Position numbers and translations under genes: made by a program | Source of the DNA: Candidatus Lloydbacteria bacterium RIFCSPHIGHO2_02_FULL_50_18 | GTDB taxonomy: Bacteria; Patescibacteriota; Minisyncoccia; Phycocordibacterales; UBA6899 | Assembly (NCBI GenBank): GCA_001821395.1 | Contig: MHLM01000015.1 | Location: forward strand, 1-64,000 | Direction: 5' to 3' | Length of the DNA stretch: 64,000 nucleotides | Shown here: positions 1 through 64,000 of the stretch, piece by piece | How the letters are laid out: every line of letters begins with the position of its first letter | Numbering within the stretch: position 1 is the stretch's first letter | Notes under the pieces: model-generated | Database searches by the model: none | Seen by the model: the letters and a program-made list of their open reading frames with translations, nothing else | Told to the model about the DNA's origin: nothing

Positions 1-50
1 CTGAAGAGCGCTGTGATGATAAGTAGCGTGATGATAAATACTAATTCCAT
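1..50 (-). CDS. 5' end (first 16 aa, MELVFIITLLIITALF) of a hydrophobic membrane protein that continues beyond the window edge; probably the next membrane subunit of the hyf/Mrp-like operon
   Basis: ATG at 50-48 on the minus strand, preceded by AAGGA. The frame stays open to the window edge. It sits directly downstream of the HyfE-like gene. Confidence 0.3.
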   Translation of the reverse strand, partial: MELVFIITLLIITALF

Positions 51-54
51 GGTG

Positions 55-702
55 TTAATCCTTTAGTTTATTCATTGTGGTGACAATGTTTGATCCAAAT
101 TGCTCATAGATCATCGTTACAAATATCGTGGAGATGATGATCCAAACAAAAATATCGAAGATGATACCGATCTGTAACCCGGGAAATTGTTCAAGTCCTG
201 CAAAAATAGCAAAAACAACGATACTGTTTTCTAGCGATAAAATGCTTATGATCTGCGAAATTGCCTCCTTGCGATTTATGATCATGAAAAGAGAAATGAA
301 TATCCCGGAAAGCGCGATGGCCAAAATACCTTGGTGCAGAGGAATGATGTTCGTCAGCGGAAGTAGTCGCTGCGAGTGCGCCAAGAAGGTCAGCATGGCA
401 ATGACAATAAGCGTGAGCGGCATATTGAGATAGGTGCTTACCGAAAATGACAGTTGATGTTTTTCTATTAACCGAATAAAAAACATCGGGGCGAGGATGA
501 CCTTGATCACAAGGGTGAGCAAAACGAGCAGCAATACATATAAGTTTCTCGTCTCCAGATATGAGCTAAGGAAGATCATCATTACTGCAAAAGACTGTAT
601 ACCGAATACCATCGCTGCCAGATAATTTTTTTTTGTCAGGTTAAGGAAAATGAGGGAGAGAAAAATGAGACCTGCAAAGAACTGTAATATTGAGATATCC
701 AT
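55..702 (-). CDS. HyfE-like (NuoK-related) small membrane subunit of a hydrogenase-4/formate-hydrogenlyase-type complex
   Basis: 215 aa, multi-pass hydrophobic protein. Its size and position downstream of NuoL-like and NuoH-like genes match hyfE. Confidence 0.55.
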   Translation of the reverse strand: MDISILQFFAGLIFLSLIFLNLTKKNYLAAMVFGIQSFAVMMIFLSSYLETRNLYVLLLVLLTLVIKVILAPMFFIRLIEKHQLSFSVSTYLNMPLTLIVIAMLTFLAHSQRLLPLTNIIPLHQGILAIALSGIFISLFMIINRKEAISQIISILSLENSIVVFAIFAGLEQFPGLQIGIIFDIFVWIIISTIFVTMIYEQFGSNIVTTMNKLKD

Positions 703-703
703 A

Positions 704-1633
704 TTATAAGTAGATAAGACCTATTGCCACGGCATTAAGAATAAATGAAACGATCAACAGGTCAGGTAAACGAAAAAATCTGAATTTTGCCATCACTGAT
801 TCAATGACTGCGATAATAGCGGCAAACACACCCAACTTAAGGAAGAAGGCGGATAAGCCGATGATGAGCGCCCCGACCGATTCCGACGCGGCAAGACCTA
901 TTGGAAAGAAGACATTCGCACCGAGCATGAAGAAAATGACCAATTTATTAGCCGAAGCCCACTCCATCAACGCCAATTTTTTTCCGGAATATTCCAATAT
1001 CATTGCTTCGTGGATCATTGTGAGCTCAAGGTGCGTCGCAGGATTATCGAAAGGAAAACGCGCGGTCTCCGCCAGGAGAATGATGAAGAAACCGCTGAAT
1101 GCCAATATGGTTGGAATAAGATATTGCCCGTCAAAAAACAATGTATTACCTGATATGGTAAAAAGATCCGCAGTACCTGTCATGATCGCAATGGTCAATA
1201 AGGAAAAAATAAATCCCCCTTCCGCCAGTGCGGAAAGCGTCATCTCTCGACTTGAACCGAAACCACCGAATGCACTCCCCACGTCCATTCCCGCAAGTGC
1301 CAAGAAAAATGTTCCTATCGCAAGCGTATAGACGATCACAAGCATATCACTCATGAGGTGTGTACTCGAAAAAGAAGAAAATAGTGGAATACTTGCACCC
1401 GCAATGATCGTTACCCCAAAGACAACATACGGGGCTGCGCGAAATATCCAGGAAGCATCACTACTTACAACCTCATCTTTATAGAAAAGCTTTCGGAGGT
1501 CACTATACGGCTGTAATACACTTGCACCATCGCGGTTCTGCAATCGTGCCTTTATTTTTTTTATGATACCAACTGCAAGCGGTGCTACCGACGGTACAAG
1601 TATTATCTGAGTGAGCAAAAAGAAAAGATCCAT
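704..1633 (-). CDS. HycD/HyfC/NuoH-like membrane subunit (complex I subunit 1 family)
   Basis: 309 aa. The N-terminus LVPSVAPLAVGIIKKIKARLQNRDGASVLQPYSDLRKLF resembles the HycD/NuoH N-terminal consensus. About 8 TM helices. Confidence 0.8.
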   Translation of the reverse strand: MDLFFLLTQIILVPSVAPLAVGIIKKIKARLQNRDGASVLQPYSDLRKLFYKDEVVSSDASWIFRAAPYVVFGVTIIAGASIPLFSSFSSTHLMSDMLVIVYTLAIGTFFLALAGMDVGSAFGGFGSSREMTLSALAEGGFIFSLLTIAIMTGTADLFTISGNTLFFDGQYLIPTILAFSGFFIILLAETARFPFDNPATHLELTMIHEAMILEYSGKKLALMEWASANKLVIFFMLGANVFFPIGLAASESVGALIIGLSAFFLKLGVFAAIIAVIESVMAKFRFFRLPDLLIVSFILNAVAIGLIYL

Positions 1634-1639
1634 AAGTTT

Positions 1640-3691
1640 TTACAGTACAACGTATAATGAAATGATCAACGCGATAAAAATATAGGAAATATAGACATTG
1701 ATATTTCCACCTTGAATATTCTTCACTCGTAACGACAAGCCGTTGATCATTGTATTGATCGGTTCATAAAAATACTGTTGATACATATCAATGACATGCA
1801 TTGACACCTTCCCCGAATGTGAAAAATACCTACTCTGCTCATCGTGGTACCTTACCTCACGCTGAAGGCTTGGCTTCAGGACAGACTTAAAGACAAGAAT
1901 GATGGACCGAGCAAAACCGGTTGAAGTAATTTCCATCCGGGGTCCAAGAGTTGTGCCACAATCCCACGTTTTTCCGACGACTATTTTTTGTTTTCTGTTC
2001 ACAAGAAAGCGTACCGATATGACCACGATGCCAAAGACAACCGCGAAGAAACCGAGTATGACGGGGGCGGAGACGCGCGCGAAGCCGTCGGTAAGCAGAA
2101 GTCCGAGTTTTGGGGTAACAGAAACAAAAGACGTCGTAGTGTGAAAAATATCCAAACTTGCCGCGATTTGCTCAAGGAACCTTGTCACATATCCGGAAAA
2201 GATGCCAAAAAAGATAGTAACGATGGAGAGCAACCCCATGGCAACACGCATTGGCATGGCTGATTCCTTTGCGTGCAGGACTTCCCCGCTTCTCGGACGA
2301 GCAAGAAATATCGCTCCAAACGCTTTTGCGAAACACATCAATGCCAGCCCTCCGGTAAATACGAGCGAAGAAGCGGCGAGCACGAATATCCATCTCAACG
2401 AATAATGGAAGCTTGTTATGCCCTGAAACAACGACTGATATGTTAACCACTCACTGAAAAATCCGTTCAACGGGGGCAGTGCGGAGATCGCCATTGAACC
2501 GATAAGGAAGAAGAGCGCAGTCGATGGCATATATTTTATCAGGCCTCCATATTCTTCCATGTTCTTGGTATGTACCTCATTGATCACCGATCCGGCGCTC
2601 AAAAAGAGTAGCGACTTAAAGATCGCATGATTGATCGTATGAAAGAGGGCCGCAATAAAACTGAGCAATGCAAGTGAAGGGACTCCCAGAGTATAGAAGA
2701 TCAGTGCGCTACCAAGCCCAAGCAAGATGATGCCGATATTTTCGATACTGTGATACGCTAGCAACCTCTTAATATCATGCTCAGTAAGTGCATAGAGCAC
2801 TCCAAGTAAAGAAGAGACCGCACCGATGACCAACACTGTCTCACCCCACCACAATGGCACGGGCTGTAGTATGTCGAGGAATAATCTCATCATCATATAG
2901 ATACCGGTCTTGATCATGACACCCGACATGAGCGCAGAAACGTGAGAAGGAGCAGCCGGATGCGCCGCAGGAAGCCAAATATGAAGCGGGATGATACCGG
3001 CCTTTATTCCGAAACCGATCAGCGCAAAAATAAAGATCGCATTTTTGACAGACTGAGGTACAAGCGCTATCCCCGATGCAATAGCTGAAAAGTCAAAAGA
3101 ACCGGTGTACTTATAGAGGAACAAGAAAGCCAAGATAATGAACGCCGTCCCGACATAGGTCATGACGAGATACAGTGAGCCCGCTTTGATATTTGCCGGA
3201 TCGTTGCGATCATAGACAACGAGAAAGTAGGAGGCGATAGACATCAATTCCCATGCAATGAGAAAAAATAATGCATTTGCTGAAGATACGACCAAAAACA
3301 AACTCAGGAAGAGGATGTTATAAAAAAACCCAAGCGTCCCTAGCTGATATTTCCCGTAGTAATGCGTAACGTAACCGAATGCATAGACAGAACAAAAAAC
3401 ACCAATGAGCGAGATCGCAAATATAAAGAATGAAGAAAGTAGATCAACATGAAAAGAGAACGAGAGCAAGGAAAAAGGAGAACTCCCGATCATGAAATCA
3501 TACTCTTTACCCGCATAGATCGCAGCAGATGAAAAACATAACCCGAGAGCTGTGCCAAGTACCGCAAAAGAATTACTCCACCAATTTGTGACTTTGTCAT
3601 TTTTTTGCAAAAAAAGCGAGCCGATCGCGCCTGCTCCGAACAGCGCAAGCGCCGTAAGAAAAAATAGAGGAGAAAGTATTATTGTAAGCAT
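1640..3691 (-). CDS. HyfB/HycC/NuoL-like antiporter-type membrane subunit (NADH dehydrogenase subunit 5 / MrpA family)
   Basis: 683 aa polytopic protein with the conserved NuoL/MrpA-type core (WLPAAHPAAPSHVSALMSG, AYHSIENIG). Confidence 0.8.
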   Translation of the reverse strand: MLTIILSPLFFLTALALFGAGAIGSLFLQKNDKVTNWWSNSFAVLGTALGLCFSSAAIYAGKEYDFMIGSSPFSLLSFSFHVDLLSSFFIFAISLIGVFCSVYAFGYVTHYYGKYQLGTLGFFYNILFLSLFLVVSSANALFFLIAWELMSIASYFLVVYDRNDPANIKAGSLYLVMTYVGTAFIILAFLFLYKYTGSFDFSAIASGIALVPQSVKNAIFIFALIGFGIKAGIIPLHIWLPAAHPAAPSHVSALMSGVMIKTGIYMMMRLFLDILQPVPLWWGETVLVIGAVSSLLGVLYALTEHDIKRLLAYHSIENIGIILLGLGSALIFYTLGVPSLALLSFIAALFHTINHAIFKSLLFLSAGSVINEVHTKNMEEYGGLIKYMPSTALFFLIGSMAISALPPLNGFFSEWLTYQSLFQGITSFHYSLRWIFVLAASSLVFTGGLALMCFAKAFGAIFLARPRSGEVLHAKESAMPMRVAMGLLSIVTIFFGIFSGYVTRFLEQIAASLDIFHTTTSFVSVTPKLGLLLTDGFARVSAPVILGFFAVVFGIVVISVRFLVNRKQKIVVGKTWDCGTTLGPRMEITSTGFARSIILVFKSVLKPSLQREVRYHDEQSRYFSHSGKVSMHVIDMYQQYFYEPINTMINGLSLRVKNIQGGNINVYISYIFIALIISLYVVL

Positions 3692-3692
3692 A

Positions 3693-4289
3693 TTATTTTG
3701 CAGTTAGGGATCTCTTATCCACGACCTCCAGTATGTGCAGAAGCCCGAGCAAAATATCTTTGGGTGAGGGTGGGTCGCCGGGGATATGATAATGAACCGG
3801 GATGACAGAATCCACGCCGTCCATGACTGCATATGAACCCCTGAAGATCCCTCCATCAAGCGCATCATCACCGATCGCTACCACGATCTTAGGTTCCGGG
3901 GTCGCTTCATAGGCGTCCTTGACCGCCGAAGCCATATTTCTTGTAACTGGTCCTGTGACAAAAAGCATATCGGCATGGCGAGGAGAAGCGACAAAATGTA
4001 TACCAAAACGTTCAACATCGTAAAAATTATTCGATAGCGCAACCAATTCCTGCTCGCAGGCATTGTCGGAACCGGCATCAACCTGCCTTATTGCGAGCGA
4101 ACCATGAAAAAGGCGCTTAATATTATCGCGTACTTTTTCTCCCACCTCCGCATACGCTGCATTCGCAATATCCCCAGAGTCTATGCTAATGACATTATTT
4201 GGTGTCTTAATTATTTTGAGAAAAATATTCAACATATTTACCATTATGAAACGTCTAATACACTCGGACGAAATCGCTATCCCCCTCAA
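3693..4289 (-). CDS. NuoB/HycG-like small subunit (group 4 hydrogenase / complex I 20-kDa family) lacking most [4Fe-4S] Cys ligands
   Basis: Aligns along its length to E. coli HycG/NuoB (ERFGIHFVASPRHADMLFVTGPVT, IPVHYHIPGDPP). The canonical Cys positions read A-G-S-D-N-A-C, GDDALDGG and GDPP. Confidence 0.75.
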   Translation of the reverse strand: MRGIAISSECIRRFIMVNMLNIFLKIIKTPNNVISIDSGDIANAAYAEVGEKVRDNIKRLFHGSLAIRQVDAGSDNACEQELVALSNNFYDVERFGIHFVASPRHADMLFVTGPVTRNMASAVKDAYEATPEPKIVVAIGDDALDGGIFRGSYAVMDGVDSVIPVHYHIPGDPPSPKDILLGLLHILEVVDKRSLTAK

Positions 4290-4532
4290 CTATTTTTTCA
4301 GAAAAATCCACACAAATTGAACCCCATACCACAGATACCATGCTAACCATAAAACGAAATATGGTTGCAACTGGTGCAACTAATAGAATAAATATATGCA
4401 ATTTTTAAAATTAAGTCAAAAAATGGACATACTGAAGCCCTTTTCTGCCATTCTCGCTTCAAGAATGAACGGAGTGTCATTAGGAAAAATTGGTCGCGCA
4501 AAGCTCTTCGATTCCTGTTGGAGGAAATTCCA

Positions 4533-4572
4533 ATGCCGGGAATCTCGGCTACCGCCGCGGGTGATATTCAAT
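4533..4572. repeat. Repeat copy 1: 8-nt antisense tRNA-Pro 3' fragment (atgccggg) fused to a 34-nt element GGAATCTCGGCTACCGCCGCGGGTGATATTCAAT (identical at 25107-25140)
   Basis: Direct string identity between the two loci; a diverged third copy lies at 17406-17450. Confidence 0.7.
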
Positions 4573-4735
4573 CTCGACGACTCGATAATGAATATCCTTT
4601 CGATTCTCGTCGACAGTGCCGCAGAGTGAGAATCGGTCACGAGTTACTAAGCTTTTTATTTCGCTACGCTCATAAAAATCTAAGTACTCTCGACCCCGAC
4701 TCGCTCGCCTCGAAGACTCGGCATAGCTCCGTCTT

Positions 4736-4825
4736 TCGATCCCCGGGCGGGACTGAGGCAGCTCAGTCCCTCATCCCGACCATATGAAAAAACACCTGAT
4801 GGCGTTTTTTCATATGGTCGGGATG
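4736..4825. repeat. Plus-strand inverted partial copy of the tRNA-Pro 3' half (T-loop through CCA) interrupted by a 9-bp hairpin with a GCAG loop, followed by a 21-bp perfect inverted repeat that includes the real tRNA-Pro 3' end; also a bidirectional terminator
   Basis: ttcgatccccggg (4736-4748). Hairpin gggactgag-gcag-ctcagtccc (4749-4770). catcccgacca (4772-4782). Arms 4772-4792 / 4805-4825 with loop cacctgatggcg. Confidence 0.6.
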
Positions 4826-4888
4826 CCGGGAATCGAACCCGGTTCTTGCGAACCCGAATCGCAAATACTACCGGTGTACTACATCCCG
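4815..4888 (-). tRNA. tRNA-Pro (anticodon CGG), CCA encoded
   Basis: Manual cloverleaf: acceptor CGGGATG/CATCCCG with the C1:G72 pair typical of bacterial tRNA-Pro. Anticodon stem TGCGA/TCGCA, loop TTCGGGT, T-arm CCGGG-TTCGATT-CCCGG. 74 nt. Confidence 0.85.
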
Positions 4889-4955
4889 TCTATTCTCTGA
4901 CGGTTCCAACTCAATAAATAACTCATCTACTATACTCCACAAAACACCTTCAACG

Positions 4956-5189
4956 CTAGAGCCCGGTGAGCGCCGTTGAATAACTATCTAAAAACGAAGG
5001 GATCACAAGCACGAGCCCGATGAGTGGAATAATGAATACTGCAAGCGTGATCACCATCGTCCAAAAGAAATATTTTCTCGTCTTCTCTACTGAGACGTAT
5101 ATTGCATCGATCTTCCCCTCAAGCGTCTCAAGTTTTTTGTTTATTTCTGTTTCCATATTGCAAAGTGTAGCACGAGAAAATTCTTCCAA
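4956..5189 (-). CDS. hypothetical small protein (N-terminal coiled-coil, C-terminal TM helix)
   Basis: 77-aa ORF lying between the tRNA and the DUF2207 gene. Confidence 0.35.
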   Translation of the reverse strand: MEEFSRATLCNMETEINKKLETLEGKIDAIYVSVEKTRKYFFWTMVITLAVFIIPLIGLVLVIPSFLDSYSTALTGL

Positions 5190-5300
5190 ACAGCCTTGAG
5201 CGCGAGGCGTGGGGAAAGTGATGAGGAAGACTTATTCGTATAAGTTGACCGAATCACAGGGGTCCCCACAACAAAGTGGGCAAGGTTGTTTGGAGGGATT

Positions 5301-7082
5301 TTACCAACTTCCGCCACCACCGCCACCACCACCGCCTCCCGACATACCTCCCCCGCCCGAACCTCCGCCCGCACTTGCGAACGCAGTGCCCGCACTCGTA
5401 CTAAAGGCCCCCATCGAAGCTGCCAGCGCGGCCGCATTAAACCGTACCCCGCCGCCCTGGTACCAACGTTCGGCATCTTTCTTCGTGTACATGTCCACAA
5501 ACTTTTCCGCCCAGGCTTTCTCGACACCAAAGATCATCGCGTATGGAAGAAATCGTTCAAACGTTTTTGGCTCTTTTTCCGGTGCGTTTGCAAAATCGAT
5601 GCGATCCTTCTCCGCAACGGAGAGATATTCCTTAAACCCCTCGATCTCTTCACGCGCAATAGCACCCTGCTGTGTCCGTTTGCCCATAAAGTATCCGAAG
5701 ACCGTGACGATGACACCTGAAACAATGAGTGCCAAATTCCCGAATGAAAGCAGTGAGCCGATGACTATCAATGCGATACCTGTCAGCACGTAATTCCTCG
5801 TCGTGACCTGCGGATCCGTTTCAAAATAACCCAAAGAGGTGAGATCGACAGCGATGAGCTTTGATAGTTCACTCCTCACATCGACAAACTTGTGCGCAAG
5901 GGTTGATACGAGCACCGTTTCCCCGCTCGCACGAAGCGTATCGTAAAGCATTTTTTCCGGTGCAGTAAGCAGGCTCGTATCAACGCCGGGGAGAAAATGC
6001 AGTCGATGATCTTCGTTTGTGACCAACAGTCTCTTTTTCTTCGTACGCTCGATAGTGAGCAATCCGCGCACGGCGAAGTCGATGATCGCTGCTGATATTG
6101 TTTTGGGCTTGAGATCCGAGTGATACAAATATCCGAGCTCAAGTGTCGTCAAATGCTTCGGTATATCGTATTGCGCGATGATCGTCCCCCGGCCTTTTGG
6201 ATCGCGACCCTTTTTCCACCAGATATTCCACATGACCACGAATACGACAAGCGGTATGAGTGCACTCATGCCAAGAAAATCATTTTTCCACCAGCGATAG
6301 AATCCCACACTGTCTGCGAGTTTTTTCACCGATGACTTTGGAGCAATGAGGAATATGCCCTTCGGTATCCCTACGGCAACGGTCATTCCCTCATTTGAGT
6401 GCAGCGAGCCATCATAGGTAAAACGTACGGAATTGATGATTCCCGTTCCCTCTTGCGGAGTGGACGATGCGGTGCACAATGCAGTGCTTCCCAGGGGACC
6501 AACATAACACGCACTTGAAATACTATTTTCGTTGAGCGGAAGCGGCAGGATCACGTCAGTACGTACTGCGGCGATAGTTTGCTTCCATTCATTCCCCGTG
6601 ACATTCCAATAGAACTCATCCTTGCCTGCCAACCCCTGATTGATCGCACCCCAGACCGTGTAATGAATGACGTAGAGCTGTCTTCCCGTGACCTCAACAT
6701 CAGGGTCGCCGATCTTCAACTCCATATAATTCCCTCCGCCCGAATACTTCGACTCCCGGAGGTTTCCCTTGCCGTCCGTGACCATGATACTTGAGATCTC
6801 TATGCTGCGTGCTGCACGCTCTCCCGGAACGGTGAAAGTGAGCGGAATGCGACGATAGATCCCATGTCGCACTTCACCATCCGGATTAAAACTATAGACG
6901 ATCTCTTCTTGCACGACAGCACTACCGTTCGGTTTCAACTCGATATGCGCAGTGAATGCGTCGATAGAGTCATCCGCGAACGCGAAAAAAGGCGTCAAAA
7001 AAAAGAAAGCAGCACAGACCAGTCGAAGAAACCGATGATCAGTCATTGTCACCGAGCTTCTTTTTAACGTCCTCGAATTCAT
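5301..7082 (-). CDS. DUF2207-family membrane protein (signal peptide, extracytoplasmic domain, TM segments, Gly-rich C-terminal tail)
   Basis: 593 aa. Domain layout and the terminal GGGSGGGGMSGGGGGGGGGGSW tail match DUF2207. The start could alternatively be ATG 7046 (MTDHRFL). Confidence 0.6.
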   Translation of the reverse strand: MNSRTLKRSSVTMTDHRFLRLVCAAFFFLTPFFAFADDSIDAFTAHIELKPNGSAVVQEEIVYSFNPDGEVRHGIYRRIPLTFTVPGERAARSIEISSIMVTDGKGNLRESKYSGGGNYMELKIGDPDVEVTGRQLYVIHYTVWGAINQGLAGKDEFYWNVTGNEWKQTIAAVRTDVILPLPLNENSISSACYVGPLGSTALCTASSTPQEGTGIINSVRFTYDGSLHSNEGMTVAVGIPKGIFLIAPKSSVKKLADSVGFYRWWKNDFLGMSALIPLVVFVVMWNIWWKKGRDPKGRGTIIAQYDIPKHLTTLELGYLYHSDLKPKTISAAIIDFAVRGLLTIERTKKKRLLVTNEDHRLHFLPGVDTSLLTAPEKMLYDTLRASGETVLVSTLAHKFVDVRSELSKLIAVDLTSLGYFETDPQVTTRNYVLTGIALIVIGSLLSFGNLALIVSGVIVTVFGYFMGKRTQQGAIAREEIEGFKEYLSVAEKDRIDFANAPEKEPKTFERFLPYAMIFGVEKAWAEKFVDMYTKKDAERWYQGGGVRFNAAALAASMGAFSTSAGTAFASAGGGSGGGGMSGGGGGGGGGGSW

Positions 7083-7248
7083 TTTCCAATTCCTTAAGAC
7101 GCTCTTTACTTGCCTTGATAAGCTCGGCCCCTTCCTTCACTTTCTCAATCCCTTTTTCAACGTCGATCTCTTCTTGCGACTCGAACCACTCCGTGATGGC
7201 GCGAAGTTTTTTCATCATCTCGGTTATATTGGCTGTGCTTTTTGGCAT
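7039..7248 (-). CDS. xseB: exodeoxyribonuclease VII small subunit
   Basis: 69-aa helical acidic protein (EEIDVEKGIEKVKEGAELIKASKERLKELENE) immediately downstream of xseA. Confidence 0.7.
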   Translation of the reverse strand: MPKSTANITEMMKKLRAITEWFESQEEIDVEKGIEKVKEGAELIKASKERLKELENEFEDVKKKLGDND

Positions 7249-7251
7249 ATA

Positions 7252-8817
7252 TTATTTATCGTTAATCGGATGTTTCTCCTTAGTTTCAACCACCAGTGTA
7301 CCATCTGAAAGACGGGCATCAAAACTCTGCCCGACGGCGATATCAGCAATACTGCGGACCACCTTTCCGCCGTGAGTGAGAATGCTATAGCCGAGTTTTA
7401 ATTGACGAAGCGGATCATTTTGCTGAACCGATCGCGCAGCGGAGGCAAGCGCCTCAAGGACAAAGCGGCGTTGTTGCCTATACTGCTCAAGAAGTGTCTT
7501 GCTCGAATAATGCAGCTCATCCTTTTTGGATGATAATTGACGCGCAAGGAGAAGGACCGAATCATTGAAGCTCGTGATGAGCAGGCGAAATGGTTGAATA
7601 AGCACATCGAGCCGTGTTTCCAATTCACCGCTTACGGTTCGCAGGGCATCTTGCATCCGCCACACATCCTGCTCGAAGCGAACGATCAACCCTCGGGAGA
7701 GCGTTTGCAGTTCGTGTATCGTATGCTCCCACGACGCATTGAGGAGGATGGTCGTTGCCGTCGGGGTCGATGGTGCGTAGTCGGCAACAAGCTGCACGAG
7801 CGGCACATCCTTGTCGTGCCCGATGGCACAGATGGTAACGGCGGGAAACGTCGCAACCTTGCGCACCACGTGCTCGTTATTGAAAGCCTGTAGACTCTCG
7901 AGTGACCCTCCGCCACGAACAAGCACAAGGACGTCAATATCTTTCGATTCGAGTAGTGTGAGTGCGGCAAGAATATCTTTGACGGCTCCCGCTCCTTCAA
8001 CGCGTGAATCGACGAAGACCACATGATAGCCGAATCGGCCGAGATTATTGAGAAAATCGTGAATGACCGCACCGGAGCGCGATGTCACGAGACCGATACG
8101 TATCGGATGTTCTTTAAGCTGCCGCTTCCTCTCGGGCGCAAATAGCCCTTCAAGCTCAAGTTTCTTTTTAAGTTCGTTGTAGGCCTTCTGGAATGCCCCT
8201 TCCCCAACGAGCTCGATCGTTTCCGCACGAAAACTGAAACGTCCCGAGGGTTTATATATCTCGCTTCTTCCCTCGAGGATGACCTCAAGCCCCTCGGCGA
8301 GCGTGATTCCCGCAAGCGCAAAATCACTCATCCACATGAAGACTGAGAGCATGCTTCCGTCTTCCGCATCGCGGAGGGAGAAGTAGACTGCTTTCCCCTG
8401 CTCCTTGAAGCTCGTCACCTCACCCTTCACGGTCGCGCGCATGCGCCAGAGCTCCCGATTCACGATGTCGAGATAGGTGCTGACGGAATAGAGCATGCGT
8501 TCCTCCTTCGGCTTTGGCAACACCATTCCATCCACAATGTAGGAAATAGCGGTAATCTCATCGGGCTTTTGTCCAAAGGCTGCCTTTGGAGTTTCCGCAC
8601 CGCCGCCTTCTTTGACCATATTGAGGATTGCAGCTCCATATTGATTGTACTTCGCTTCCTTGATGCCCTTGATGGCCGTCAGCTCTTCCTTGGTCTTCGG
8701 CATTGCTCGCACGATCTCGTCGATCGCGCTGTTCGGCAGCACGCGAAAAAGCTCAACGCCTTTCTTTGCCGCCTCACTCTCCCTCCATGCATGTAATACG
8801 CTTCGCAGATTTGCCAT
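7252..8817 (-). CDS. xseA: exodeoxyribonuclease VII large subunit with an additional N-terminal HRDC-like domain
   Basis: The core matches E. coli XseA (GLFAPERKRQLKEHPIRIGLVTSRSGAVIHDFL, VLVLVRGGGSLESLQAFNNEHVVRKV, AIGHDKDVPL). The first ~70 aa match the HRDC pattern. Confidence 0.8.
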   Translation of the reverse strand: MANLRSVLHAWRESEAAKKGVELFRVLPNSAIDEIVRAMPKTKEELTAIKGIKEAKYNQYGAAILNMVKEGGGAETPKAAFGQKPDEITAISYIVDGMVLPKPKEERMLYSVSTYLDIVNRELWRMRATVKGEVTSFKEQGKAVYFSLRDAEDGSMLSVFMWMSDFALAGITLAEGLEVILEGRSEIYKPSGRFSFRAETIELVGEGAFQKAYNELKKKLELEGLFAPERKRQLKEHPIRIGLVTSRSGAVIHDFLNNLGRFGYHVVFVDSRVEGAGAVKDILAALTLLESKDIDVLVLVRGGGSLESLQAFNNEHVVRKVATFPAVTICAIGHDKDVPLVQLVADYAPSTPTATTILLNASWEHTIHELQTLSRGLIVRFEQDVWRMQDALRTVSGELETRLDVLIQPFRLLITSFNDSVLLLARQLSSKKDELHYSSKTLLEQYRQQRRFVLEALASAARSVQQNDPLRQLKLGYSILTHGGKVVRSIADIAVGQSFDARLSDGTLVVETKEKHPINDK

Positions 8818-9281
8818 ACGGGTATTCTACTACATGAAGCGAATTGATGGCAGAAAATTGAATTCTCCAAATATACTTCGGTATTCTCTATAAAATTAAA
8901 ACTAACAAAAATACCCCAAAATGGGATATTTGAATTCTAACCAAATACTTACTTTGTTCCTTGCTGTTTCTGGAAATGATTTGGGCATTCCGGCTGAATG
9001 CAGCCCAATACTTTGAATACAAAGAATTTTCTCCTGAGCGAACTTCCACACGTCTTACATTTGGGGGAAGACTCCGGATCGCTACTCCTAATGAGCCTGG
9101 CGGGTGGCGGATTTGGTTTTCCCGCAGCATCGTATCCGAATTTCCATTCATCTGCCATTCATATTCCCCTTCTCATGTTCTGAGCATAAACTACCCTACA
9201 AAAAAATTGTGTCAAATCACACCTAGCATAAACGAAGCATGGTGTTCAACTTATAAAAATACTGCTCATTACGGCGAAGCA

Positions 9282-12200
9282 CTATACTGCCCCCGCAATG
9301 AGGTCTTCTTCGAATTGTTCGATTCCAGCAAGATCGGGGGAATATTTTGAAACATCCGGAAAATCAAGGCTGATGATCTTTTTATGGACCGCCTGGATCA
9401 GCTGCTTGAGACGTGCAACGTCTTCGTCGGTTATCGAAAGCGAAAGCGATCTGATCTCGCCGTCGACTGGCTCAAGAAATTCAAGCGTTCCTTCGTGCAC
9501 CTTCCAATTGGCAAACTCGTGGGAATTTTCGACGAGAATCTTATAGAACACCAGCTGACGTTTGTAATTATGGAGTGTGACCTTCTCGCGCGCATCCTTT
9601 CCGTCCCAGTCATACTTCGCTTTTCCGGTCTTGAAGTCGATGACATGCATATTCCCTTCTTCCTCGACCATCTTGTCGATCTTGCCCGTGAGTTGGACGT
9701 CTTCGAGAACGACGCCCTGAGCGCGAAAATCCGCTTCCGAGCGGTCGGCCTTCTTTGCGGTCTTCCCTCTCTTCTCCCACCAGACATCAAGCGCCTCTCT
9801 TCCGTGATCGCGAAAATGTGTGCGCTCAGATCGCATCATCCGTTCCTTTTCGATCGCCTCATCGAAGAAGCGAACGAGATCAGCCTTTGATGGAATTTTC
9901 CCGCTCTTGTGCAAATGGCGATAGAATATTTCGATAGCCTTGTGCATCGCGCTGCCGAATGCACTCGAGGGACTCATCGCCTGCGGGAAGCGCAGCAGAT
10001 TCTGTTCAAGAAAAGCGGTCGGTCCTCCGATAGTGACATTGAGAAAATTATTCAGATGCGTGACGCTCATGCGGTAATCCTTCACCAGCTCGGCAAGTAT
10101 CGCTTGCTCGCCGGGAACAATCGGGTAGAACGACGGATGATCGGGCACCCCCGCGATCGCCTGCACGATCTCCTCGGCTGATACACTTGTCTCGTTTTGC
10201 GCAACATGTGTTGCGAGTGAGCCCTCAGGCTTGTCCGGTTTGATGTAGTGCACGGTGAGCGTGTCTTTCCCCGCATCGTCTTTGCGATATGCAGAGAGAC
10301 ACAGATGGCGCTTCGCACGCGTCAGTGCAACGTAGAAGATGCGCAATCGATCGTCACCGCCCTCCTCTCGCTCGATAGGAAGATTGATCGGGAACGGGAG
10401 TTTATTCGGGAATCCACGACCCGCCCATACTTCCTCCTGACAGGAGATGACGAAGACCGCATCGAACTCGAGGCCTTTTGCCTTGTGCGCGGTCATCAGA
10501 TTCACCGCATTTGCGGCGCTTGCGAATGGCGTTGTGTCGGCGAGTGAGATACCATTCCGCTCGTGCATGTCCGCAAACTCTACTAAGTGACTGAGCGTGA
10601 GCTGTTTTCCCTTACGAAATTCACGAAGTGAGCCGACAAACACGCGCAGACTCGAAAGAAAGAGCAGATACCGCGGCTCATTATTCCTCCGCGCAATAGG
10701 ACCAAAATAGAACTCACGGAAGGGACTCTTCCATGTGCTTGGTTTTTTATCCGAAACGAAAGGTTTGATCGATTCATCGTGCGCGTCCTCGCCCCCTCCC
10801 GGCAGGAGCACGCCGTCACTCCCGATCAGTTCATCGAGAATGCGCTCAAGCGGCTCATGCTGTGAGCGTGCCGCGATCTCGATCAGCCATTCTCCAATGA
10901 TGCGCAACTTCTCGTTCGGATGCTCTTTCATTGCGCCGATCCACAATCGATCGTCCCGTCTATTCGCCGCGACAGAGAGATCCCAGATATCCTTTCGGCT
11001 GATGCCCCAGAACGGTGCAGTAAGTATCTCGGGCAAATATTGATCGGCCTCTTTTTGGTCACTCTTCAATAGTGTGACGATGAAGCGCGCCAATGTGACG
11101 ATGATGCGAATGTGCTCCTCTTCAAATACATTCTGCTTGCGCTCATAGGTGATCGGCATGCCGCTGCGCACCAAGACGCGTGCAATATCTTCAAGCTCCC
11201 GGTGCCTGCGAGAAATGATGGCGATCTCTTTTGCGGGTACACCTTCGGAAATCAGACGCTTCACCTCGTGCGCGACATACGCGTATTCGTGTGCGCGAGT
11301 CGGGAGCAACATGTGTTCGATGTTGCCCTTACCAAGCTCAGGTCGCGCGGCGATCAGCTTTTTCTCGAGCGTAGGAATGACCCGCTCGAGCCGCTCGTCA
11401 CTCTTTTCGATCACCTCTCGAGCAACATCGAGAATGTCCTGTGTTGAACGATAGTTCTTGGTGAGCACGATGAGCGCATGGTCCTTGTAGTGTTTGGGGA
11501 AATCAAGAATATTCGATATCTCAGCACCTTGAAAGCGATAGATAGCCTGATCGTCATCGCCCACGATCATGATATTCGCCTTACCTTCGTTCACCGGCGC
11601 ATTACCGAGATGGCGAACGAGTCGCAGCTGTGCATCATTCGTGTCCTGAAATTCATCGACGAGAATGTACTGATAGCGTTCCTGCAGGTCAGCAAGGAGT
11701 GACGGATGATCCTCAAGCGTTGAAACGACGTCAAGCAACATGTCATCAAAATCATAATAACCCTCCTTCCGCATCTCTTCGCGATACCGTGCGTATATAT
11801 CTGCAAGCGAACGCATTTTATCGAGATAGAGCGTGTCCTTGAATACCCGTTCATCAGCATCGGTAGTCTTCATCCATGACTGCTTCCACGCCGAAAGCGG
11901 AGCGGTCTTCTCTTCATCAATCGACAGACGCAGCGCCCGAGTGAGTGACAGTCCAATACTTGCTGAGATCGGAAGCCGAGCATCAAGCGGTACCGGAGCG
12001 CCGCCCTCCGCGGCGAGTTCCTTTGCGATGGCAGCGATCGGATCAAATGAATTTTTCGATAGACGCTCTGCGAATATCTTTCCAAGGAGTGTGTTGATGT
12101 GTTCGAGCGATCGCTCATTCCCTTCTATCAATTCTACAAATTCGTGAGGCGTAATGCCTGCCTGTTTCAAAAGTCCGATCGCCCGCTTCGCATCTTTAAT

Positions 12201-12689
12201 GTAGGTGTACTTTTCTTCAAATTTCGTCGACAGTGGGTCCTTGCGCGGAAGGAGAGCAAACACCGACTCAAGGATCTCCAGTTGCGTCAGTTCATCGGCT
12301 GCCACAAAATCAGCACCATCGTAAAAATATTCGGGATACGACGAGATCACCTCTCTCGCGAAACCGTGAAAAGTATAGACCGCAACCTTGTATCCGGATG
12401 GGCCGATGATCGCTGCGAGGCGCTCGCGCATGTTCACCTGCGCCGCGTCAGTAAAAGTAAGACAGAGGATGTTCCCCGGTCTGATGTCGGTGCATTTAAG
12501 AATATTTCCAACACGAAGCGAAAGCACTTGTGTCTTCCCCGTCCCGGGGCCGGCGATGACCATAACCGGCCCGTCGATAGTGTCGACTGCTTTTTTTTGT
12601 TCCGGATTCAGATTCTTGTAGGCTGCTTCGAATTGAGGTGTGGTCGACATGGAACGATTGTACCATGCAGGGAAACAACAGATCATCAA
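9282..12689 (-). CDS. UvrD/PcrA-family ATP-dependent DNA helicase fused to a C-terminal PD-(D/E)xK (RecB/AddA-type) nuclease domain
   Basis: Walker A GPGTGKTQ, UvrD motifs (TFHGFAR, VDEFQDTN, GDDDQAIYRFQGA). C-terminal VIDFKTGK plus the QLVFY motif of the RecB nuclease family. Probable true start is ATG 12650 (MSTTPQFEAAY). Confidence 0.8.
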   Translation of the reverse strand: MMICCFPAWYNRSMSTTPQFEAAYKNLNPEQKKAVDTIDGPVMVIAGPGTGKTQVLSLRVGNILKCTDIRPGNILCLTFTDAAQVNMRERLAAIIGPSGYKVAVYTFHGFAREVISSYPEYFYDGADFVAADELTQLEILESVFALLPRKDPLSTKFEEKYTYIKDAKRAIGLLKQAGITPHEFVELIEGNERSLEHINTLLGKIFAERLSKNSFDPIAAIAKELAAEGGAPVPLDARLPISASIGLSLTRALRLSIDEEKTAPLSAWKQSWMKTTDADERVFKDTLYLDKMRSLADIYARYREEMRKEGYYDFDDMLLDVVSTLEDHPSLLADLQERYQYILVDEFQDTNDAQLRLVRHLGNAPVNEGKANIMIVGDDDQAIYRFQGAEISNILDFPKHYKDHALIVLTKNYRSTQDILDVAREVIEKSDERLERVIPTLEKKLIAARPELGKGNIEHMLLPTRAHEYAYVAHEVKRLISEGVPAKEIAIISRRHRELEDIARVLVRSGMPITYERKQNVFEEEHIRIIVTLARFIVTLLKSDQKEADQYLPEILTAPFWGISRKDIWDLSVAANRRDDRLWIGAMKEHPNEKLRIIGEWLIEIAARSQHEPLERILDELIGSDGVLLPGGGEDAHDESIKPFVSDKKPSTWKSPFREFYFGPIARRNNEPRYLLFLSSLRVFVGSLREFRKGKQLTLSHLVEFADMHERNGISLADTTPFASAANAVNLMTAHKAKGLEFDAVFVISCQEEVWAGRGFPNKLPFPINLPIEREEGGDDRLRIFYVALTRAKRHLCLSAYRKDDAGKDTLTVHYIKPDKPEGSLATHVAQNETSVSAEEIVQAIAGVPDHPSFYPIVPGEQAILAELVKDYRMSVTHLNNFLNVTIGGPTAFLEQNLLRFPQAMSPSSAFGSAMHKAIEIFYRHLHKSGKIPSKADLVRFFDEAIEKERMMRSERTHFRDHGREALDVWWEKRGKTAKKADRSEADFRAQGVVLEDVQLTGKIDKMVEEEGNMHVIDFKTGKAKYDWDGKDAREKVTLHNYKRQLVFYKILVENSHEFANWKVHEGTLEFLEPVDGEIRSLSLSITDEDVARLKQLIQAVHKKIISLDFPDVSKYSPDLAGIEQFEEDLIAGAV

Positions 12690-12759
12690 ATAACCACAGC
12701 TGCGAGGCGCAGAGGGTGGTCACGTGCCAAAGCAGGTATTGATTATTTGGTCATTTCGA

Positions 12760-12786
12760 AGAAAAAAACCGCACGGATGTGCGGTC
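12760..12786 (-). terminator. rho-independent terminator downstream of the 12792-13421 gene
   Basis: Hairpin accgcac-ggat-gtgcggt followed, on the minus strand, by a U7 run. Confidence 0.6.
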
Positions 12787-12791
12787 TAAAC

Positions 12792-13421
12792 TTAGTCGGA
12801 TATAAGCAATTCAACAAGCTCCGGATAATCAGAGATCACCTTGTTCTGCAGCGACGCGGCAACGAGAACTTCCGTCAACTGCATATCCAACTCGATGTCA
12901 GACAGGCCTTTTCCGTCAAGTATCTCGGACAGGGATTGCATCTCCATGAAGGCATTATCGCCGAATGCGGCAGAATGCTTTCTTCTCATTGACTTCATCG
13001 TACGGATACCGGACTCCGGAAACCATCGACGACGGAACAACACCCTGCCGCGCGCCAGGGCAATGGCAGATAAGAACCAAAACTGCTTTATATGGATATC
13101 CCCGTAACCGGCAAACTGAGGGCTGTGCAACTTGCGGGCAATACCACAGAGCCATAAAGCATAGCATTCATGATTCTTGGGAAACGTCACGATATTCTTT
13201 GCATTCGAACTTCCGGAGGGAACTTTTCCCAATACGCTTGCGACAATTCCCACACGTATCCCGGGCATACCCCCCTCAGGATAATCCTGGAGAGAAACGA
13301 TCGACGCAGGTGCATGCCCGCGTGCTACGAATACGAGATTATCAAGCCTGCGGATCTCACCGACAAGGTCCAGCAAAGAGAGCCGGACGTCAGATTGATC
13401 ACCAGTGTCCATCTCATCCAT
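12792..13421 (-). CDS. hypothetical protein
   Basis: 209-aa ORF with its own terminator; no motif recognised with confidence. Confidence 0.4.
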   Translation of the reverse strand: MDEMDTGDQSDVRLSLLDLVGEIRRLDNLVFVARGHAPASIVSLQDYPEGGMPGIRVGIVASVLGKVPSGSSNAKNIVTFPKNHECYALWLCGIARKLHSPQFAGYGDIHIKQFWFLSAIALARGRVLFRRRWFPESGIRTMKSMRRKHSAAFGDNAFMEMQSLSEILDGKGLSDIELDMQLTEVLVAASLQNKVISDYPELVELLISD

Positions 13422-13649
13422 GTTTTTCTCCCATTACTTCTTGGCTCACTATAATGAGTAATATCCAGTCAGTCAACTCTTCGCGTTGCTCCTTCAGCGT
13501 AGCCGGAGAAATGAACGCATCGGAAAAGATAGAGTTAACTGTTGTGCGCTAGCGCCCAAGGAACCAAAAAACAAAAAAGCCTATGATCGCTAAGGTAAAT
13601 ACGATAAGGGTAACCGCAACGGCATTTTTTAACCACATAGAAATAAAGA

Positions 13650-15044
13650 TTAATGTATTGAAAATTCCTCAGAGTGCACACAGCTCACCGGGACCTGCCA
13701 CTTTGCAAACTGAGACTTGATCGATCTCATCATGGGGGGTGGTCCGCACACAAAGATCTCCTTTCCTAGTAGATTTTTACTTTCGGCCGCAATGGCATCT
13801 GCCGACAAATACCCCTTCTCTACTCCATACCAAGGGATAAGGCGGAAATTCGGATTCGTTGCCGCAATCGAGCACAACTCTTCGTTCCATGCCGCACCCT
13901 CAGATGACATCGCCGAATAATACATATCTACCTTATAGTCGCTCTCTTTGGTCAGACTTCGTGCCATAGAGAGAAACGGTGTGACGCCGATCCCTCCGGC
14001 GATCCATATCTGCTCCTTGCAGGGATAATAGACATATGATGTCCTCCCGAAAGGACCCTCGATAACCGCGCGAGACCCGGGCATTATCCGATTCAATTGT
14101 TTCGTATAATCACCGAGGGCCTTGACTCCGATCGAAAGTTTATCGGTTCCCGGTGACGAAGTGAGCGAGAACGGATGCACTTCCTCGAGTCCCCTGGTAT
14201 CGGGAAATCCGATGAACACAAATTGACCGGGCGTGTAGCTCATCGGTTTTCCGTCCTTGGCATGCATGACGATCTCGACGATGCTCGGATTTATCTGTTT
14301 CACTTCATCAACCACATATTCGCGTCTTGGGATCAACAATGCGCCAAGGATCGTACGATACATGATACTTGCAAAGCCGATGGCCGCGAGAAACCACATG
14401 TAGTACTGAAGTACGGGAGATCGCGTCACATCGCTAGAGACGAAGAGCGCATGAAGCGCGCCGAAGAAAAAAGCGAAACCGAGAAATTTGTGCGTGAGCT
14501 TCCAAGTATGATATGGCAGCTTGATAAAAAAAGTAAGCACGAGAAACAGTATCATGAGGAGAAGTGCAACAACACCGAATAGATATGAGCATTCAGGGTT
14601 AACGAGACTGAACTGCGCAAAACAGAACGGATTTGCAATATAAAGCACATAACTGCTCTTCAATCCGATCGCCCCAAAACCAAGATACTGCGCGACCAAC
14701 AATATCGGATGAACAAGCAGAAGAATGAACGAGACTCCGCCCAAAATATGATGCACGATATACACCCGATTCATGCCGCCAAAGAGACTCTCGAGGAAGC
14801 GGAGGCGCGCACCAAGCACGAGGTTAAGCGCAAACATCGCCATGCCGACCAGACCGAGCGCTTGCCCGAGCGCCTGCATCGTGAGGGAAAAACTAAATGC
14901 TCCATGGCTGATAAAACGCTGATGGAGAGGAAGTGGTGTAAAAAACCAAAAGACGAGCGGAAGGAAGGACAGAAATAGCATTAGTGGCCACCCAAGTTTT
15001 GAGACACGAGGAAATTTCATTGCTTCATTGTAACACCTCACCAA
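13650..15044 (-). CDS. ferric reductase / NOX-like flavocytochrome (ferric-reductase TM domain fused to FAD- and NAD(P)-binding domains)
   Basis: N-terminal polytopic domain with conserved His. HPFSLTSSP (the FNR-type HPFT motif), GGIGVTP and CGPPPM NAD(P)-binding motifs. Confidence 0.7.
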   Translation of the reverse strand: MVRCYNEAMKFPRVSKLGWPLMLFLSFLPLVFWFFTPLPLHQRFISHGAFSFSLTMQALGQALGLVGMAMFALNLVLGARLRFLESLFGGMNRVYIVHHILGGVSFILLLVHPILLVAQYLGFGAIGLKSSYVLYIANPFCFAQFSLVNPECSYLFGVVALLLMILFLVLTFFIKLPYHTWKLTHKFLGFAFFFGALHALFVSSDVTRSPVLQYYMWFLAAIGFASIMYRTILGALLIPRREYVVDEVKQINPSIVEIVMHAKDGKPMSYTPGQFVFIGFPDTRGLEEVHPFSLTSSPGTDKLSIGVKALGDYTKQLNRIMPGSRAVIEGPFGRTSYVYYPCKEQIWIAGGIGVTPFLSMARSLTKESDYKVDMYYSAMSSEGAAWNEELCSIAATNPNFRLIPWYGVEKGYLSADAIAAESKNLLGKEIFVCGPPPMMRSIKSQFAKWQVPVSCVHSEEFSIH

Positions 15045-15520
15045 CTGCCGGAAAACTCATCATGACCGCCCGAAAGAAACTCTTCGATCCTCCGTTTTGT
15101 CGCAGGGGCGATATCTTCCGGCAGTTGATCGATCGGAAAAAAGCGACGCTCCGCGATCTCAAGATTCGGCCTCCAAAGATCAAGCTCCTCCCACTCACCG
15201 GCCACATACACATGCATCGTGATCGTCGTAAAAAAACGTTTCTCAGAGTAGGTACCGAGTTTGCGCACGATATTTCTGATGAACACCCGAGCCTCCTCTT
15301 TGGTCTCTCGGATAGCGGCGGACTCCGGTGCCTCAAGCGACTCGATCTTTCCTCCGGGAAACTCCCAGTGAGGACGATAAGTTGTCTTGATCAGCAAAAT
15401 TTCCCCATGCCGTTCGACGAGGGCTTGTGCACCGTTCAGCTGGATTCCTAATAACGATTCCGCACCGACAAGCGTACGGTACAGATAATTGAGGGCTGGA
15501 GAATAGGTGATCATACTCAA
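15038..15520 (-). CDS. NUDIX hydrolase
   Basis: Nudix box GGKIESLEAPESAAIRETKEEA. Confidence 0.8.
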   Translation of the reverse strand: MSMITYSPALNYLYRTLVGAESLLGIQLNGAQALVERHGEILLIKTTYRPHWEFPGGKIESLEAPESAAIRETKEEARVFIRNIVRKLGTYSEKRFFTTITMHVYVAGEWEELDLWRPNLEIAERRFFPIDQLPEDIAPATKRRIEEFLSGGHDEFSGSW

Positions 15521-17349
15521 TTATATCCTACTGCCTGGAGGGCAAAAAGTCGTGCGTATTCTCCCCCAAGAGCGACCAGCTCCTCGTGGGTCCCCGACTC
15601 CTTGATCGTCCCGTCCAAGAGTACGATGATCTTGTCAGCGTGCCGCACCGTAGAAAATCGGTGTGAGATAAGGATGACGGTGCGGTCCTTCGGCAGTGCT
15701 TCAAGCTTTTCAAAGATGTGCGCCTCAGATTCGGCATCGACCGAGGCGGTCGGCTCATCGAATATCCATATCCGTGGATCGCGATAAAAGACCCGTGCGA
15801 TGGCAAGCTTCTGTTTTTGCCCAATGGACGGCTCGATGCCATTATCAAACTCTTTCCCCAGTACCGAGTCGTACCCTTTCGGCAGATTCCCGACAAAAGA
15901 TTCGGCCTCGCTTTTCATCGCCGCATCCTCGATCAGGTGCATGTCTTCCGAGCTCGATGAATCACCCAATGCGATCGCTTCTTTGATCGTAAAACTGTCA
16001 TAGGTCGAATATTCCTGAAAGAGCGCGCCGATCATTCCATACCAGCTCTTCTGTTCGACCAACCGCAGGTCTGTTCCATCGACCGTGATCTTCCCCATGG
16101 TGGGGTCGTAAAAGCGCGCGAGCAATTTGATGAGCGTTGTCTTCCCCGCCCCGTTCAATCCGACGATGGCGAGCTTTGTTCCGGCGGGAATATGCAGATC
16201 AATATCGCGGAGGATCGGGGTAGTCGAATCCGGATATGAAAAATCAACATGATCAAATACGATATCGGGCGTCTTAGCGGAGTCCAATATGATGGGGTGT
16301 TCCGCCTCCGCAATCATCCCGGGAAGATCGAGCAGCTTGAACACATCCGTGACGAAAAGATTATCCTGGTACTGGACGCCGAGATTCGAAAAGAACCCTG
16401 AGAGCGACATACTCAGTCCCCCCATCGAGGAAAGAAGGAACACGAAAGTACCGATGGCGATCTCACCGGCGAGCACCTGATGCACGAACCACAACGCAGA
16501 GATACCAATAGTAAGCTGTGCAAAAAATTGGGTTGAGAGCTGAAGCAGTAACTTGTGACGATCTGCACGAATTTGTTCAGACTGAAATGAGGCATACAGT
16601 TCACCGATAAGTGACATGAATTTTTTCACATTCTGGAACAGTTTGAGTTCGATCAGATGTCGCACGTGCACGGTATGCTCCGTAAGTGCCCAGAATCGCC
16701 GCCGACGCGCCGCCCCCGAGCCATAGATACTCCACACCTCTCTTCCGTATTTTATCTCTATATAAAGGCTGGGTATCGTACCGACCACGAGCAAAAGGAG
16801 CAGCCACCACGTCGCATATCCCAATACGACCATAGCGATGATGATCTCAAAAATATTCTGCAAAATGAAAAGTTGACGACTTGCAAAACTCTCCATACGC
16901 CACACACCGCTTTCTTTCACCTTAAGAAAGATATCCTGCAATGCGGGGTCCTCGTGACTGGCAACATCAAGCACGGCCATCTTGGAATACACGAGCATCG
17001 TAAACAATTCCTCAAAATAAAAACGAAATACCTTGTTGTAATACCACTGAAGCGTATAGACGAGCGGGGGCAAGACCTCCGAAAAGATCAGAAACCCCAC
17101 ATACAGCAATATCTCTTTATCGAAAACGCCTTTTCCTACGGCACCCAAAAGATGGTTAATGAGCAGAGCCACTGCGCCCGTCCGCAGAAACGGCATCGCT
17201 GCGCCGAATACATACAATGCACCAACGGAAGTCAGAAGCAATTTTCGTCCTCCCCAGACGATAAGCCAAACACGCTTCATGTTGATGAGCGTTGAGACGA
17301 GCGCAGACAAGCGCAGTGTTTCTTGATGTTCAGGGTTCGATCGTGGCAT
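15517..17349 (-). CDS. ABC transporter, fused permease/ATP-binding exporter (MsbA-like)
   Basis: Six N-terminal TM helices. Walker A GLNGAGKTT, signature SIGQKQ, Walker B IWIFDEPT, H-loop. Confidence 0.85.
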   Translation of the reverse strand: MPRSNPEHQETLRLSALVSTLINMKRVWLIVWGGRKLLLTSVGALYVFGAAMPFLRTGAVALLINHLLGAVGKGVFDKEILLYVGFLIFSEVLPPLVYTLQWYYNKVFRFYFEELFTMLVYSKMAVLDVASHEDPALQDIFLKVKESGVWRMESFASRQLFILQNIFEIIIAMVVLGYATWWLLLLLVVGTIPSLYIEIKYGREVWSIYGSGAARRRRFWALTEHTVHVRHLIELKLFQNVKKFMSLIGELYASFQSEQIRADRHKLLLQLSTQFFAQLTIGISALWFVHQVLAGEIAIGTFVFLLSSMGGLSMSLSGFFSNLGVQYQDNLFVTDVFKLLDLPGMIAEAEHPIILDSAKTPDIVFDHVDFSYPDSTTPILRDIDLHIPAGTKLAIVGLNGAGKTTLIKLLARFYDPTMGKITVDGTDLRLVEQKSWYGMIGALFQEYSTYDSFTIKEAIALGDSSSSEDMHLIEDAAMKSEAESFVGNLPKGYDSVLGKEFDNGIEPSIGQKQKLAIARVFYRDPRIWIFDEPTASVDAESEAHIFEKLEALPKDRTVILISHRFSTVRHADKIIVLLDGTIKESGTHEELVALGGEYARLFALQAVGYN

Positions 17350-17405
17350 ACATACTGAGGCGTTAAGCCTCGACGCTCATTTTAACATATTTAACGCCCT
17401 AGCTG

Positions 17406-17450
17406 TGGACCATAACGGAATCTCCACCTACCGTGGCGGGTGGATTCTCC
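17406..17450. repeat. Degenerate tRNA-Ala 3'-end-like repeat (att-like), diverged copy of the 25096-25140 element, located just past the end of hsdR
   Basis: tggaccataacggaatctccacctaccgtggcgggtggattctcc, compared by eye with tggaccgtacaggaatctcggctaccgccgcgggtgatattc and with the 3' part of tRNA-Ala(GGC). Confidence 0.5.
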
Positions 17451-17469
17451 TACGGAACAATACAAATTG

Positions 17470-19827
17470 CTATTTTACCCCCGCGTACAAACTTCTCTGG
17501 AAATCAAAAAAGGTCGAGCGAATAGCGTCTACATCCCCGAGAATATCCACCGCATCAGCAATAGCGTGATATTTCAAATTGAGCAATTGCGGGAGCTTTT
17601 CTTCGTCGAGCTCCTCGACTCCGCGCTCGACATACTTAGCAAGTACGAACTCAAGAAAATCTTTTTGATCATCATTCAATCCGCCCAAGATTGCACTCTT
17701 GGCACCCAAAACACGATCGACGCGCGAGATTGGCTGTACGCAAAACGAGACATAAGCGAGCACGTCAAACAAATCACTGTTTTCCGCATCGATCATCTTT
17801 TGAAGTATCTCAAGCTCATCCTTCCCATACCCCGCCTCAGCAAGCTTATCGAGAAATACTTTTCTCGTACTTGGATTGGCCCAAATTTCACGAAGCTCAA
17901 CTTCATTCTTATAAAATGAAGGGAGTGCACCGAACATGTTGTTCATAAATTCCTCTACCGAGATCGGCTTCCCATCTGCGCTCCAAAATGAGGTGGAGAT
18001 CATATGCTTTATTTCTCGATCCTTTCCATCCCGCAACTTTATTTTAAGCTTTTGTATGGGTGGAGGCACATCGCACACGCACGGCTTCTGTCCGCACACA
18101 ACGCATGGCGCGGTCGGAGGCTTCACACACACACAGGGCGTCATACCACATGCTGCACAGGGTTGTTTCGGCGCTGGCTCCACTATCGGCTCATCAATGG
18201 GCTCTCCGTCCCACTCAGGGTCAGCGAAGTGATGATACGCATCCACAAAGTCATAGATAGTGAAATACTCCTTTCCGTCAAAGAGCCGAGTTCCTCGTCC
18301 AACGATCTGCTTAAACTCAATCATGGAGTTTACGGGGCGCATCAGTACAATATTGCGAATGTTTCGCGCATCGACTCCCGTCGAGAGCTTTTGTGAGGTA
18401 GTGAGGATGGTGGGGATACTTTTTTCATTATCCTGGAATTCTTTCAAATACTGATCCCCGCGAGCACCGTCATTGGCCGTCACGCGCACACAATAATTTG
18501 GCTCAGTGCTCTCTTTCATCTGATTCACCAAGTCACGCACTGCGAGTGCATGGTCTTGTGTTGCGCAAAAGATAATAGTCTTTTCGTTTTGATTTATCTC
18601 CTCAAGTATGACGCGTACACGCTTCGCCTCACGCTCCTTGATCTCGATGATCTTATTAAAGTCCGCCTCTTCGTAGATTTTTCCTTCCTCCACTTCCCCC
18701 TCGATGATCTGGTCGTCCGAAGTGTACACATAATCATCCATCGTCGTCTTGATACGCTTCACCTTAAATGGCGTCAGAAATCCGTCATTCACTCCGGTTT
18801 TGAGCGAGTAAGTGTATACGGGCTTTCCGAAATAGTTGTAGGTGTCCACGTTGTCTTGCCTGCGTGGCGTCGCGGTGAGCCCAAGGTGTACCGCAGGCGC
18901 GAAGTGCTCGAGGATCGCTCGCCAATTGCTCTCATCGTTCGCACCCCCACGATGACACTCGTCAATAATGATCAGATCAAAAAAGTCCGAGGGATAGTCC
19001 CCGAAATATGGCGAACCATTTTGCCCGCTCATAAAAGTCTGGAATATGGTGAAAAAGATGCTCCCATTTGTGGGCACAGCACCCTTCTTCCGTATATCAA
19101 GTGGATTAATGCGCACAAGTGCATCCTCATGGAAAGCCGAGAATGAATTAAATGCCTGATTTGCTAAAATATTTCTGTCGGCAAGAAAGAGGATTCTCGG
19201 GCGCCTCCCTCCATCTCGCGCCAAGTTCCATCGTGACTGAAAAAGCTTCCACGCGATCTGAAATGCAATAAAAGTTTTCCCCGTGCCTGTCGCAAGCGTT
19301 AGAAGCGCCCGTTGCTTGTTTTCCGCAATTGCATCGAGTGTATTGTTCACGGCAATTTCTTGATAGTATCGCGCACTCTTTGTGCCGTTCATATCCTCAA
19401 ACGGGACAGCGGCAAATTTCTCCTTCCATGCATTTTGGTCAGAATAGACCATGTTCCATAATTCATCAGGAGTCGGGAAACGTTCCACATATTTCTCCGC
19501 ACCCGTCTCCATGCATATCTCGTATATTTCTTTGCCGTTAGTGGCATAGGTATATTTGATCTCAAGTTTCTCAGCATAAGCCTTCGCCTGTGCGACGCCC
19601 TCCGTCGCCGAGAGTCCCTCATGCTTTGCCTCCACAACCCCGATCTTCATGTTTTTATAAACCAAAATATAGTCAGCGATCTCAGGCTTCCCGCGTACTC
19701 CACCAGTCATAATGCGTCCGAGGGTTATGCGAAACTCCCGCAGGACCTTCGATCCCTCGATCTCGCCCCATCCGGCTTCTTTCAGCTTCGGATCAACATA
19801 TTCCGCTCGTGTTTCAGATTCATTCAT
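17470..19827 (-). CDS. hsdR: type I restriction enzyme R subunit
   Basis: N-terminal PD-(D/E)xK (ADYIL...VVEAKHEG). SF2 motifs (LATGTGKTF, DECHRG, TATPRRQ, motifs V/VI). EcoEI-R-type C-terminal domain. Unusual Cys-rich insert at 18067-18159. Confidence 0.85.
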   Translation of the reverse strand: MNESETRAEYVDPKLKEAGWGEIEGSKVLREFRITLGRIMTGGVRGKPEIADYILVYKNMKIGVVEAKHEGLSATEGVAQAKAYAEKLEIKYTYATNGKEIYEICMETGAEKYVERFPTPDELWNMVYSDQNAWKEKFAAVPFEDMNGTKSARYYQEIAVNNTLDAIAENKQRALLTLATGTGKTFIAFQIAWKLFQSRWNLARDGGRRPRILFLADRNILANQAFNSFSAFHEDALVRINPLDIRKKGAVPTNGSIFFTIFQTFMSGQNGSPYFGDYPSDFFDLIIIDECHRGGANDESNWRAILEHFAPAVHLGLTATPRRQDNVDTYNYFGKPVYTYSLKTGVNDGFLTPFKVKRIKTTMDDYVYTSDDQIIEGEVEEGKIYEEADFNKIIEIKEREAKRVRVILEEINQNEKTIIFCATQDHALAVRDLVNQMKESTEPNYCVRVTANDGARGDQYLKEFQDNEKSIPTILTTSQKLSTGVDARNIRNIVLMRPVNSMIEFKQIVGRGTRLFDGKEYFTIYDFVDAYHHFADPEWDGEPIDEPIVEPAPKQPCAACGMTPCVCVKPPTAPCVVCGQKPCVCDVPPPIQKLKIKLRDGKDREIKHMISTSFWSADGKPISVEEFMNNMFGALPSFYKNEVELREIWANPSTRKVFLDKLAEAGYGKDELEILQKMIDAENSDLFDVLAYVSFCVQPISRVDRVLGAKSAILGGLNDDQKDFLEFVLAKYVERGVEELDEEKLPQLLNLKYHAIADAVDILGDVDAIRSTFFDFQRSLYAGVK

Positions 19828-20477
19828 GATGATTGTTTCGCACCATACTGCTTAACTGCCACACCGTCATATCTTTCTTTGAGTCCCTCATAAATAAGAC
19901 TCACGAGGGGCTTATAATCATCGGCATGATCGATTTGCGCAAGCGCCTGACGGTAGCGATTCTTATTTTCCTTTTCTACTTTTATTGATATACCAATTAA
20001 CCCGTAGCGCTCCAAAATCAAATTCGCAGCAAGACGAGCAGTGCGTCCGTTCCCATCCCGAAATGGATGAACGCAGGTGATAGAATAATGCAACCATGCC
20101 GCCAGATGAATAACTCGCTCAACCGTCTGATGGACTTTCGCCATGCTTACATTTTTTCCTCTTATTATTCCCTCTGCTTTATCTAGCGCTTGTAATTTTT
20201 TCTGCAACTCGACCTCCCTTTCGTTCATGAGGTCATTTATTTTTGAGTGATGAGGGGGGACGTGACTTGAGTCTGTTATTTCAAGATTTTCCGTTCTATA
20301 CTTTCCCGCAATATCAGGCCAGGCATCTTTGAATATTTCCCGATGAATTTCCTTGATCGTTTCAATCGAAATACCCTTGTGTGATCGTGCAAATTTTCTT
20401 ACAAAACGAGAAGCGCGGATCACTCCAATCGCTTCTCGTTTTTGTAACTCTTCTTCCGAGCGCGGACACTCTACCAT
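19824..20477 (-). CDS. Fic/DOC-family protein (putative AMPylating toxin, FicT-like)
   Basis: Fic motif HPFRDGNGRTARL. Confidence 0.85.
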   Translation of the reverse strand: MVECPRSEEELQKREAIGVIRASRFVRKFARSHKGISIETIKEIHREIFKDAWPDIAGKYRTENLEITDSSHVPPHHSKINDLMNEREVELQKKLQALDKAEGIIRGKNVSMAKVHQTVERVIHLAAWLHYSITCVHPFRDGNGRTARLAANLILERYGLIGISIKVEKENKNRYRQALAQIDHADDYKPLVSLIYEGLKERYDGVAVKQYGAKQSS

Positions 20478-20485
20478 GGCAATGC

Positions 20486-20680
20486 TTACGCTACTTTTAG
20501 CGCAAGTTTTTCAAATTCCCCGCGATCAAGCTTGCTTCCCTCAAGCGCACTCGAATAATAGGCATGCTCAATATCCCAACTTTTTTCAAGGGCGGATTTT
20601 TGTTTTGGCGTAAGCTGAGAAATCTGTCGTTCTGCAACTTTCTTACTCGCCATTAACTGTACGAGCCGTAGATTCTTCAT
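20486..20680 (-). CDS. FicA/VbhA-like small antitoxin carrying the inhibitory [S/T]xxxE[G/N] helix motif
   Basis: 64-aa ORF. Motif IEHAYYSSALEGS. Its stop lies 9 nt before the Fic ATG, in a different frame. Confidence 0.55.
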   Translation of the reverse strand: MKNLRLVQLMASKKVAERQISQLTPKQKSALEKSWDIEHAYYSSALEGSKLDRGEFEKLALKVA

Positions 20681-20772
20681 GGATATGACTATACCACTAT
20701 TTGACTATTTTACAACTCCTCATGTTTCAGGGGTGACTCCTTGGCCTTGAAAGGTGTCTCCTCGGAAACTGC

Positions 20773-21978
20773 TCACAACTCCCCAGCAAAGGCCTTTTTC
20801 AACACTGATTTTTTAAGCTCCTCAATATCAGCAAGTTTTTGCCCGTAGATTCCTTCAAGTTTTTTTGTCTGCTCCGCAAGCGCATCGAGCTTTTTGACGA
20901 TGGTTTTTTGCTCTGAGACAGATGGAAATGGAAACCGCTCATGCTCAAACGTTGCCATGTTGATATTGGCCTGCGCACTTCCTTTTCCTTTTGCCTGGAG
21001 TACTGCCTTAAATGATTGCAAAAGATACTCGACAAAATTAGTATCTGCAATTTTGGGATTAGCAACAAGTCCGATCACGCTATCAGGAAAACACGCATCG
21101 AAATTCAGAATTCCAGTTTCTGCGATATTCGCCGCAATCGTAATGCAGATAGTTCCTCTCGGCCACAGCTTGCTCTGCGCCAGTCCCGCCTCGCTATACG
21201 ACTGTGAGTACTCCACAATAAAGTGTCCAGAATTTCGAATATCTCCCGTCTGAATAAAGGGGTACTTTCCGCCATAGAGTTTTTTGTCGTTTCTTGGGCG
21301 ATGCTTAGATTTTCCTCTGCCGAATTGCAGGGAGACTTCTTCTAGCGTCTTTTTCTCCCATTTCGAATTTTCAAAAACCCCCTGCAAATACGATTCAAAA
21401 AGTTCGCGGGAATTCTTCAAATTCTTCTCCGCATTCTCCTTCGCCTTCTCCACTCCCTCAAAAACCTCATCAAGAATTTTTACGATGCGCTTTTGCTCGA
21501 TCGCAGAAGGAAAAGGTATCTCAACCTCTTTTAATTTTGTTCCAGAAAGTTCCTTAAAAGTTGTACCACTACCCAAACTATTCAAAAGTTCAACTGAATC
21601 TTTCAAAAAATAATAGAGAAATTTTGTATCAAGATTTTTATTCGGTATTAATCCCTTACACCCCTGATTTGTTGAAATTTCTTTTGTGTTTATCGCCAAG
21701 TGACCAATCGGAGCACGGGTAGACAAAATAATCGAGTTGGGTGGAATGATTTTTGCTGACGACCTTTCTAATCCAGCCTTTGAAATTTTTCGTTCTGTTT
21801 CCTCAACGTATATTTTCCTAAGTCTCCCCATGTCTTTGGGTGTGATCCACAAAATATTTCCATCCCAGTACCTCAAAACGCCCGTTTTAGGAGTTCCTCC
21901 GTTTACAATCTCGCAAACCTCCCCAAGTTTTTTTATTTGCCAGTTAGTTTTCATAGTGAGAAATAATTTGCTTTCCAT
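20773..21978 (-). CDS. hsdS: type I restriction-modification specificity subunit
   Basis: Two target-recognition-domain layout with conserved central/C-terminal helices. TRD motif EIVNGGTPKT. Alternative start ATG at 21954. Confidence 0.85.
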   Translation of the reverse strand: MESKLFLTMKTNWQIKKLGEVCEIVNGGTPKTGVLRYWDGNILWITPKDMGRLRKIYVEETERKISKAGLERSSAKIIPPNSIILSTRAPIGHLAINTKEISTNQGCKGLIPNKNLDTKFLYYFLKDSVELLNSLGSGTTFKELSGTKLKEVEIPFPSAIEQKRIVKILDEVFEGVEKAKENAEKNLKNSRELFESYLQGVFENSKWEKKTLEEVSLQFGRGKSKHRPRNDKKLYGGKYPFIQTGDIRNSGHFIVEYSQSYSEAGLAQSKLWPRGTICITIAANIAETGILNFDACFPDSVIGLVANPKIADTNFVEYLLQSFKAVLQAKGKGSAQANINMATFEHERFPFPSVSEQKTIVKKLDALAEQTKKLEGIYGQKLADIEELKKSVLKKAFAGEL

Positions 21979-23113
21979 TCTGTATCAATTGGTCGTAAGT
22001 GAGAATGTCTATATCATGTAAACTAGAGTTTAAAAAATGAAGAGCTTTTTTCTCATCCTCAGTAAAGGCATCTGACCGACCGAGAATGAGCTGGACTCTT
22101 GGTCTTAGTATTCGAACAGAGTGCTGAATCGACAAAGTTTTTTTATAGTCTTCGATTCTTTGTAAATAAATTAAGGACTGACCAATTGCTTCCGAGAAAG
22201 GGCTCGTAGGGAAATGGCAACGATGCGAAGTATCATATCTAAACAGCGGGCTGCCGACACTTGGCCTCTTAACTTCAATGAGGCTGATAAATCCATCGGG
22301 CGTTTCGAGTACGATGTCTGCCTCAGAGTTATCTTCTCCAATCTTCCTGAATGTGTGCTTTTTGTAGTACTCGACTCCAAAAACCCACAAATTAGCCCCA
22401 ATCCATTTATGAAACACACCCTCTGGTTGATTTGCGTGATATTTCTTTAGTGCACCATTTCCTTTTATTGCCTCAAGGAAATTCACGTCAGATTCGATGC
22501 TTAAAAGGTATTCTAAATTAGCAATAGCCTCTTTGTGTTCTTTTTGTTTTATTGCTGCGCTCAAACTCTCGACGTCAAGGGCATCAATATTCTCAATAAA
22601 CTTCTGAAATAAACTATTTCTTTCAGCGGTGCCCAACTTATTAAAAAGCTGAAACAGCTGATCAGATGTTAATGCTTGCGACCCATGCAATAACTGTGAA
22701 AATGCATTCTTTCGCTCCACAAGTTCACTTACGTTTTGATCAGTAAATTTTAAATTTTCCTTAGAAGTTAAGTCCAGTAAATCTAATGATTCAAGAAACT
22801 TAATAAAGCGAGTAAGTGCTCCTCCATGAAAACTGAAAGATTGATTATGTGGTATGCCAGTATCTTTTGAAAATCTTTGAATGCGCAATGAAAACCCAGT
22901 GGTGTCTTGATTATAAATAGCGGTTATTTCTTGCACTGCGCTTTCGCGTATGACCTCAAAAACTTTCTTTTCTTTTTGATCGTTATAAAAATCTTTAAAA
23001 TCTTTTAGCTCAAATACTTTTGAAATGTATCTGATGTTCCCATCTTTCCCAATCGCCCTACTCACATAAGTAAGTGCGGGGTCTTTTTTGATCGCATACT
23101 CTCCATTGCTCAT
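21944..23113 (-). CDS. uncharacterised protein with a putative PD-(D/E)xK nuclease core, nested between hsdM and hsdS (possibly DUF4263/Shedu-like; candidate accessory defence gene)
   Basis: 389 aa. Motif SEADIVLETPDGFISLIEVKRP (D...E-x-K). The gene overlaps both neighbours by a few nt, so it is in the operon. Confidence 0.5.
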   Translation of the reverse strand: MSNGEYAIKKDPALTYVSRAIGKDGNIRYISKVFELKDFKDFYNDQKEKKVFEVIRESAVQEITAIYNQDTTGFSLRIQRFSKDTGIPHNQSFSFHGGALTRFIKFLESLDLLDLTSKENLKFTDQNVSELVERKNAFSQLLHGSQALTSDQLFQLFNKLGTAERNSLFQKFIENIDALDVESLSAAIKQKEHKEAIANLEYLLSIESDVNFLEAIKGNGALKKYHANQPEGVFHKWIGANLWVFGVEYYKKHTFRKIGEDNSEADIVLETPDGFISLIEVKRPSVGSPLFRYDTSHRCHFPTSPFSEAIGQSLIYLQRIEDYKKTLSIQHSVRILRPRVQLILGRSDAFTEDEKKALHFLNSSLHDIDILTYDQLIQNGKQIISHYEN

Positions 23114-24555
23114 AACAAGTTTTTCAATATCTGAGCACTTTCTTTATCCAATTTCTCCATTTCCTTCAAAATCTCCTTCGGGGTGCGCAGCGCTACCTCA
23201 CCTCCCTTGTTTGGATTCTTTGCCGATAGGTCGAAGGTCTTCTGGTCGACGTCTTTTATGTCTATGCTCCATGAATTTTCAGAATCACCATTCGTCTCTT
23301 GGAGTTTTATAAAATCAGCAAGGTCGGCTTCGTTGAGTGCATTGGTCTTGCCGAGGTTGCGGTCGAGGTTGAGCTGATAGAACCAGACTTTTTTCGTTGG
23401 TGCACCCTTCTCAAAAAAGAGTATGACCGTTTTCACCCCTGCACCAGTGAATGTGCCACCTGGCAGGTCGAGCACGGTGTGGAGATTGCAACTTTCAAGC
23501 AGCATTTTGCGAAGCGACACCGAAGCATTGTCGGTGTTGGAAAGAAAGGTGTTTTTGATGACCACACCCGCTTTTCCTCCGGCTTTCAGCATTTTGATGA
23601 AATGCTGGAGAAAAAGAAATGCCGTCTCTCCCGTTTTGATAGGAAAATTCTGCTGTACCTCAGGTCTCTCTGAGCCTCCAAATGGCGGATTCGCAAGCAC
23701 GATCTCATAGCGGTCTTTCTCCTGAATATCCGCAAGGTTTTCGGCAAGTGTGTTGGTGTGAATGATGTTCGGAGCCTCGATGCCATGGAGAATCATGTTC
23801 ATGATGCCAATGATGTAGGCGAGCGATTTCTTCTCCTTGCCGTAAAATGTCTTCTTCTGAAGTGTCTGCATGTCGCTTGTCGAAAGCTTCTTGCTCTCCT
23901 TCAAGTATTCAAACGCTTCCACGAGGAATCCCGCCGAGCCCACAGCCCCATCATAGACTTTATCGCCGATTTTTGGAGCGACCACCTTCACGATGGTCTT
24001 GATGAGTGGGCGCGGGGTGTAGTACTCGCCACCATTGCGCCCTGCGTTGCCCATGTTCTTTATCTTGCCCTCGTAAAGGTGTGAAAGCTCGTGCTTTTCG
24101 CTCTGCGAGCGAAAGTGCATTCCATCCACGAGGTTCAGCACCTCGCGGAGGTTGTACCCACTTTGTATCTTGTTTTTGATCTCGCTAAAAATTTCTCCGA
24201 TCTTGTACTCGATCGTGTCGGGACTCACTGCATCCGCCTTGAATTTCTTGAAATACGGAAAAAGCTCGCGCTCGACGAAATCCTTAAGGTCATCACCCGA
24301 CAGTGCTTTGCTGTGGTCAATCTTCTTATCTCCTGTCTTGGGCACTGCCCACACTTCCCAGCGAAACTTCGGCGAGATGATATATTCGTATTTTTTACCT
24401 GCGAGCTTCGCCTCGGTCTCCTTATCCTTTTCAAGATCATCAAGATACTTGAGAAAGAGCACCCACGAAGTCTGCTCGATATAATCCAGCTCACTCGACG
24501 CCCCCGCATCCTTACGCAATATGTCATCAATATTTTTAAAGTGTTGTTCAAACAT
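23110..24555 (-). CDS. hsdM: type I restriction-modification N6-adenine DNA methyltransferase
   Basis: HsdM N-terminal domain. SAM-binding motif DGAVGSAGFL. Catalytic motif NPPFG. Start moved to ATG 24555 because the longer ORF would overlap the tRNA. Confidence 0.9.
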   Translation of the reverse strand: MFEQHFKNIDDILRKDAGASSELDYIEQTSWVLFLKYLDDLEKDKETEAKLAGKKYEYIISPKFRWEVWAVPKTGDKKIDHSKALSGDDLKDFVERELFPYFKKFKADAVSPDTIEYKIGEIFSEIKNKIQSGYNLREVLNLVDGMHFRSQSEKHELSHLYEGKIKNMGNAGRNGGEYYTPRPLIKTIVKVVAPKIGDKVYDGAVGSAGFLVEAFEYLKESKKLSTSDMQTLQKKTFYGKEKKSLAYIIGIMNMILHGIEAPNIIHTNTLAENLADIQEKDRYEIVLANPPFGGSERPEVQQNFPIKTGETAFLFLQHFIKMLKAGGKAGVVIKNTFLSNTDNASVSLRKMLLESCNLHTVLDLPGGTFTGAGVKTVILFFEKGAPTKKVWFYQLNLDRNLGKTNALNEADLADFIKLQETNGDSENSWSIDIKDVDQKTFDLSAKNPNKGGEVALRTPKEILKEMEKLDKESAQILKNLL

Positions 24556-24561
24556 TTTTTT

Positions 24562-24637
24562 TGGTGGACCATGGGAGAATCGAACTCCCCACCTCTTCCA
24601 TGCCATGGAAGCGCTCTACCAAATGAGCTAATGGCCC
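24562..24637 (-). tRNA. tRNA-Ala (anticodon GGC), CCA encoded
   Basis: Manual fold: acceptor GGGCCAT/ATGGTCC with G3:U70. D-arm GCTC-ATTTGGTA-GAGC. Anticodon loop ATGGCAT. T-arm GGGAG-TTCGATT-CTCCC. 76 nt. Confidence 0.85.
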
Positions 24638-24892
24638 GTAGAAAGATGATAACTTACAAATGGGTTTTCTTCAATGAAGACGGGGGGGGTCGAGTCGTGA
24701 AGGGAGTCGAAGCTTATTCGAGATCGTCATCGCAAGCTTTGTGGAGATGGCAAGTCGTGTAGTGCGTTGCCGGAGGGCAACACTGCTACGAAAAAGCCAA
24801 CCGGGTGTCTGGCTTTGCGGACTTGGCTTACAGCTTCAGTACGCCTTTTCGATTTATTCAGAGCGAAGCTCTTCATAAATAACGAAAAGCCC

Positions 24893-24988
24893 TTCGACTC
24901 CCCGCCGCAAGTGAAGCAGTTCACTTGCTTGAGTCCACAGGTACAAAAAAATTACGATTTCTCGTAATTTTTTTGTACCTGTGGACTC
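24893..24988. repeat. Inverted partial copy of the tRNA-Ala(CGC) 3' half (T-loop, GCAG-loop hairpin insert, acceptor 3' strand) followed by a 27-bp perfect inverted repeat / bidirectional terminator
   Basis: ttcgactccccg (24893-24904). Hairpin gcaagtgaa-gcag-ttcacttgc (24907-24928). Arms 24931-24957 / 24962-24988 with loop tttc. Confidence 0.6.
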
Positions 24989-25052
24989 ACGGGGAGTCGA
25001 ACCCCGGACTCGGCAATGCGAATGCCGTGTAATACCACTTTACTATGAGCCC
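24982..25052 (-). tRNA. tRNA-Ala (anticodon CGC), CCA not encoded
   Basis: Manual fold: acceptor GGGCTCA/TGAGTCC with G3:U70. Anticodon arm CGGCA-TTCGCAT-TGCCG. T-arm CGGGG-TTCGACT-CCCCG. Confidence 0.8.
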
Positions 25053-25095
25053 AGTAGGCGAATAGTAGCGAATTTATCCGTGGGGTGCAAATTGT

Positions 25096-25140
25096 TGGAC
25101 CGTACAGGAATCTCGGCTACCGCCGCGGGTGATATTCAAT
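25096..25140. repeat. Repeat copy 2: 14-nt antisense copy of the tRNA-Ala(UGC) 3' end (tggaccgtacagga) fused to the same 34-nt element as 4539-4572; first unit of a degenerate tandem array of tRNA-3' fragments (cgtacaggaat at 25101, 25145 and 25314)
   Basis: Exact 34/34 identity with 4539-4572. Repeated cgtacaggaat and ccagtttc-r-attt strings between 25096 and 25420. Confidence 0.65.
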
Positions 25141-25398
25141 TTCGTACAGGAATTTCGACGCCTACTGCGTCAGTACCCAGTTTCAATTTGAATACAGGAC
25201 TCTTCCTCTACGAGGACAGTATACCTTTCACCACAGAGAGTACTTCTTGTTTTCTAGCTCACTTCGTTCGTAAGTAAACAATGTCGTCCGTTTACTGAGG
25301 ATAAGAATCCTGCCGTACAGGAATCTCTCCCCTTACAGGGGCAGTGTCCAGTTTCGATTTACTCAAAATAGGAATTTCTCGTAAATATCGAAACAGGC

Positions 25399-25500
25399 TT
25401 CGAGTCCTTACGCAAGCAATGCAGATTGCTTGCTACGGTCCACACCATATAAGAAAAAACTGCCTTACGGCAGTTTTTACTTTATGGTGTGGACCGTACA
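25399..25500. repeat. Inverted partial copy of the tRNA-Ala(UGC) 3' half with GCAG-loop hairpin insert, plus a long imperfect inverted repeat / terminator
   Basis: ttcgagtcct (25399-25408). Hairpin gcaagcaat-gcag-attgcttgc (25412-25433). tacggtccacacc (25434-25446) inverted against gtgtggaccgta (25486-25497). Terminator aaaaactgcc-ttac-ggcagttttt. Confidence 0.55.
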
Positions 25501-25562
25501 GGACTCGAACCTGCCACCCCCGCATTGCAAATGCGGTGCTCTACCAGATGAGCTAACGGCCC
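25490..25562 (-). tRNA. tRNA-Ala (anticodon UGC), CCA not encoded
   Basis: Manual fold: acceptor GGGCCGT/ACGGTCC with G3:U70. Anticodon arm CCGCA-TTTGCAA-TGCGG. T-arm GCAGG-TTCGAGT-CCTGT. Confidence 0.85.
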
Positions 25563-25817
25563 TAAAACATTTTGCTGCAAAACGTTCGGGCGAACAATTT
25601 TTCGGAAAATTGTTTTAGCCCAATGACCAACAAAGAGCTTCTTCGTCAGTAACGGAAAGAATACACTAAAACAGTATCTCAAACAAGTACCCCACCGATC
25701 ACAGAAGAAGAGCGATGTATCTTTCAACTATTTCCTCAAGTGTAAGCCGTTCCTATTGTGCGGCAGAGGTGGGGTCCATACGATCAAATACCACTGACGC
25801 GGCGATTGAGAACCTGA

Positions 25818-26783
25818 TCACCGTGACACGACACATAGTCCAATCACATGATCGAGAAATTCGGGAAACGCTACTCCCCCGGCCGCGAGCGCTTTAGGAA
25901 TGAGTGATTCATCAGTGAGTCCCGGGAGCGTATTGATCTCAAGCGTGTAGATACCATCATCGGAAATAATGAAGTCTGTACGAGAATAATGCCGTGCACC
26001 GATCGCTCGGTGCGCTTTGACCGCCATGTCGCGGAGTGTACTGTGCATCCCAAGCGTGAATCTTCCGGGGCATATCTCACTCGTCGCACCCCCATACTTC
26101 GCTTCGTAATCAAAAAATTCCTTGGAACCCTGCGGAACGATCTCGATCGGATAGAGGACAAAATATTCACCCTCCGCTCCGCTGTCAATGACGCACACGG
26201 TTGCCTCCTTTCCTGAAATGACATCTTCAACAAGCACATCACCGAATTGTGCGGCGATCTCTATTGCAGACGCCAGTTCCGGAAAAGAGCGCACGATCGT
26301 TGTACCAACGGACGACCCCCCCGTAACCGGCTTCACGATAAGCGGAAAATTTCTATTGCGGTAGATCTCAAAAGCGGCATCGGCAATATCCACCCCCCCA
26401 ACGACGATATCTCCACGGGGTACCAAAAGTCCGTTTTCCACAAAGCGCTCTTTTGCCAGACCCTTGTGCATACCGATGGCCGACGGTAGCGATGCGGAGC
26501 CTGTGTACGGCATGCCGAACTGTTCAAAAAGCTGTTGTATCTTCCCATCTTCACCGTACGTGCCATGAAGGGCGTTCCAAATGACGTCAACGTGGGCGGC
26601 GATATTCGCAAAGTCCGTCTGCATGCCGTTCATGAGCCACTCACCGCCTTTTGTTAAAATGATATCGACGGGAGCATATTTGTTTTGATCGAGACTACGC
26701 AGCACGTTAGCACCCGTATTGAGGGAGACCTCATATTCACTTGAGGGACCGCCGCGCACTACGCCAACACGGATCTTTTCCAT
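25818..26783 (-). CDS. ddl: D-alanine--D-alanine ligase
   Basis: ATP-grasp Ddl motifs (RVGVVRGGPSSEYEVSL, C-terminal EINTLPGLT). Start taken at MEKIRVGVV. Confidence 0.9.
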   Translation of the reverse strand: MEKIRVGVVRGGPSSEYEVSLNTGANVLRSLDQNKYAPVDIILTKGGEWLMNGMQTDFANIAAHVDVIWNALHGTYGEDGKIQQLFEQFGMPYTGSASLPSAIGMHKGLAKERFVENGLLVPRGDIVVGGVDIADAAFEIYRNRNFPLIVKPVTGGSSVGTTIVRSFPELASAIEIAAQFGDVLVEDVISGKEATVCVIDSGAEGEYFVLYPIEIVPQGSKEFFDYEAKYGGATSEICPGRFTLGMHSTLRDMAVKAHRAIGARHYSRTDFIISDDGIYTLEINTLPGLTDESLIPKALAAGGVAFPEFLDHVIGLCVVSR

Positions 26784-26816
26784 ACATCCATTATAACGCA
26801 AAAGGGACGTCGGGGG

Positions 26817-28091
26817 TTACTTTTTTGAGGGCGTTATCCTATCTCTCAACTGCCGATGATATGCAACCGCAAAACGATGGGACTCTGCATTACCGAGAAG
26901 AATGCCGCGCTTGTATGATTCTACGATCTCCTTGTTCCCCAGTATTGCCTTTGGTTTATGTCGTTCATCCTTAACGACACTGACGATATCGATCGAAGCA
27001 CCGAGTTCCTTCATTACCTTCTCGGCTCGCCGCTTTTGCGCGGTACTGCCGTCGATCACGAGCAGGTCCGGACTGGTCCATTCCGTGTGGCTGAATCTGC
27101 GGCGAAGCACCTCATCAAGATGCAGCGTATCATCGGACTTTTCGCTTTCAATACGGATCTTGAATTTACGATAATCACTCTTCTTTATGTGTCCGTCTTC
27201 GACCACCACCATGACACCGACCGTGTATTTTCCTCCGATGTGCGCTATGTCGTACGCTTCAATACGAAATGCTTTCCCTCGCTTTCGAGATGACTCGCGC
27301 GACACTTCGCGGATCTCATCACTGATCAGCGACACATCATTGATGTGCATCAGTCCGAACAGCGTGTTCTTGCATTCCTGCGCTTTTTCAAACTCATGTC
27401 TTTTCGCATGTGCATGCATCGCTTTTTCGACGCGCGTGAGAACGACCTTTTTCTTTCCTTCAAAGAATAGTGCAATATTACGGATCTGCTCACCGTAGTC
27501 CTTTGCGGAGATCTCGCCAGTGCAAACACCCGGACATAAGCCTATTTGGCGATTGAAACATGGCTTACCTTGATGCAGAGTGCCCGTCTGCCTGGGCAGG
27601 CAGGTATCTCTGAATGGAAAGATCTTGCGGATCAGTTTCAATGCCATAGCCAAATTCGTTCCGTGCGGAAACGGTCCGAAGATATATTTATATTTACTTT
27701 TGAGATCACTGTCTCCCGAAAGCATCGTGCGTTCGCGAATGCTTATGACACGCGGAAATTCTTCCTCAGTGATCACAATATAGTTAAAACTTTTATTATC
27801 CTTTTCTTTGGTGTTGTAATACGGCTGATGCTCTTTGATGAGGCTCGCCTCCAAGATCACGGCCTCGAGCACCGAATCGGTCGCTGTATGCATGACGCCC
27901 TTCGCGAGCGTGACCATGTCGACGATATGCTTTCCGCGCGTATGCAAAAGATCGTTCGCAAAATAACTGCGTACGCGATCGGCAAGCGATGTCGCTTTGC
28001 CGATATACATGATCCCACCTTTGGCATCGAGGAACCGATAGACCCCCGGCTTGTCGGGAAGTTTGGCTTTTTTCAGTTCTTCTTTGAGCAT
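26817..28091 (-). CDS. uvrC: excinuclease ABC subunit C, compact form apparently lacking the C-terminal (HhH)2 domain
   Basis: N-terminal GIY-YIG (PGVYRFLDAKGGIMYIGKA), a UVR-like helix, and the C-terminal RNase-H-like endonuclease region (IEAYDIAHIGG). Only 424 aa. Confidence 0.8.
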   Translation of the reverse strand: MLKEELKKAKLPDKPGVYRFLDAKGGIMYIGKATSLADRVRSYFANDLLHTRGKHIVDMVTLAKGVMHTATDSVLEAVILEASLIKEHQPYYNTKEKDNKSFNYIVITEEEFPRVISIRERTMLSGDSDLKSKYKYIFGPFPHGTNLAMALKLIRKIFPFRDTCLPRQTGTLHQGKPCFNRQIGLCPGVCTGEISAKDYGEQIRNIALFFEGKKKVVLTRVEKAMHAHAKRHEFEKAQECKNTLFGLMHINDVSLISDEIREVSRESSRKRGKAFRIEAYDIAHIGGKYTVGVMVVVEDGHIKKSDYRKFKIRIESEKSDDTLHLDEVLRRRFSHTEWTSPDLLVIDGSTAQKRRAEKVMKELGASIDIVSVVKDERHKPKAILGNKEIVESYKRGILLGNAESHRFAVAYHRQLRDRITPSKK

Positions 28092-28103
28092 GATCGCAGT
28101 TTA

Positions 28104-30752
28104 TTAGCGTTTCCCCTTTGCCAGCATTTTCTTCAGGTATTTGCCGGTATGCGACTTCGGATTATTAGCGACCTCCTCGGGAGTCCCCGTCGCGACGAGT
28201 TCCCCGCCGCCCGATCCGCCCTCCGGCCCGATATCAATAACGTAGTCCGACGACTTGATCACGTCGAGATTGTGCTCGATGAGAAGCACGGAATTGCCTT
28301 TATCAACAAGCGTCTGAAGGATCTCGATCAACTTTTTGACATCTTCATAGTGCAGACCGATCGTCGGCTCATCAAGCAGATACATCGTGCGCTGCATGAG
28401 CGGTCGATACAGTTCTGAGGCGATCTTCACGCGCTGTGCTTCTCCACCCGAGAGCGTGGTTGCCGACTGACCCAACTCCAAATAGCCGAGGCCGACGTCC
28501 ATCATCGACTTCAACCTGTCGGATATCGCGGGAATATCCTCAAAGAATGTTGTCGCCTCCTCTACGGTCATCTTCAGTACTTCATAGATATTCTTCTTCT
28601 TGAATTTGACCTCGAGTGTTTCTTTCTGGAATCGTTTCCCCTGACAAACGTCACAGAGCACATAGACCGTGGGCAAGAAATGCATTTCGACGGCGATCAT
28701 GCCGTTTCCCTCGCATGCTTCACAACGCCCTCCTTTTACATTGAAAGAAAAACGTGAAGGCTTCCAGCCGCGCACCTTTGCCTCCTCGGTCTCCGCGAAG
28801 ATATCACGAATGAATGTCCACGCTCCCGTGTAGGTCGCGGGATTCGAGCGAGGTGTCCGTCCGATCGGCGATTGATCGATCAAGATCGTACGATGGAGAT
28901 ACTCGGACCCCAAAAATGATGCGCAGTTATATGTCTTCGCTGAGCGATATTTGCGGTCGAAACGTGCCTGAAGATTCTTGTGCACGAGCTCATAGAGCAA
29001 CGTCGACTTTCCCGAGCCCGACACCCCCGTGACCGTTACGAGTCGTCCGAGAGGGATATCGACATTCATGTGCTTGATATTGAACGCCTTTCCGCCGCGT
29101 ATCTGCAAGGCACCCTTCTCTTTTTCTCGCCTTTTTTCCGGAATGGGAATGCTCTTGTCTCCGCGCAGATAATCGAGCGTGAGCGAATGCTCTTTTTTAT
29201 TGAGGAGGAGATCTTCAAGATAACCGGCTGCGACAACATGTCCGCCGTGCACACCCGCACCGGGACCGATATCAATCAGATAATCGGATGCAAAAATAGT
29301 ATCTTCATCGTGTTCCACGGTAATAATGGTATTGCCGATGTCACAAAGCTCGCGAAGGGTCTTGATCAGTCTATCATTATCTTTCTGATGCAGACCGATC
29401 GTCGGTTCATCGAGCACATAGAGCGCACCGACCAAGCGGGAGCCCAGCTGTGATGCGAGACGGATGCGCTGCGCTTCTCCTCCCGAAAGCGTGTTGGCGC
29501 GCCTTCCAAGCGTCAGATAGCCGATACCGACGTCGAGCATGAAGGACAAGCGGGACTGGATCTCCTTTATGACCACGTTGGAGATTTCACGCTCGGTCGG
29601 CGTGAGTTTCAATGTTCTGAAATATGCGTCCGCCTCTTCGATCGACATGTCGGTGATGTCGACAATGTTCTTTCCCGTCTCGATGGCCACGCTTCCTTCT
29701 TTGGTATTTTTGCTTTTCTCTTTTTTTTCACCTCCGATGCGCACATGAAGCGCTTCTTCGCGGAGCCGCGCTCCGTGACACACCTCACAGACCTCATCAC
29801 CGAAAAAATGCTTTGTCCCAAGTCCGTTACACCCCTGACATGCGCCTGCAGGAGAATTGAACGAGAACAGTCTCGGCTCGACTTCAGGATAAGAAAATCC
29901 GTCGTCCGGACAGGCGAATTTTGCCGACATGAGGATGTCGTCCTCACCGATGACGAGACGCACCAACCCTTCCGTCTCGTCGAGCCCGCGCTCAACTGCT
30001 TCGGCTAAACGCTCACGAACACCCTTCACGTTGTCGGTGAATTCGGAAACGAAGAACTCATCGACGAGAATGTCGATGTCGTGTTTCTTGGTCTTTGTGA
30101 GAACGATCTGCTCGCGAAGATTCTTTTGTTTCCCATCGATGCGCGCCTTGATGTACCCCTTTGAAAGAAAATCGTAGAGCAACTGATAGTACTCGCCCTT
30201 CCTGCCGCGAACGACGGGCGCATAGATCCCAACTTTTAGCGTTGAGTAGGAAACTCCGAGTACGACATCCTTTGCCTCGTGTTTGCCGATCTCTTCCACC
30301 TTCTCGATCACAAAATTCATGATCTCCTCATTAGTGAGACGCTTAATGGGCTTTCCACAGGTAAGACAGTGCGGGATACCGATGCGCGCATAAAGCACGC
30401 GCAAATAGTCGTAGATCTCCGTGATCGTCGCAACCGTCGAACGCGGGTTCGATGAGTGCGATTTCTGATCGATCGAAATTGCGGGTGAAAGTCCGACGAT
30501 CTCGTCGACGTCCGGCTTCTGCATCTGATGAAGGAATTGTCGCGCATAGGCAGACAGTGACTCTACGTAACGCCGCTGACCTTCGGCAAAAATCGTATCA
30601 AAAGCAAGCGAAGACTTCCCGGACCCCGAAAGGCCGGTGATCACCACCATCTTGTTTCGAGGCATTTCAACGGTGATATTCTTGAGATTGTGCGTGCGTG
30701 CGCCGCGCACGATGATACTTCCCAATTCCTTTGTTTTGTGTTTTTCGTTCAT
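28104..30752 (-). CDS. uvrA: excinuclease ABC subunit A
   Basis: Two ABC ATPase modules ([23 protein letters not shown]), zinc-finger CxxC pairs, signature motifs. Confidence 0.9.
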
Positions 30753-30842
30753 GAAGTGAGCGCAATACTAACACATTTTTGTAAAAATGCAATGTCATAC
30801 CAACTGACTTTCTCCGGGATCAGCGCCGTCCGATCCTATCGA

Positions 30843-31700
30843 TCATTGCTTATGCGGAGTCACAACCATTTTTTTGACCTCCGCGACGATCTCATCAAGA
30901 GTGTAATTCGCCTTCACCATGAACTGGTCCGCTCCCCCCTTTAGCGCCTTTTCAATATCTTCGCGCTGTCCGAAATTTGAAAGCATGGATACTTTTGTTT
31001 GTGCCAAAGCGGGATTCGCGCGAACACGACTCAGCACTTCAAAGCCATCGATACCCGGCAAAAGAATGTCGAGCAGTATAATGTCCGGTATTTCCTTCTC
31101 AGCAAATTCGACGCCCTGCTCACCGTCAACGGCAGCCACGACGTTAAAACCTTCCTTTGCTATCTTCTGAAGCGCAAGATCACGCAAGAATTTATCATCC
31201 TCAATGACCAATACCTTGATGGAAGATGCTTCGCGCGGTTCTGCACTTGCAGTCGCCGATGTTGCCGCACCCACCAGAGATGCCGACACGGATGGCACTG
31301 CGACTGCGCCCGCTACAGGAAGGACTTTTGCGATCTTTTGCAGTATCTGCGTAGTATCATTTTTGGATTTTACAAAATAATCCTTTACCCCAAGCTTAAT
31401 GGCGACTGCGATCTCCACCAGATCGCCGCTCTGCGAAGCGGCAATGACCGGCACGAGTGCGATGCGTTCGTCTGCCTGTGCGCGGATCGCCTCAAGCATG
31501 GCGATGTTGTTTTCACCGTTCATTCCGACATCGACGATCAGTAATTCCGGAATGGCGACCGAAAAAACATCCCTCAATGACGGTTCATCATGAGCCAATA
31601 GTACGCGATATCCAGCTTCCTTAAGTACTCCAGAAAGCCTTGTTGTAAATTCCTCGTCAATGGAAATAATGAGGATTGTTCTTGTTTGTTCGTCGGTCAT
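30843..31700 (-). CDS. two-component response regulator with tandem receiver (REC-REC) domains and no output domain
   Basis: Two CheY-like modules; the second has canonical DIILLDILLPGIDG. Alanine-rich linker. Confidence 0.75.
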   Translation of the reverse strand: MTDEQTRTILIISIDEEFTTRLSGVLKEAGYRVLLAHDEPSLRDVFSVAIPELLIVDVGMNGENNIAMLEAIRAQADERIALVPVIAASQSGDLVEIAVAIKLGVKDYFVKSKNDTTQILQKIAKVLPVAGAVAVPSVSASLVGAATSATASAEPREASSIKVLVIEDDKFLRDLALQKIAKEGFNVVAAVDGEQGVEFAEKEIPDIILLDILLPGIDGFEVLSRVRANPALAQTKVSMLSNFGQREDIEKALKGGADQFMVKANYTLDEIVAEVKKMVVTPHKQ

Positions 31701-31735
31701 AATGTAGGTGATAATATTATAGCACGTGCCGGGAA

Positions 31736-33169
31736 TTAAATGTTCAAGGGCAATACAACATGAAAGGTTGAACCCTCCCCCAGCACACTCTCAAACCACA
31801 TTCTTCCCGAATGTCGCTTGACGATAGTCTGCGCAATAAAGAGCCCCAATCCCGACCCATCTGTCTCCGTGTGCGTGGCATTCGTTGCTCGAAAAAATCT
31901 TGCAAATATCTTATCCGACTCCTCCGGTGGTATACCAATACCGTTGTCTTTCACCCAAAAATGCAGTTCATCATCTTCTTGTGCGACACCCACCAATATC
32001 ACCCCGTCTTTTTTCGTGTATTTGATCGCATTGTCGATAAGATTCTGGAGTACGTCATGCATCTTATCCACGTCTACCTTAATCTTGGGGAGCAGGTCCT
32101 TCGGGGATGAAAATTCGATCCGGATGTTCTTCCGCGTCGCAAGAGTCAGCAGATTCCTGATCATTTCCTGCACAATGTCCTCGAACTGTACGGGGACAAA
32201 AGCATATTTAATCTTTCCGGACTCTAAGCGATCGACAGAGAGCATATCGTTGACGAGCTTGATCATCCGCTCATTCGAATCAAATCCTTTTTGTAGGAGT
32301 TCCTGCTGCTGATCGGTCAATACTCCGGCATCTTTGTCGAGCAGTATCTTCAGCGTCCACTTGATCGCGGAAAGGGGTGTCCGCAGCTGATGCGCCACGA
32401 CAGAAATGATCTCGGACTTCATTTTATCCAACTGGATCAATTTTTCGTTTGCACTCGTGAGCTCCAAGTCACGACGCACCAACAACTTTGCGCTTTGATC
32501 AAATCCTTTAGTTAATTTTTCGAGTCGATCGATCTGACTTTCCTCGCGACTGATCTGTTCCTGAAAAAGTTCATCGCGAGCATCGATCAAGCGAGAAATA
32601 TACCCGCCAAAAAAACCAGTGAGCACATAGAGGAGTGAAATGACTCCGGACTTGAGCAGCACATTGGTCAGATCATGAGAAAAAAGACGTGACGTATCCC
32701 CGATCAGCAATTCAGTGATGATACCCGAATGCAATAATACGGAAAGAAAAACGAGAAAACTGGCTGCAATCGCAACGGAGATCGCTCCGCGAAAACCAAA
32801 AATGATCATCGACACGACGATGGGGACAAAAAAGAACGAGTGTCCGATACTTTCAACCCCGCCACCTGTGAACATCATGATAATGAAAAAAAACACCATA
32901 TCGACGCCAACCTGCGCCATATTCAGTGTATTCACTCGTGCTTCCGTTATGTGCTCCGTATCGATCCTCTTGATGGCGAGAACGAATATCCAGTTACACA
33001 ACAATACGATGGTGAGCGAAGCGATAAGGATGCCAAGCGCATTCGATCCGCCGGTACCGTCCTGAGCAATAAGTCCTAAAAAAAATGCCAATAGCGCGTA
33101 ATACCAACGGGCATCGACGATCCAACGCATCGATTGTAAGCGAGCTTCACCGTGTGGTTGATTTTGCAT
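31736..33169 (-). CDS. sensor histidine kinase (polytopic N-terminal sensor, HisKA and HATPase_c domains)
   Basis: H-box AHQLRTPLSAI. N box NLIDNAIKYT. G boxes DNGIGIP and GSGLGL. Confidence 0.85.
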   Translation of the reverse strand: MQNQPHGEARLQSMRWIVDARWYYALLAFFLGLIAQDGTGGSNALGILIASLTIVLLCNWIFVLAIKRIDTEHITEARVNTLNMAQVGVDMVFFFIIMMFTGGGVESIGHSFFFVPIVVSMIIFGFRGAISVAIAASFLVFLSVLLHSGIITELLIGDTSRLFSHDLTNVLLKSGVISLLYVLTGFFGGYISRLIDARDELFQEQISREESQIDRLEKLTKGFDQSAKLLVRRDLELTSANEKLIQLDKMKSEIISVVAHQLRTPLSAIKWTLKILLDKDAGVLTDQQQELLQKGFDSNERMIKLVNDMLSVDRLESGKIKYAFVPVQFEDIVQEMIRNLLTLATRKNIRIEFSSPKDLLPKIKVDVDKMHDVLQNLIDNAIKYTKKDGVILVGVAQEDDELHFWVKDNGIGIPPEESDKIFARFFRATNATHTETDGSGLGLFIAQTIVKRHSGRMWFESVLGEGSTFHVVLPLNI

Positions 33170-33200
33170 GATACTGCTCTAATATTACGCGATAATGCAC

Positions 33201-34379
33201 CTATTCGGCAATAGCCCAAATGAGCAAAGAGCCGTTATGGAATTGTAAGTCCGGTCCGGATTGACCGCCGACCTGAGCGTAACTATAGAACCCCACCATG
33301 GGCACGTCCCTTCCAAGAATACGCTGAATGACCTCGATCTCTTCGTCGACGCGTAGTCCAAACATCTTTTTTCGTGAAACAGAATTGATAATGATGACTG
33401 CTTTTGGTTTTTTTCCGTTCAATTTTTTTATTACTTCATTTGCGGCAAGTTCTGCGGTCTCGAGTCCACGTTCGACGTCCGAGATCATGAGGCGGATCTC
33501 AGCACCGACGGGTATTGCCGATGCAAAGGTCATTCCGCCCTTTTGGTCAACGAATATCGGGTTACGTAAAAGTACTTCTTCACTGTCGGACAAATAAACA
33601 CCCAAAGGGTACGACGTGGCGAGGGATGGAAGCAACCCGACATGCAGATCATGGGTATGCTCAAGTCCGAAATAATCTTCATAGATCGATGTCGCGGGCT
33701 TTCCATCCAACTCAAGCAGTGTGGTCCCCTCGGAGCGGGTCACCTTGCGTGCGATCCCGATGGGAAGAAACCCGTGCATGGCGACTGCTGCCGCTTGATA
33801 CTCTCCGGAAAGACCCAACCCAACGATAGAGCCTCGATATGCTTTGTTTTGAAAGTATTGATAGGTCTCGAAGAAAAGAAGATCGTCACTCGCAACCCCA
33901 CCGCAAACGGGGAACGACGGGCCGAGTTTGCTCATGAAACCGCCAATGGTCGCATCTGCATTCCCCGATAATACATCGAGAAATGTTAAGCAGGAGCTCA
34001 TATATCCGCGTGAGTTATACTGGAGCGTATTCGCACATTCTTCACCCGCCTTTTTAGGGTTCCAGAGAATATGATTCCCCATCGCGCCCCAAAATTGCAC
34101 CTGATCTGAAGAGATCGCCATGATCACCACACTACCTTCAGAGGAAATTCCCTCGCTTGAGATCTCTCCCGCGGATGAACATCCGACGATGACGGCATCG
34201 GACGCGAGCTCTCCGACCCCGTCGAGCATCTTGTCCTGGTCAAGTGCGATCGAACAAAAAACGATGAGCGCATCCGCCTTCTTCCCAGGAGGCAAACCGG
34301 AGAGCGCGGCCGCGCACGCCTCTCTTCCTGCTTTTTGCGGATCTTTTCCTGTCCCAACTCCGATACTTGCGGCTATCAT
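33201..34379 (-). CDS. FIST-domain sensory protein (FIST_N + FIST_C), first gene of the FIST-HK-RR operon
   Basis: 392 aa soluble protein. Pattern recognition only, plus co-operonic two-component context. Confidence 0.5.
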   Translation of the reverse strand: MIAASIGVGTGKDPQKAGREACAAALSGLPPGKKADALIVFCSIALDQDKMLDGVGELASDAVIVGCSSAGEISSEGISSEGSVVIMAISSDQVQFWGAMGNHILWNPKKAGEECANTLQYNSRGYMSSCLTFLDVLSGNADATIGGFMSKLGPSFPVCGGVASDDLLFFETYQYFQNKAYRGSIVGLGLSGEYQAAAVAMHGFLPIGIARKVTRSEGTTLLELDGKPATSIYEDYFGLEHTHDLHVGLLPSLATSYPLGVYLSDSEEVLLRNPIFVDQKGGMTFASAIPVGAEIRLMISDVERGLETAELAANEVIKKLNGKKPKAVIIINSVSRKKMFGLRVDEEIEVIQRILGRDVPMVGFYSYAQVGGQSGPDLQFHNGSLLIWAIAE

Positions 34380-34453
34380 AAAAAGAAGTATACCATTTTC
34401 AAGCCCTAGGGAGGTCGTTATTCACACCATGACGGCAACGTATACGACGATAT

Positions 34454-36511
<2,058 letters not shown>

Positions 36512-36614
36512 GATAGCATAAAGTTGTCATTTCAGCAACGCATGCGCATGCCTCCTACTTCCCCTTACGATAGGTTTCAGTATACTAAACACAGACAAGG
36601 ATTGGAGGGGTACC

Positions 36615-36842
36615 ATGCCGAACATTTGCGGAAAACCGATCTTTCCTCTGCGCGGCTTCATTCCGATCGGACACTGCGGTCTCATCGAGTATCATGATGG
36701 AAAATGTATGATGCAGATTGAGACAAAAAGCGACGCGATGCAGACGAAGCAGCTCGACATCGATCTCCGAGACCTATGGAAACCGATAAGGGATCTTCCC
36801 GATGGTCATACACCCTGTTTTCCGTTCGCGTATGAAACGTAG
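36615..36842 (+). CDS. hypothetical small protein
   Basis: 75-aa ORF with GGAGG 7 nt upstream of ATG, transcribed divergently from uvrB. Confidence 0.4.
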   Translation: MPNICGKPIFPLRGFIPIGHCGLIEYHDGKCMMQIETKSDAMQTKQLDIDLRDLWKPIRDLPDGHTPCFPFAYET

Positions 36843-36876
36843 CACATGTTCCGCCGAATATATATCGGCGGAACTT

Positions 36877-38073
36877 TTATTTAGTATAGAAATCTCTGAG
36901 TGTTCGCTCTTTCAATACTTCGTACGTCCCGTCGAATAACGAGAGGCGTATCCGTTCGACCAAACTGACCGCAAAATACAAATTATGAATGGAGCCGAGT
37001 GCGGCACCGAGCATCTCGTCCTCACGAAAGAGGTGTGCGAGATACGCGCGCGTATGATTTGTGCAGGTATAACATCCGCAGTCATCTTCGACAGGAGTAT
37101 GATCGTCGATATATTTCGCATTCGTGATGTTCATACGCCCATGCTTTGTATACAAGGAACCGTTCCTCCCCAATCGTGTCGGCGAAACGCAATCGAACGT
37201 ATCCACGCCGGCTTCGATGCCGTAAAAGAAATCGATCGGCTCACCGATACCCAACAGATGCCGGGGTTTATTCTCGGGAAGTATCGCATTCACCCATCGG
37301 ACAGCGGTGCCGATGTCGTCCTTACTGAATGACCCTCCGATGCCGAAACCGTCAAAATCCATTGCGCCGATCGTTCGTGCGGCCTCTTCCCGCAGATCGC
37401 GATGTTTTCCTCCCTGGATCACGCCAAAGAGTGCCTGGTCCCCGCCCAATGATCGATGCTCCGCAAGGCTACGCTTCGCCCATTCGTGAGTGCGGTCGAG
37501 TGATGCTTTTTGCTTGTCATACGGTGCATGCGGTGAGGTGCATTCATCGAACGCGACAATGATGTCAGCACCGATGTTGTGCTGGATCTGAATAGACCGT
37601 TCAGGCGTAAAGCGGTGTGAGCTTCCGTCGCGATGTGACTTGAAGGTGACCCCTTCATCGTCAATCGTTGCAAGCTGTCCGTGATCGCTCTCCGTATCTT
37701 CCTGATTCTCCTCTTCACTCGCCACCTTACCGATTCCCTTTCCATATGCAACTCCGAGTGAGAACACCTGGAATCCGCCCGAGTCGGTGAATGTGGGGCC
37801 ATCCCAGTTCATGAATTTACCGAGCCCGCCCGCCCTCTTCACCAGCTCATCACCCGGAGCGAGGTAGAGGTGATAGGTGTTCGAAAGAACAATTTGCGCT
37901 CCGATACTCTTTACCTGCTCCATCGTGAGAGACTTCACGGTTGCCTTCGTCCCGACAACGATGAACGCCGGTGTCCTGATATCGCCGTGCGGTGTATGAA
38001 TGATTCCCGCGCGCGCGAGTGAACCCCCTCCGACCTTTTTCTCTATGGTGAAACCGAATTTCTTTGAATTCAT
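36877..38073 (-). CDS. tgt: queuine tRNA-ribosyltransferase
   Basis: TGT TIM-barrel motifs and C-terminal zinc site CGCYTCTNH...H. Start set at MNSKKFGF; the longer ORF has a non-homologous N-terminal extension. Confidence 0.85.
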   Translation of the reverse strand: MNSKKFGFTIEKKVGGGSLARAGIIHTPHGDIRTPAFIVVGTKATVKSLTMEQVKSIGAQIVLSNTYHLYLAPGDELVKRAGGLGKFMNWDGPTFTDSGGFQVFSLGVAYGKGIGKVASEEENQEDTESDHGQLATIDDEGVTFKSHRDGSSHRFTPERSIQIQHNIGADIIVAFDECTSPHAPYDKQKASLDRTHEWAKRSLAEHRSLGGDQALFGVIQGGKHRDLREEAARTIGAMDFDGFGIGGSFSKDDIGTAVRWVNAILPENKPRHLLGIGEPIDFFYGIEAGVDTFDCVSPTRLGRNGSLYTKHGRMNITNAKYIDDHTPVEDDCGCYTCTNHTRAYLAHLFREDEMLGAALGSIHNLYFAVSLVERIRLSLFDGTYEVLKERTLRDFYTK

Positions 38074-38124
38074 GATAATGATGACTATACCACGTAGGGA
38101 AAAATTCATGATATATTTACGCAC

Positions 38125-39042
38125 ATGAAACAATACCTGGACTACCTGCGCACGATAAAAGAAAAAGGGGCTAAAAAAGAGGACCGCACGGGGACCGGGA
38201 CGGTCAGCGTCTTCGGGCATCAAATGCGTTTTGACCTCTCGGAAGGACTACCGCTCACAACGACAAAAAAGTTGCCGATCAAAACGATCATTCATGAACT
38301 ACTGTGGTTTCTGAAAGGTGACTCGAATCTCCGCTACCTCGCACAAAATAATGTGCATATCTGGGACGAATGGCCGTACAAAGCGTATCTCGTTCGCAAT
38401 GGCCTGCCGGTACCTAAAACCGATTCGGACGAATGGAAAATGGGGATTGCCGCATTCGTCGAGAAGATCAAAACAGATGATGCATTCGCAAAAGATTTCG
38501 GTGAACTTGGTCCGATCTACGGATACCAGTGGCGCAGCTGGCCGACCCCGAAAGGCGGTCACATTGATCAGATCGCACAGGTCATCGCACAGATAAAGAA
38601 TAATCCCGATTCCCGCCGCATGATCGTGTCTGCCTGGAACGTTGCCGACATCGAGGAGATGGCGAAGGCGGGACTTCCGCCCTGCCACTGTCTATTTCAG
38701 TTCTATGTCGCCGACGGAAAACTCTCATGCCAGCTCTATCAGCGCAGCTGCGACTCTTTTCTTGGTGTTCCCTTCAACATCGCATCGTATGCACTCCTGA
38801 CCGAGATGATCGCGCATGTCACAGGACTCACCCCCGGTGAATTCATTTGGACGGGGGGCGATTGCCATATCTACAACAATCATTTTGAGCAAGTGGCGGA
38901 GCAGCTCGCTCGCACCCCGCGCACACTTCCCCGACTCGTGATCAATCGCAAGGTCGATTCGATCTTCGACTTTCACATAGATGACTTTGACATCGTTGGA
39001 TACGACCCTCTGCCTGCCATCAAAGCCCCAATTGCCGTCTGA
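38125..39042 (+). CDS. thyA: thymidylate synthase
   Basis: ThyA motifs including the catalytic Cys context [12 protein letters not shown] and the C-terminal GDCHIY. Confidence 0.9.
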
Positions 39043-39075
39043 TCATAGTTGCGCTACTTTTTATTTTTTCTCCAC

Positions 39076-39579
39076 ATGACCCTCACACTTATTGCCGCAA
39101 TGGATCGACAGAATGGGATCGGTTTCAAAAATACTATTCCCTGGATGGGTAAGGTCCCTTCCGATATGCGATGGTTCAAGCAGGCGACGATGGGTCATCC
39201 CGTAGTCATGGGAAGAAATACCTTTGACGCAATGGGAGGTCGAGCGCTTTCGGATCGGACCAATTATGTACTGACACGCCAAAGCGAACATGCCATTGAA
39301 AGAGTGTTCACCGCAAAAGCATTGGAAGATGTTCTTGATCTCTACAAAGAGACCGATGAAGAGGTCTTCGTTATCGGCGGTGCCCAAGTTTACAAAGAAG
39401 CCCTCCCGCTTGCCGACAAACTCTTCATCACCATTGTGGACGGAGTCTTCGAAGCCGACACGTATTTCCCAAGATGGAACGATGCTGAATGGGTCATCGC
39501 AGAAGAGCGATATGTTCCGCAAAGTGACACAGACAAATTCGCACTTCGTTTCCTTACACTGAAGAGAAAAACCGCCTGA
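39076..39579 (+). CDS. folA: dihydrofolate reductase
   Basis: LIAAMDRQNGIG, GRNTFDAMGG, VIGGAQVY. Start at ATG 39076 (the track ORF begins at an upstream TTG). Confidence 0.85.
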   Translation: MTLTLIAAMDRQNGIGFKNTIPWMGKVPSDMRWFKQATMGHPVVMGRNTFDAMGGRALSDRTNYVLTRQSEHAIERVFTAKALEDVLDLYKETDEEVFVIGGAQVYKEALPLADKLFITIVDGVFEADTYFPRWNDAEWVIAEERYVPQSDTDKFALRFLTLKRKTA

Positions 39580-39597
39580 TCAGGGGCGGTTTTTTAT
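39567..39597. terminator. bidirectional rho-independent terminator shared by folA (+) and the convergent ORF 39580-39945 (-); both stop codons lie inside the palindromic loop TGATCA
   Basis: aaaaaccgcc-tgatcagg-ggcggtttttt. Confidence 0.65.
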
Positions 39598-39945
39598 TGA
39601 AACAACGATATCGAGTAGCTTGGACTGATCGAGACGACGAAGTCGATCGGCAAACATGTCTATTGTCACTTGGGGCACAACTCCACGATAGAGCGCGATG
39701 GTGTTCTTGTGAACCTCAACAAAACCGCCAATGCGCTTAATGCGTCTTACCTCAGACTGAAAAGACTCAGAGCGGATGAATGTTTCGGCATCGCACTCAA
39801 TAATCTCGAGGGCAAGATTCGTGCAACCGGGCGACCGCGCCCCGTGCTCGCTATAGATCTCAAAACCCACTAAATACGGATTTGCTGACTGCGAAACATG
39901 CCTTTCTGCAACTCCACAATCAACACATTTCCACGTGTAGTTCAT
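39580..39945 (-). CDS. hypothetical Cys-containing protein (CVDCG ... CTNLALEIIEC)
   Basis: 121-aa ORF with its own terminator; no family recognised. Confidence 0.4.
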   Translation of the reverse strand: MNYTWKCVDCGVAERHVSQSANPYLVGFEIYSEHGARSPGCTNLALEIIECDAETFIRSESFQSEVRRIKRIGGFVEVHKNTIALYRGVVPQVTIDMFADRLRRLDQSKLLDIVVSIKNRP

Positions 39946-40001
39946 TTAGATGCCTCCTGTTTGGTGCTTGTACTATCTGCGACTTAGATTAGTTGATGGG
40001 A

Positions 40002-40850
40002 TTACTTCGTCAAGTTTTGTTTCACAAAGTGGAGCGCGCCATGCAGTCCGCCGATATCTCCCAGTTCAGAATGTTCAATCTTTGGGAGCTCGGGGTAAAT
40101 ATTGAGAATCCCTTTCAGATGTGCGCGCACGCGATCAACAGGAATGCCGATCTTCTTCATCATCGAACCGCCGAGGACAACGATGTCCGGCGACCAATGG
40201 ACGATTGTATTATTAAGACCATACGCAAGAAGACGTGCCATTTCTTCCCAAAATACCTCATCGGTGATCTCAAATGGCTTCTTGCCGTATCGTGCGGTGA
40301 CTGCCGATCCGGAGATCTGCGATTCAAAATCAAGACCCGTACCGCAGACCGACACCTTACAGAGTGATCCGTCTGCGTCGATGATCTGGTGACCCGGCTC
40401 AAAACCTATGGCAGAGATGTCGATCGACTGATTCACGATCCGCACACCTCCCACTCCCGTCGAAACGGTCATATAGACGACGATAGGATACCCGCGCCCC
40501 GCGCCCGCAACCGCCTCACCGAGACCTACGATTGCCGTATCATTCTCAATGAATGTCGGCACACCGAACGACTGCTCAAGCGCAGCCTTGATGGGTTTTC
40601 CATTCCAACCTTGAAGATGCGGGCCGTTCAAAAATTTTGTCTTATCACGAGAAAGTGTTCCTGCGATCCCACCGCCTGCAGCTATCAGTTTTTCTCCATT
40701 CAGTAATTCAGCGGACAGACTTTTCAGCATGAGCATCCCGGCATCGAAATCTTTCGGGGTCTCAACAATCTTCGGCTCTCCGAAGGTCTCACCGTCTTTT
40801 GATAATGCTACACGCATATTTGTCCCACCAATGTCGAACAGTATGAACAT
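40002..40850 (-). CDS. ROK-family sugar kinase (glucokinase-like)
   Basis: N-terminal FDIGGTNMRVA and ROK glycine-rich motifs. Confidence 0.8.
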   Translation of the reverse strand: MFILFDIGGTNMRVALSKDGETFGEPKIVETPKDFDAGMLMLKSLSAELLNGEKLIAAGGGIAGTLSRDKTKFLNGPHLQGWNGKPIKAALEQSFGVPTFIENDTAIVGLGEAVAGAGRGYPIVVYMTVSTGVGGVRIVNQSIDISAIGFEPGHQIIDADGSLCKVSVCGTGLDFESQISGSAVTARYGKKPFEITDEVFWEEMARLLAYGLNNTIVHWSPDIVVLGGSMMKKIGIPVDRVRAHLKGILNIYPELPKIEHSELGDIGGLHGALHFVKQNLTK

Positions 40851-40866
40851 ATGTTTATTGTTAATT

Positions 40867-42210
40867 TTAGTCTTTTAAGCTTCCAAGGATTCGCCTCGTG
40901 CCCTCTTTGTAATCCTCTACATTCGGCTGATCAAAGGGGTCTACGTGCATCAGTGCCGCCAAATGAATGACCGCAAGCATGCGCCACTCGAGGTACGCAC
41001 CAAGCACGTACGGTGAAATGGTCGGGAGCCGCACCTCGGCGAACGGCAATGCGTTCTTCTGATACCCGCTCATGACACCGTCGAATATCGCTGACATGAT
41101 CGTGCTGGGACTTTTTCCGGCAATTCCTGAAACCAGACCCTGCAAAAGCCCCTGCTCGGGAACACGCCGTGACGACGTACTCCCCGCGTGAACGAGCATG
41201 GTGAATTTGTCTTTCGGTCCGCCAAAGTAGAGCTGTGCCATTGAGTGGAGGTCGGTCGAACCGATCGAGACAATCGGAGTGATGCCTACATGGACGACTT
41301 TCCCCGAGAGGTCTTTCTCTTTGCCGAGCGACTCTGCAATGAGCTGCCGCTCCCATTTCCCGAGCGACTCAAGCTCCGGTGCAAAGTGAAAGATATTGAG
41401 TATCGCTATTCCCCGTTGCATTTCCGCATGAAGGATCTCCGCAGATCGTCTTGCGTGATGCGTATTCGGGTCATCGGAAATACACTGCGCAAGCATATCT
41501 TTCGCCCCATCACGGAGCGCTACAACGTCGACCCCAGCAAGCAAGAGCGGGAATAATCCAACGGAAGAAAAAACGGAGAAACGACCTCCGACAACCTTGG
41601 GTATCTCAAGCAGCCCATATTTTTTTTGTTCAGCAATCTTCCAGAGTGCGGAAAATGCGTCCGTCGTACAAACGACTCGCTCCTCAATGCCGTCTATGCG
41701 CTGCATCAGATATCGCATCAGGAGCTCAAAGTTAGCGATACTTTCCGTCGTCGTTCCGGATTTGCTTATTAAATTAATGACGAGTTCCTCTTTATGATGT
41801 ACATCGCCCCCAAGCACTTCTTCGAGATCATGTATCATCCGAGCGGAAGTGGTATCAAGAAATAAGAGTTTTGGGGCCTTATCGGAAAGGAGATCAAACG
41901 GTCCTCGCAGTGCGTCGTAAATGGCCCTTGTACCCAAATTAGACCCGCCAATACCGATAATGATGATGAACTTAAGTTGTGATGTGTAAAAACGCTCCGC
42001 CACCTTCTTCACATCCCCGAGGATGTTCGGATCGAGCGGTAAACGGATCACTTCGTTGTGTGACACATATGCTCCGGAACGAAGTGCTGCGATGCGGCGA
42101 AATTCCGTAAGCAATGCCTCGGATGCGCTGCCTTCATGGCTCGTACGCAGCGGCGACGTATTGTAATAATGGCAGGAAAGTAGGTTATCCATGAGGGTTC
42201 TTTGTTTCAC
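40867..42210 (-). CDS. pgi: glucose-6-phosphate isomerase
   Basis: IGIGGSNLGTRA and SKSGTTTE signature motifs. Confidence 0.85.
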   Translation of the reverse strand: MKQRTLMDNLLSCHYYNTSPLRTSHEGSASEALLTEFRRIAALRSGAYVSHNEVIRLPLDPNILGDVKKVAERFYTSQLKFIIIIGIGGSNLGTRAIYDALRGPFDLLSDKAPKLLFLDTTSARMIHDLEEVLGGDVHHKEELVINLISKSGTTTESIANFELLMRYLMQRIDGIEERVVCTTDAFSALWKIAEQKKYGLLEIPKVVGGRFSVFSSVGLFPLLLAGVDVVALRDGAKDMLAQCISDDPNTHHARRSAEILHAEMQRGIAILNIFHFAPELESLGKWERQLIAESLGKEKDLSGKVVHVGITPIVSIGSTDLHSMAQLYFGGPKDKFTMLVHAGSTSSRRVPEQGLLQGLVSGIAGKSPSTIMSAIFDGVMSGYQKNALPFAEVRLPTISPYVLGAYLEWRMLAVIHLAALMHVDPFDQPNVEDYKEGTRRILGSLKD

Positions 42211-44170
42211 TTATCAGACTAAGTTCTTTGAGCTTTTGCATATACATGATCACGGTGCGCAAAAATTCAGCATGACTCCATGTTAACGGTGCCGCTCCCA
42301 CCTGTTCACGCGTATATGGATTCAATTGTTCGGAAAGTATTCCCGAGCGAAGCGTGTTTCGTTCTACCCAATTGAGATCGGCGCGCACTTTATCGAGATC
42401 ACGATCACTGCGTGCGATGCTTATCTCCCACTGTGTGTACCATAAGGTGGTAATGAACCATGGATTCCCCGGCACATCTGCTGCGGATCGGTAATATTGG
42501 TCACCTTCATAGCGAGCCATCCCGCCGACCGGAGTATTTATCGTCAATCGCTCCTTTGTGATACGCACTGCACTCTGCAAGCGCTCATCATCCTGAGGCA
42601 ATATCCCAAAGAGAAATACTCCATACGCGCTCGACGCATCCAAGGTGCGATCGAATGTCATTTCGCCGCTATCGCTAATGAGTGCGGAGCGGAGAAAATA
42701 GCCGCTCTTTTCGTCATACAGATACTTGATGATCGCACTACGCATCTCCTCCGCAACAGTACGAAAACTATGCTCGGTACGTTCTTCACCAAAAATATGC
42801 GCAAAACGTGCCGCCGCCATGAGTCCCGCATACACCGTAGCTGCGGTGTATGTATGCACACCGAATTTTTCCTCCCACAGATTGTATGATGGTTTTGGCA
42901 GCCCTGTGTATGGGTCACGATAGGTCGTCAGGAATGTTGCGGCTTTCTTTATGAACGACTCATAAATCGACTCAATGTAGTCAAGATCCTTCGATGCGAT
43001 CCAGTGTTCCCAGAGTGCCCACAAGATCAGCGCTGTTTCATCTTCCTGTATCGGAAGTTCTGTCTTTCCGTTCACGACGTAGCCATGCCATGATGAACCC
43101 AACGACTCATCGGCACGATACTTATGCATCAAATAGCCGTCTTTACTGATCACGTGATTGCAAAAATCAAAGAATTTACGGGCACTGTGTCTGTCGCCAA
43201 GCCAATCAAGCGTCACGGTGACATATGCGGCATCTCTCGGCCATACGTAGGCATAGGTGTCTCTCCCTCCTTGAAGCATATCTGAATCGCCGGACGCGAT
43301 GATGCCGCCGTGAATATCGACGTGAGACCTTAGGTAAAATTGCGATTTCTTGAAGAGGTCGATCACGTTGTCTCCTAGTCCGTAAAAATTCCAATTGAGC
43401 TTCTCCACCCATGCGTTCCAATAATCACGCGTTGTTTTCATCAAACTGTCGGGTGAATGACGAAGGACATAAGTGTTCAATTCCTTTGCCTCATCGACAG
43501 AGTGACCGATGGTCATCCAGTAGTGAAATGTCTCCACACTCTCACCTTCTATCTGCATGGCCATCGCGACCGTCGAGTCAACACTGCCGTGTTCGATCGT
43601 GTTTTTTGACAGCAGTCCGTCTTCCGCATCCTTATATGTTCCCTCCTTTCCTTCGATCTGAAATATGCCGACCGTATAGTCGGTCAATCCACGACCTTCC
43701 CGCAATGCGTTGATGAGAAATGCTCGCGCGCCCTCATAGTGAACGACGGTATTGCTTTGTGGATCGTAAAATGCGGTATCACCCTTGTCGGAATGACAAA
43801 GCTCGAACTGTTGATTGAAAAAGACGCGTACTTCACGTTTTTGCGTGAGCTTATTCAATACCTTTATCTTACGCAGAAAGATATTCTTTTCATGACACAA
43901 TACATCGGTGAAGTGTATCTCCAATTGGAGTGCACTCGAGTATGCCGTCGTAAGACCTGTATATGCGAGATCGGACTGTACATTGATTGTCCACGAACCA
44001 TCATCAAGCCAGGAGAACCGTCCGTCCACCCAGACACCCAGGCGATGCGCATTGGAGCCGCCCGCGTGATTTTCGAGTCCGACGTAGGGAAAATAGATAT
44101 CACGCACACGCGCATACGCGTCCGTTAATATAAGGAGCGAACCGTTTCCGAATGAAAGGTGCTTAGCCAT
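42185..44170 (-). CDS. glycoside hydrolase family 15 (glucoamylase / glucodextranase-like)
   Basis: (alpha/alpha)6 catalytic-domain motifs (YVWPRDAAYV etc.) plus an N-terminal beta-sandwich domain. Confidence 0.8.
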   Translation of the reverse strand: MAKHLSFGNGSLLILTDAYARVRDIYFPYVGLENHAGGSNAHRLGVWVDGRFSWLDDGSWTINVQSDLAYTGLTTAYSSALQLEIHFTDVLCHEKNIFLRKIKVLNKLTQKREVRVFFNQQFELCHSDKGDTAFYDPQSNTVVHYEGARAFLINALREGRGLTDYTVGIFQIEGKEGTYKDAEDGLLSKNTIEHGSVDSTVAMAMQIEGESVETFHYWMTIGHSVDEAKELNTYVLRHSPDSLMKTTRDYWNAWVEKLNWNFYGLGDNVIDLFKKSQFYLRSHVDIHGGIIASGDSDMLQGGRDTYAYVWPRDAAYVTVTLDWLGDRHSARKFFDFCNHVISKDGYLMHKYRADESLGSSWHGYVVNGKTELPIQEDETALILWALWEHWIASKDLDYIESIYESFIKKAATFLTTYRDPYTGLPKPSYNLWEEKFGVHTYTAATVYAGLMAAARFAHIFGEERTEHSFRTVAEEMRSAIIKYLYDEKSGYFLRSALISDSGEMTFDRTLDASSAYGVFLFGILPQDDERLQSAVRITKERLTINTPVGGMARYEGDQYYRSAADVPGNPWFITTLWYTQWEISIARSDRDLDKVRADLNWVERNTLRSGILSEQLNPYTREQVGAAPLTWSHAEFLRTVIMYMQKLKELSLISETKNPHG

Positions 44171-44238
44171 TGCTACAGTATACCTGCTCGTTTTCTAATT
44201 AACAAAACGGATAATGCGTTCCGAGATCGCGAGGATGA

Positions 44239-45579
44239 TCATTTTTTTGTCACGGAATGCTTTTTCACTGCGACTTTCTTTTTTGGAGCACTCACGGTCT
44301 TTGCGACCTTTACGACAGCCTTCTTCGCGGGTGTTGTCTTCTTTTTTGCGACGGAAAGTTTTTTGCTCTCCACGCGTTTGTTCTTTTTTTCTTCGATGCG
44401 CAGACGGAGATCGTGAATCACGTTGTTGTACGCAATGAATGCTTCGTAAGGGGTATCGTAAGGATTGAAATATTTGTGCACGTCACCATCGGAGAACCAC
44501 TTTGTACACATATAGTAAAAATGATCTGAGGTTTGAAGTTTGCGCCAATCTTCGATGATCTTTACGTCACCCGTGGCAAACACGTCCGCCTCAAGCGCGT
44601 AGATGTTGTTGATCGCCTCGTGCTGCATCGTATTGGATAACCACGCAGAGAGATCGCGCTCCACATCGGCCCATGAGACGTAATTGTGCGCATCAAACTC
44701 TCCTACCGCCTCATATTTGTCTGCAACCTCAGACGGGGTAAGGAATTCATTATCGGGATGCTTAAGGATCTCACCCGGAAGTGCGCGCATGAAATCGAAG
44801 ATGCCGGTATCTTCCCACTGGTGTTCGCCGAATGTCTCATAGTCCATGAACAAGTTCACGACATTACCGTTACCGTTGACGTTATTCACCCACTGAGTGA
44901 ATTTCTCCGAGGTAAGCGGCCATTCCTCCCAGCTCTTTGAGGAAAAACGGAAGGCGATATCATCGGACAATTTATAGTTCTTGAGAAGAGTCTTGATGGA
45001 CGTTGTGCCCGGAGACTTGTAGACGAAGTTCGGACTGCGCCATCCGAGTAAGTGATCGGCACCTTCCGCGAGGATCGCCTTGTATCCCATTTCTTCGACG
45101 TACTTTGCCAATTCGTTATTGTAGATAAGTTCGGTGTTACGGAATACTTTTGGAGTGACGCCAAAAAGCTTTTTCACCTTTGCGCGATGGAGCTCTACCT
45201 GGCGTACAAATTCATCTTTTGAATAAAGGAAAGAGAGCGAATGGTAATAGGTCTCATCGAGAATTTCCACTCGTCCGGTCTTTACCAGTTTTTGAAACGA
45301 GATGAGCGTCTCCGGTGAAAATTCTTCAAGCTGATCGAGAAAGACTCCTGAAAACGAGTAAGCGATCTTGAATTCCGGATGCTTTTCAAGGAGCTCGAGC
45401 ATGAGCTTATTCGTCGGCAAATAACATTTACCCGCAACCTTGTGGAGAATCTTTTCGTTGTTGATATCACGATCGGAGCGATCATTGAAATATTCGTGAT
45501 CATGACCGACATCGAATATACGATATTTCTTTATACGGTAAGGTTGATGCACCTGAAAATAGAAACAAATAGAGGCCAT
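44239..45579 (-). CDS. glycoside hydrolase family 57 (alpha-amylase / branching-enzyme type) with a Lys/Ala-rich histone-H1-like C-terminal tail
   Basis: N-terminal FYFQVHQPYR motif of GH57. The C-terminal ~50 aa are KKxxKK repeats. Confidence 0.8.
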   Translation of the reverse strand: MASICFYFQVHQPYRIKKYRIFDVGHDHEYFNDRSDRDINNEKILHKVAGKCYLPTNKLMLELLEKHPEFKIAYSFSGVFLDQLEEFSPETLISFQKLVKTGRVEILDETYYHSLSFLYSKDEFVRQVELHRAKVKKLFGVTPKVFRNTELIYNNELAKYVEEMGYKAILAEGADHLLGWRSPNFVYKSPGTTSIKTLLKNYKLSDDIAFRFSSKSWEEWPLTSEKFTQWVNNVNGNGNVVNLFMDYETFGEHQWEDTGIFDFMRALPGEILKHPDNEFLTPSEVADKYEAVGEFDAHNYVSWADVERDLSAWLSNTMQHEAINNIYALEADVFATGDVKIIEDWRKLQTSDHFYYMCTKWFSDGDVHKYFNPYDTPYEAFIAYNNVIHDLRLRIEEKKNKRVESKKLSVAKKKTTPAKKAVVKVAKTVSAPKKKVAVKKHSVTKK

Positions 45580-45618
45580 GATTTTATAAGTTAGATCTGT
45601 GTGCTGATATCCATATGA

Positions 45619-46842
45619 TCAGTCTGCACGATTGATAATGTCCTCATAAATTTGCGTGCACTTTCCCGCTGCGCTTTCCCAGGTCACATGTTCAACGTCC
45701 TTTGCACCCAATTCTCCGAGCGTATCGCGAAGCGCATTGCTTCCGACAACGTTAATGATCTTGTCGGCCATATCGTCAACATCCCAAAAATCCGACTTGA
45801 GCGCATGCGTCAGCACCTCCGAGACGCCGGACTGTTTTGAAACAAGAATAGGAGTACCATTTGCCAACGCCTCAAGGGCAGTAAGTCCGAACGGCTCCGA
45901 GATCGACGGCATGACATAGAGATCTGCTGCGCGATAGAGCTTCAAAAGTTCGTCTCCTCTCACGAATCCCGCGAATACAATCTTGTCTCCAAGACCCATA
46001 TCCGAAGCGAGACGGATGATCTGGTGCTCCATATCGCCTGACCCGGAAATGATGAAAAGCACGTTTGGATCATACTCAAGCACGCGCTTTGCAACCTTGA
46101 TGAAATAATCGGGGCCCTTCTGGATAGTGATACGTCCGACAAAAAGCACGATCTTCTTACCCTGTGCGCGAATATTGCTCAAAGCCGCAGGAAGCTCGTG
46201 ACGGTAATCTTTATGATCGATCCCGTTATGCACCACCATGATCGCTTCGGGTGCAATACCGTAATGTTCAACAATGACATTCTTCGTATGCTGCGAAACA
46301 GCGATGATGCAGTCTGCCGCATGGAGTCCTCGACGCTCCTCTTCGTAGATGTATTGATTGGGGTGCCCCGCGGTACGATCGAATTCTGTGGCATGGACAT
46401 GTACGATAAGCGGCTTTCCGGAAATACGCTTCGCCTCCATCCCTGCGCGGAATGAAAGCCAGTCATGCGCATGAATGACGTCGTGCTCTTCCTCCGCAGC
46501 AATGACCCTCGCCTGAAGACCGTACCGTCTCACCTCGTCAAAAAGATTCAATCCGTAGATCTCATTTTCAGGAGTTTTGAGCAGGTATTCATCGTACAAT
46601 TCGGAGGTAATGTACGGATGAATGAGCGACGTGACACTGCGGAATTTGATGTTGCGAATATTGGCAAAGACGATCTTCATGAAGTCGTGCTCAAGACCGC
46701 CAAGTTTCTTGGGTAGCACAAAAGTCACCGAGACTTCGCTCCGTGAAAGACTTTTAGTAAGGCCATAGCAAGCCATACCAAGGCCACCGCTGTTATGTGG
46801 CGGGAACTCCCATCCAAACATGAGTACCTTTATATTCTTCAT
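45619..46842 (-). CDS. GT-B glycosyltransferase (GT4/GT5-like; possible alpha-glucan/glycogen synthase)
   Basis: N-terminal GWEFPPHNSGGLG resembles the KTGGL region of GlgA. C-terminal GT-B sugar-nucleotide-binding helix. Confidence 0.65.
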   Translation of the reverse strand: MKNIKVLMFGWEFPPHNSGGLGMACYGLTKSLSRSEVSVTFVLPKKLGGLEHDFMKIVFANIRNIKFRSVTSLIHPYITSELYDEYLLKTPENEIYGLNLFDEVRRYGLQARVIAAEEEHDVIHAHDWLSFRAGMEAKRISGKPLIVHVHATEFDRTAGHPNQYIYEEERRGLHAADCIIAVSQHTKNVIVEHYGIAPEAIMVVHNGIDHKDYRHELPAALSNIRAQGKKIVLFVGRITIQKGPDYFIKVAKRVLEYDPNVLFIISGSGDMEHQIIRLASDMGLGDKIVFAGFVRGDELLKLYRAADLYVMPSISEPFGLTALEALANGTPILVSKQSGVSEVLTHALKSDFWDVDDMADKIINVVGSNALRDTLGELGAKDVEHVTWESAAGKCTQIYEDIINRAD

Positions 46843-47000
46843 TGAGGAAATAAAATGAACAAAGCCGCGTTAACGTTGTCTAAAAAAGAAACAACAAACG
46901 ACTAAACAACCCCGATATTATAACATATAAGCAACACAAACTCATACAATGTGCACTAGAAATGAACACATTTAGGACACTATAGCAAGTATGCTTCTTG

Positions 47001-47543
47001 TTACCGTACGACGAATGACACGATCACGACCTTTTCAGGTGAAAACGGAGGAAGATCTGTGAGGCGATTGAACTGACCATCCCCATCATCCGGAAGTAAG
47101 GCCGCAAAATACCTACCACCGGCAAGGGTCCCTTCGGGGCGAAGCAGCTCTACGGCAGTGATCTTGTCCCCACCATTCACCTTCTGTGCGCCGAGGATAG
47201 ACCCCGGTTTTCCGTCCTTCTCCTCGTAGATCGCGACCCACGAAGTCTCTGTAACGCTCACTGCACTTATAAGAACAGTGATCCCAGCCGCTTGGTCGAG
47301 AACGGTGATGCCCACACGGGAATTCGCCGGGACTGAAGGCGGTAACGGGAATTGTTTCGCGGGCGAGATTGCCTGTTCGGATGCGGAAATATCCATAGCG
47401 GGGTTGCTATCCGTTGTAGAAGGCGTTGTTGACGTGATGCTCGCATCATTCGTACCGCTTCTTGAAAAGGACTTTACTGCTGCCGTGCCGATAAAAATAC
47501 CGATGACAAGCATCAAAATAAGCTGTTGAGTTTGTTTGGTCAT
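47001..47543 (-). CDS. hypothetical membrane-anchored/secreted protein
   Basis: N-terminal TM helix followed by a Ser/Thr-rich linker. Start taken at MTKQTQQLIL; the longer ORF upstream lacks coding character. Confidence 0.45.
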   Translation of the reverse strand: MTKQTQQLILMLVIGIFIGTAAVKSFSRSGTNDASITSTTPSTTDSNPAMDISASEQAISPAKQFPLPPSVPANSRVGITVLDQAAGITVLISAVSVTETSWVAIYEEKDGKPGSILGAQKVNGGDKITAVELLRPEGTLAGGRYFAALLPDDGDGQFNRLTDLPPFSPEKVVIVSFVVR

Positions 47544-47668
47544 ATGAAACAAGGGTAGCAAATATAGAGGGTAAGTCAAAAAGAACATGTAGGGTGCGGT
47601 ATTTATCAAAAAAGTCAAAAACACAGCACTTGTTTTTGCTGCTGAATTTCTTCTGCCAGTCAATTGGT

Positions 47669-49750
47669 CTAAATTTTTAATTTTGACTCTACTCTCTTTA
47701 GCAACACCGCATTCGTGGCCACAATGATCGAGGATGCGGACATGAGCAGGGCCGCAATCTCAGGACGAAGTGACCAACCAAATGGTGTGTAGAATATTCC
47801 CGCGGCAACGGGAATGGCAAGCACGTTATAGATAGCCGCCCAAAAAAGATTCTGTTTCATCTTGCGTACTGTAGCCTTCGAGAGACGGATCGCCGCCACA
47901 ATGTCGTAGGGGTCCGACTTCATAAGCACGATATTGGCGGTTTCAATCGCTACGTCGGTACCCGCGCCGATCGCGATGCCAATATTTGATTGAGCGAGAG
48001 CGGGTGCGTCATTGACGCCGTCGCCGACCATCGCCACAAATTTCCCTTCGTCTTGTAATTTTTTCACAAAACTCGCCTTGTCTTCCGGCATGACTTCTGC
48101 GAATACACGGTCAATCCCAAGTTCCATCCCAACAGCCTCTGCAATTTTTTTATTGTCCCCAGTGATCATCGCAGTTTCTATGCCAAGTTTTTTCAGTTCC
48201 GTGATTGTTTTTCGGGACGACTCACGAACAGCATCGAAAATACCGATAAGTCCGACCGTCTTTCCGTCAACAGCGATGATGCTCAACGTTTTTCCCGTTG
48301 CCAACAATTTTTCAATTTCCACCTTCACACCCTCGATATCAACACCCCTCTCTCGAAGTAATCGTTCAGTGCCGATCAACACATTTTTTCCGCCAACCCC
48401 TGCTTCAAGCCCCAAGCCGGAAAGTGATAGAAAATTTTCTATTGCAAGAAGAATAATTCCGCGCTTTTTTGCTTCAACAATTATAGCCGCCGAGAGAGGA
48501 TGATTAGACTTGGATTCAACGCTTGCGGCATATTGCAGAATTGCGTCTTCGGAAATTTTTCCAAGTGCGATAATGTCAGTCACTCTTGGTTTGCCCTCCG
48601 TAAGTGTTCCTGTTTTATCAAGTACGATGGCATTTATTCTTGATGTACCTTCAAGCGTAGAGGCGTCTTTGATGAGAATATTGTGTTTCGCGCCAAGTCC
48701 GGTCCCCACAGCAACCGCCGTAGGTGTCGCAAGCCCGAGTGCATCGGGGCACGCGATGACGATGGTCGAAATGGCGAACGTGAGCGCGACGACGAATGTT
48801 GCACCTGCGATGACATACCACCCAAGAAACGCGAGGATACCGGACCCGACCGCAAGCACGACGAGCCATGACGCGGCTTTGTCGGCGATCCTTTGTCCTG
48901 GTGCTTTAGAATTTTGCGCCACCTCAACCATTTTGATAATAGAGGCAAGCACGGTGTCCATTCCAACTTTTGTGGCGCGAAATTGTACCGATCCATTTTG
49001 ATTGATCGAACCACCTATTGTCTTGTCGCCAACTTTTTTAAGCACGGGAAGTGACTCCCCCGTAACAAGTGCTTCATCAATGGATGTTTCGCCCACCACC
49101 ACTTCACCATCAACAGGAACCTTATCGCCGGGTTTTAGCACAACGATATCACCCACAACCACCTCCGTGCTTGGGATCAACATTTCTTTTCCGTCGCGCA
49201 CCACTCGCGCCTGCGGAGGCACGAGGTCAAAAAGCGCATGAAGCGAATCTGAAGTTCCGCGACGAGATTTCATTTCCATCCAATGCCCGAAGAGTACGAA
49301 GGTGACGAGCATTGCCGCCGCCTCATAGAATGCTTCTCCTGAAGCATTGAACGCAAGAATGACACTGCCGACATACGCCGCCAAGACTCCTGTTGCAATA
49401 AGCACGGACATGTTGAGCTTACGTGCTCTGAGTGAGTAGTACGTCCCGGTAATGAAGATCGAGCCCGCCCAAAAAACTATTGGTGTCGTCAGGAGAAAGA
49501 GGAGTAAGTTTTTTGGGATGGGTGACGGAAGCAAGATTCCAAAGAGCATCTCACCCATCCGTGAATACAAGACGATAGGGATAGTGAGCGCGAGCGAAAT
49601 GAAAAATCTCATCCGCATGTCAAACTCCATCTCTTTTGCCATATTTGGATCAGTCATCGCTCGCTCGTGGTCCATGTGGCTCATATGCTGCATTGATCCT
49701 TGAGCATCCGAATGTCCTCCATTTGTTGTGTGATGATGTGTGTGGTCCAT
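47669..49750 (-). CDS. heavy-metal (Cu/Ag-type) translocating P1B-type ATPase with His-rich N-terminus
   Basis: DKTGT, TGES, GDGVNDAP. TM6 CPD (CPx variant). N-terminal MDHTHHHTTNGGHSDAQGSMQHMSHMDHE instead of a CxxC HMA domain. Confidence 0.85.
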   Translation of the reverse strand: MDHTHHHTTNGGHSDAQGSMQHMSHMDHERAMTDPNMAKEMEFDMRMRFFISLALTIPIVLYSRMGEMLFGILLPSPIPKNLLLFLLTTPIVFWAGSIFITGTYYSLRARKLNMSVLIATGVLAAYVGSVILAFNASGEAFYEAAAMLVTFVLFGHWMEMKSRRGTSDSLHALFDLVPPQARVVRDGKEMLIPSTEVVVGDIVVLKPGDKVPVDGEVVVGETSIDEALVTGESLPVLKKVGDKTIGGSINQNGSVQFRATKVGMDTVLASIIKMVEVAQNSKAPGQRIADKAASWLVVLAVGSGILAFLGWYVIAGATFVVALTFAISTIVIACPDALGLATPTAVAVGTGLGAKHNILIKDASTLEGTSRINAIVLDKTGTLTEGKPRVTDIIALGKISEDAILQYAASVESKSNHPLSAAIIVEAKKRGIILLAIENFLSLSGLGLEAGVGGKNVLIGTERLLRERGVDIEGVKVEIEKLLATGKTLSIIAVDGKTVGLIGIFDAVRESSRKTITELKKLGIETAMITGDNKKIAEAVGMELGIDRVFAEVMPEDKASFVKKLQDEGKFVAMVGDGVNDAPALAQSNIGIAIGAGTDVAIETANIVLMKSDPYDIVAAIRLSKATVRKMKQNLFWAAIYNVLAIPVAAGIFYTPFGWSLRPEIAALLMSASSIIVATNAVLLKRVESKLKI

Positions 49751-49787
49751 AACTTAATTATACCGCTTCTTTCATAAAGACCGTCGA

Positions 49788-49994
49788 CTAATCTTTGTGT
49801 TCTTTGTGCAAGTCAGCAACATGTCCTCCGTGACTTCCATGCATAAGGAGATGCATGAAGAAACACCCGAGCAGGAATGTGAATGAGAGATAGGGGGCAA
49901 GGTGTTCTCCGTGGTTAGCAACAAGGTAGATTCCTGAAATCATAAGGAGTGCGAGTAATACATACCGAAGGTGGAAGCTTGATTGATTGTTCAT
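49788..49994 (-). CDS. small His-rich membrane protein (possible metal-binding accessory protein)
   Basis: 68 aa, two TM helices, HxxxH-type C-terminal HLLMHGSHGGHVADLHKEHKD. Confidence 0.45.
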   Translation of the reverse strand: MNNQSSFHLRYVLLALLMISGIYLVANHGEHLAPYLSFTFLLGCFFMHLLMHGSHGGHVADLHKEHKD

Positions 49995-50040
49995 TATTTT
50001 GTTGGTTCAACAATTTCACACTCTTAAGCATCACCTAATG

Positions 50041-50364
50041 CTACATATCCATCTTCGTGACATTCCCCTCCGTCATACTCTTGCCGTTCGTCTGACTCTT
50101 TGTGCCATATACAGAAAGGTCCTTGGCGGCCATTGAGAGATCGTTATCGTTGTATTTTGCTCCACGATCCTCAAGAAGCACGCTGGCATTCACCATGACA
50201 TCGCCCATTTTTTTCATTTGTTCTCCATCAGCAGTGATCATCTTGGTAAGCTCTGCAACTTTTGTTGAATCAGTCGATGCCACATTGCTACCTCCCGACA
50301 GATATCCTACTCCGCCGCCAATAACGAGCGCAACGACGGTGGCAATAATTGTTGTTTTGTTCAT
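50041..50364 (-). CDS. hypothetical secreted/membrane-anchored protein
   Basis: 107 aa with N-terminal TM/signal segment, between the ATPase and the RND pump. Confidence 0.45.
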   Translation of the reverse strand: MNKTTIIATVVALVIGGGVGYLSGGSNVASTDSTKVAELTKMITADGEQMKKMGDVMVNASVLLEDRGAKYNDNDLSMAAKDLSVYGTKSQTNGKSMTEGNVTKMDM

Positions 50365-50453
50365 ATGAGTTTGATTTTATTGATCGAATTAATTAATACG
50401 GATTGCGTATCGTCTTGGGCTGTCACGCCCGTGAATATTTTCCATATGTTTGG

Positions 50454-53400
50454 TTAGAACCCGGATGAGGATTCGTGATCAATTTGTAATACCGCCTTTT
50501 TACCGAAACGATAAAGCAAGGCTGGGGTAAGAAAGAGGGAGATGACCGTCGATGACAGCAGTCCCCCGAATACCACAACCGCAAGCGGATGGAGCATCTC
50601 TTTGCCCGGCTCATCGCCATAAAGGAGAAGTGGCACTAACGCGAGCGAAGTTACCAGCGAAGTCATCAATACTGGCGTCACACGATCAAGCGTCGCACGA
50701 ATGATCGTTGCGGGCGTAAAAGGCTCTCCTTCGTTTCGCACAAGCGACAGCGTGCGACCGATGAGCATGATGCCATTACGCGAGACTATTCCTGCGAGCG
50801 AAATAAAGCCGACCAAATGCGCGAGATTAATCGTCCCCCCCGTGAACCAAATGCCCAACATTCCTCCGATCATCACCGTCGGGATATTTGCGAGCACCAA
50901 GAGTACAATCGCTGTTGAATGAAACGCGCGATAGAGGACTGCGACGATCATCACAAACCCAGCGAGAAAGACGAACGCAAGTCGTCGCGTGCTTTCTTTT
51001 TGGCTTTGATAGTTTCCCTCGAAGGAAAGCGTCACGCCGACGGGGAGTTCGCCGCTCTCAAGTGCAAATTTCACTGCCTCAACTTCACCGACGAGATCAC
51101 TTCCTTGATAATTTGCGGTCACCGCAAGTACGCGCTTTCCGTTTTCATGGTCGACGCTATTGCGACCTCCTTCAATGCGTACGTCGGCAACGCTTCCCAG
51201 TGATGCCGCCTCCATAAACGGCAGCGCAATATCCCGCAACGATGCCATTGCCCCTTTTGATTCAGCATCGTACCGCGCAACAACATTTACCGAAGCGGCA
51301 CCGAGTCGCACTTGCCCGAGTGTGTCACCCATGAGGCCCATCTCGAGGTCACTTGCCACACCCCCCGCAGAAAGCCCGTATTCCGCGATGCGATTATGGT
51401 CAACATATACTCGAAATTCGGGTACAACAGTATTTTGCTGGATGCGCGGGTTTGTGATCCCCTTTTGCTTTTTCATCTCAGCAAGTACCTGCTTTGCCGC
51501 CTGATCCATGCTCTCGGAAGTATCCCCAAATACTTTTACTACAATAGGCGCACGCACTCCCGAAAGGAGCATCTCGACACGATGTGTGATCGGTTGACCG
51601 AGACTGTAATCTGCTCCACCGAAGCGATCAAGTGTTTTCTGAATATCGCTGAACAGGCGCGGGCGTTCACTCTCGAAGTATCCTGGCTTAAATACAATCT
51701 GAATCTCGCTTGCATTCGCACTTCCGCCATGAGGATCTGCGGGCGCACGTCCTGCAATATTTGACACCTGTCGAATTCCCGGAATTTGTAGTAATGCGGT
51801 TTCGAGTTTCGTCACATAAGCGTTCGTCGCAGAAAGTGCAGTTCCAGGAGGAAGAAAAAGCATTATCACTGCTGAACCCTCATTAAACGGCGGGATGCCC
51901 TCCTTTCCTGCGAAAGAGTAAAACCCCGTAGCGAGAACAAGAGCGATCACGACTCCACCAGAGAGGAATTTTACATTAGTGATACACCAACTGATCCAAG
52001 GGGTTATTCTTTCCTTGATCGCAATAACAACCCGCGTTTCTTTTTCATGCCCTTCGAGTGATTTGTCACTCAAAAGAAGTGCAGACAGAACTGGCGTTAC
52101 AGTGAGTGAGACCGCCATCGAAGCGACCAGGGAGACTAGGTATGCAGCTCCTAATGAGGCAAGGAGCCGCCCTTCGATATCCGGCATAAAGAATATCGGA
52201 AGAAAAACCACGGTCACAAGGAGTGTGGCATAGACGATGGAATTTCGTACCTCGCTTGAGGCGCTCTGCACAACTTCTTCTCGATATTCTTTCTTTCCTG
52301 TTTGTTTCCAGATACGCAGCCGTCGAAAGATATTTTCGACATCAACGATAGCGTCATCGACGAGTTCCCCGACGGCAACGGCGATACCGCCAAGCGTCAT
52401 GACATTCACTGAAAGTCCAAATTGCTTGAAGACGATCACCGTCACGAGGATCGACAGCGGGATCGCCGTGAGCGTGATCATTGTCGTACGCACATTCATC
52501 AGGAAAATAATGAGAACAATGATGACAAGGATCGTTCCATCACGAAGTGCTCCCGTGACATTTCCGAGTCCTGCACGAATGAAATTCTCCTGACGAAAAA
52601 GATCGGGGTGAATTTCTACTCCCGGGGGCAGACTCGCAGCAAGCGAACGAAACGTTCCATCGATTGCATCGGTCACCGCAAGTGTTTGCGCATCTGGCTG
52701 ACGAATGACGCGTAAAATAACCCCCTGATCTCCATCAATTGCACTTGATCCACGAATTGGGCTTGGTGTCTCAAGCACTGTTGCAATATCTGCCAGACGA
52801 ACAACACTTCCCCCTGAGGTCCTCCCAATCGCAAGCTCACCAAGTGTTTTTACTTCGGTTGGCGCAACAAGAATTCTAATTGGATACTCTTTGCCACCTT
52901 CAACGAGAATATTGCCGCTTTTGTTTGTTATTGCTCCTTCGACTTTCGTGCGCACGTCTTCGATCATGAATCCATAGCGTCGCATACGCTCCGCATTGAG
53001 ATCGATCCGCCACTCTCTGACATCGCCCCCCATGACGAGCACGTTCGCAACGCCGGGAGTCTTCAGTATCGCGGGACGTATTGTCCAGTCTGCAAGCGTG
53101 CGGAGTTGCATGGGAGTGATACTCGGATCTTTTGCGGTGATGCCGACCCACATAATCTCACCCAACAGCGAGGTCGAGGGGCCGAGTATCGGTTTCACAC
53201 CGCGCGGGAGTACCGCTTGCGAAAGACGCTCCTGGACGATCTGTCTATTGCGCAGTGAGTCTGAGCCCCAAGCGAATTCAATGTTCAGTGTCGCTTGCGC
53301 GAACGATGCATTCGAACGGATGCGATCGACCCCAGGTGCCCCAAGCATTGTAGCCTCAAGTGGATTTAAGACGAGAAGCTCGACCTCTTCCGCAGCGAGT

Positions 53401-53564
53401 CCTGGACTCTCTGCAAACACGGTAACAGTCGGCTTGTTAATGTCAGGAAGGATATCCACCTTCATTGTCGACAAGCTCCAAAGACCGAGGACCGAGACGG
53501 CTCCGGCTAGGATAAGCACGAGGTATTTATTTTTGAGCGACCAAGAAATGATTTTATTTAACAT
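50454..53564 (-). CDS. heavy-metal-efflux RND transporter (CzcA/CusA family)
   Basis: 1036 aa, 12-TM RND architecture with two large periplasmic loops. N-terminus typical of the HME subfamily. Confidence 0.85.
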   Translation of the reverse strand: MLNKIISWSLKNKYLVLILAGAVSVLGLWSLSTMKVDILPDINKPTVTVFAESPGLAAEEVELLVLNPLEATMLGAPGVDRIRSNASFAQATLNIEFAWGSDSLRNRQIVQERLSQAVLPRGVKPILGPSTSLLGEIMWVGITAKDPSITPMQLRTLADWTIRPAILKTPGVANVLVMGGDVREWRIDLNAERMRRYGFMIEDVRTKVEGAITNKSGNILVEGGKEYPIRILVAPTEVKTLGELAIGRTSGGSVVRLADIATVLETPSPIRGSSAIDGDQGVILRVIRQPDAQTLAVTDAIDGTFRSLAASLPPGVEIHPDLFRQENFIRAGLGNVTGALRDGTILVIIVLIIFLMNVRTTMITLTAIPLSILVTVIVFKQFGLSVNVMTLGGIAVAVGELVDDAIVDVENIFRRLRIWKQTGKKEYREEVVQSASSEVRNSIVYATLLVTVVFLPIFFMPDIEGRLLASLGAAYLVSLVASMAVSLTVTPVLSALLLSDKSLEGHEKETRVVIAIKERITPWISWCITNVKFLSGGVVIALVLATGFYSFAGKEGIPPFNEGSAVIMLFLPPGTALSATNAYVTKLETALLQIPGIRQVSNIAGRAPADPHGGSANASEIQIVFKPGYFESERPRLFSDIQKTLDRFGGADYSLGQPITHRVEMLLSGVRAPIVVKVFGDTSESMDQAAKQVLAEMKKQKGITNPRIQQNTVVPEFRVYVDHNRIAEYGLSAGGVASDLEMGLMGDTLGQVRLGAASVNVVARYDAESKGAMASLRDIALPFMEAASLGSVADVRIEGGRNSVDHENGKRVLAVTANYQGSDLVGEVEAVKFALESGELPVGVTLSFEGNYQSQKESTRRLAFVFLAGFVMIVAVLYRAFHSTAIVLLVLANIPTVMIGGMLGIWFTGGTINLAHLVGFISLAGIVSRNGIMLIGRTLSLVRNEGEPFTPATIIRATLDRVTPVLMTSLVTSLALVPLLLYGDEPGKEMLHPLAVVVFGGLLSSTVISLFLTPALLYRFGKKAVLQIDHESSSGF

Positions 53565-53662
53565 ATTATTTTGTTATTCATTACTACTCCTAGCGAAGAA
53601 CGTATAGAAAATTCTGATTTTATACAACGTCCGAGCGACGGAGTGGATAGGAATTCTTATTC

Positions 53663-55432
53663 CTACATTCCCATAGCCCGCATCGCCGCATCATACGATG
53701 ACTCACCCTTTTGTCCGCTATCAGGTGCTTTGATATCATCGAGTAGCATGTCTTCGGCAATCCCCGGGACAGACTTTACGATATATTGTTCGCCACGTGA
53801 GAGTCCGCCATAGACCTCAATCTTGTCACCGAGCGTACGTCCGAGAGAAACTTTCTTCGCATAGAGACGTCCCCCTAAAGAGACCGCCCAGACATTCGGG
53901 CTAGCGCCTGCATCCCACCAAATCGACGAAAGAGGGATCTCAAGTGTTTCAGTATCAACTCCAGTGACGACGCGAAGCGATACTCCGATAGGCCAATCGA
54001 CAGGTTCGAGCAGGAGCGCATCGGCCATGATAGAGCCAGTATCATCGAGAGAATTCCCGACACCGATCAATTTTGCGCGTGGCATCATCTGCGGAAAACC
54101 GGAACGTGTGACATAAAACTCTTGTCCGATTTCCGGCTTACGTATATTGCTGGGGATGCGGAAGCGAACAATGTAGTCACTACTCTGCCCCCCCGTTACC
54201 ACGGCGACAGGCATGCCGGGCCCGACAAATTCTCCTACCTTTCTCATAATCGACGAGACGGTACCGCCCTTTGGTGCGACGATCGCAGCATTACCGAGCA
54301 CGCCATTCTTTACCGTCTGATACGCGGCCTCTTTCGCGGCGAGATCGCCTTCAGCCATTGCGAGATCTTGTCGAAGCATTGCGATATCATTATCGTTCAT
54401 ACGCACTTGCTCAAATGATGTTTTTTCAGTATCGACCGCCATTAACTCAGTCTCACGAAGCTTATCAGCCGCCATGATGAACGACTCCTGATCTCTATGG
54501 AGCATCGCCTTCAGGTTCATAAGCTCAAGATCCGTGAGCATGCTGCCATCAGGTATTGATGCATCGGCGAGCTTGATCGTGAGTTCAAAATACGCGAGCC
54601 CTGATACAAGCGGGAGTTTATCCGGTGTATCAATGTCGGACAGCGTGGCAAACAAGACTGATGGGAAAGCGTCACGCAAGCGGACGTTTTGCGCACCTAT
54701 CGCGTCCTTGAGCGCGACAGCAGTCCATCGTGCGGGAAGCGTTCCGTTACCGGAGAGCATCGGATAAGTCGTAGCGAGCGTCCCACGCAACATTGCGCGA
54801 AGCGTCTGTTTTTTTGCCTCGATCATCGAAAAATTCGACCCTCCCGACACTTGCAGCATCGACATGCTTCCACCAAGTAGTGCCCGTGAAGCATCGAGCG
54901 AACGCAAGGTGTTCTCACGAAGTTCATCAATTTGCGCAATACGCACCTTTGCATAGACGCGCTTTGCGTCAACGCTGGCTCGCGCCATCGAAACCATTTT
55001 TTGTTCATCCGCGAGCATCGCAATGGTATCAGGCATTGCGGGCGGGACAGAAAGCATGCCAAGCACCTCACCGGCAGCAACTCGCTGACCGACGTGCACA
55101 TTCCAAGAAGAGATCGTCCCTTCTCGTGCGGGCTGAATGGGTATACTTCCCAGCGAGATAAGCTCACCCGGCCATGAATTTTCAACTCCTGATATGTCTG
55201 CGGAACTTGTTGCTCCGGCTACAGCAATTTCGATATCAGAGATCGGACTATTTCCGACTTCTTCGGTGGCAGGATCCGATGAGTTTTTGACGGATGCGCT
55301 GACCACAGCAAATCCGATCACCATAACGATAACTCCGAAGAGTATACCAAACAATATTTTTTTATCCGCAGTCACCCACTTTATAGATCGTTGTATGTTC
55401 TCTTGCATAAAGGATAGTAAATTGATTAACAA
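53663..55432 (-). CDS. RND efflux periplasmic adaptor (membrane fusion protein, CusB/CzcB-like), unusually long
   Basis: N-terminal TM anchor, coiled-coil hairpin and beta-barrel/MP domains; co-operonic with the HME-RND. Confidence 0.7.
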   Translation of the reverse strand: MLINLLSFMQENIQRSIKWVTADKKILFGILFGVIVMVIGFAVVSASVKNSSDPATEEVGNSPISDIEIAVAGATSSADISGVENSWPGELISLGSIPIQPAREGTISSWNVHVGQRVAAGEVLGMLSVPPAMPDTIAMLADEQKMVSMARASVDAKRVYAKVRIAQIDELRENTLRSLDASRALLGGSMSMLQVSGGSNFSMIEAKKQTLRAMLRGTLATTYPMLSGNGTLPARWTAVALKDAIGAQNVRLRDAFPSVLFATLSDIDTPDKLPLVSGLAYFELTIKLADASIPDGSMLTDLELMNLKAMLHRDQESFIMAADKLRETELMAVDTEKTSFEQVRMNDNDIAMLRQDLAMAEGDLAAKEAAYQTVKNGVLGNAAIVAPKGGTVSSIMRKVGEFVGPGMPVAVVTGGQSSDYIVRFRIPSNIRKPEIGQEFYVTRSGFPQMMPRAKLIGVGNSLDDTGSIMADALLLEPVDWPIGVSLRVVTGVDTETLEIPLSSIWWDAGASPNVWAVSLGGRLYAKKVSLGRTLGDKIEVYGGLSRGEQYIVKSVPGIAEDMLLDDIKAPDSGQKGESSYDAAMRAMGM

Positions 55433-55502
55433 AAAAGACCCTTATTGAGGATCTTTCTGCGACGCAAGAAACACTTTTGACAAGCGTTAATAGTGCGTCG
55501 CT

Positions 55503-55985
55503 TTAAGCGAAATTTGGGCTGGTTTCAAAAAGTGAAAGCCAGTTAAGAATACTTTGTCTTATTCTGTTTCGCGGTTCGTCCGCTCTTCGCGCACGAAGAT
55601 GCACAAAAACACGAGCAAGAAACGCGCGCAAATAAGCATCGATCAAACCGGTGGCGACAAGGAGGAATAATGCAATAATGACCGTCATCAATGACAGCGT
55701 CAGAAGTGGAGTTTGGGACAGGGAAAGATACATTCCGACATGATTCATCATTGATCCAATTGCTCCCGTATCCATTGATTGTACGCATCCCGAGATCGAC
55801 ATACCACAATCCGAAACCTGATGCACTGGGCCGACGTCCATATCCATTTCCATCGTACTCACTTGCGCAGAAAGCATGCCGCCAAAAAAACAGAACGGCA
55901 CCAATGTGACGTACCCGAGCAAGATCGTTATCGCGACAATGCGTTTCATTGATAGCAACATACCATAAAGATCGTCCGATAGCAA
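55503..55985 (-). CDS. Met-rich membrane protein (possible Cu(I)/Ag(I)-binding periplasmic segment)
   Basis: Hydrophobic helices flank a Met/His-rich segment STMEMDMDVGPVHQ...GSMMNHVGM. The overlapping ORF 55543-56229 in another frame looks non-coding. Confidence 0.4.
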   Translation of the reverse strand: MLSDDLYGMLLSMKRIVAITILLGYVTLVPFCFFGGMLSAQVSTMEMDMDVGPVHQVSDCGMSISGCVQSMDTGAIGSMMNHVGMYLSLSQTPLLTLSLMTVIIALFLLVATGLIDAYLRAFLARVFVHLRARRADEPRNRIRQSILNWLSLFETSPNFA

Positions 55986-56084
55986 TGCTCCATGAAACAG
56001 AATATTTCAGAAAATCGGCATAAAAAACAGCAAGAAGATCTTGCTGTTTAAACTGGGACGACGATAGGTACTTCTCGCCGAGTG

Positions 56085-56810
56085 TCATGCCGCATTTGCG
56101 GCACTTTGTGCAAGAGATATTCCCTGATTGAAATATTGCTCCAGGCGGCGATTGAGCCCAGCGGGGCCGCCTTCGAGCGAAACGTGGTCGACGCGCTGAA
56201 AGGTCACTGTTATGGGAAGCCGCTTCCACAATGAAGGCGGCCGTTGTTTCGACCTCCCGAACCGTGAGCGCTCTAGCCCGCGAATGGTGACGAGGACCAC
56301 GGGCTTTGCGGGCTGCGCCAATATAAGATCATGCAGACCAGAGAAATGCGGAGTGATCTTCACTCCTGCTCCATCACCGATCCCGCCTTCCGGACTTATC
56401 GCAACATGCGCTCCTCCAGCGAGAACGTCAACCAGAAGATGCAGTGCTTTTTCCTTGCGTTCCATCCGCTTCTCCTTCGACAGATGCTTCGGGCTGCCGA
56501 CGGAGATCGCGTCAAAAAGCTTGAAGAACGGGTACTGCAGCGGATGCGCATATTCTTCATACCACACAGCACCGCACACCTGAATGGGCCACACGGCACT
56601 CACGAGGAGCGGCGCGTCCATCAACGAGACGTGATTGATAACAACGATGGCCGAGTCGACACTCCCAAGCGTCTCCGAGAGCCCGCAAATCGTCAGTCGA
56701 TAGTTGCAAAGGATGAACGGATGGACGAGGAAATTGCGAAGAAATGCCTTGATCAATTTTTTCACAACGAACCTCCTGTTTAGTAAAAGATCCCTGCCCC
56801 CATTATGCAT
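56085..56810 (-). CDS. 1-acyl-sn-glycerol-3-phosphate acyltransferase-like (PlsC/LPLAT family)
   Basis: Motif I NHVSLMD (HX4D). Motif III ISPEGG. Confidence 0.7.
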   Translation of the reverse strand: MHNGGRDLLLNRRFVVKKLIKAFLRNFLVHPFILCNYRLTICGLSETLGSVDSAIVVINHVSLMDAPLLVSAVWPIQVCGAVWYEEYAHPLQYPFFKLFDAISVGSPKHLSKEKRMERKEKALHLLVDVLAGGAHVAISPEGGIGDGAGVKITPHFSGLHDLILAQPAKPVVLVTIRGLERSRFGRSKQRPPSLWKRLPITVTFQRVDHVSLEGGPAGLNRRLEQYFNQGISLAQSAANAA

Positions 56811-56864
56811 GTGGTCAGTGAAGAATCAAGATGCAAAAACGGTGACGAGCACCGTTTTCATTTT

Positions 56865-57188
56865 CTAAAAAGGTATATCGGCAGGATTGATGTCTTCGTC
56901 CGTCGGATACTCCACCACGGGCTGTGAGGTCGAAGCGCGCGCCGTTGCTTCAGGTTTCGCGGCGTTCTGATCGGGCTTCCATGTATCGATCTGCACGGTG
57001 TGCGTCTTGCCATACTGATCGGGCTGCCGCATCTGCGACATAATCAGTTTCACGTATCGCTTTCCGTTATATTCGAATGCGTGAGGCTGAAGTGCATCGA
57101 GCTCCACACTGAACGAGATGTTTCCATACTGACCGACCACCTTCCCTTTTCCGACATAGATCTTTTCATTCATAGAACGATTATACAA
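56865..57188 (-). CDS. small SSB-like OB-fold protein with the canonical SSB C-terminal acidic tip (...DEDINPADIPF)
   Basis: 107 aa. Beta-rich N-terminal region, a low-complexity linker, and a terminal DIPF as in the SSB-Ct motif. Confidence 0.5.
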   Translation of the reverse strand: MYNRSMNEKIYVGKGKVVGQYGNISFSVELDALQPHAFEYNGKRYVKLIMSQMRQPDQYGKTHTVQIDTWKPDQNAAKPEATARASTSQPVVEYPTDEDINPADIPF

Positions 57189-57312
57189 TGTTATCTCCGA
57201 CTAAATTTTTGCTACTGATATTCCCACCGATCGCGAGCGGGACATGCGCGCGAACCTATGATGCGAATCGTAGGGGTAGTGTATTTTACATCACGCACAT
57301 GGTCAACCGATG

Positions 57313-60300
57313 CTACGTAATGGCGTTTTCGTTACTTTTGTCATCTATGCCAAACCGATAGTAAAGGATCGGGAAAATGACCAACGTGAGGACTGTCGAA
57401 AGCGAGAGTCCAAAAATGATCGCCCATGCGAGACCGCTCCATACGGGGTCGGTCACTATGACCACAGAACTCAGGATGGCCGTTATCGACGTCAACATGA
57501 TCGGGCGAAGACGAGTCTTGCACGCTTCAACGATGGCATGCTTTGGACCCATACCGCGCGTGCGCAACTGCTCGATGAAGTCAAGCAAGAGTATCGCGTT
57601 ACCCACGACGATCCCACCCAGTGCAATAACGCCAATCATTGAGGTTGCGGAGAAATATGTTCCCGAAAGCGCGTCAAGGATCGCGAAGCCGGGCATGACT
57701 CCCGCAAAGCCGAGAATGATCGTGGTCATGATAAGTGCCGAAGAACGAAAACTGCGAAACTGTGCCACGAGAATGACATAGATCAGAAAATACGATATCA
57801 GCATCGCCGTTCCAAGATCTCTAAAATTATCGAGGGTCATTTCGAACTCTCCGCCCCATTCGATCTTGTATATCTCATGAGTGATCTCGTCTTCAAAAGT
57901 GAGACCATAGAGGCTCCAACTCGTAAGGTGTCCGTGACCGCCAGGCAAGCGATAAGACCGAAGCGATGTGATCAGGTCTTTGACGACATAGACCACGGAC
58001 CTCCCTTCCACCTCACCAGTCACGAGGTCCATTTGTTCCTGCGCATCGTGCAAGATCGGGGTCGGACTGACGCCTACCCTTGTTTTCATGACACTCGAAA
58101 GCGGAACCATGACTCCGACATTGTTTTTCATTTCGATACGTGAAAGATCGGAAAGCTTTTCACGCGCGGACTTCTCGAACTGCACAACGATAGTTGTGTC
58201 TTCACGACTTTCGAGATGAGCGATCGCAATCGGACTACCAGTCGTCATGACCCGCAGCGTATTCACGACATCGGCAACAGAAAGACCCGATCGTGATAAT
58301 TTTTCATGGTCGATATCCAATAATTCGCTGCTGCCTCCGGACGCTAGCGAGGAATTGATGTCGACAACGCCACGCGTCCCACGGAACAATGACTGCATGT
58401 CACGGATGATCGCCCCGCGAACTTCCGGGTCTGCACCTTTCACTCGCGCAACCAGCGTTGAGAGCACTGGGGGGCCCGGTGGATCTTCAACGAGCTGCAA
58501 GCGTATTCCGGGTGTATCGGTGAATGCTGAAGTAAGCTTTACCCGCAATGACGTAACGATCTCTTCACTCATCATTGTGCGCGAAGTAACAGGAGTCAGA
58601 TCGATCTTCATTGTCGCCTGAAACGGAAAGCTGCGCGCATCTGAACCGCGAAATAAACCGTTGAAATCGATGATGGGAGCGGCGCCCACAAATGATTCAA
58701 CTGAAACAACGTTCGGGTCTGTGAGCATGATCTGCGAGACTCGAGACGCGGCCGCATCAGTCGCGCCAAATGCCGTATTCTCCGGCATATCGAGGTACAC
58801 ATAAAATTGTTCCTTGTCCGCTTTTGGCAACATACGAAAATGCACGAATTGAAAGACGGGGAAGCTGAACGCGATGACTACCACAAGCGTTACGCCGATC
58901 AATATCCGATCTTGAATCTTTTTGCTGTCCAAAATATGATGGATCAACGTCTTGTACCACAGCTCAAATTTGGAGTGTTTTTCCTCGTGCGCCCCTCGCT
59001 CGATACCGTCTCCTTCCACGTGCTCTTTAAGGAAAATAGATGCAATGAACGGAGAAAGCGTATATGCGACGATAAGCGACGCCAAGCGTGCAACAGGTGC
59101 AAAAAATGCGATCGGCCCCATGTATGCACCCATCATCCCCGTCACCATGCCCATCGGAACAAAGACGACAACCGCAGTTATCGTAGAAAGGAACACTCCC
59201 ATACCCACCTCACCGGTCGCATGAGCAATGGCGTCGGTCCGGAGTTCTGTCTTCAATGAAAAATGACGGTGAATATTTTCGATAACCACGATCGCATCAT
59301 CGACAAGCAAACCCAAAGAAAATATGAGCGCAAAAAGGGTGATGCGGTTGATCGTCTCACCGGAAAAATATCCGGCAATGAACACCAGTGCGAGTGTCAG
59401 CGGGATCGCGGTTGCTACTACAAGTGCGGGACGCCATCCGAGAAAGAACACGAGTGTCAGCGTCACAATAAGTATCGCAAGCAAGAGATGTTCCGTGAGT
59501 TTCATGATCTCCTCTCCCGCGATCGCCCCTTCGTCGCAAGAGACGCGCACGTCGATGTTGTCGGGAATGAAATGCTGTTTCATTTCATCGAGACGAGACC
59601 TTACGAGCGTGGCCACGTTGGTGATATTCGTCCCCTGTGCTTTTGCGAACGACAGATACACGACGTTGACGTCATTACTGATCGCATCAGGCGATTGTTT
59701 TTCAATAAGACTGATGTGATGGTCGATCACGTCATACCCGTCAATGATCGTTGCAACGTCTTCGAGATAGATCGGTGAGATGCTTCCCCCGCCGATCACG
59801 AGCTTCGAGAGCGTAGATCCGTCGATGATATTTCCGTCGATCTCGATGGGGATATTGAGTGCTGCTCCTTCGAGCGCTCCTACGTTTACGCGAAGATCAT
59901 TCATCGAAATAGCTTGCGTTATGTCGCCAACGCTCATATGACGCGCCGCAAGACGGTCAGGGTTGAGCAAGACGGTCAGTTGACGCGAGTGTCCGCCGTT
60001 GATCTCGATATTCGTGATCCCCGATACCGTCTTTAATTGATCTTTGAGTTCGTATGCAAACTGACGTAGACCGTCAGGGCTGACCTCCGTGCTGGTGATC
60101 GCGAGCGTCATAATGGGAACATTCTCCGGATCGATCTGCTCGATCAGCGGCACACCGACTCCGATCTGTCCGGGGTCGATCGCGGACTGCATCTTTTGGA
60201 CGATCTCCGTCTTGCTCGTCTCAAGTTTTGTCCCGATCTTAAAGACTACCGTAACTACACTTTTTCCTCCTGAGAACGACTGCGAACTCAGCGTATCAAC

Positions 60301-60552
60301 GCCAGGGATAGCGGCAATGCTATTCTCTATCTCGTTTGTAACAAGTCTTTCCACTTCACCTGAGGTGGCACCGGGATACATGGTCACGACACGAAATGCC
60401 GGAAGCGTGATCTCGGGATTATATTGCTTTGGAGTAGCGATAAATGCGAACAGACCAAAAGCGAAGGTTGCTAATATGAGGATCAGCGACAAATGGCGAT
60501 TCATCACGAAAAAGCGCGAAATGTGCGAATAGATATTCTCTTTAGTTTTCAT
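57313..60552 (-). CDS. RND efflux transporter (AcrB/HAE1-like)
   Basis: 1079 aa, 12 TM helices and two large periplasmic loops; overlaps the adaptor gene by 11 nt. Confidence 0.85.
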   Translation of the reverse strand: MKTKENIYSHISRFFVMNRHLSLILILATFAFGLFAFIATPKQYNPEITLPAFRVVTMYPGATSGEVERLVTNEIENSIAAIPGVDTLSSQSFSGGKSVVTVVFKIGTKLETSKTEIVQKMQSAIDPGQIGVGVPLIEQIDPENVPIMTLAITSTEVSPDGLRQFAYELKDQLKTVSGITNIEINGGHSRQLTVLLNPDRLAARHMSVGDITQAISMNDLRVNVGALEGAALNIPIEIDGNIIDGSTLSKLVIGGGSISPIYLEDVATIIDGYDVIDHHISLIEKQSPDAISNDVNVVYLSFAKAQGTNITNVATLVRSRLDEMKQHFIPDNIDVRVSCDEGAIAGEEIMKLTEHLLLAILIVTLTLVFFLGWRPALVVATAIPLTLALVFIAGYFSGETINRITLFALIFSLGLLVDDAIVVIENIHRHFSLKTELRTDAIAHATGEVGMGVFLSTITAVVVFVPMGMVTGMMGAYMGPIAFFAPVARLASLIVAYTLSPFIASIFLKEHVEGDGIERGAHEEKHSKFELWYKTLIHHILDSKKIQDRILIGVTLVVVIAFSFPVFQFVHFRMLPKADKEQFYVYLDMPENTAFGATDAAASRVSQIMLTDPNVVSVESFVGAAPIIDFNGLFRGSDARSFPFQATMKIDLTPVTSRTMMSEEIVTSLRVKLTSAFTDTPGIRLQLVEDPPGPPVLSTLVARVKGADPEVRGAIIRDMQSLFRGTRGVVDINSSLASGGSSELLDIDHEKLSRSGLSVADVVNTLRVMTTGSPIAIAHLESREDTTIVVQFEKSAREKLSDLSRIEMKNNVGVMVPLSSVMKTRVGVSPTPILHDAQEQMDLVTGEVEGRSVVYVVKDLITSLRSYRLPGGHGHLTSWSLYGLTFEDEITHEIYKIEWGGEFEMTLDNFRDLGTAMLISYFLIYVILVAQFRSFRSSALIMTTIILGFAGVMPGFAILDALSGTYFSATSMIGVIALGGIVVGNAILLLDFIEQLRTRGMGPKHAIVEACKTRLRPIMLTSITAILSSVVIVTDPVWSGLAWAIIFGLSLSTVLTLVIFPILYYRFGIDDKSNENAIT

Positions 60553-62152
60553 AGACAGTATTGCCGGAAATTGTGGTCACCACATCATCATCACGTAAAT
60601 AGCGATGCCCTGCCGTGGCAACGATGTCGCCGGATGTCAGTCCGCTTATGATCTCGATGAGCTCAGTCGACTCTGCGCCGACGGTGACCATACGACGATG
60701 TACAACCTTACCGTCAAAGACAAATACATATACGGAACCGTACTCCAACAGAAGCGCACTGCGCGGAATCGCGACGGAGGCGCTGTGTGCTTTTTCAAAT
60801 GCCACATGTGCATACGATCCGACCTTCAATGCGTGATCGCCATTTGCGATCGATAATTCCATCGTTACTTTTTTGCTCACGGGGTCAGCGCTAGGATCGA
60901 TCCTGGTGATCACTGCGACAAATGTTCGCTCGGAAAGAAGATCGCTCACGATCGTTGCCGTATCTCCGACATGATAAAGCGACACACGGTCATCCGGCAC
61001 ACCGATCGAGAGCTTAAGGACTGAGTCGTCGACGAGATGAAAAAGTGGCGTTCCGGGAGCAATGACCGCACCTTGTTCGACATACTTTTTTGTGATGAGT
61101 CCCCCAAATGATGCATGAATGACGCCATCCGCAAGAATGGTATCGGTCACATCCGTTTGCCCCTTTAATGCGACGATCTGCGACTGTGCTTCTGCGAGTT
61201 TTGTGTCGCGTATCCTTTCGAGCAGTATGACACTCGTCGATACATCATGGATGTTCTGCAACAGTGACTGCACTTGCCCACCGAGCATCGTGACGTTTGT
61301 TTTGTATGAGCTGATCTCAGCACCGCTTGCGCTTGAGGCCGCGACACTTCCCGATAATACGGCGTAAGCTTGGCTCAGAACAACTTTTGAATTCGTGAGC
61401 ACCGCCACTGCTTCCGTAAGCCCCAAATCGACGGCCGACTGACTCGGATCTTTGTTCAGAATGGATCCGTGAAAATAATTTTGAAATTTATCATTTGCAA
61501 GTTGGTATGCCATGAGTGTTTCGCGCGCAGTCATTTTTGCCGCTGTATTTCTCACACCAAGCTCATTATCAAATGTTATTTCGATACTGCTGTCTTTTCC
61601 GTTCTGCACAGAGAGAAGAGTACCGAGAATGTCACTCACCTGATCAGAAAGTATCGCGGCGTTCGTAAGCGCTGCAACGCTAGCAGTCTGCGACGACCCC
61701 GTATCAGTTGCGCTCGGGATCGGACCACCCGACGTTTGCTCTGTACGGATCTGCTCTTTGTAATAGCGATCGATCGCAGAGACACCCTTTTCGGCGACGG
61801 CGATGCTATTGTTCAGGCCATCTCTTGTTGCCCGAGCCGTTGTTCCGTCGAGTTCAGCAAGTGTTTGAGCGGAAAAAACACGCGCTCCAACATCAGCATA
61901 TAACGCAACGATGCTACCGCCCGTCTTTGCCGCCAGATCTACCTCACGCTCCGGCTGCAGTATTCCGGTAAAACGCTCCGCATCCGAAACATCCGCATTT
62001 ACCGCGGCGGCGGTAGTGATGACCGGAATCTGCTGCACAGGAAGAACCTGCGCATTGATACGCATTATAACGAGCACAACAAATAGGAGTAGCGCCGTAA
62101 TACTCACTACAGTAAAACTATGGGGGCGAATTTTTTGTATGATGGATCGCAT
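60542..62152 (-). CDS. RND efflux periplasmic adaptor subunit (membrane fusion protein)
   Basis: N-terminal TM anchor, long alpha-hairpin region, lipoyl/beta-barrel segments; translationally coupled to the RND gene. Confidence 0.75.
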   Translation of the reverse strand: MRSIIQKIRPHSFTVVSITALLLFVVLVIMRINAQVLPVQQIPVITTAAAVNADVSDAERFTGILQPEREVDLAAKTGGSIVALYADVGARVFSAQTLAELDGTTARATRDGLNNSIAVAEKGVSAIDRYYKEQIRTEQTSGGPIPSATDTGSSQTASVAALTNAAILSDQVSDILGTLLSVQNGKDSSIEITFDNELGVRNTAAKMTARETLMAYQLANDKFQNYFHGSILNKDPSQSAVDLGLTEAVAVLTNSKVVLSQAYAVLSGSVAASSASGAEISSYKTNVTMLGGQVQSLLQNIHDVSTSVILLERIRDTKLAEAQSQIVALKGQTDVTDTILADGVIHASFGGLITKKYVEQGAVIAPGTPLFHLVDDSVLKLSIGVPDDRVSLYHVGDTATIVSDLLSERTFVAVITRIDPSADPVSKKVTMELSIANGDHALKVGSYAHVAFEKAHSASVAIPRSALLLEYGSVYVFVFDGKVVHRRMVTVGAESTELIEIISGLTSGDIVATAGHRYLRDDDVVTTISGNTVYEN

Positions 62153-62158
62153 AGCTTT

Positions 62159-62383
62159 TTATTTTGTGGGAACTCCAAGCTTTTGAAGCAATATCGCCGA
62201 CGGACAGTATCCGGTCATTGCAAAAATGATCTGCATGCATCCGATAAGTGCAGTAACGGCGAGCCACCAAAGTTCCCGGAAATATACCGCGAGGCCGACC
62301 GAAACAAGCACGAATAATCCGGCAAGAAGATAAACAACGCGGGTGACATACCAATGTGATGTCTCAAGACGAAATATATTCAT
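62159..62383 (-). CDS. DUF2892/YgaP-like small two-helix membrane protein
   Basis: 74 aa. The pattern W..V.R.V..LAG...L is shared with the N-terminus of the next gene. Confidence 0.45.
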   Translation of the reverse strand: MNIFRLETSHWYVTRVVYLLAGLFVLVSVGLAVYFRELWWLAVTALIGCMQIIFAMTGYCPSAILLQKLGVPTK

Positions 62384-62482
62384 AGAGATAATATAAATTT
62401 TTTAACAATAACTAAATGCGTTGCAGTACGAGTTCTTTCGTGCGGCGTCAGAGAAATACGTTTATTTCGCGAGCGACTCCAC

Positions 62483-63385
62483 TTAGCCCCTCTTGAGATA
62501 CACCTTTACAAAACTGCTTTTCATTTCTGCCGCTTTTGCTGAAAGAGCTTCTGTGTCATTTGTTTTGGAGAGATCTAAGAGCTGCTCTAAATTTTGTCGA
62601 ATTGTTTGGATCTCGGTATCATTTGCAACCTCTTCTACAGCCTTGAGCCTGTCGCTTACAAGAGGATATGTCGCGATGACAAGTTCCGGATCTTTTGCAT
62701 CTGCTGCTGCAATGATCGTCTCCATCGCATCATGAAAATCAACAAGGGATACCGCAAGCATCGAGAAGGCATTGCGCTTCAATATGTTCTGAAATACCGG
62801 ACGGACCTGTTCAAGGTCAAGGTGTGCTGATTTAAGATCACCAGATAATATCTTATCCCTGGGCATGGCGATCATCGTGGCGATCCGATCAAGGTCTTCG
62901 TTGAATTGTGCATCATGCGAAACAACATAGGGATGATAACCTTGATACTTGGAACGAAAGTCCGCATATGCCGATTGTAGCTCAGTATAGTTTTTTACTG
63001 ATTGTTCTCGATCTATCTGCCCGGTGTAAAACAATGCTTGTTTATAGGATTGATTCATTGCAGTGTAATCATCGAGGAAGATCTTCTTTGTAAAAAAGTT
63101 GCTCGCATAGCCACCTCCGATCACGATAAGCAACGACACAAAAAATAGAATACCAATTCCTGTTTTTGATAAAAGTTTTTCATGCGACGAACAGGTGCTG
63201 ATCCCAAATATTTTATACAATCCGCAATATCCGACGATCGCCGTCACCAGCATAATCAAACCAATAAGATAAAATGCGATCTGTAAAATACCTCCAAGCC
63301 AAAAAAAGCCAAGCAAAAATAATATCTCGGACAATATTAGCCGTGTCCCTCTATCCGCTATCCCTTCATTTTTTACAATATTCAT
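62483..63385 (-). CDS. membrane protein with an N-terminal DUF2892-like two-helix module and a C-terminal extracytoplasmic helical domain
   Basis: 300 aa; the N-terminal ~70 aa are paralogous to 62159-62383. Confidence 0.45.
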   Translation of the reverse strand: MNIVKNEGIADRGTRLILSEILFLLGFFWLGGILQIAFYLIGLIMLVTAIVGYCGLYKIFGISTCSSHEKLLSKTGIGILFFVSLLIVIGGGYASNFFTKKIFLDDYTAMNQSYKQALFYTGQIDREQSVKNYTELQSAYADFRSKYQGYHPYVVSHDAQFNEDLDRIATMIAMPRDKILSGDLKSAHLDLEQVRPVFQNILKRNAFSMLAVSLVDFHDAMETIIAAADAKDPELVIATYPLVSDRLKAVEEVANDTEIQTIRQNLEQLLDLSKTNDTEALSAKAAEMKSSFVKVYLKRG

Positions 63386-63412
63386 ATGTGAACGGTGATT
63401 TAATAAATAATG

Positions 63413-63703
63413 TCAGATCGAAAACGCAGACGCGACGACCGTGCGTATATCCTTCTCAAATTTCAGTGAAACGCCTTCACCTTTTGCGCACGTGATCGCA
63501 TAGGCATCTATATACGCTTCGGCGAACCGTTTTACGGCAACATGCACCGCTTTGATCTGTCCGATATTTACGAGGCAATCGCCCTGCTTATCGGACTCGA
63601 CCGAACGCTTGATGCCTTCGATCTGCCCTTGGATACGATTGAGGCGATGAAGCAACGCTTCTCGCTCATCTGCGGTCTTATTTAATTCTTGTGAATTTTT
63701 CAT
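63413..63703 (-). CDS. csoR: CsoR/RcnR-family metal-sensing transcriptional repressor
   Basis: 96 aa. LHRLNRIQGQIEGIKRSV helix and C-x-H-x-C ligand pattern (C..H..C). Confidence 0.8.
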   Translation of the reverse strand: MKNSQELNKTADEREALLHRLNRIQGQIEGIKRSVESDKQGDCLVNIGQIKAVHVAVKRFAEAYIDAYAITCAKGEGVSLKFEKDIRTVVASAFSI

Positions 63704-63711
63704 GCATACAC

Positions 63712-63733
63712 TATATACCCCATGGGGTATATA
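63712..63733. promoter_or_regulatory. 22-bp perfect palindrome TATATACCCCATGGGGTATATA, 9-30 nt upstream of the csoR start: candidate CsoR operator
   Basis: Self-complementary string with G/C tracts flanked by AT, resembling known CsoR operators; located in the csoR promoter region. Confidence 0.6.
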
Positions 63734-63865
63734 GTCAACAGCGCGATAAGTTCTTTTCGGTATCGGGTTCTTCTATTCGTATCGCAACGCTTCCATAGGC
63801 AAGGGATCATTTAATTTCCGTTTCCTATTAACACCATCAGGCACCCATCTGTACAGAGGGGCACC

Positions 63866-64000
63866 CTATGGGGCTTTCTGTGCGGCGCTCATTTCTTGCA
63901 ATTTTTTCACGAAAGGGATATCGGCGGGAGCAAAGTCAAAATTGTTCAAATCAGCGATATCGAGCAGCATGATCGCATCATGAACGGTCAGCTTGAAATC
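63866..64000 (-). CDS. 3' end (last 44 aa) of an unidentified gene entering from beyond the window
   Basis: Only one minus-strand frame is open from the window edge to TAG at 63866-63868. Confidence 0.3.
   Translation of the reverse strand, partial: DFKLTVHDAIMLLDIADLNNFDFAPADIPFVKKLQEMSAAQKAP

Follow-up and report, generated by a model that had tools for sequence, protein, structure and literature searches.

What is a hydrogenase- or complex I-type small subunit for when it has lost most of the ligands of its iron-sulfur cluster? The question is raised by a gene close to the start of a 64-kb stretch of DNA from the ultra-small CPR/Patescibacteria organism Candidatus Lloydbacteria bacterium RIFCSPHIGHO2_02_FULL_50_18 (contig MHLM01000015.1, positions 1 to 64,000), the whole of which was analysed and is referred to here as the window. 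The gene, its ligand sites and the genes that follow it are listed in Table 1.

Table 1. Positions of the small-subunit gene, its ligand sites and neighbouring features in the window.
Feature	Position	Strand	Remarks
Sigma-70-like promoter candidate, TTGACT-17-TATATT	4391..4419	-	10/12 consensus matches; ~150 nt upstream of the start codon
Small-subunit gene (EhrS / NuoB-HycG family, 183 aa)	3693..4244	-	three of four [4Fe-4S] ligands missing
First ligand motif, D60-N-A-C63	4056..4067	-	
Cys1 equivalent, D60 (Asp)	codon 4067-4065	-	HMMER alignment and codon reading
Cys2 equivalent, C63 (retained)	codon 4058-4056	-	HMMER alignment and codon reading
Cys3 equivalent, D127	codon 3866-3864	-	GDDA instead of GxCx
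Cys4 equivalent, D157	codon 3776-3774	-	PGDPP instead of PGCPP
HyfB/NuoL-like antiporter-type membrane subunit, 683 aa	1640..3691	-	PF00361, 199.6 bits; NF005086 (hydrogenase 4 subunit B), 645 bits
HyfC/HycD/NuoH-like membrane subunit, 309 aa	704..1633	-	PF00146, 149.6 bits
HyfE-like membrane subunit, 215 aa, C-terminal part NuoK-like	55..702	-	NF008556, 49 bits, below model cut-off; PF00420 weak
Fifth gene, HyfF/NuoN-like antiporter-type, first 16 codons	1..50	-	runs off the window start

Small-subunit gene and its ligand sites

The mechanically called open reading frame (3693-4289, reverse strand) was confirmed. Its 5' extension reaches a TTG at 4289, and the ATG at 4244 is the likely start, giving a 183-aa product that agrees with the gene call on the source contig. 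Analysis of this product with profile models placed it in the PF01058 (Oxidored_q6) family (89.3 bits, Pfam cut-off 27) and outside the NuoB subfamily as delimited by NF005012 (NCBIfam; 114 bits, cut-off 116) and TIGR01957 (106 bits, cut-off 142.7). An AF2 model (mean pLDDT 73.7) was compared with solved structures using Foldseek. The best superposition was on MbhJ (6cfw_J; TM 0.81, rmsd 3.2 Å), ranking by E-value put complex I PSST chains on top, and the PSST and MbhJ matches had a probability of 1.00. The model thus confirms that the NuoB fold is retained; its pLDDT fell below 50 over residues 62-76, which form the first ligand loop and helix, and it therefore gives no reliable pocket geometry.

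The ligand sites were assigned by residue-level HMMER alignment to the solved MbhJ (6cfw_J, E = 7e-30) and HycG (7z0s_G, E = 2e-29). These alignments paired HycG C48, C51, C115 and C145 with D60, C63, D127 and D157, so that Asp stands in for three of the four cluster cysteines and only C63 remains. The sequence-only reading had described a HycG/NuoB homolog with three of its four cluster cysteines replaced; the alignment to both structures bears this out, and the strings it quoted (SDNACEQE, GDDALDGG and GDPP) are all present in the small subunit.

The substitutions were shared by more than 120 homologue clusters, and every cluster with a source name came from a CPR lineage. Among the 120 closest clusters (68-100% identity), D.GSDN[AS]CEQE was found in 118 of 121 sequences and GDDA in nearly all, and the last ligand site read PGDPP in 71 and PGNPP in 37. 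An alignment of 45 small-subunit sequences contained 56 invariant columns. When Cys-poor small subunits were compared, 163/165 had a carboxylate at one, and only one, of ligand positions 2 and 3, as (x, D/E) or (E, G), a rule which indicates that the pocket is under constraint. The former cluster cavity is rebuilt and not simply decayed: it is a conserved, polar and acidic pocket with two or three carboxylates.

A sequencing or assembly error at the three sites was rejected, since more than 120 independent clusters, as well as several assemblies of the same contig, carry identical changes. The atypical motifs, together with split HyfB genes in a few relatives (L005, L015, L020 and L023), would fit an artefact or gene decay; a pseudogene or decaying hydrogenase remnant is nevertheless extremely improbable, given intact reading frames, the invariant columns and the conservation of the channel residues described below.

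We also examined the 570-nt spacer upstream of the gene. A search for riboswitches and known RNAs in this spacer found only a tRNA-Pro, which all sub-threshold matches overlapped. The promoter candidate is a consensus match only, one of 14 such matches in the region against 10.3 expected from shuffling. The palindrome GTTGCACCAGTTGCAAC at 4364-4380 was considered as a conserved operator and rejected, as it was absent upstream of 23 related operons.

Operon, relatives and large subunit

The small-subunit gene is the first of a tight operon, followed by HyfB-, HyfC/NuoH-, HyfE- and HyfF-like genes with intergenic gaps of 1-6 nt within the window; the HyfB-like gene starts 1 nt past the small-subunit stop codon. 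NuoL-, NuoH- and HyfE-like genes had been named downstream from the sequence alone, and profile matches confirmed all three. The PF00146 and PF00361 matches place a NuoH-like and an Mrp/NuoL-type subunit in one operon, the combination expected of an Ehr complex. The window holds 4.1 of the six operon genes, syntenic with those of relatives. The N-terminus of the HyfF-like protein agreed with a fragment of 37 codons at the end of the contig and with the HyfF-like gene of relative L007. The contig ends ~110 nt beyond the window start, and all contigs encoding an identical HyfB-like protein stop there or are shorter. The large subunit does lie outside the window, as had been anticipated, and can be seen only in relatives. 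No Hyp maturation genes were noticed among the annotated neighbours in these 64 kb of genome.

Analysis of the membrane subunits revealed that the full set of charged ion-conducting residues known from complex I, MBH and Mrp is kept in both antiporter-like subunits and in the NuoH-like subunit. The antiporter-like subunits kept the Mrp-type TM5 Glu, TM7 Lys, TM8 Lys/His and TM12 Lys/Glu. Equivalents of NuoL E144, K229, H334, H338, K342 and K399(E) were all present in the HyfB-like subunit, those of NuoH R148, E157, R209, D213, E220, E228, K274 and R293 were conserved in the NuoH-like subunit (E-channel), and that of NuoK E36 was conserved in the HyfE-like subunit.

The same six-gene operon was found in 22/22 complete or near-complete CPR-type relatives, in the order small subunit, HyfB-like, HyfC/NuoH-like, HyfE-like, HyfF-like and fused NuoC-NuoD large subunit. 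The large subunit of one relative matched HycE (E = 1.5e-69), and in the relatives a Gly aligned with the quinone-site Tyr (E. coli NuoCD Y273). The four NiFe cysteines were absent from the fused large subunit in 79/79 Ehr-type loci, 26 of which have a Cys-poor small subunit: L1 RxCGxC is changed to xxSGD[S/T/E/N] and L2 DPCxxC to N[L/C]SY[S/A]G, leaving S/S(T,E,N)/S/G at the four positions and no [NiFe] motif in any of these relatives. The B and CD subunits showed ~70% identity across CPR classes, with PVGPxHAGIIEPGHFRF, SGD and NKSFNLSYSG invariant, and the former NiFe/quinone-site motifs were invariant in every Ehr, whether the small-subunit cluster was present or absent. No convincing case was found of convergent basic large-subunit substitutions that pair with the new Asp residues in two independent Cys-less clades. 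No 2x[4Fe-4S] ferredoxin of the NuoI/HycF type was detected, as judged by ORFs with CxxCxxCxxxC[P/A/G] in 28 scanned operons, and comparison of the operons and their neighbours identified no conserved adjacent redox gene. Taken together, the loss of the NiFe site, the loss of the proximal/N2-type cluster and the lack of an encoded ferredoxin-type subunit leave no recognisable electron path, which rules the complex out as a hydrogenase or a conventional oxidoreductase.

One could still suppose a genuine [NiFe] hydrogenase whose functional small subunit is encoded in another part of the genome, because the contig end leaves this genome's own large subunit unseen. It is nonetheless about as improbable as gene decay: none of the four NiFe cysteines is present in the large subunit of any relative, and the 64-kb window contains no second PF01058-like gene, nor a paralogue of any other operon subunit. 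The gene is very probably the small subunit of a CPR/Patescibacteria-type Ehr complex that has lost its cofactor sites. All same-operon relatives encode an Ehr-type large subunit, and we infer from their sequences that the window's complex would have one as well. An Ehr-like, non-hydrogenase identity had been suggested at the outset, and it now has the support of the relatives' operon, the loss of the NiFe cysteines, the lack of a ferredoxin and published work on CPR (PMC7304191).

Large subunits of the CPR type formed one clade in a neighbor-joining (NJ) tree (bootstrap 100/100). The named homologue matches are CPR lineages. Cluster loss mapped to at least two Ehr clades with separate support (NJ bootstrap 100/100 each), while monophyly of all Cys-less sequences received 0/100, and the rest of the complex was conserved in both clades. 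The cluster thus appears to have been lost independently in at least two Ehr clades, one of them in Methanosarcina, with active-site motifs unchanged, a number of losses that comes from a simple NJ phylogeny, which could mislead.

Proposed ion translocation and competing functions

The best overall explanation, to which we assign a probability of roughly 55%, is a cofactor-free Ehr of the CPR type that acts as a redox-independent, Mrp-like ion translocator. The mechanism itself, gradient-driven ion translocation independent of redox chemistry, is put at slightly below even odds on the sequence evidence. The complex would probably swap H+ for another cation, or otherwise interconvert ion gradients, as an Mrp antiporter does, with the cofactor-free B/CD cap kept as a structural or gating module above the NuoH-type channel. 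The complex would act together with the F1Fo ATPase; in these fermentative CPR organisms, which lack a respiratory chain, ATP hydrolysis by that enzyme probably generates the proton gradient.

Mrp-like ion translocation had also been raised by the sequence-only reading, and this part stands in a restricted form: the conserved channel residues point to such a function, whereas by composition the complex is not an Mrp antiporter. Like this complex, Mrp has two antiporter-like subunits with a Glu/Lys/His chain, a NuoK-like subunit and no redox cofactors. In contrast, Mrp comprises seven subunits (MrpA-G, including MrpB/E/F/G) with no peripheral arm and without NuoH, NuoB or NuoD homologues, and the six genes here encode only HyfB/C/E/F-, NuoB- and NuoCD-like proteins. 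With no MrpE/F/G, a NuoH-like subunit that Mrp lacks and a cofactor-free peripheral cap, the analogy is only partial. A further point against the transport mechanism is that the conservation of B/CD seems to exceed the needs of a passive cap, a hint that the former active site may have a specific ligand or reaction of its own.

The extreme conservation of the large-subunit pocket across all Ehr also counts for a complex that is still a redox enzyme, in which the Asp/Cys pocket would bind another metal centre (mononuclear Fe, Mn, Zn or a non-standard cluster) or an unlinked partner would feed electrons to the SGD/His/Tyr site of the large subunit. The replacements are non-random, being carboxylates and amides typical of hard-metal ligands (D/C/D/D here, D/x/D/N elsewhere), and docking of formate dehydrogenase modules has been proposed for other Ehr types (PMC6349859). 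The ligand set is variable, however: D alternates with N at the fourth position (71 versus 37), Gly can occupy position 3, and sister clades replace the sole Cys by E, A, T, P, V or I. A [4Fe-4S] cluster held by a single Cys ligand or by none is not known, electron-transport chains and quinones are generally missing from CPR genomes, and no redox gene is conserved beside the operon. A redox function of this kind is therefore considered unlikely.

Slightly less likely again is a peripheral pocket formed by B/CD/H that binds or converts a non-redox substrate, such as a lipid head group, CO2/bicarbonate or a small metabolite, and thereby drives or gates ions, making the complex a chemically driven pump or a ligand-gated channel. 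The invariance of the former NiFe/quinone-site motifs in every Ehr, with or without the cluster, is in keeping with this, and at least two independent cluster losses without motif loss suggest that the core Ehr function does not depend on electron transfer. Cyanobacterial NDH-1 variants that couple CO2 hydration to the complex provide a precedent. Set against these points, no candidate substrate was found, the operon contains no conserved accessory catalytic gene and there is no recognisable hydrolase or lyase signature.

Comparison of the flanking genes revealed an F1Fo ATP synthase operon upstream and on the same strand in 7/19 CPR-type loci whose upstream flank spanned at least 2 kb (L006, L011, L012, L014, L015, L016 and L027, from several subclades), at a distance of ~0.35-1.65 kb in six loci and ~5 kb in L014; in L020 the atp operon lies downstream. 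This synteny was seen only in the CPR type, as no non-CPR locus had an adjacent ATP synthase operon, and no ATP synthase genes were found within the 64-kb window. In L006, the c subunit of the neighbouring ATP synthase lacks the Q/E-S-T motif that we take to mark Na+ specificity and looks H+-specific, so that it lends no support to Na+ coupling. Recurrence of the same-strand synteny in several CPR subclades would suit a complex that serves the ATP synthase in a regulatory or accessory role, for instance by sensing the PMF or providing a regulated proton leak, instead of acting as an independent transporter. This is a rather improbable reading, as more than half of the loci, including the window, are not beside atp genes, and the membrane subunits contain complete antiporter-type channels, which would be excessive for a sensor.

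Read more broadly, the complex could be a naturally cofactor-free member of the complex I/group 4 hydrogenase superfamily that keeps the full B+CD cap and H, transfers no electrons, works as an ion exchanger or ligand-gated pump tied to the F1Fo ATPase and is core to the management of membrane potential in bacteria that have no respiratory chain. We put this forward tentatively, with more confidence than the redox and substrate alternatives and less than the transport mechanism.

Known complexes and implications

Hydrogenase-derived complexes whose large subunit has lost the NiFe ligands have precedents in MBX and MBS. In Pyrococcus, MBH and MBS (6cfw, 6u8y) carry three [4Fe-4S] clusters (MbhJ/MbsJ, MbhN/MbsN) and a full Mrp-type Na+ module, neither of which is present here, although among solved structures the small subunit matches MbhJ of MBH (6cfw) best. 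E. coli hydrogenase-4/formate hydrogenlyase-2 (HyfABCDEFGHI) and FHL-1 (Hyc; 7z0s) gave the best sequence matches for every subunit and share the fused NuoC-NuoD-type large subunit. Compared with these systems, the complex lacks the HyfA/HyfH ferredoxins, HyfD, the formate dehydrogenase partner, the NiFe ligands (in relatives) and, in the small subunit, three of the four cluster ligands. NuoB/PSST/Nqo6 of complex I belongs to the same Pfam family and has the same fold, the small subunit being ~30-35% identical to PSST chains, but the tandem-Cys/Cys/Cys ligands of N2 are absent here.

The closest parallels are known Ehr and the rhizobial hyq-type complexes, which have the same set of HyfB-, HyfC-, HyfE- and HyfF-like proteins, a NuoB-type small subunit and a NuoC-NuoD-type large subunit without NiFe cysteines, and which share the large-subunit motifs SGD and N[L/C]SYSG. 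In contrast, the small subunit of non-CPR Ehr relatives (55 compared) has all four cluster cysteines, three of which are Asp here. The hyq-like type places the small-subunit gene last and the CPR type places it first, and the NuoB-NuoI fusion of some published Ehr (PMC6349859 supplement) does not occur here.

The function of Ehr has been described as unknown (PMC10284858, PMC10432482). A CPR-specific Ehr clade was already known from the large subunit, as a monophyletic subclade without metal-binding cysteines (Jaffe et al. 2020, PMC7304191). The loss of the small-subunit cluster, the remodelling of its site into an acidic pocket, the at least two independent losses within Ehr and the synteny with ATP synthase were not found in the searchable literature. 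Full-text searches for Cys-less NuoB-like Ehr subunits also found nothing; a mention in Marreiros et al. 2013 BBA or Coppi 2005 Microbiology is possible.

Current labels such as 'NADH-quinone oxidoreductase subunit B', 'Ni,Fe-hydrogenase III small subunit' and 'formate hydrogenlyase' are unsuitable for these genes, and CPR-type Ehr genes should not count as evidence for H2 metabolism. A conserved ion-translocating complex that often lies beside ATP synthase is relevant to the old question of how CPR bacteria, which lack electron-transport chains, keep up a membrane potential and ion homeostasis. Ehr complexes are widespread, in CPR, nitrifiers, Geobacter, rhizobia and methanogens, and independent cluster losses with invariant active-site motifs suggest that the core function of all Ehr may not be redox-driven. 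A variant free of redox sites in which strong selection preserves the whole coupling machinery would amount to a natural dissection of complex I-type coupling, separating the apparatus for ion translocation and conformational change from electron transfer.

Small subunit and its operon in the window

Positions 1-4289 of the window's minus strand form a compact operon with intergenic gaps of 1-6 nt. The small subunit matched PF01058 (89.3 bits against a cut-off of 27) and the other operon products PF00361, PF00146 and, weakly, PF00420. NCBIfam identified the 683-aa protein as hydrogenase-4 subunit B (645 bits) and pointed to HyfE for the 215-aa protein, with a score below that model's cut-off; the small subunit scored marginally under the NuoB-subfamily cut-off (114 versus 116). 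Its ATG start is also the one annotated on the source contig, which stops ~110 nt past the window start, so the large subunit of this genome lies off the contig and cannot be read. Between the operon and tRNA-Pro lie 570 nt of spacer that contain a single promoter-like site, and an Rfam search of this spacer found no element. A palindromic repeat directly downstream of the promoter-like site was not found upstream of 23 related operons.

Features of the window
Feature	Coordinates	Strand	Remarks
Fifth gene, first 16 codons only	1-50	-	matches HyfF-like gene of relatives
HyfE-like	55-702	-	215 aa
HyfC/NuoH-like	704-1633	-	309 aa
HyfB-like	1640-3691	-	683 aa
Small subunit (mechanical ORF)	3693-4289	-	183 aa counted from ATG at 4244
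Palindromic repeat	4364-4380	-	GTTGCACCAGTTGCAAC
Promoter-like site	4419-4391		
tRNA-Pro	4815-4888		upstream of operon
DUF2207 membrane protein	5301-7082	-	long Gly-rich tail at end (GGGSGGGGMSGGGGGGGGGGSW)
NOX/ferric-reductase-like membrane flavocytochrome	13650-15044	-	Ferric_reduct, FAD_binding_8, NAD_binding_1
Type I restriction-modification system	17470-24606	-	HsdR, HsdS, HsdM
Shedu SduA_C-domain gene	21944-23113		between hsdS and hsdM
Three tandem tRNA-Ala	24562-25562	-	anticodons GGC, CGC, UGC; ~420-510 nt apart
AcrB-type RND transporter	50454-53564	-	722 bits to PF00873
AcrB-type RND transporter	57313-60552	-	544 bits to PF00873

The cluster ligands were located by HMMER alignment to the solved structures of Pyrococcus furiosus MbhJ (6cfw_J, E = 7e-30) and Escherichia coli HycG (7z0s_G, E = 2e-29). 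The reference motif S-C-N-G-C-E/D reads S-D-N-A-C-E here, with Cys1 replaced by D60 and Cys2 retained as C63; G-A-C reads G-D-D (Cys3 to D127) and P-G-C-P-P reads P-G-D-P-P (Cys4 to D157). The sequence-only reading had claimed that three of the four cluster cysteines are replaced, and the alignments to MbhJ and HycG bore this out, leaving C63 as the single ligand Cys.

More than 120 homologue clusters with 68-100% identity to the small subunit were retrieved from 5.8 billion proteins. Every source-named cluster was from Patescibacteria/CPR (Magasanik-, Moran-, Kaiser-, Nomura- and Staskawiczbacteria, Paceibacterota), and database labels varied between NuoB, formate hydrogenlyase and Ni,Fe-hydrogenase III small subunit. 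The motif D.GSDN[AS]CEQE was present in 118/121 homologues and GDDA in nearly all; the fourth site read PGDPP in 71 and PGNPP in 37. An alignment of 45 small subunits contained 56 invariant columns (mean column identity 77%). The AF2 model (mean pLDDT 73.7) superposed on MbhJ with a TM score of 0.81 and an rmsd of 3.2 Å, and its top Foldseek matches were all PSST/NuoB/MbhJ/HycG chains. Sequencing error and pseudogene decay were excluded by the conservation of the motifs across these clusters, the invariant columns and the intact reading frames.

Large subunit and operon of CPR relatives

The comparison covered long contigs from Moranbacteria (L003), Magasanikbacteria (L005, L006) and Nomurabacteria (L007), together with 80 loci of GTDB species genomes (L009-L088). 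This analysis revealed one recurring six-gene operon, the CPR type, in the order small subunit, HyfB-like (~683 aa), NuoH-like (~310), HyfE-like (~215), HyfF-like (~480) and fused NuoC-NuoD large subunit (~525). The Nomurabacteria large subunit aligned to E. coli HycE (E = 1.5e-69), with HycE RvCGiCgfaH reading kiSGdSsfsY and DPCYSC reading NLSYTG. When 79 large subunits were aligned with E. coli HyfG (reference sequences from the MG1655 record), the four NiFe-cysteine positions were S / S, T, E, N, M or A / S / G in 79/79. In the 28 operons scanned, no ORF carried the ferredoxin motif CxxCxxCxxxC. With the NiFe cysteines of the relatives absent and no ferredoxin ORF, the complex is therefore Ehr-type by definition and not a hydrogenase, in support of the non-hydrogenase, Ehr-like module proposed from sequence alone. 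Near-invariant motifs common to all Ehr large subunits were PVGPxHAGIIEPGHFRF, SGD and (V/I)PDFPLINKSFNLSYSGNDL; where E. coli NuoCD has its quinone-site Tyr, the alignment shows Gly.

Several loci departed from the standard arrangement. In a Kaiserbacteria locus (L009) the large-subunit gene is followed by a seventh gene (17217-18695), which encodes another antiporter-type subunit resembling HyfF. Some assemblies (L005, 10545-12595; L015, L020, L023) had the HyfB-like gene broken into two or three ORFs; it was split in L005 but intact in the near-identical L006; these splits could be frameshifts, assembly errors or occasional decay. CPR-type contigs L013, L021, L022 and L024 were binned as Syntrophus, Thermoleophilia and Bdellovibrionales MAGs, and could be mis-binned CPR contigs or products of lateral transfer.

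Jaffe et al. 2020 (PMC7304191) found the large subunits of CPR to be monophyletic within Ehr; these are without metal-binding cysteines and 'likely cannot interact with H2'. The small-subunit analysis in that study concerned group 3b enzymes only. The small subunit probably belongs to this already known clade, and we put the probability that it is a CPR Ehr small subunit with lost cofactor sites at about 0.9. Ehr complexes are described as of unknown function, with a suspected coupling of redox chemistry to ion translocation, and some have NuoB-NuoI fusions or formate dehydrogenase linkage (PMC6349859, PMC10284858, PMC10432482, 10.1101/765248). The full texts searched contained no statement of an Ehr small subunit without its cluster; the founding Ehr papers (Coppi 2005; Marreiros et al. 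2013) lay outside that scope and may mention it.

Cluster loss within Ehr and the remodelled pocket

Tabulation of the columns of HycG C48, C51, C115 and C145 across 88 loci gave 55 with all four cysteines (CCCC) and 33 Cys-poor. The CCCC loci (rhizobial hyq-like clusters, Acidobacteria, Chloroflexi, Nitrospirae and others) had the same subunit set and NiFe-less large subunit as the Cys-poor loci; of the six of their operons inspected, four had the small-subunit gene at the end and one had it at the start. When 1.84 billion cluster representatives were scanned without a profile, the best 150 included 97 CCCC and ~25 Cys-poor sequences.

The Cys-poor loci fell into three groups: the CPR clade (DCDD as in the window, DCDN, TCDD, TADD, DADD, DAEN, SEGD, TEGN), a small TEGD/TEGE clade, and a DTDN/DPDN clade from Methanosarcina, Methanosarcinales, Methanomicrobiales, Dehalococcoidales and one 'Moduliflexus' MAG. 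The last (L028, L029, L030, L057, L079 and L049, from the complete genome of Methanosarcina sp. Mfa9, NZ_CP195119.1, 1971921-1992391) keeps the small-subunit-last order, has no cluster cysteine and looks like an independent loss. Each group was recovered in 100/100 bootstrap replicates of a large-subunit neighbour-joining tree, a single clade of all Cys-poor loci in 0/100, and CPR plus TEGD in 9/100. Because of this pattern, the tree, although a simple method, indicates that the cluster was lost at least twice inside Ehr.

The pocket was tallied in 165 distinct Cys-poor sequences, which are related and hence not an independent-sample statistic. Exactly one carboxylate occupied ligand position 2 or 3 in 163/165, arranged as (C/A/T/P/V/I, D/E) or (E, G); both positions were never carboxylates, and neither was in only two sequences. 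Position 1 was D, T, S or N, position 4 was D, N, E or S, and 161/165 had two or three carboxylates over the four positions. The position 2/3 swap occurs in separate clades. The one-carboxylate pattern speaks for remodelling of the vacated cavity into a conserved pocket of acidic, polar character, and against its degeneration; the pocket could hold a cation or water, form a salt-bridge network or provide a proton path. No convergent basic substitution pairing with the new carboxylates was found in the large subunit. A non-standard Fe-S cluster is very unlikely, given that the retained C63 is dispensable in sister clades and position 4 alternates between D and N.

Channel residues, ATP-synthase synteny and proposed mechanism

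Channel residues were compared with E. coli proteins. Equivalents of NuoL E144 (TM5), K229 (TM7), H334/H338, K342 (TM8) and K399 (Lys or Glu, TM12) were kept in the HyfB-like subunits of the window and relatives and in the relatives' HyfF-like subunits, with H338 in the L009 HyfF-like subunit as the single exception. The NuoH-like subunit retained R148, E157, R209, D213, E220, E228, K274 and R293, with E216 changed to A/S and E218 to H in nearly all Ehr examined; the NuoK E36 equivalent was present in the HyfE-like subunit.

Of the 19 CPR-type loci whose upstream flank was 2 kb or longer, seven had an F1Fo ATP synthase operon upstream on the same strand (L006, 2534-9816; L011, L012, L014, L015, L016, L027), spanning subtypes DCDD, DCDN, TADD, TCDD, DAEN and TEGD in Magasanik- and Falkowbacteria. 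The gap was ~0.35-1.65 kb in six loci and ~5 kb in L014; in L020 the atp genes were downstream. No non-CPR locus had an adjoining atp operon, and no atp genes were found across the 64 kb of the window, where the operon's neighbours are DNA-repair, restriction-modification and transporter genes with no redox partner among them.

The flavocytochrome, ~9 kb upstream, is among the few nearby redox proteins and does not accompany the relatives' operons. Elsewhere, the Shedu gene nested in the hsd system and the low GC (0.42) of that stretch suggest a small defence island. Two AcrB-type RND transporters sit in this apparent CPR genome. Across 1-64000 the minus strand carries all family-assigned ORFs, and the cumulative GC skew declines monotonically, as would fit one replichore with strong gene-strand bias.

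The complex is without a NiFe site, small-subunit cluster ligands or a ferredoxin subunit. Its antiporter-type and E-channel residues are intact, strong purifying selection acts on it, and a link to atp genes recurs. With no electron path, a redox reaction presumably could not drive ion pumping. The simplest function fitting the conserved channels would be gradient-driven translocation, as Mrp-like H+/cation exchange or interconversion of gradients, a mechanism we put forward tentatively and at slightly less than even odds. The cofactor-free B/CD cap (small subunit plus NuoC-NuoD) would then act on the NuoH-type channel as a structural or gating element, and the complex would work alongside an ATPase responsible for the proton gradient of these fermenters. 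The main counter-argument to this mechanism is the extreme conservation of the former active-site region, which would be compatible with a metal bound there or with a mechanism driven by a ligand or a reaction.

Four features appear to be new and together merit experimental follow-up: the small subunit without its cofactor, the acidic pocket conserved in it, the separate cluster losses in other parts of Ehr, and the synteny with the ATP synthase. The repeated loss of the cluster with retention of the motifs suggests that Ehr function in general may be independent of electron transfer.

Follow-up and report, generated by a model that had tools for sequence, protein, structure and literature searches.

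How does one short sequence come to be joined to the tails of two different tRNA genes? This question was raised by a window of 64,000 nucleotides (the whole stretch of DNA that was analysed) from Candidatus Lloydbacteria bacterium RIFCSPHIGHO2_02_FULL_50_18. Lloydbacteria and Taylorbacteria are CPR bacteria that are known only from metagenome-assembled genomes, and to our knowledge little work has been devoted to their non-coding DNA or to that of the CPR in general.

The 34-mer and Its Fusions to tRNA Tails

The 34-mer GGAATCTCGGCTACCGCCGCGGGTGATATTCAAT was found at positions 4539-4572 and 25107-25140 of the window, in both cases on the plus strand and without a single mismatch, exactly as the original prediction had it. 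Further copies with up to three mismatches were absent from the window, and the sequence was not recovered in any of 100 shuffles. Apart from one mismatch, the two copies are alike over 38 nt (family D11). The four tRNA genes of the window (Pro(cgg), Ala(ggc), Ala(cgc), and Ala(tgc), identified with ARAGORN) are encoded on the minus strand. Read in this sense, the Pro-side copy runs on into GATTCCCGGCAT, which matches tRNA-Pro exactly over 12 nt, and the Ala-side copy into TCCTGTACGGTCCA, which does so for tRNA-Ala(tgc) over 14 nt. Each copy thus carries a different fragment that is cognate to its neighbour, and both junctions are located in the T-loop, in agreement with what had been proposed. 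A diverged third copy, predicted at the far end of a type I R-M island, was verified as well; it spans 17406-17455 and begins at the hsdR stop codon. The predicted set of two exact copies and one diverged copy was correct in itself and had missed four diverged modules, three in the Ala(tgc)-Ala(cgc) spacer (25143-25189, 25193-25224, and 25311-25360) and one in the Ala(cgc)-Ala(ggc) spacer (24817-24844). Antisense partner segments directly behind each tRNA had also been overlooked.

The match to the own tRNA tail was exact over at least 8 nt in 10 of 15 modules, while the median of the matches to other tRNAs was only 3-7 nt. Sense matches to the own tail comprise 9-19 nt and antisense matches 10-14 nt, and exact co-oriented repeats of the tRNA tail have lengths of 12, 14, and 9 nt in the window, 19 nt in the related locus L083, and 12 nt in L005. 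The sense tails are often decayed, and the cgc element of the window and that of L004 retain 5-nt matches only.

An intact tRNA gene that shares its replicon and its orientation with a cognate 3′ fragment, as was found here, is the classical signature of tDNA islands, in which attL is the regenerated tRNA gene and attR the displaced 3′ fragment, and the T-loop/T-stem is a known sublocation class of integrases (PMC4383910). Tandem copies are possible in such islands, too. The original prediction had interpreted the copies accordingly as att-like scars. However, four of the five tRNA-to-fragment intervals are only about 270-390 nt long, and only that behind tRNA-Ala(ggc) reaches 7.1 kb. Islander rejects intervals below 2 kb (PMC4383910), and of the window intervals only that of tRNA-Ala(ggc) falls into its range of 2-200 kb, while the other four are too short.

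Architecture of the Elements

The 34-mer is the 3′ module of a hairpin-rich element of 100-350 nt, which lies behind tRNA genes in tRNA orientation and belongs to an apparently undescribed family with hosts among Candidatus Lloydbacteria and Taylorbacteria, CPR bacteria of the Paceibacteria type. In the tRNA sense, seven parts follow one another. The complement of the acceptor 3′ strand, i.e., the tRNA 5′ strand, with G3 changed to A in alanine elements, is followed by a hairpin of 9 bp with the loop CTGC (hp1) and by the complement of the T-stem 3′ strand and the T-loop (..A[N]TCGAA). The fourth part is the hairpin P2 with variable inserts at its tip, the fifth the junction CACCCG or ACTG, the sixth the hairpin P3 (4-5 bp, loop G(G)TA(G/A)), and the seventh repeats the tRNA in sense orientation, starting in the T-loop and reaching as far as the discriminator. 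Part seven pairs with parts one and three, so that the element is predicted to fold into the shape of a tRNA. The closing helix formed in this way would mimic the acceptor/T-stem stack of the element's own neighbouring tRNA, with hp1 branching at the position of the D and anticodon arms and P2/P3 standing in for the T-loop. The antisense tRNA fragments of the original prediction would accordingly be the 3′ strand of the closing helix rather than displaced tRNA ends. In the window and the related loci L001, L004, L081, L082, and L083, elements built in this way follow tRNA-Ala(tgc, cgc, ggc), tRNA-Pro, and tRNA-Lys, while in L005 and L088 (Taylorbacteria) the 3′ module and the sense tail occur without an antisense segment. 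Models of the two end modules were built and named R1 and R2.

All features described in the following are on the minus strand. The first array trails the tRNA-Pro(CGG) gene (4815-4888; ARAGORN, Rfam tRNA model with 56 bits). An extended hairpin at 4772-4825 has the tRNA-Pro 3′ strand (CATCCCGACCA...) as its 5′ arm. Its tip resembles a terminator, with runs of A and T, and its 3′ arm (4772-4782) is formed by the acceptor segment in antisense, TGGTCGGGATG, a match of 11 nt. Next to it, at 4735-4770, hp1 (GGGACTGAG-CTGC-CTCAGTCCC) and the antisense T-stem/T-loop CCCGGGGATCGAA were recognized by R1 (44 bits, E 9e-10) and by covariation. The variable body (4599-4734) contains a 'type 2' module that, according to sequence comparison, is common to L001, L005, L081, and L083, and it includes a second antisense T-loop-like piece, GAGAATCGAA, at 4599-4608. 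The 3′ module with the 34-mer (4533-4595) shares its 12-nt repeat with tRNA-Pro. Its P2 is formed by ATATTCA (4589-4595) and TGAATAT (4564-4570), followed by the junction CACCCG (4558-4563), P3 (CGGC-GGTA-GCCG, 4546-4557), AGATTCC (4539-4545), and the Pro-cognate tail CGGCAT (4533-4538). Because the tRNA match ends at ..GGCAT, it is not a displaced functional 3′ end. A further partial element (4440-4532) contains an antisense T-loop (GGAATCGAA, 4507-4515), the beginning of a P2, and the module CGACCAATTTTTCC.., which is common to L001, L081, and L083, and stops before a promoter-like site of nuoB at 4391-4419.

Behind tRNA-Ala(UGC) (25489-25562; ARAGORN and Rfam tRNA model) an extended hairpin (25434-25498) starts with the tRNA 3′ strand, has a bidirectional terminator at 25455-25478, and closes with the antisense acceptor GTGGACCGTA at 25434-25443, which is identical to the 5′ acceptor strand of the tRNA except that A replaces G3. 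The first element continues with hp1 (GCAAGCAAT-CTGC-ATTGCTTGC) and the antisense T segment AGGACTCGAA at 25399-25433 (R1 match of 50.8 bits) and with P2 and the 3′ module at 25311-25398 (ACACTG-CCCCT-GTA-AGGGG-AGAGATTCC-TGTACGG; R2 match at 25322-25348). Two 3′ modules without a 5′ module, both matched by R2, occupy 25143-25224, namely ..TCCTC-GTA-GAGGA-AGAGTCCTGTA (25193-25224) and ..GACGC-AGTAG-GCGTC-GAAATTCCTGTACG (25143-25189), the latter nested within the P2 stem of the last element. This last element ends at 25096-25140 with the second exact 34-mer (P2 3′ strand, CACCCG, P3, AGATTCC) and the tRNA-Ala(UGC) tail TGTACGGTCCA, and next come a promoter-like site and the tRNA-Ala(CGC) gene (24981-25052; ARAGORN). 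Together with its own element this tRNA covers 24812-25052, including an extended hairpin (24931-24988), hp1 with the antisense T segment (24893-24928; R1), then P2, and a decayed 3′ module (24817-24844; R2). The cgc element is collinear with positions 12104-12240 of L001, with compensatory differences in hp1, P2, and the P2 tip. The last gene, tRNA-Ala(GGC) (24562-24637; ARAGORN), is followed by the start codon of hsdM 7 nt past its end.

Covariation and Strand Bias of the Stems

In the alignments 97.5% of the hp1 cells are paired, both sides have changed in six of nine pairs, and none of 500 shuffles reached the score, while controls with a slid register gave 26-41%. For P3 the corresponding values are 85.5% paired cells, changes on both sides in all five pairs, 0/500 shuffles, and 35-51% in slid controls. 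The outer helix of P2 varies between elements, with the pairing always kept (ATATTCA/TGAATAT, GGTTTTCA/TGAAAACC, AATTGGTG/CACCAATT, and CTTTGCG/CGCAAAG). The closing helix pairs even where both sides have left the tRNA sequence, as in L081 (GGCGGACTT/AAGTTCGCC versus AAGTCCGCT in the tRNA) and in the cgc element of L001 (GCGGGGAG/CTCCCCGC versus CTCCCCGT); these compensatory changes lie in the T-stem part. Folds of whole spacers compared with shuffles yielded z-scores of -5.85, -3.99, -4.3, and -4.95, and in the spacer with z -5.85, that of Ala(tgc), the MFE fold of the full length pairs 25434-25443 with the tail TGTACGGTCCA, which is part of 25096-25140.

These results bear on the possibility that the elements are functionless by-products of local duplication and quasi-palindrome template switching around tRNA terminators. 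Template switching homogenises the arms of long perfect hairpins, such hairpins are indeed flanked here by inverted and direct copies of tRNA tails, and many copies are decayed. However, the loop and junction sequences CTGC, CACCCG/ACTG, and G(G)TA(G) are kept behind five tRNAs and in two candidate phyla, as is the module order, and the stems covary, which makes a neutral origin highly improbable.

Of the two strands, that in tRNA sense gave the better fold in 14 of 15 elements, and the wobble pairs of hp1 are G-U pairs on this strand. The G excess and the folding bias could partly mirror a strand bias of the genome.

Restriction of the Elements to tRNA-Trailing DNA

In about 475 kb of CPR sequence, matches to R1 and R2 were confined to DNA that trails tRNA genes. 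R1 had no credible match in 704 kb of non-CPR DNA (best E 0.15) and none in 384 kb of viral DNA. When three module patterns were searched in viral contigs, one yielded nothing, and the other two gave only phage DNA with no relation to the elements, most of it protein-coding, at a rate close to chance and without R1 matches. Only the tRNAs passed in Rfam 15, at gathering as well as permissive thresholds, and the remainder were sub-threshold hairpin look-alikes, for example tmRNA_permuted with 27.9 bits versus a cut-off of 47. The weak tmRNA_permuted match at the Pro locus is due to the layout of the extended hairpin at 4772-4825. A hammerhead, a box C/D guide, a retroviral-type primer-binding site, and an anticodon mimic were considered for the loops and junctions and were rejected, as the core motifs were absent or were not conserved between copies.

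Loci of related genomes were retrieved with Ddl as anchor. The loci of relatives anchored on NuoB and DUF2207, which were retrieved in search of the tRNA-Pro locus, did not preserve synteny, contained neither a tRNA nor an element, and were used as negative controls. Elements were absent at the related tRNA loci of L003, L085, L087, L096, and L226, and the element-free relatives L003, L085, and L226 are too diverged from the window to set breakpoints. The presence of elements is thus patchy among related tRNA loci, and many copies are partial, devoid of the 5′ module, or nested. The split host tRNA in L083 was not called by the intron mode of ARAGORN.

In L001 a gene for an IS200-type Y1 transposase (PF01797, E 7.5e-33) is located about 270 nt past the elements. 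No sequence link between this IS200 copy and the elements was seen when the flanks were inspected. The gene would be compatible with REP/PATE-like hairpin repeats that are moved as ssDNA by an IS200/IS605-type (Y1, HUH) transposase and merely pile up behind tRNAs. Like REP/PATE sequences, the elements are short, non-coding, rich in hairpins, and strand-biased, and their substitutions preserve the structure. In contrast, the known families are dispersed in intergenic DNA, while the present elements were restricted to the 3′ flanks of tRNAs in the CPR sequence searched; IS200/IS605 elements produce no target duplication and use targets of 4-5 nt instead of cognate segments of 10-20 nt, and the window contains no Y1 gene. 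An origin of this kind is therefore very unlikely.

A Defence Island Between a tRNA Gene and a 3′ Module

The long interval behind tRNA-Ala(ggc) contains a defence island of about 7.1 kb (17470-24555, minus strand), which begins 7 nt after the tRNA and encodes hsdM, an SduA_C-domain protein, hsdS, a small ORF, Fic, and hsdR. Its GC content is 0.38-0.44 compared to 0.49-0.52 in the flanks. The diverged 3′ module at its far end (17406-17455, minus strand) reads CCACCCG-CCAC-GGTAG-GTGG-AGATTCC, then ..ATGGTCCAC, and has the tail GTTATGGTCCAC. From TCC on, TCCGTTATGGTCCAC fits the tRNA-Ala(GGC) of L081, L004, and L085 (14/15) better than that of the window itself, and P3 is identical to P3 of the L081 element. 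The island-side module thus resembles an element that is present in L081 without any island, and the window island would have disrupted one such element, the 3′ module of which remained at 17406-17455.

No integrase or recombinase was found by Pfam in 39 larger ORFs of the window, including the five large island ORFs (the scan left out one 64-aa island ORF), and a heuristic pattern for box II of tyrosine recombinases gave no credible match in related CPR loci of 430 kb in total. A 202-aa ORF adjoining tRNA-Ala(ggc) in L083 was suspected to be a remnant of a serine recombinase; it had no Pfam match, and the idea was dropped. In relatives, the interval from tRNA-Ala(ggc) to an ABC transporter is a variable hotspot (on short or diverged contigs). 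A look-up of HsdR retrieved contigs of the same population only, which were 100% identical or differed by one base and thus showed no polymorphism.

According to the explanation as att scars, the fragments would be attR-type scars of related integrase-bearing islands, the 34-mer would be a conserved attP arm, and the short intervals would be decayed islands, comparable to the integrase-less att-flanked remnants that are called CIMEs. The strict association with tRNAs, the cognate pieces, the start of the repeats in the T-loop, the low-GC R-M island bounded by one copy, and the variability of its interval in relatives are all in line with it. Yet with no integrase nearby and most inserts of only about 270-390 nt, it is only partly supported. 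Furthermore, in two candidate phyla intervals of about 100-390 nt have retained conserved and covarying hairpins, a result not to be expected from random decay; the antisense tRNA copies are left unexplained; the Pro fragment is no complete displaced 3′ end and is succeeded by another partial element instead of native flank; and the island-side module matches the island-free L081 element. Scars of decayed islands are thus improbable as the source of the family. The alternative that the original prediction had also named, an uncharacterised tRNA-associated repeat family, fits the evidence best.

Discussion

The layout of the elements, their matching to the cognate tRNA, the covarying stems, the bias towards one strand, and the occurrence behind tRNA genes only were observed here. 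The favoured explanation for them is a structured tRNA-trailing family that acts as a tRNA-shaped single-stranded molecule, probably RNA, with copies that recombine; we give it close to an even chance. The tRNA-sense single strand would be the working form, most probably as an RNA that arises when transcription of the tRNA gene reads through, and the ends of which are trimmed by RNase P and RNase Z, enzymes that recognize the acceptor/T helix. An A3:U70 pair would keep alanine elements uncharged. In the predicted fold an acceptor-type helix is stacked on the T-stem and ends at the discriminator base, and an arm branches off at the D/anticodon site, as in the tRNA-like structures of mascRNA/MEN-beta, the 3′ TLS of plant viruses, and the tRNA-like domain of tmRNA. 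The element is therefore a plausible substrate of tRNA end-processing enzymes. In contrast to these structures, its T-loop would be replaced by a three-way junction (P2, P3), and the mimic is cognate to the adjacent tRNA and not generic; the Rfam models for tRNA, mascRNA, TLS, and tmRNA did not match the elements.

Copies may exchange sequence by recombination or gene conversion, which would account for one 34/34 module on two different tRNA tails. An identity of 34-38 nt on two tails needs a copying event, and an RNA model covers this by assumed gene conversion only. Strong intrinsic terminators lie between most tRNAs and their element, and no promoter-like site belonging to an element was found, so that an element RNA would need read-through. 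In addition, the partial, nested, and patchy copies look more like selfish or recombining DNA than like a housekeeping RNA.

A guide-like mobile element is a live rival of the RNA model, although we regard it as rather unlikely. It would be a non-autonomous element or cassette aimed at tRNA 3′ ends, with the 5′ antisense segment as a guide that pairs with the target and with an enzyme encoded elsewhere. Guide pairing has precedents in EBS/IBS of group II introns and in the guide sequences of IS200/IS605. The module with the 34-mer would form the right end, and the sense piece of the tRNA would be either a duplicated target or the core of a crossover. The variable bodies, with the 7.1-kb defence island among them, would be cargo lying between the tRNA and this end. 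Mobility would explain one right-end module (34/34) on two tRNA tails, the patchy presence at orthologous tRNA loci, tandem, nested, and 5′-incomplete copies, and a low-GC island that fits exactly between a tRNA end and such a module. The antisense segments are perfectly cognate to the upstream tRNA for five isoacceptors, across species with differing T-arms of tRNA-Ala(ggc). Provided that genes and replication run in the same direction, the better-folding strand would also be the template of lagging-strand synthesis, for which ssDNA transposons have a preference, and the Y1 gene of L001 is also in favour. However, with the exception of this IS200 copy, no recombinase or transposase was found in the window or adjoining elements at other loci, and the repeat lengths of 5-19 nt are unlike a fixed target duplication. 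Older elements of the arrays lack the left ends that serial insertion at the tRNA would preserve, no polymorphism was caught among the nearly identical same-population contigs, and the collinear elements of the window and L001 are old enough for compensatory changes.

It is tempting to speculate further that these are mobile cassettes of a new kind, guide-bearing and tRNA-anchored, in which the antisense segment programmes insertion behind one given tRNA gene, CACCCG-P3 is the recombination end, and the tRNA supplies transcription. The cargo would then be as small as a hairpin alone or as large as the 7-kb defence operon, which has no promoter. This proposal is doubtful, and if it is true, such cassettes would serve on tRNA genes as a counterpart of the integron, driven by a hypothetical enzyme. 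Like attC sites, the modules are conserved more in structure than in sequence, and one directly follows a stop codon; like integron cassettes, a promoterless gene block is placed 7 nt past a transcribed gene, and short ORF-less units form arrays. Unlike integrons, IntI was missing from the Pfam scans, a tRNA gene serves as the anchor of the array, a unit with genes was observed only once, and the attC core GTTRRRY was not seen by eye in the 15 aligned modules.

Irrespective of the nature of the working form, a conserved and covarying tRNA-shaped element shadows individual tRNA genes and carries antisense and sense copies of each 3′ end, and its 'tRNA fragment' signatures could mislead island finders and tRNA annotators. 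If the elements are mobile DNA, they would target tRNA genes in a sequence-programmed manner without a resident integrase, which might explain how defence islands land behind tRNA genes in reduced genomes. If, as favoured here, they act as RNA, they represent a new class of tRNA mimics, which may serve tRNA processing, decoy tRNA-directed enzymes, or mark tRNA loci.

The 34-nt Sequence and Its Copies

The original observation of an identical 34-nt sequence at two tRNA loci was verified: the 34-mer is present at 4539-4572 and 25107-25140, with no copies expected by chance, and the window contains no additional copies with up to three mismatches. When one mismatch is allowed, the identity covers 38 nt. 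Since the window encodes its four tRNAs on the minus strand throughout, the elements are read on this strand, on which the 34-mer is ATTGAATATCACCCGCGGCGGTAGCCGAGATTCC. The sequence that follows is CGGCAT in the Pro copy and TGTACGGTCCA in the Ala(tgc) copy. The noted fusion to tRNA fragments was likewise found, in the form of exact repeats of 12 nt (Pro) and 14 nt (Ala-tgc) of the 3′ part of the neighboring tRNA, counting the shared GATTCC or TCC. The repeats are 270 nt (Pro) and 380 nt (Ala-tgc) away from the upstream tRNA. The diverged third copy is also real; it spans 17406-17455, begins at the hsdR stop codon, and thus marks the distal end of a 7.1-kb island. Four extra diverged copies were detected in the two spacers that separate three tRNA-Ala genes.

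A search anchored on Ddl assigned the window to Candidatus Lloydbacteria, and an identical protein is annotated in a Lloydbacteria MAG, RIFCSPHIGHO2_01_FULL. Six other samples yielded contigs of this population, which were identical to the window or differed at one base. More distant relatives with the same Ddl-tRNA-Ala neighborhood were drawn from genome and metagenome collections (related CPR loci L001, L003, L004, L005 from Taylorbacteria, L081-L083, L085, L087, L088, and L096). This neighborhood is kept, in rearranged form, from Lloydbacteria to Taylorbacteria. In the window (1-64000) nearly all genes, like the four tRNAs, are on the minus strand, and the tRNA-Ala isoacceptors UGC, CGC, and GGC form one co-oriented array directly 3′ of ddl.

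Architecture of the Elements

A common layout was found directly 3′ of many tRNA genes in the window and the relatives. The element starts after the tRNA, mostly beyond a bidirectional terminator hairpin, with (1) an antisense copy of the tRNA acceptor 3′ strand, followed by (2) hp1, a hairpin with a 9-bp stem and the conserved loop CTGC, (3) the antisense T-stem 3′ strand and T-loop, e.g., AGGACTCGAA (Ala-tgc), CGGGGAGTCGAA (Ala-cgc), and GGCAGGATTCGAA (Lys), (4) the hairpin P2, with tip inserts of greatly varying length, (5) a junction CACCCG or (N)ACTG, (6) the hairpin P3 of 4-5 bp around G(G)TA(G/A), and (7) (A)GA(G/A)ATTCC or CGAATCC, which leads into a sense copy of the 3′ strands of the tRNA T-stem and acceptor. 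The 34-mer comprises exactly the 3′ strand of P2, CACCCG, P3, and AGATTCC.

The antisense and sense tRNA-derived segments are mutually complementary and pair with each other. In the fold of the whole 356-nt Ala(tgc) spacer, GUGGACCGUA (25434-25443) closes on UACGGUCCA (25096-25104; z = -5.85). Because the antisense acceptor segment is complementary to the tRNA 3′ strand, it equals the tRNA 5′ strand, and together with the closing pairing this leads to a predicted tRNA-shaped fold, in which an acceptor-like helix is stacked on a T-stem-like helix. In this model hp1 is a single arm at the position of the D and anticodon arms, and P2 and P3 replace the T-loop. In the alanine elements G3 is changed to A, so that A3:U70 replaces the G3:U70 identity pair. 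Acceptor/T mimicry is shared with known tRNA-like structures, but the elements do not conform to the T-loop and Rfam models.

The terminator hairpins of three tRNA genes (24931-24988, 25434-25498, and 4772-4825, minus strand) are extended and near-perfect (54-65 nt), and their 5′ arm is the acceptor 3′ strand of the tRNA itself. They would compete with the cloverleaf in a read-through transcript. This layout leads to weak matches to permuted-tmRNA and miRNA-precursor Rfam models.

Association With tRNA Genes

About 475 kb of CPR DNA were scanned with two models, R1 (hp1 and antisense T segment) and R2 (3′ module). All 10 hp1 matches and all 15 credible 3′ modules reside in tRNA-trailing DNA, and only the module at the island end is farther than a few hundred bases from its tRNA. 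No such match or module turned up in about 120 kb of related loci that lack tRNA genes; R1 yielded no credible match in 704 kb of non-CPR loci (best E 0.15), nor any match in 384 kb of viral contigs. The tail matches its own tRNA exactly over at least 8 nt in 10 of the 15 modules, whereas the median matches to other tRNAs are 3-7 nt long. The outcomes that had been named initially as refuting the interpretation, namely a generic intergenic repeat and a tRNA-unrelated ncRNA, do not apply. We consider it shown that the 34-mer represents the 3′ module of a family of structured elements that are cognate to their tRNAs.

Three further observations were made. A sequence that weakly resembles the 3′ module in inverted orientation, ACATACTG-AGGC-GTTA-AGCCT-CG (17350-17377, plus strand; R2 E = 3.1), lies in the stretch that separates the island-side module from the start codon of the ABC transporter gene, and may be only a 5′-UTR hairpin. 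The decayed tail of the tRNA-Ala(cgc) element, CAAGTCCGC (24817-24830, minus strand), has a 9-nt match to the T-loop/T-stem of the L081-type tRNA-Ala(ggc), better than to its own tRNA, which may be chance or may mean that an older tRNA-Ala(ggc) allele has left a trace here. In L083, a tRNA-Ala-like gene (GGGCCCGTAGCTCATCTGGTAGAGCGCGTCATTTTCAC..., 14517-14700, plus strand) is apparently split in the anticodon loop by an insert with a 13-nt inverted repeat (CCCTGTTAGACAT / ATGTCTAACAGGG) around a complete tRNA-Ala(cgc) gene (14572-14645), and the host 3′ half ..GGCAAGCGGTTCGAGTCCGCTTGGGTCCAC directly follows the insert; this would be a tRNA gene nested within another tRNA gene.

Selection on a Folded Single Strand

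In hp1 97.5% of the cells were paired and six of nine pairs had changed on both sides; none of 500 shuffles attained the observed score, and slid controls reached 26-41%. The respective results for P3 were 85.5%, five of five pairs, none of 500 shuffles, and 35-51%. The outer helix of P2 differs in sequence in almost all elements, with pairing retained. The closing helix remains paired even when both strands have diverged from the tRNA sequence, e.g., GGCGGACTT/AAGTTCGCC in L081 (tRNA counterpart AAGTCCGCT) and GCGGGGAG/CTCCCCGC in the L001 tRNA-Ala(cgc) element (tRNA counterpart CTCCCCGT). The tRNA-Ala(cgc) elements of the window and L001, the Ddl proteins of which are 79% identical, are collinear; hp1, P2, and the P2 tip differ between the two by compensatory substitutions. 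In 14 of 15 elements the tRNA-sense strand has a better fold than the complementary strand, and the non-Watson-Crick pairs of hp1 are G-U on the tRNA-sense strand. Selection therefore acts on a folded single strand with tRNA-sense polarity, and it is highly improbable that the elements are neutral by-products. Hairpin-preserving evolution is also known from attC sites (by eye, no attC core was seen in the modules) and from REP/PATE elements; the latter are dispersed genome-wide, whereas the family was found only behind tRNA genes in the 475 kb scanned, and REP/PATE-like single-stranded DNA repeats have only a marginally better chance of being the correct explanation than neutral by-products.

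The Island and the att Interpretation

The island (17470-24555, minus strand) has a GC content of 0.38-0.44 versus 0.49-0.52, and is a type I R-M operon interleaved with genes for an SduA_C (Shedu-type nuclease domain) protein and a Fic protein. The ATG of its first gene, hsdM, is 7 nt past tRNA-Ala(ggc); because there is no promoter-like spacer, the tRNA promoter may drive transcription of the operon.

The original interpretation as att scars of integrative elements stood in part. The tRNA repeat begins in the T-loop, which is among the established sublocation classes of integrases, the elements trail some tRNA genes and are missing behind orthologous ones (L003, L085, L087, L096, and L226), they occur in tandem and nested, and the low-GC island fits exactly between a tRNA and a 3′ module. 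However, Pfam scans of 39 of the larger ORFs of the window, including all five large ORFs of the island, found no integrase, and a heuristic scan of 430 kb of related loci revealed no box II motif. Most intervals are far too small for decayed islands, yet in Lloydbacteria and Taylorbacteria alike they contain a conserved covarying structure. The att interpretation leaves the antisense tRNA copies unexplained, and the Pro fragment is an incomplete 3′ end that is followed by another partial element. In addition, the island-side module shares its P3 with a 100-nt, island-free element of L081, and the tail of the module, TCCGTTATGGTCCAC, fits the tRNA-Ala(ggc) of relatives (14/15) and not that of the window. 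The module appears to be what remains of an element that the island, perhaps along with a replacement tRNA gene, disrupted. The family shares the tDNA-plus-fragment signature of genomic islands, but has neither their integrase nor their size, and classical att scars are unlikely.

The interval between tRNA-Ala(ggc) and the ABC transporter gene is a variable hotspot. In L001 it contains elements, an IS200-type Y1 transposase, and other genes, and in L226 one small ORF. The L001 transposase gene (12961-13395, plus strand; PF01797, E 7.5e-33) is intact and lies about 270 nt past the last element behind tRNA-Ala(ggc); one of its flanking hairpins, TCGCGG-CTG-CCGCGA, includes the CTGC of the hp1 loop, but inspection of the flanks revealed no sequence connection to the elements. 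In L083 (15395-15991) tRNA-Ala(ggc) is followed by a T-arm-like fragment GTCGGCGGTTCGAGCCGAT, a terminator, and a converging ORF for a 202-aa coiled-coil protein, which was suspected to be a C-terminal remnant of a serine recombinase, but the Pfam search was empty.

Discussion

To our knowledge, tRNA-trailing elements with both antisense and sense copies of the neighbor's 3′ end have not been described, and a literature search retrieved none.

Four features, namely the patchy occurrence of the elements, their arrays, the presence of an identical module at two loci, and the island, would be explained better by a guide-bearing, non-autonomous mobile element or cassette with the 34-mer module as its right end than by the RNA model favored below. 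No enzyme was identified, however, and the predicted left ends are missing from older array members, so that this serious competitor is viewed as possible but rather doubtful. We tentatively favor, at close to even chances, a tRNA-shaped RNA that arises by read-through past the tRNA terminator. Beyond the element family and its selected folded strand, we infer the following mechanism. Transcription would read through the terminator and yield the element RNA, which may be released by enzymes that recognize the acceptor/T helix. Exchange among family members could have placed the identical module on two different tails, and the A3:U70 pair would keep the alanine elements uncharged.

Follow-up and report, generated by a model that had tools for sequence, protein, structure and literature searches.

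A structured repeat family matched to its neighbouring tRNA genes in Patescibacteria

Immediately behind tRNA genes of Patescibacteria we found a family of structured repeats that are linked to these genes and matched to them in sequence. The units of this family are variably present, are stacked in tandem, and share modules between different tRNA loci. Full-text literature searches returned no description of such elements, and the family is apparently undescribed so far. Our best explanation, for and against which we consider the case evenly balanced, is that the units are small non-autonomous elements which insert in the 3' portion of tRNA genes by way of a folded single strand.

The analysis began with a window of 64,000 nucleotides (the whole stretch of DNA examined). 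It is part of the chromosome of a member of Candidatus Lloydbacteria (Parcubacteria, candidate phyla radiation) that lives in Rifle groundwater; contigs identical to it are present in several metagenomes, and its D-Ala-D-Ala ligase shares 100% identity with a protein from a RIFCSPHIGHO2_01_FULL Lloydbacteria genome. The window carries four tRNA genes, all on the minus strand, three of which have a unit directly behind them and are referred to here as loci 1, 2 and 3 (Table 1). The ORFs that neighbour the units are housekeeping genes, and the units themselves contain none. Small plus-strand ORFs drawn over them (for example 4396-4629) were rejected as spurious, because the block that they share runs on in non-coding copies.

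Inverted tRNA copies and an inserted hairpin at three loci

The original prediction was that the 3' half of the tRNA recurs as an inverted copy behind three tRNA genes, each copy being interrupted by a hairpin. The plus strand reads as described at all three loci: a copy of the T-loop and T-stem 3' strand is followed by a 9-bp stem with a GCAG loop (hpC), one T, and the acceptor 3' strand. After the inverted acceptor 3' strand and discriminator come the tRNA's own trailer and then an A-run, a hairpin and a T-run. The near-perfect palindromes that had been claimed are likewise present (Table 1), and the single mismatch between the locus 1 arms is a G.T wobble on the minus strand. Every window palindrome has at its centre the A-run, GC hairpin and T-run of an intrinsic terminator; a terminator was called on both strands at locus 3 and was recognised by inspection of the sequence at loci 1 and 2. 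The proposal of a bidirectional terminator stands for the window but not for several relatives; the minimal units in L016, L024 and L021 are without one.

Perfect hairpins with a stem of 8 bp and a loop of 4 nt number only eight in the 64-kb window, and the three of them with a GCAG loop are those of our loci. No hairpin with a GCAG or CTGC loop appeared in any of 200 shuffles of the window. The three-locus pattern is not due to chance, as had been argued from its recurrence. The loop was also described as identical, which holds for all three window sites but does not extend to the relatives: on the tRNA strand it is CTGC in most of these and CCGC, CTAC, CAAC or TAAT in some.

One way to obtain such sequences, also among the original suggestions, would be growth of a palindrome at the tRNA terminator, by template switching or by fold-back repair, leaving a cruciform-prone site of no further identity. 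The near-perfect palindromes do take in the gene-specific trailer, the trailers differ between species yet both palindrome arms change in step, and in L003 and L006 the assembly is broken at the palindrome of locus 3. However, this account leaves unexplained why hpC sits at the same junction everywhere, and it has no place for the conserved non-tRNA hairpins, the linkers and the direct repeat described below. Template switching alone, which had been raised at the outset, fails on the same-junction hairpin and on non-tRNA modules conserved across phylum-level lineages. Units that lack the palindrome altogether (L016, L024, L021) largely refute palindrome growth, and we regard it as very improbable. 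The variant contigs of L003 and L006 were also considered as empty sites and rejected; they differ only at the locus 3 palindrome, contain Ns and odd low-complexity sequence, and look like assembly artefacts. Palindrome-linked breaks of this kind matter for the assembly of such genomes.

Architecture of the units

The 90 bases flagged originally are just the tRNA-proximal end of a larger unit, so that one end had been seen and the direct repeat, two further conserved hairpins and a long-range helix had been missed. Units are 96-300 nt long, non-coding and heavily folded, and they lie immediately 3' of tRNA genes on the tRNA strand. Read along that strand, the tRNA is followed by an optional trailer, terminator palindrome and complement of the acceptor 3' strand (a'). 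Next come hpC (8-9 bp, usually with a CTGC loop), the complement of the T-stem 3' strand and T-loop (t'), and AGG; then a long hairpin, which is hpM in type II units and hpB in type I units, and CACCCG or a variant of it. The unit closes with a short hairpin that has GTA in its GGTAG-like loop (hpD or hpA), AGA, and a direct repeat of tRNA sequence that begins at G57 of the T-loop. The inverted tRNA segment near the tRNA-proximal end is thus interrupted by hpC at the T-stem/acceptor junction, the linkers between hairpins (TCGAARGG, CACCCG, the loop GGTAG and AGA) are conserved and single-stranded, and in the window a direct repeat lies about 290 nt (Pro) or 390 nt (Ala-UGC) further out from the tRNA.

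Modules are common to different loci. A 34-nt block at the Pro locus (4539-4572) is identical to one at the Ala-UGC locus 20 kb away (25107-25140), where the outermost module carries both this block and hpD; at both loci the block is next to the direct repeats. Homology between the Ala-CGC unit and the Ala-UGC unit extends over about 95 nt, and the trailer and terminator of the Pro locus are related to those of the Ala-UGC locus. The middle of the proximal unit at locus 1 is homologous to the unit behind tRNA-Ala(GGC) in L011, L017 and L020 and to that behind tRNA-Val in L028, and an orthologue of the type I unit at locus 3 is present in L011 and L013. Besides its palindrome, the locus 2 unit contains a second inverted match, of 12 nt.

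Table 1. Coordinates of the tRNA genes, units and unit parts. Positions refer to the window, except for the displaced unit of L016.
Feature	Position	Strand	Remarks
Locus 1
tRNA-Pro(CGG)	4815-4888	-	target gene of locus 1; CCA encoded; ARAGORN, Rfam tRNA 56.3 bits
Palindrome	4772-4825		acceptor 3' strand, CCA, trailer; A-run/hairpin/T-run terminator; mirror copy
Palindrome arms	4772-4796 with 4801-4825		25 nt, 96% complementary
Inverted acceptor 3' strand and discriminator	4772-4782		
hpC	4749-4770	-	perfect 9-bp stem; GCAG on plus strand, CTGC on tRNA strand
t'	4735-4747	-	inverted T-loop and T-stem 3' copy
Middle of proximal unit	4629-4734	-	includes long imperfect hairpin; covariance-model match 4676-4771, E=5e-4
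Distal type II unit	4532-4628	-	degenerate hpC; model R1 75.5 bits, E=6e-16
t' of distal unit	4596-4611		
hpM arms of distal unit	4563-4569, 4590-4596		followed by CACCCG
hpD of distal unit	4546-4557		
Direct repeat of distal unit	4533-4544		ATGCCGGGAATC, identical to 4823-4834
Older decayed unit remnant	4400-4531	-	by comparison with type I units, weak; t'-like ACAGGAATCGAAGAGC and TTTGCG start of type I hairpin at 4503-4518 (weak)
Locus 2
tRNA-Ala(CGC)	24981-25052	-	target gene of locus 2; ARAGORN, Rfam
Type I unit	24797-24989	-	model match 24797-24929, E=1e-6; fold z = -13 to -15
Palindrome	24930-24989		
Palindrome arms	24930-24957 with 24962-24989		28 nt, 100% complementary
Inverted acceptor 3' strand and discriminator	24930-24937		
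hpC	24907-24928		perfect 9-bp stem; GCAG on plus strand, CTGC on tRNA strand
t'	24893-24904		inverted T-loop and T-stem 3' copy
hpB	24845-24889		
hpA	about 24825-24835		
Weak repeat of tRNA-Ala(CGC) 3' end	24817-24824	-	
Terminator-like hairpin	24793-24818		straddles border of older debris and type I unit
Older unit debris	24638-24796	-	degenerate tRNA-Ala(CGC) T-arm copies 24679-24715; by eye, weak
Locus 3
tRNA-Ala(UGC)	25489-25562	-	target gene of locus 3; ARAGORN, Rfam
Type I unit	25309-25498	-	model match 25314-25434, E=7e-7; fold z = -10 to -15
Palindrome	25434-25498		
Palindrome arms	25434-25458 with 25474-25498		25 nt, 88% complementary
Inverted acceptor 3' strand and discriminator	25434-25442		
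hpC	25412-25433		perfect 9-bp stem; GCAG on plus strand, CTGC on tRNA strand
t'	25399-25411		inverted T-loop and T-stem 3' copy
hpB	25351-25394		
hpA	25329-25341		
Direct repeat	25313-25325		
Three further right-end modules	25096-25308	-	each a short GTA-loop hairpin with tRNA-Ala(UGC) 3'-end direct repeat
Direct repeats of right-end modules	25190-25203, 25143-25158, 25096-25112	-	25096-25112 is TGGACCGTACAGGAATC and matches 25490-25506; more copies at 25143 and 25309
hpD of outermost module	25114-25125		
Other sites
tRNA-Ala(GGC)	24562-24637	-	no unit directly behind
Truncated unit end	17405-17454	-	model match 17410-17509; 97.7% identity over 44 nt to L016 unit
Displaced type I unit, L016	16295-16413		beyond 5 kb cargo downstream of tRNA-Ala(UGC)

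Occupancy and copy number among relatives

Lloydbacteria relatives were reached through the D-Ala-D-Ala ligase gene (L011, L013, L016, L017 and L018). A pattern for the hpD module, scanned against a species-representative collection, returned four further Patescibacteria genomes and one chance match, and a longer pattern returned 12 metagenome loci. All genuine matches were immediately downstream of a tRNA gene and on its strand, the tRNAs being Ala-GGC, Ala-CGC, Lys-UUU and Val-GAC. Units are thereby seen behind tRNA-Pro, Ala-UGC, Ala-CGC, Ala-GGC, Lys-UUU and Val-GAC, in more than 10 Patescibacteria genomes or contigs.

Which tRNA gene is occupied differs between relatives. Behind tRNA-Ala(UGC) the window has one complete unit plus three right-end modules, L011 has two units, L013 has one of type I, L017 has one of type II, and L016 and L018 have none. 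The tRNA-Ala(GGC) gene is occupied in L011, L016 and L017 and empty in L013 and L018. In the relatives the DUF2207 gene has no tRNA behind it, so that the tRNA-Pro locus offers no occupied/empty comparison.

Size and copy number also vary. The minimal units (L016, L024) measure about 100 nt, and in them hpC begins right after CCA. In L025 the direct repeat extends through trailer and terminator. Tandem identical units of 140 nt occur in L034 and L035, and L028 and L035, which are 97% identical, differ in the number of units. Recent copying is suggested by the identical tandem units and by the blocks that are identical at different tRNAs. Unequal crossing-over between repeats could yield tandem copies without any site-specific activity. 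Indirect signs of mobility are the presence or absence of units between species and these differences in copy number. No circular or excised form of a unit was seen, and no exact empty site in a near-identical strain. The original prediction had offered three identities for the structure, and of these a tRNA-targeting insertion element fits best because of the direct repeats, the variable occupancy, the tandem copies and the non-tRNA modules common to different tRNAs.

Units match the tRNA next to them

We then compared t' with tRNA genes at its seven variable positions. Across 15 instances, t' matched the adjacent tRNA at a mean of 6.3 positions, versus 3.7 for other tRNAs; the locus 1 copy agrees with tRNA-Pro at six of the seven. 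Direct repeats were found in the window and at 12 or more other loci (at least 12), with lengths from 9 to >40 nt and up to 14/14 positions identical to the tRNA. This matching is not continuously renewed. In three species t' of the Ala-UGC unit lacks the same single base, and in L022 and L026 a compensated pair change has altered the T-stem of tRNA-Lys, with t' and the repeat still in the older form. Since the Ala-UGC deviation has been kept in three species, that unit may be old and conserved in place instead of being a recent insertion. In L023, L021 and window locus 1 the repeats end after 9-12 nt with no acceptor strand behind them, which would not be expected from a simple integrase crossover.

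A conserved fold supported by covariation

The RNAalifold consensus of nine type II units consists of four helices, hpC, P1, hpM and hpD, where P1 is a long-range helix between t' and the direct repeat; 24 of the 32 pairs are compensatory. With a covariance model (R1) built from this alignment, the window's type I units were also recovered, at E values no higher than 1e-6. Among 17 distinct sequences, in an alignment that was fitted to the model, 94.1% of cells were paired and 28 of 32 pairs showed double changes. None of 500 shuffles paired as well as observed, and slid partner columns paired in 36-48% of cells. Compensatory covariation of the stems, proposed from three hairpins, therefore holds and is strengthened by the relatives. 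Both strands of P1 come from the tRNA, so part of its covariation is built in; independent evidence is provided by the three hairpins hpC, hpM and hpD.

Folded from tRNA G57 to their end, the window units each adopt two three-way junctions that are linked to one another (z = -9 to -15 relative to mononucleotide shuffles), and the outcome is the same for linear and circular molecules. Within the hairpins we counted seven G.T wobbles on the tRNA (minus) strand and two A.C mismatches; the latter would count as wobbles if the opposite strand were read. The imbalance hints weakly that the folded strand is that of the tRNA. A plus-strand small RNA, another of the identities first suggested, is not favoured, given this bias, the lack of a conserved promoter at the units and the terminator that is missing in several relatives.

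The same fold could belong to a cellular tRNA-like RNA, transcribed with or beside the tRNA, matured by tRNA-processing enzymes and serving a host function, with an acceptor-like and a T-stem-like helix and with hpC in place of the D and anticodon arms. Strong covariation and the wobble bias towards the tRNA strand are consistent with this, and minimal units have no terminator between tRNA and hpC. In L025 and L030 the original trailer and terminator of the tRNA come after the unit, the 3' end of a unit equals that of a tRNA, and the linkers are conserved over distant Patescibacteria. On the other hand, a strong terminator separates tRNA and unit in the window and in many relatives, and the copies are degenerate, stacked, variably present and in some cases truncated, which is not what a housekeeping RNA would look like. 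No T-loop is in loop form, and the Ala copies are without the G3:U70 pair. Rfam 15, searched both with the gathering threshold and with E values of up to 5, returned only tRNAs plus noise and no family for the unit. We therefore consider a cellular RNA distinctly unlikely. The best non-tRNA match in Rfam was the permuted tmRNA, at 27.9 bits versus a threshold of 47, over the tRNA end and the palindrome; this match is due to the succession of T-arm, acceptor 3' strand, loop and acceptor 5'-like strand.

Displaced units and a defence island

The covariance model also recovered units that no longer adjoin a tRNA. In L016, a type I unit lies on the far side of cargo that follows tRNA-Ala(UGC) (Table 1). 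The window has a truncated unit end that reads, in order, t'-like CGTAGGAGAATC, CACCCG, hpD (CCAC-GGTAG-GTGG), A, and then GATTCCGTTATGGTCCAC. When tRNA alleles were compared, GATTCCGTTATGGTCCAC proved to be the 3' end of tRNA-Ala(GGC) in the allele found in relatives. A 7.1-kb defence island, which has genes for a type I restriction system, Shedu and Fic, starts 5 nt after the tRNA-Ala(GGC) of the window and has this truncated unit at its far end. No direct repeat of the present tRNA-Ala(GGC) was found within three mismatches; the repeat at 17405-17422 is that of the other allele. From the position of displaced units beyond cargo and island we infer that newer insertions adjoin the tRNA and that older ones have been pushed outward.

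Such arrangements could also arise if the units were decayed attachment-site arms of larger islands or prophages, left immobile after internal deletion, with hairpins that are terminators or protein-binding sites and with tandems produced by unequal crossing-over. A regenerated tRNA with a displaced 3' fragment is the classic signature of islands in tRNA genes (PMC4383910), and CIMEs are known deletion derivatives of islands that retain both att sites (PMC5704250). The defence island between tRNA-Ala(GGC) and the truncated unit end and the 5 kb of cargo between tRNA-Ala(UGC) and the old unit in L016 are as this origin would have it, as is the failure to find a recombinase, and the CGAG direct repeats within the hpM loop look like arm-type binding sites. 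However, the same compact architecture, without cargo, is found again and again behind six tRNA species and in more than 10 genomes. Four helices are kept by compensatory change, which neutral debris would lose and duplex binding sites would not need. Identical tandem units and identical blocks at different tRNAs also tell against decay, and we found no cargo-bearing element with both ends and an integrase. We think it unlikely that the units are such remnants.

Searches for a carrier or an enzyme

In viral contigs our first pattern gave four chance matches, without hairpin or tRNA, and our second gave none. BLAST against phages and plasmids matched a generic terminator and nothing else, so no carrier of the unit emerged. 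There is no recombinase gene in or beside any unit, and tblastn with XerD, an approximate query of limited sensitivity, had no match in the window or in loci L001-L035. By eye, the units contain no attC core motifs, and the junction sequences contain no hammerhead or other small-ribozyme cores.

The end hairpins of IS608 are similar in size to hpC (22 nt with a 4-nt loop), and REP elements carry GTAG, as the hpD loop does. By analogy, the unit might be an IS200/IS605-type or REP-like element that a Y1 (HUH) transposase moves as ssDNA, in which case hpC would be the transposase-binding hairpin and its tRNA-complementary flanks would be enlarged guide sequences. The general likeness extends to short, non-coding intergenic hairpins and to target-complementary sequence beside a hairpin of about 22 nt. 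Y1 transposase genes do lie within 1.5 kb of the tRNA-Ala cluster at two of about 15 independent loci (L011 and L016). They are of different types, and none is present in the window or at the other loci. We discarded the link, as the L011 gene belongs to an ordinary IS200-like insertion with different end hairpins of its own and the L016 gene looks truncated. Moreover, IS200/IS605 elements insert without a direct repeat, unlike the units, whose repeats are 9 to >40 nt long and whose much longer complementarity spans 9-14 nt on each side of the hairpin with strict tRNA specificity; hpC and hpD are also dissimilar to each other. A Y1-driven element is improbable on these grounds.

A possible route of integration

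If the units are non-autonomous integrating elements, as we favour, each would bring its own copy of the tRNA 3' end, and recombination within the shared segment would insert it. Insertion would regenerate the tRNA and push the old 3' fragment and any older units downstream, and the displaced fragment would then be the direct repeat. The active form is probably single-stranded and folded, with DNA of the tRNA-sense strand as the likeliest candidate; we favour this because the stems co-vary and a duplex circle of about 100 bp is physically implausible. In the folded strand the tRNA copy and the inverted copy would pair and imitate the end of a double-stranded tRNA gene, hpC would branch off at the T-stem/acceptor junction, and the remainder would form the second three-way junction. 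A recombinase would have to act in trans.

A bolder version is that the unit is a self-contained single-stranded mobile element, of DNA or RNA, that encodes the choice of target in its own sequence. The segments flanking hpC would pair with the displaced sense strand of the tRNA gene or mimic the duplex, and the branched fold would be recognised by an enzyme, either of the host or acting in trans, that places the element at the T-loop. If this were true, altered hpC-flanking segments would retarget the element to another tRNA, and it would be protein-less, programmable and the smallest known integrating element. We hold self-targeting to be a doubtful prospect.

Integron attC sites and the attP(+) of CTX phage are imperfect palindromes in which structure is conserved over sequence; the CTX hairpin is used by Xer, and integrated copies stand in tandem. 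The units likewise have a compensatory single-strand fold, which by analogy would mimic a double-stranded target with an unpaired or branched central feature. They differ in that their target is the end of a tRNA gene and not attI or dif, that the branch is a full 9-bp hairpin, that there is a second three-way junction, and that no IntI or Xer gene was found nearby. Nor do they resemble MITEs, since the inverted copy is internal and pairs with the flanking repeat, whose length is not fixed. They are also unlike plain bidirectional tRNA terminators, as the palindrome reaches into the tRNA and is optional, being one module of the unit. Closest in outline are genomic islands and CIMEs, in which the tRNA is regenerated, the displaced fragment is the far-end direct repeat, accretion is serial and derivatives are non-autonomous (PMC4383910; PMC5704250). 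An intact tRNA with a displaced fragment is found here too, but no element-encoded integrase, and the units are 10 to 100 times smaller, carry no gene, combine an inverted with a direct copy of the target, and contain co-varying hairpins. We accordingly place the family among elements that integrate into tRNA genes, with a modest chance that the mechanism is new.

Genomes of the candidate phyla radiation are tiny and have few recognised mobile elements. A tRNA-specific family of this kind, if widespread, would help to explain why tRNA loci are hot spots for defence islands and rearrangement. Should what moves be a folded single strand bearing both a copy and an anti-copy of its target, the family would supply a new, very small case of structure-based site-specific integration. 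The co-varying design of the units over six tRNA targets offers a ready series for testing how target specificity is encoded. GC skew on the plus strand is negative across the whole window, and by the usual rule the tRNA strand would therefore be the lagging-strand template.

Gene content around the tRNA genes

We compared the surroundings of the tRNA genes and their units, the small structured non-coding elements directly 3' of these genes, between the window and its relatives. In relatives (L040-L042, compared with window 55-4888) no tRNA-Pro is found behind the DUF2207 gene and the ATP synthase operon comes next, whereas the window has tRNA-Pro, units and a NuoB-like/Mrp-antiporter-like cluster at this position. 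This entire segment may be an acquired block.

The defence island of the window combines the type I restriction genes hsdM, hsdS and hsdR with a Fic gene, a 64-aa ORF and a Shedu (SduA) gene, the last of which sits inside the restriction cluster, between hsdM and hsdS; the Lloydbacteria relatives L011 and L013 are without it. The tRNA-Ala(GGC) that precedes the island has a compensated T-stem, GGGAG/CTCCC, wholly unlike that of the displaced tRNA-Ala(GGC) 3' fragment (17405-17422), which reads CCGTT and differs at a single base from CCGCT, the T-stem sequence in relatives.

Recombinase and transposase genes lie at or near tRNA-Ala in some relatives. The 3' end of the serine recombinase gene of L018 overlaps the 5' end of a tRNA-Ala(GGC) of the same allele as that of the window, and this region may represent another element using tRNA-Ala(GGC). 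The Y1 transposase genes of L011 and L016, at most 1.5 kb from the tRNA-Ala cluster, probably inserted at a hot spot, with no relation to the units. The 95-nt repeats upstream of tRNA-Ala(UGC) in L016 are another type of tRNA-fragment duplication, this one 5' of the gene: each opens with the tRNA 5' end (GGGCCGTTAGCTCATCTGG...) plus a portion of the anticodon arm.

At tRNA-Lys(UUU), the end of a GIY-YIG-like ORF coincides exactly with the start of the tRNA gene in two genomes, between which the ORF is strongly divergent and the tRNA-linked unit and downstream sequence are identical.

Locations of features at tRNA genes and units
Feature	Location	Strand	Remarks
Small GIY-YIG-like ORF	L021 ~1482-1760; L022 ~5114-5390	minus	
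Defence island, 7.1 kb	window 17470-24561	minus	immediately 3' of tRNA-Ala(GGC)
Y1 transposase genes	L011 12961-13395; L016 11555-12106		IS200-like and RAYT-like
Large serine recombinase gene	L018 14112-15713		adjoins LysM and SLT genes
Two tandem 95-nt repeats	L016 11074-11264		upstream of tRNA-Ala(UGC)
CGAG/CGAA repeats in hpM loop	e.g. window 4570-4589		columns 50-66 of unit alignment A1
Assembly breaks/scrambles	L003 2409-2482; L006 2662-2703		exactly at locus 3 (tRNA-Ala(UGC)) palindrome

Loop motif and assembly breaks

In almost all units, two direct repeats of CGAG (or CGAA), separated by 4-5 nt, lie in the apical loop of hpM, the long hairpin in the middle of type II units; longer units contain runs of CGAG. 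These loop repeats could be a protein-binding motif.

The units cause misassembly. Two independent assemblies of the same strain (L003 and L006) have an N run and odd low-complexity sequence at the locus 3 palindrome.

Follow-up and report, generated by a model that had tools for sequence, protein, structure and literature searches.

A composite type I restriction–modification locus with embedded Shedu and Fic modules beside a tRNA-Ala gene in Candidatus Lloydbacteria

A 7.1 kb anti-phage block in a Candidatus Lloydbacteria genome (positions 17470–24555, minus strand throughout) is probably a composite, horizontally acquired operon, situated in a recombination hotspot downstream of a tRNA-Ala gene array. 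The analysis covered a stretch of 64,000 nucleotides, hereafter denoted the window. Three layered systems, a type I restriction–modification (R-M) system, a Shedu nuclease and a Fic toxin–antitoxin (TA) pair, are predicted within the block, with almost no non-coding DNA and an apparently borrowed tRNA promoter. The CPR/Patescibacteria, with their tiny genomes, were once thought poor in defence systems; the locus provides a clean, boundary-resolved case of the stepwise assembly of embedded defence modules, and suggests that Lloydbacteria have a cargo hotspot at the tRNA-Ala array that lies between ddl and NUDIX.

Organisation of the locus

The features, in their order on the minus strand, are as follows.

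24562–24637, minus strand: tRNA-Ala(GGC) (ARAGORN; Rfam tRNA, 60.7 bits)
24556–24561, minus strand: A6 spacer separating the CCA end of the tRNA from the ATG of hsdM
23110–24555, minus strand: hsdM, type I N6-adenine methyltransferase subunit, 481 aa (Pfam N6_Mtase, 2e-63, and HsdM_N; PADLOC MTase_I, 7e-162)
21944–23113, minus strand: sduA, predicted Shedu nuclease, 389 aa (Pfam SduA_C (PF14082), 52.9 bits; PADLOC SduA, 1e-33)
20773–21954, minus strand: hsdS, specificity subunit with two target-recognition domains, 393 aa (Pfam Methylase_S twice, 5e-60; PADLOC Specificity_I, 4e-122)
20486–20680, minus strand: ficA-like class I Fic antitoxin, 64 aa (inhibitory motif SSALEG, read directly)
19824–20477, minus strand: ficT-like Fic toxin, 217 aa (active-site motif HPFRDGNGRTAR; Pfam Fic, 74 bits; PADLOC PDC-S04, 1e-23, and SoFic, 2e-21)
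17470–19827, minus strand: hsdR, restriction/translocase subunit, 785 aa (NCBIfam restrict_EcoAI equivalog, 817 bits; Pfam ResIII, Helicase_C, EcoEI_R_C and HSDR_N_2)
17405–17455, minus strand: terminal element of the conserved tRNA-Ala(GGC) trailer

A preliminary description of this DNA had listed hsdM, a 389-aa gene, hsdS, a ficA/ficT-like pair and hsdR, and this gene content is borne out. Its observations that hsdM begins 6 nt past the 3′ end of tRNA-Ala(GGC) (CCA end at 24562, ATG at 24555), and that a type I R-M operon has accessory genes nested within it, are confirmed, the latter by the order hsdM–sduA–hsdS–ficA–ficT–hsdR; non-hsd defence genes thus sit between the hsd genes of one locus, with gene overlaps. 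The tRNA gene, intact and with its CCA encoded, bounds the inserted block on the left, and the trailer element bounds it on the right. Non-coding DNA at the edges of the block amounts to only 6 nt on the tRNA side and 14 nt on the trailer-element side, and the only gaps, of 92 nt and about 120 nt, leave no room for an integrase gene.

The restriction–modification backbone

The start of hsdM is fixed at 24555 by the N-terminus shared with its homologues, every one of which begins MFEQ(S/A)FKNID. A longer hsdM reading frame from 24606 was rejected as read-through of the tRNA. HsdR, which scores well above the restrict_EcoAI equivalog cutoff (550 bits), is assigned by sequence to the EcoAI/FtnUII (type IB) family; it shows the N-terminal nuclease region, SF2 translocase and EcoEI-type C-terminal domain expected of such a subunit. 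The locus shares with type IB R-M systems (EcoAI/EcoEI family) all three subunits with their expected domains, but differs in that the operon is interrupted twice and in that hsdM lies directly behind a tRNA gene, without a promoter or leader of its own. HsdM and HsdS are predicted to methylate the target sites of the host, and HsdR to translocate along, and cut, unmethylated DNA.

The embedded Shedu and Fic modules

The 389-aa gene, left unnamed in the preliminary description, is identified as encoding a Shedu (SduA) nuclease, a separate defence system; its Pfam score compares with an SduA_C cutoff of 27 bits, and a D...EVK nuclease motif (PD-(D/E)xK residues) can be read from the translation. 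The sduA ATG overlaps the hsdM stop codon (ATGA), and the start of hsdS overlaps the end of sduA by 11 nt. Among the SduA homologues, 52–75% identical, are proteins labelled Sedimentisphaerales, Omnitrophica and Parcubacteria, a spread that also counts in favour of horizontal transfer. At the four homologous loci examined (52–68% identical) the gene stands alone, never within a type I R-M locus; the copy here may likewise act as a stand-alone, autonomous system. In common with Shedu of Bacillus cereus and E. coli SduA, the protein has a C-terminal DUF4263/SduA_C PD-(D/E)xK nuclease domain preceded by a variable N-terminal domain, and homologous genes are found singly in defence settings; it differs in that its N-terminal 220 residues match no Pfam domain, in being joined to hsdM and hsdS by overlaps, and in having a CPR bacterium as host.

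The proposed ficA/ficT-like pair is a genuine FicA/FicT-type (class I) pair. As in FicT/FicA and VbhT/VbhA, a small upstream protein carries an inhibitory motif fitting (S/T)xxxE(G/N), and the downstream Fic protein satisfies the active-site motif HxFx(D/E)GNGRxxR; the two genes lie 8 nt apart. The 64-aa antitoxin is assigned by motif alone, with no profile match in Pfam, PADLOC or NCBIfam. The pair differs from the described class I systems in that its NCBIfam scores fall far under the VbhT, NmFic and SoFic equivalog cutoffs, and in that the toxin stop codon overlaps the hsdR start codon (ATGA). Translation of neighbouring genes may be coupled where they overlap, at hsdM/sduA, sduA/hsdS and ficT/hsdR.

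Independent modules located between hsd genes, co-oriented and with operon-like spacing, are shared with other type I R-M loci, including those of PrrC, of TgvAB (V. cholerae VPI-2; PMC11411939) and of the embedded candidates of Payne et al. (bioRxiv 10.1101/2024.01.29.577857); the Fic protein described here matches one PADLOC candidate family of the PDC series (PDC-S04). The locus differs from these in carrying two different modules, and in that its cargo is Shedu plus a Fic-TA pair rather than an anticodon nuclease or a GmrSD-like enzyme. A functional tie to the R-M enzyme, of the kind seen in the E. coli prr locus where EcoprrI restrains PrrC, would be hypothetical for the present modules. 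Shedu within R-M loci has been documented in 602 cases (Gu et al., bioRxiv 10.1101/2023.08.10.552793). Type I R-M loci with Shedu or other genes nested in them have been described before. The island is real but of an ordinary kind, and it leaves our knowledge of each component system unchanged.

Base composition

The preliminary description held the block to be visibly richer in A+T than its surroundings, which, on computing GC content and codon usage, holds for the inner genes but not for the outer two. Against host genes in the window (GC 0.493 ± 0.032, GC3 0.537 ± 0.046), GC and GC3 are 2–4 standard deviations lower in Fic (0.433/0.390), hsdS (0.411/0.415) and sduA (0.374/0.349), but host-like in hsdR (0.482/0.536) and hsdM (0.478/0.595). 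Confinement of the compositional shift to the inner genes indicates a mosaic put together in steps, as opposed to a single A+T-rich island. The host-like composition and codon usage of hsdM and hsdR are compatible with acquisition long ago as well as with a donor whose composition resembled that of the host. Two independent modules would have been spliced into the R-M backbone, Shedu between hsdM and hsdS and the class I Fic pair (a FicA-like inhibitor and a FicT-like AMP-transferase) between hsdS and hsdR; SduA and ficAT probably entered in separate events.

Occupancy of the site in related genomes

Comparison was made with five related Lloydbacteria loci only, all 64–79% identical in ddl, which keep the ddl/tRNA-Ala/NUDIX backbone and hold either other cargo or almost nothing in the interval. 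The R-M/Shedu/Fic block is absent from the site in each of them (L001, L154, L155, L156 and L158). L001, whose ddl is 79% identical, shares the three tRNA-Ala genes and the ABC and NUDIX genes, but has HTH, sigma and unknown genes in place of the block; in L154, ddl, two tRNA-Ala genes and NUDIX are found with no insert between. In L156, a 4.9 kb insert bearing a Y1 transposase lies past tRNA-Ala(TGC) and displaces the trailer, which still starts with a tRNA-end-like remnant, TCCCCACAAC; the intervals of L155 and L158 differ again.

The trailer element and the route of arrival

The terminal trailer element consists of CCGTAGGAGAATC, a hairpin (CCACC-CGCCACGGTA-GGTGG) and AGATTCCGTTATGGTCCAC, the last being a copy of a tRNA-Ala 3′ end. 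Positions 17406–17450 had been described as a degenerate copy of the tRNA-Ala 3′ region. With the 3′ end of the resident tRNA-Ala(GGC) they have only the 9-mer ATGGTCCAC in common, and the local score of 18 is not above chance, given that unrelated places in the window score 20–23. The homology to a tRNA 3′ end does stand, in that the segment and the tRNA-Ala(GGC) 3′ end of L156 agree at 17 of 18 nt (the best non-tRNA match in the window), and the 42 nt around this match differ at one position from an element beside the L156 tRNA. We therefore regard the repeat as a real homologue of a tRNA 3′ end, on the evidence of these alignments.

The hairpin CCACCCGCCACGGTAGGTGG lies 62, 151 and 208 nt past tRNA-Ala(GGC) in L156, L155 and L158, respectively, with no island between, compared with 7,118 nt past it here. 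The attR-like repeat of the preliminary description is therefore not an attR made by this island, but predates the insertion. The trailer end at 17405–17455 marks the insertion point: the block stands in place of the terminator normally found past tRNA-Ala(GGC), and 7.1 kb now lie between this tRNA and the conserved end of its trailer.

The preliminary description had also noted the lack of an integrase, and this is upheld: all genes of the block are assigned, and no tyrosine or serine recombinase was found in it or among the 30 window ORFs scanned. At present the block cannot move by itself. It had further been presented as a tRNA-integrated island; to integration by an integrase the edge-to-edge fit, without att arms, gives no support. 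Arrival most likely occurred by recombination at the tRNA and trailer flanks, or by integration with machinery since lost, although the order and mechanism of acquisition are what we infer from the present arrangement.

A rival reading, that of a classical tRNA-integrated island, has a tyrosine-integrase element recombining with the tRNA-Ala(GGC) 3′ end and supplying the present T-arm and acceptor end (attL), the original 3′ end being pushed to 17405–17422 (attR) and the integrase and remainder later deleted. We consider this unlikely, though several observations favour it: the block abuts the tRNA 3′ end, the distal repeat is nearly identical to the L156 tRNA 3′ end, and the T-arm of the resident tRNA differs from that of L156 while the 5′ 46 nt are almost identical. 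The L156 insert with its remnant also implies that insertion at tRNA-Ala 3′ ends happens in the lineage. Nonetheless, a repeat that sits near the tRNA in three island-free relatives was there before the insertion, its similarity to the resident tRNA is at chance level, no integrase is found in the block or scanned ORFs, and the 6 and 14 nt edges leave no space for att arm sites; differences in the T-arm, moreover, arise between species without any island. The same features separate the block from tRNA-linked islands and CIME-like integrase-less, att-flanked remnants. With these it shares its position at a tRNA 3′ end, a partial tRNA 3′ copy on the far side, and occupancy that varies between relatives, but it has no integrase, and its distal repeat belongs to a conserved structured trailer present in island-free relatives and is not significantly similar to the resident tRNA.

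Evidence for horizontal acquisition

HsdM is 80–88% identical to proteins labelled Gracilibacteria, Peregrinibacteria, Margulisiibacteriota, Omnitrophota, WOR-1 and Anaerolinea, whereas the best non-self match of ddl is 79% and most Lloydbacteria ddl proteins are 60–68% identical. This identity across phyla, exceeding that of ddl within Lloydbacteria, together with the absence of the block from all five relatives, argues for horizontal acquisition. The earlier suggestion of a foreign defence block at a variable tRNA-Ala(GGC) site is supported by the same HsdM identities and by the varying contents of the site; the same R-M module is present at this tRNA in none of the five. A same-species empty-site allele was not found, as all 12 contigs with an identical ABC protein also carry the block, which gives no sign of recent mobility.

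This fixation in the species (n = 12), and the host-like composition of hsdM and hsdR, would also suit an R-M operon that was ancestral at the site and has since disappeared from the sampled relatives by loss or replacement. We judge such a history improbable, since the block is missing from every relative retaining the site, three of the five keep the tRNA and the trailer element adjacent, HsdM is closer to proteins of other phyla than ddl is within the family, and SduA, hsdS and Fic are compositionally foreign. That the tRNA/hsdM juxtaposition is an assembly or binning chimera can be virtually dismissed: contigs of several relatives (L157, L159) do break directly past ddl, suggesting a tRNA array that is hard to assemble, but two independent assemblies, one from ENA and one from Logan built on a different run, contain the exact left junction and five contain the right one, so the block is not an assembly artefact.

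Expression

Two promoter-like sites were noted, both of them consensus matches of a kind no more frequent in the region than in shuffled sequence.

24646–24674, minus strand: sigma-70-like candidate TTGAAG-17-TATCAT, just upstream of tRNA-Ala(GGC)
20688–20715, minus strand: TTGTAA-16-TG-TATAGT, ending 7 nt before the ficA ATG, candidate for ficA–ficT–hsdR

The first is the sole promoter-like site available for hsdM, and homologous sequence precedes tRNA-Ala(GGC) in L001. Neither a terminator nor a Shine-Dalgarno sequence was found in the A6 spacer, and terminator-like hairpins, present at the other two tRNAs of the array, are absent between tRNA-Ala(GGC) and hsdM. The genome is largely without Shine-Dalgarno sequences, and its −10 boxes often lie 6–10 nt from the ATG. 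Presumably, hsdM–sduA–hsdS are read through from the tRNA promoter, and 3′ processing of the tRNA would leave an almost leaderless mRNA, with a leader of six A residues, for translation; ficA–ficT–hsdR may be expressed from their own candidate site. Both the co-transcription of the block with the tRNA and the activity of the encoded systems are what we infer from these features.

The tRNA-Ala trailers

The region next to tRNA-Ala(GGC) (24638–25562) contains the two remaining tRNA genes of the array, each with a structured trailer.

24981–25052, minus strand: tRNA-Ala(CGC)
25489–25562, minus strand: tRNA-Ala(TGC)

It is conceivable, if rather doubtful, that the Lloydbacteria tRNA-Ala trailers form an undescribed functional unit, which would combine a terminator stem sequestering the 3′ end of the tRNA with several hairpins that covary and, at its terminus, a copy of that 3′ end. 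Such a unit might act as an integrase-independent landing pad, with cargo repeatedly caught between tRNA and trailer (the R-M/Shedu/Fic block and the L156 Y1-transposase element being cases), or alternatively as an RNA element controlling tRNA-Ala maturation; the R-M operon would then have hijacked the tRNA promoter, giving a tRNA–mRNA co-transcript and leaderless translation.

The terminator stems of the trailers in this region incorporate the 3′ end of the tRNA, and the trailers also contain repeat families D2 and D4. A paralogous terminal trailer element is located at 25096–25140.

Gene content of the block

The block at 17470-24555 is a type I restriction–modification (R-M) operon with nested accessory genes, and lies among the following features:

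25818-26801, minus strand, ddl, which precedes three tRNA-Ala genes
25489-25562, minus strand, tRNA-Ala(TGC)
24981-25052, minus strand, tRNA-Ala(CGC)
24562-24637, minus strand, tRNA-Ala(GGC), its CCA ending at 24562
23110-24555, minus strand, hsdM (481 aa)
21944-23113, minus strand, Shedu nuclease gene sduA (389 aa)
20773-21954, minus strand, hsdS (393 aa)
20486-20680, minus strand, ficA-like antitoxin gene (64 aa)
19824-20477, minus strand, Fic toxin gene (217 aa)
17470-19827, minus strand, hsdR (785 aa)
15517-17349, minus strand, MsbA-like ABC exporter gene, beyond the block, where a NUDIX gene also lies

Six A's separate the hsdM start, at 24555, from the CCA of tRNA-Ala(GGC). All close HsdM homologues share the N-terminus MFEQ(S/A)FKNID, so the 498-aa ORF of some assemblies is a tRNA read-through; N-terminally extended HsdM homologues were checked for the same tRNA–hsdM fusion elsewhere, and none contained tRNA read-through. 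HsdR scores 817 bits against the NCBIfam EcoAI/FtnUII equivalog (cutoff 550), which makes this a type IB system. The 389-aa protein, which has the D...EVK nuclease motif, exceeds the Pfam cutoff for SduA_C and matches the PADLOC SduA model at 1e-33. SSALEG in the 64-aa protein fits (S/T)xxxE(G/N), the inhibitory motif that class I Fic antitoxins carry, and the Fic protein carries HPFRDGNGRTAR. Three gene overlaps occur: sduA with the hsdM stop codon (ATGA), hsdS with the end of sduA (11 nt), and hsdR with the stop codon of the Fic gene (ATGA); the sole gap inside the block, of 92 nt, lies ahead of ficA. In an Rfam scan covering 17200-26000 (E ≤ 1), nothing beyond the three tRNAs appeared. The ABC gene was considered as a defence ATPase of the island and rejected; it encodes an MsbA-like exporter, and one is also present in a related locus (L001).

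That type I R-M loci can harbour embedded defence genes is already established, PrrC being an example, and the block is real but ordinary. TgvAB is likewise embedded in a type I R-M locus (PMC11411939), and Shedu has been counted 602 times within R-M loci (Gu et al., bioRxiv 10.1101/2023.08.10.552793). Embedded defence genes have been surveyed by Payne et al., whose PDC candidates derive from genes embedded in defence systems (bioRxiv 10.1101/2024.01.29.577857); the Fic protein of the window matches one PADLOC 'PDC' model, PDC-S04.

Distribution and origin of the block

Five related Lloydbacteria loci that keep the ddl/tRNA-Ala/NUDIX backbone were compared:

L001, ddl identity 79%: same three tRNA-Ala genes, a 4.6-kb interval with genes for an HTH protein and a sigma factor of ECF type plus three unknown ORFs, followed by the ABC and NUDIX genes
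L154, ddl identity 67%: tRNA-Ala(TGC), inverted tRNA-Ala(GGC), NUDIX gene directly after
L156, ddl identity 64%: about 7 kb of genes, a Y1 transposase gene first, between tRNA-Ala(TGC) and tRNA-Ala(GGC)
L155, ddl identity 68%: different arrangement
L158, ddl identity 64%: different arrangement

The R-M block is absent from all five. Proteins labelled Gracilibacteria, Peregrinibacteria, Margulisiibacteriota, WOR-1, Omnitrophota, Parcubacteria and Anaerolinea share 80-88% identity with HsdM, whereas ddl reaches at most 79% identity to any non-self protein and 60-68% to most Lloydbacteria ddl proteins. This contrast, together with the absence of the block from relatives, supports its horizontal acquisition, and the proposal of a foreign block at a variable tRNA-Ala(GGC) site is thereby upheld. 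Two further scans added little: a metagenome scan with the ABC protein was uninformative, returning one distant orthologue (L079, 45% identity) without a tRNA, and a scan of viral contigs with HsdM gave one truncated match with no tRNA upstream.

The block arrangement is not a chimera. An identical ABC protein is encoded on 12 contigs, all of which carry the block; the exact tRNA–hsdM junction occurs in two independent assemblies, and the junction of hsdR with the downstream trailer in five. No empty-site allele was found among contigs with exactly the same protein.

The tRNA-Ala array itself appears to be often rearranged or converted. tRNA-Ala(GGC) stands in the opposite orientation to tRNA-Ala(TGC) in L154 (11429-11502) and L155 (11474-11547); in L001 the promoter region ahead of tRNA-Ala(GGC) is homologous to that of the window, and the tRNA body behind it is quite different and CGC-like. 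Two further contigs (L157 and L159) stop about 130-150 nt past ddl, at the expected start of the array, which would fit assemblies broken by repeats or strain variation at a hotspot.

Composition and mosaic structure

The preliminary description held the block to be A+T-richer than its surroundings. GC and GC3 of each gene, compared with host genes (GC 0.493 ± 0.032, GC3 0.537 ± 0.046), bear this out for sduA, hsdS and the Fic gene, but not for hsdM and hsdR:

hsdR: GC 0.482, GC3 0.536, host-like
hsdM: GC 0.478, GC3 0.595, host-like
Fic: GC 0.433, GC3 0.390, low
hsdS: GC 0.411, GC3 0.415, low
SduA: GC 0.374, GC3 0.349, low

The three low genes lie 2-4 standard deviations under the host mean, with a sliding-window GC minimum of 0.34 at 22500-22999. 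Homologues of SduA (52-68% identity) are stand-alone or within other defence clusters, and a type I R-M locus surrounded none of the four contexts examined. The low GC of the inner genes and the occurrence of SduA homologues outside type I R-M loci indicate a mosaic, probably an hsd backbone that received sduA and ficAT in separate insertions.

A homologous HsdM (P0159) matches that of the window at about 99% identity in residues 161-481, a stretch that takes in the atypical C-terminal ...AQILKNLL next to sduA, and at only 57-78% in residues 1-160. This hints at recombination inside hsdM or at a chimeric record. Elsewhere in the window, whose mean GC is 0.49, gene GC falls to 0.40-0.46 at 55-4289 (NADH dehydrogenase/antiporter-like subunits) and 62483-63385 (a YgaP-like membrane protein).

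Insertion boundaries

Within the element on the far side of the block (17405-17455), the stretch 17406-17450 had been described as a degenerate copy of the tRNA-Ala 3' region. With the tRNA-Ala(GGC) of this genome it shares only ATGGTCCAC, with a local score of 18, whereas unrelated matches in the window score 20-23; this likeness is at chance level and was discarded as self-standing evidence. The idea that an antisense piece (17443-17455) co-varies with the T-arm of the same tRNA was also dropped, as 11/13 against 10/13 matches does not discriminate. Homology to a tRNA 3' end was instead re-established through L156, L155 and L158. The L156 counterpart of the element, GAATCCACCCGCCACGGTAGGTGGAGATTCCG(T/C)TATGGTCCAC, differs at one base and lies 62 nt past tRNA-Ala(GGC); the final 18 nt of this counterpart exactly copy the 3' end of that tRNA. 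The hairpin core lies downstream of tRNA-Ala(GGC) by 151 nt in L155, 208 nt in L158 and 7,118 nt in the window, and the element is thus an old and conserved part of the downstream region of this tRNA.

The R-M block occupies the space between tRNA and element, in place of the terminator hairpin that L156 has there. The insertion boundaries are thereby fixed: 6 nt past the CCA and, at the opposite end, 14 nt past the stop codon of hsdR. Since the element is present downstream of the tRNA in these relatives, it was not generated by the R-M insertion, and its reading as an attR-like repeat left by island integration falls. An integrase-mediated origin of the block is conceivable but unsupported and improbable: no integrase was found in the block or among the window ORFs scanned, and there is no spare flanking DNA.

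Proposed expression and function

No terminator or promoter was found between tRNA-Ala(GGC) and hsdM, although strong hairpins follow the other two tRNAs (TGC and CGC); a promoter-like TTGAAG-17-TATCAT lies ahead of tRNA-Ala(GGC). Across the window most genes have no Shine-Dalgarno sequence, and many have a TATAAT-like (-10-like) box whose end lies 6-10 nt ahead of the start codon (for example at 26784-26800, 31701-31725, 49751-49770 and 20681-20700), suggesting that mRNAs with no leader or a very short one are widespread in this genome. Given these features, hsdM-sduA-hsdS would most simply be read within the tRNA transcript, with a near-leaderless mRNA translated after tRNA processing. The 92-nt gap contains a promoter-like TTGTAA-16-TATAGT ending 7 nt before the ficA ATG; ficA-ficT-hsdR may have their own promoter, in which case hsdR would fall under the control region of the toxin–antitoxin module.

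From established knowledge of these families, the R-M enzyme would mark self DNA and cut unmodified incoming DNA, SduA could provide an extra nuclease layer sensing another feature of invading DNA, and FicT under the restraint of FicA may act as an abortive-infection or addiction module.

Structured trailers of the tRNA-Ala genes

Conserved structured trailers follow the tRNA-Ala genes of these Lloydbacteria genomes: 11 of 21 predicted pairs show compensatory double changes (RNAalifold; seven copies, five genomes), and the paired positions include a stem in which the tRNA contributes its final 6-9 nt and the other strand is a segment past the terminator. The trailers match no Rfam family. Cargo lies between the tRNA and its trailer in both the window and L156. 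The trailer could be a structured RNA, att-like scars, recombination sites or a tRNA-derived miniature element.

In the terminator hairpins after tRNA-Ala(TGC), tRNA-Ala(CGC) and the GGC gene of L158, the last 6-9 tRNA nt (GTCCAC...) pair with GTGGAC past the terminator. The inner stem differs wholly in sequence between species with complementarity kept, and the CGC copy of the window is a perfect 28-bp palindrome. These extended stems lie at:

window, 24930-24989 and 25434-25498
L001, 4026-4078 and 4996-5046
L154, 11166-11219
L155, 11757-11808
L158, 11118-11168 and 13923-13974

Spacers with a conserved hairpin series lie at:

window, 24640-25488
L001, 4034-4933 and 5008-5640
L154, 11174-11428
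L156, 16240-16470
L158, 11126-11280

The series opens with H2 (GCAAGCAA-loop-TTGCTTGC, covarying) and GGA(C/G)TCGAAG, continues with a long hairpin (TTTGCGATGTTTACGAAG...CTGAGTAAACCGCAAAG), GGYRTACTG and small GNRA-like hairpins, and closes with GAGATTCC and a copy of the 3' end of the tRNA.

In L156 a 4.9-kb insert (11339-16240), comprising a Y1 (IS200/IS605-type) transposase gene followed by four ORFs without known domains, parts tRNA-Ala(TGC) from its trailer, and the displaced trailer starts with the tRNA-end-like remnant TCCCCACAAC; in the window the R-M block sits at an insertion point of the same kind. By eye, though not by local alignment, a decayed copy of tRNA(TGC) can be made out at 16225-16265 of L156; it is suggestive only. 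Immediately upstream of the intact tRNA-Ala(TGC), at 11074-11264, stand two tandem copies of about 98 nt, each opening with approximately the first 20 nt of that tRNA (GGGCCGTTAGCTCATCTGG...) and continuing into unrelated sequence.
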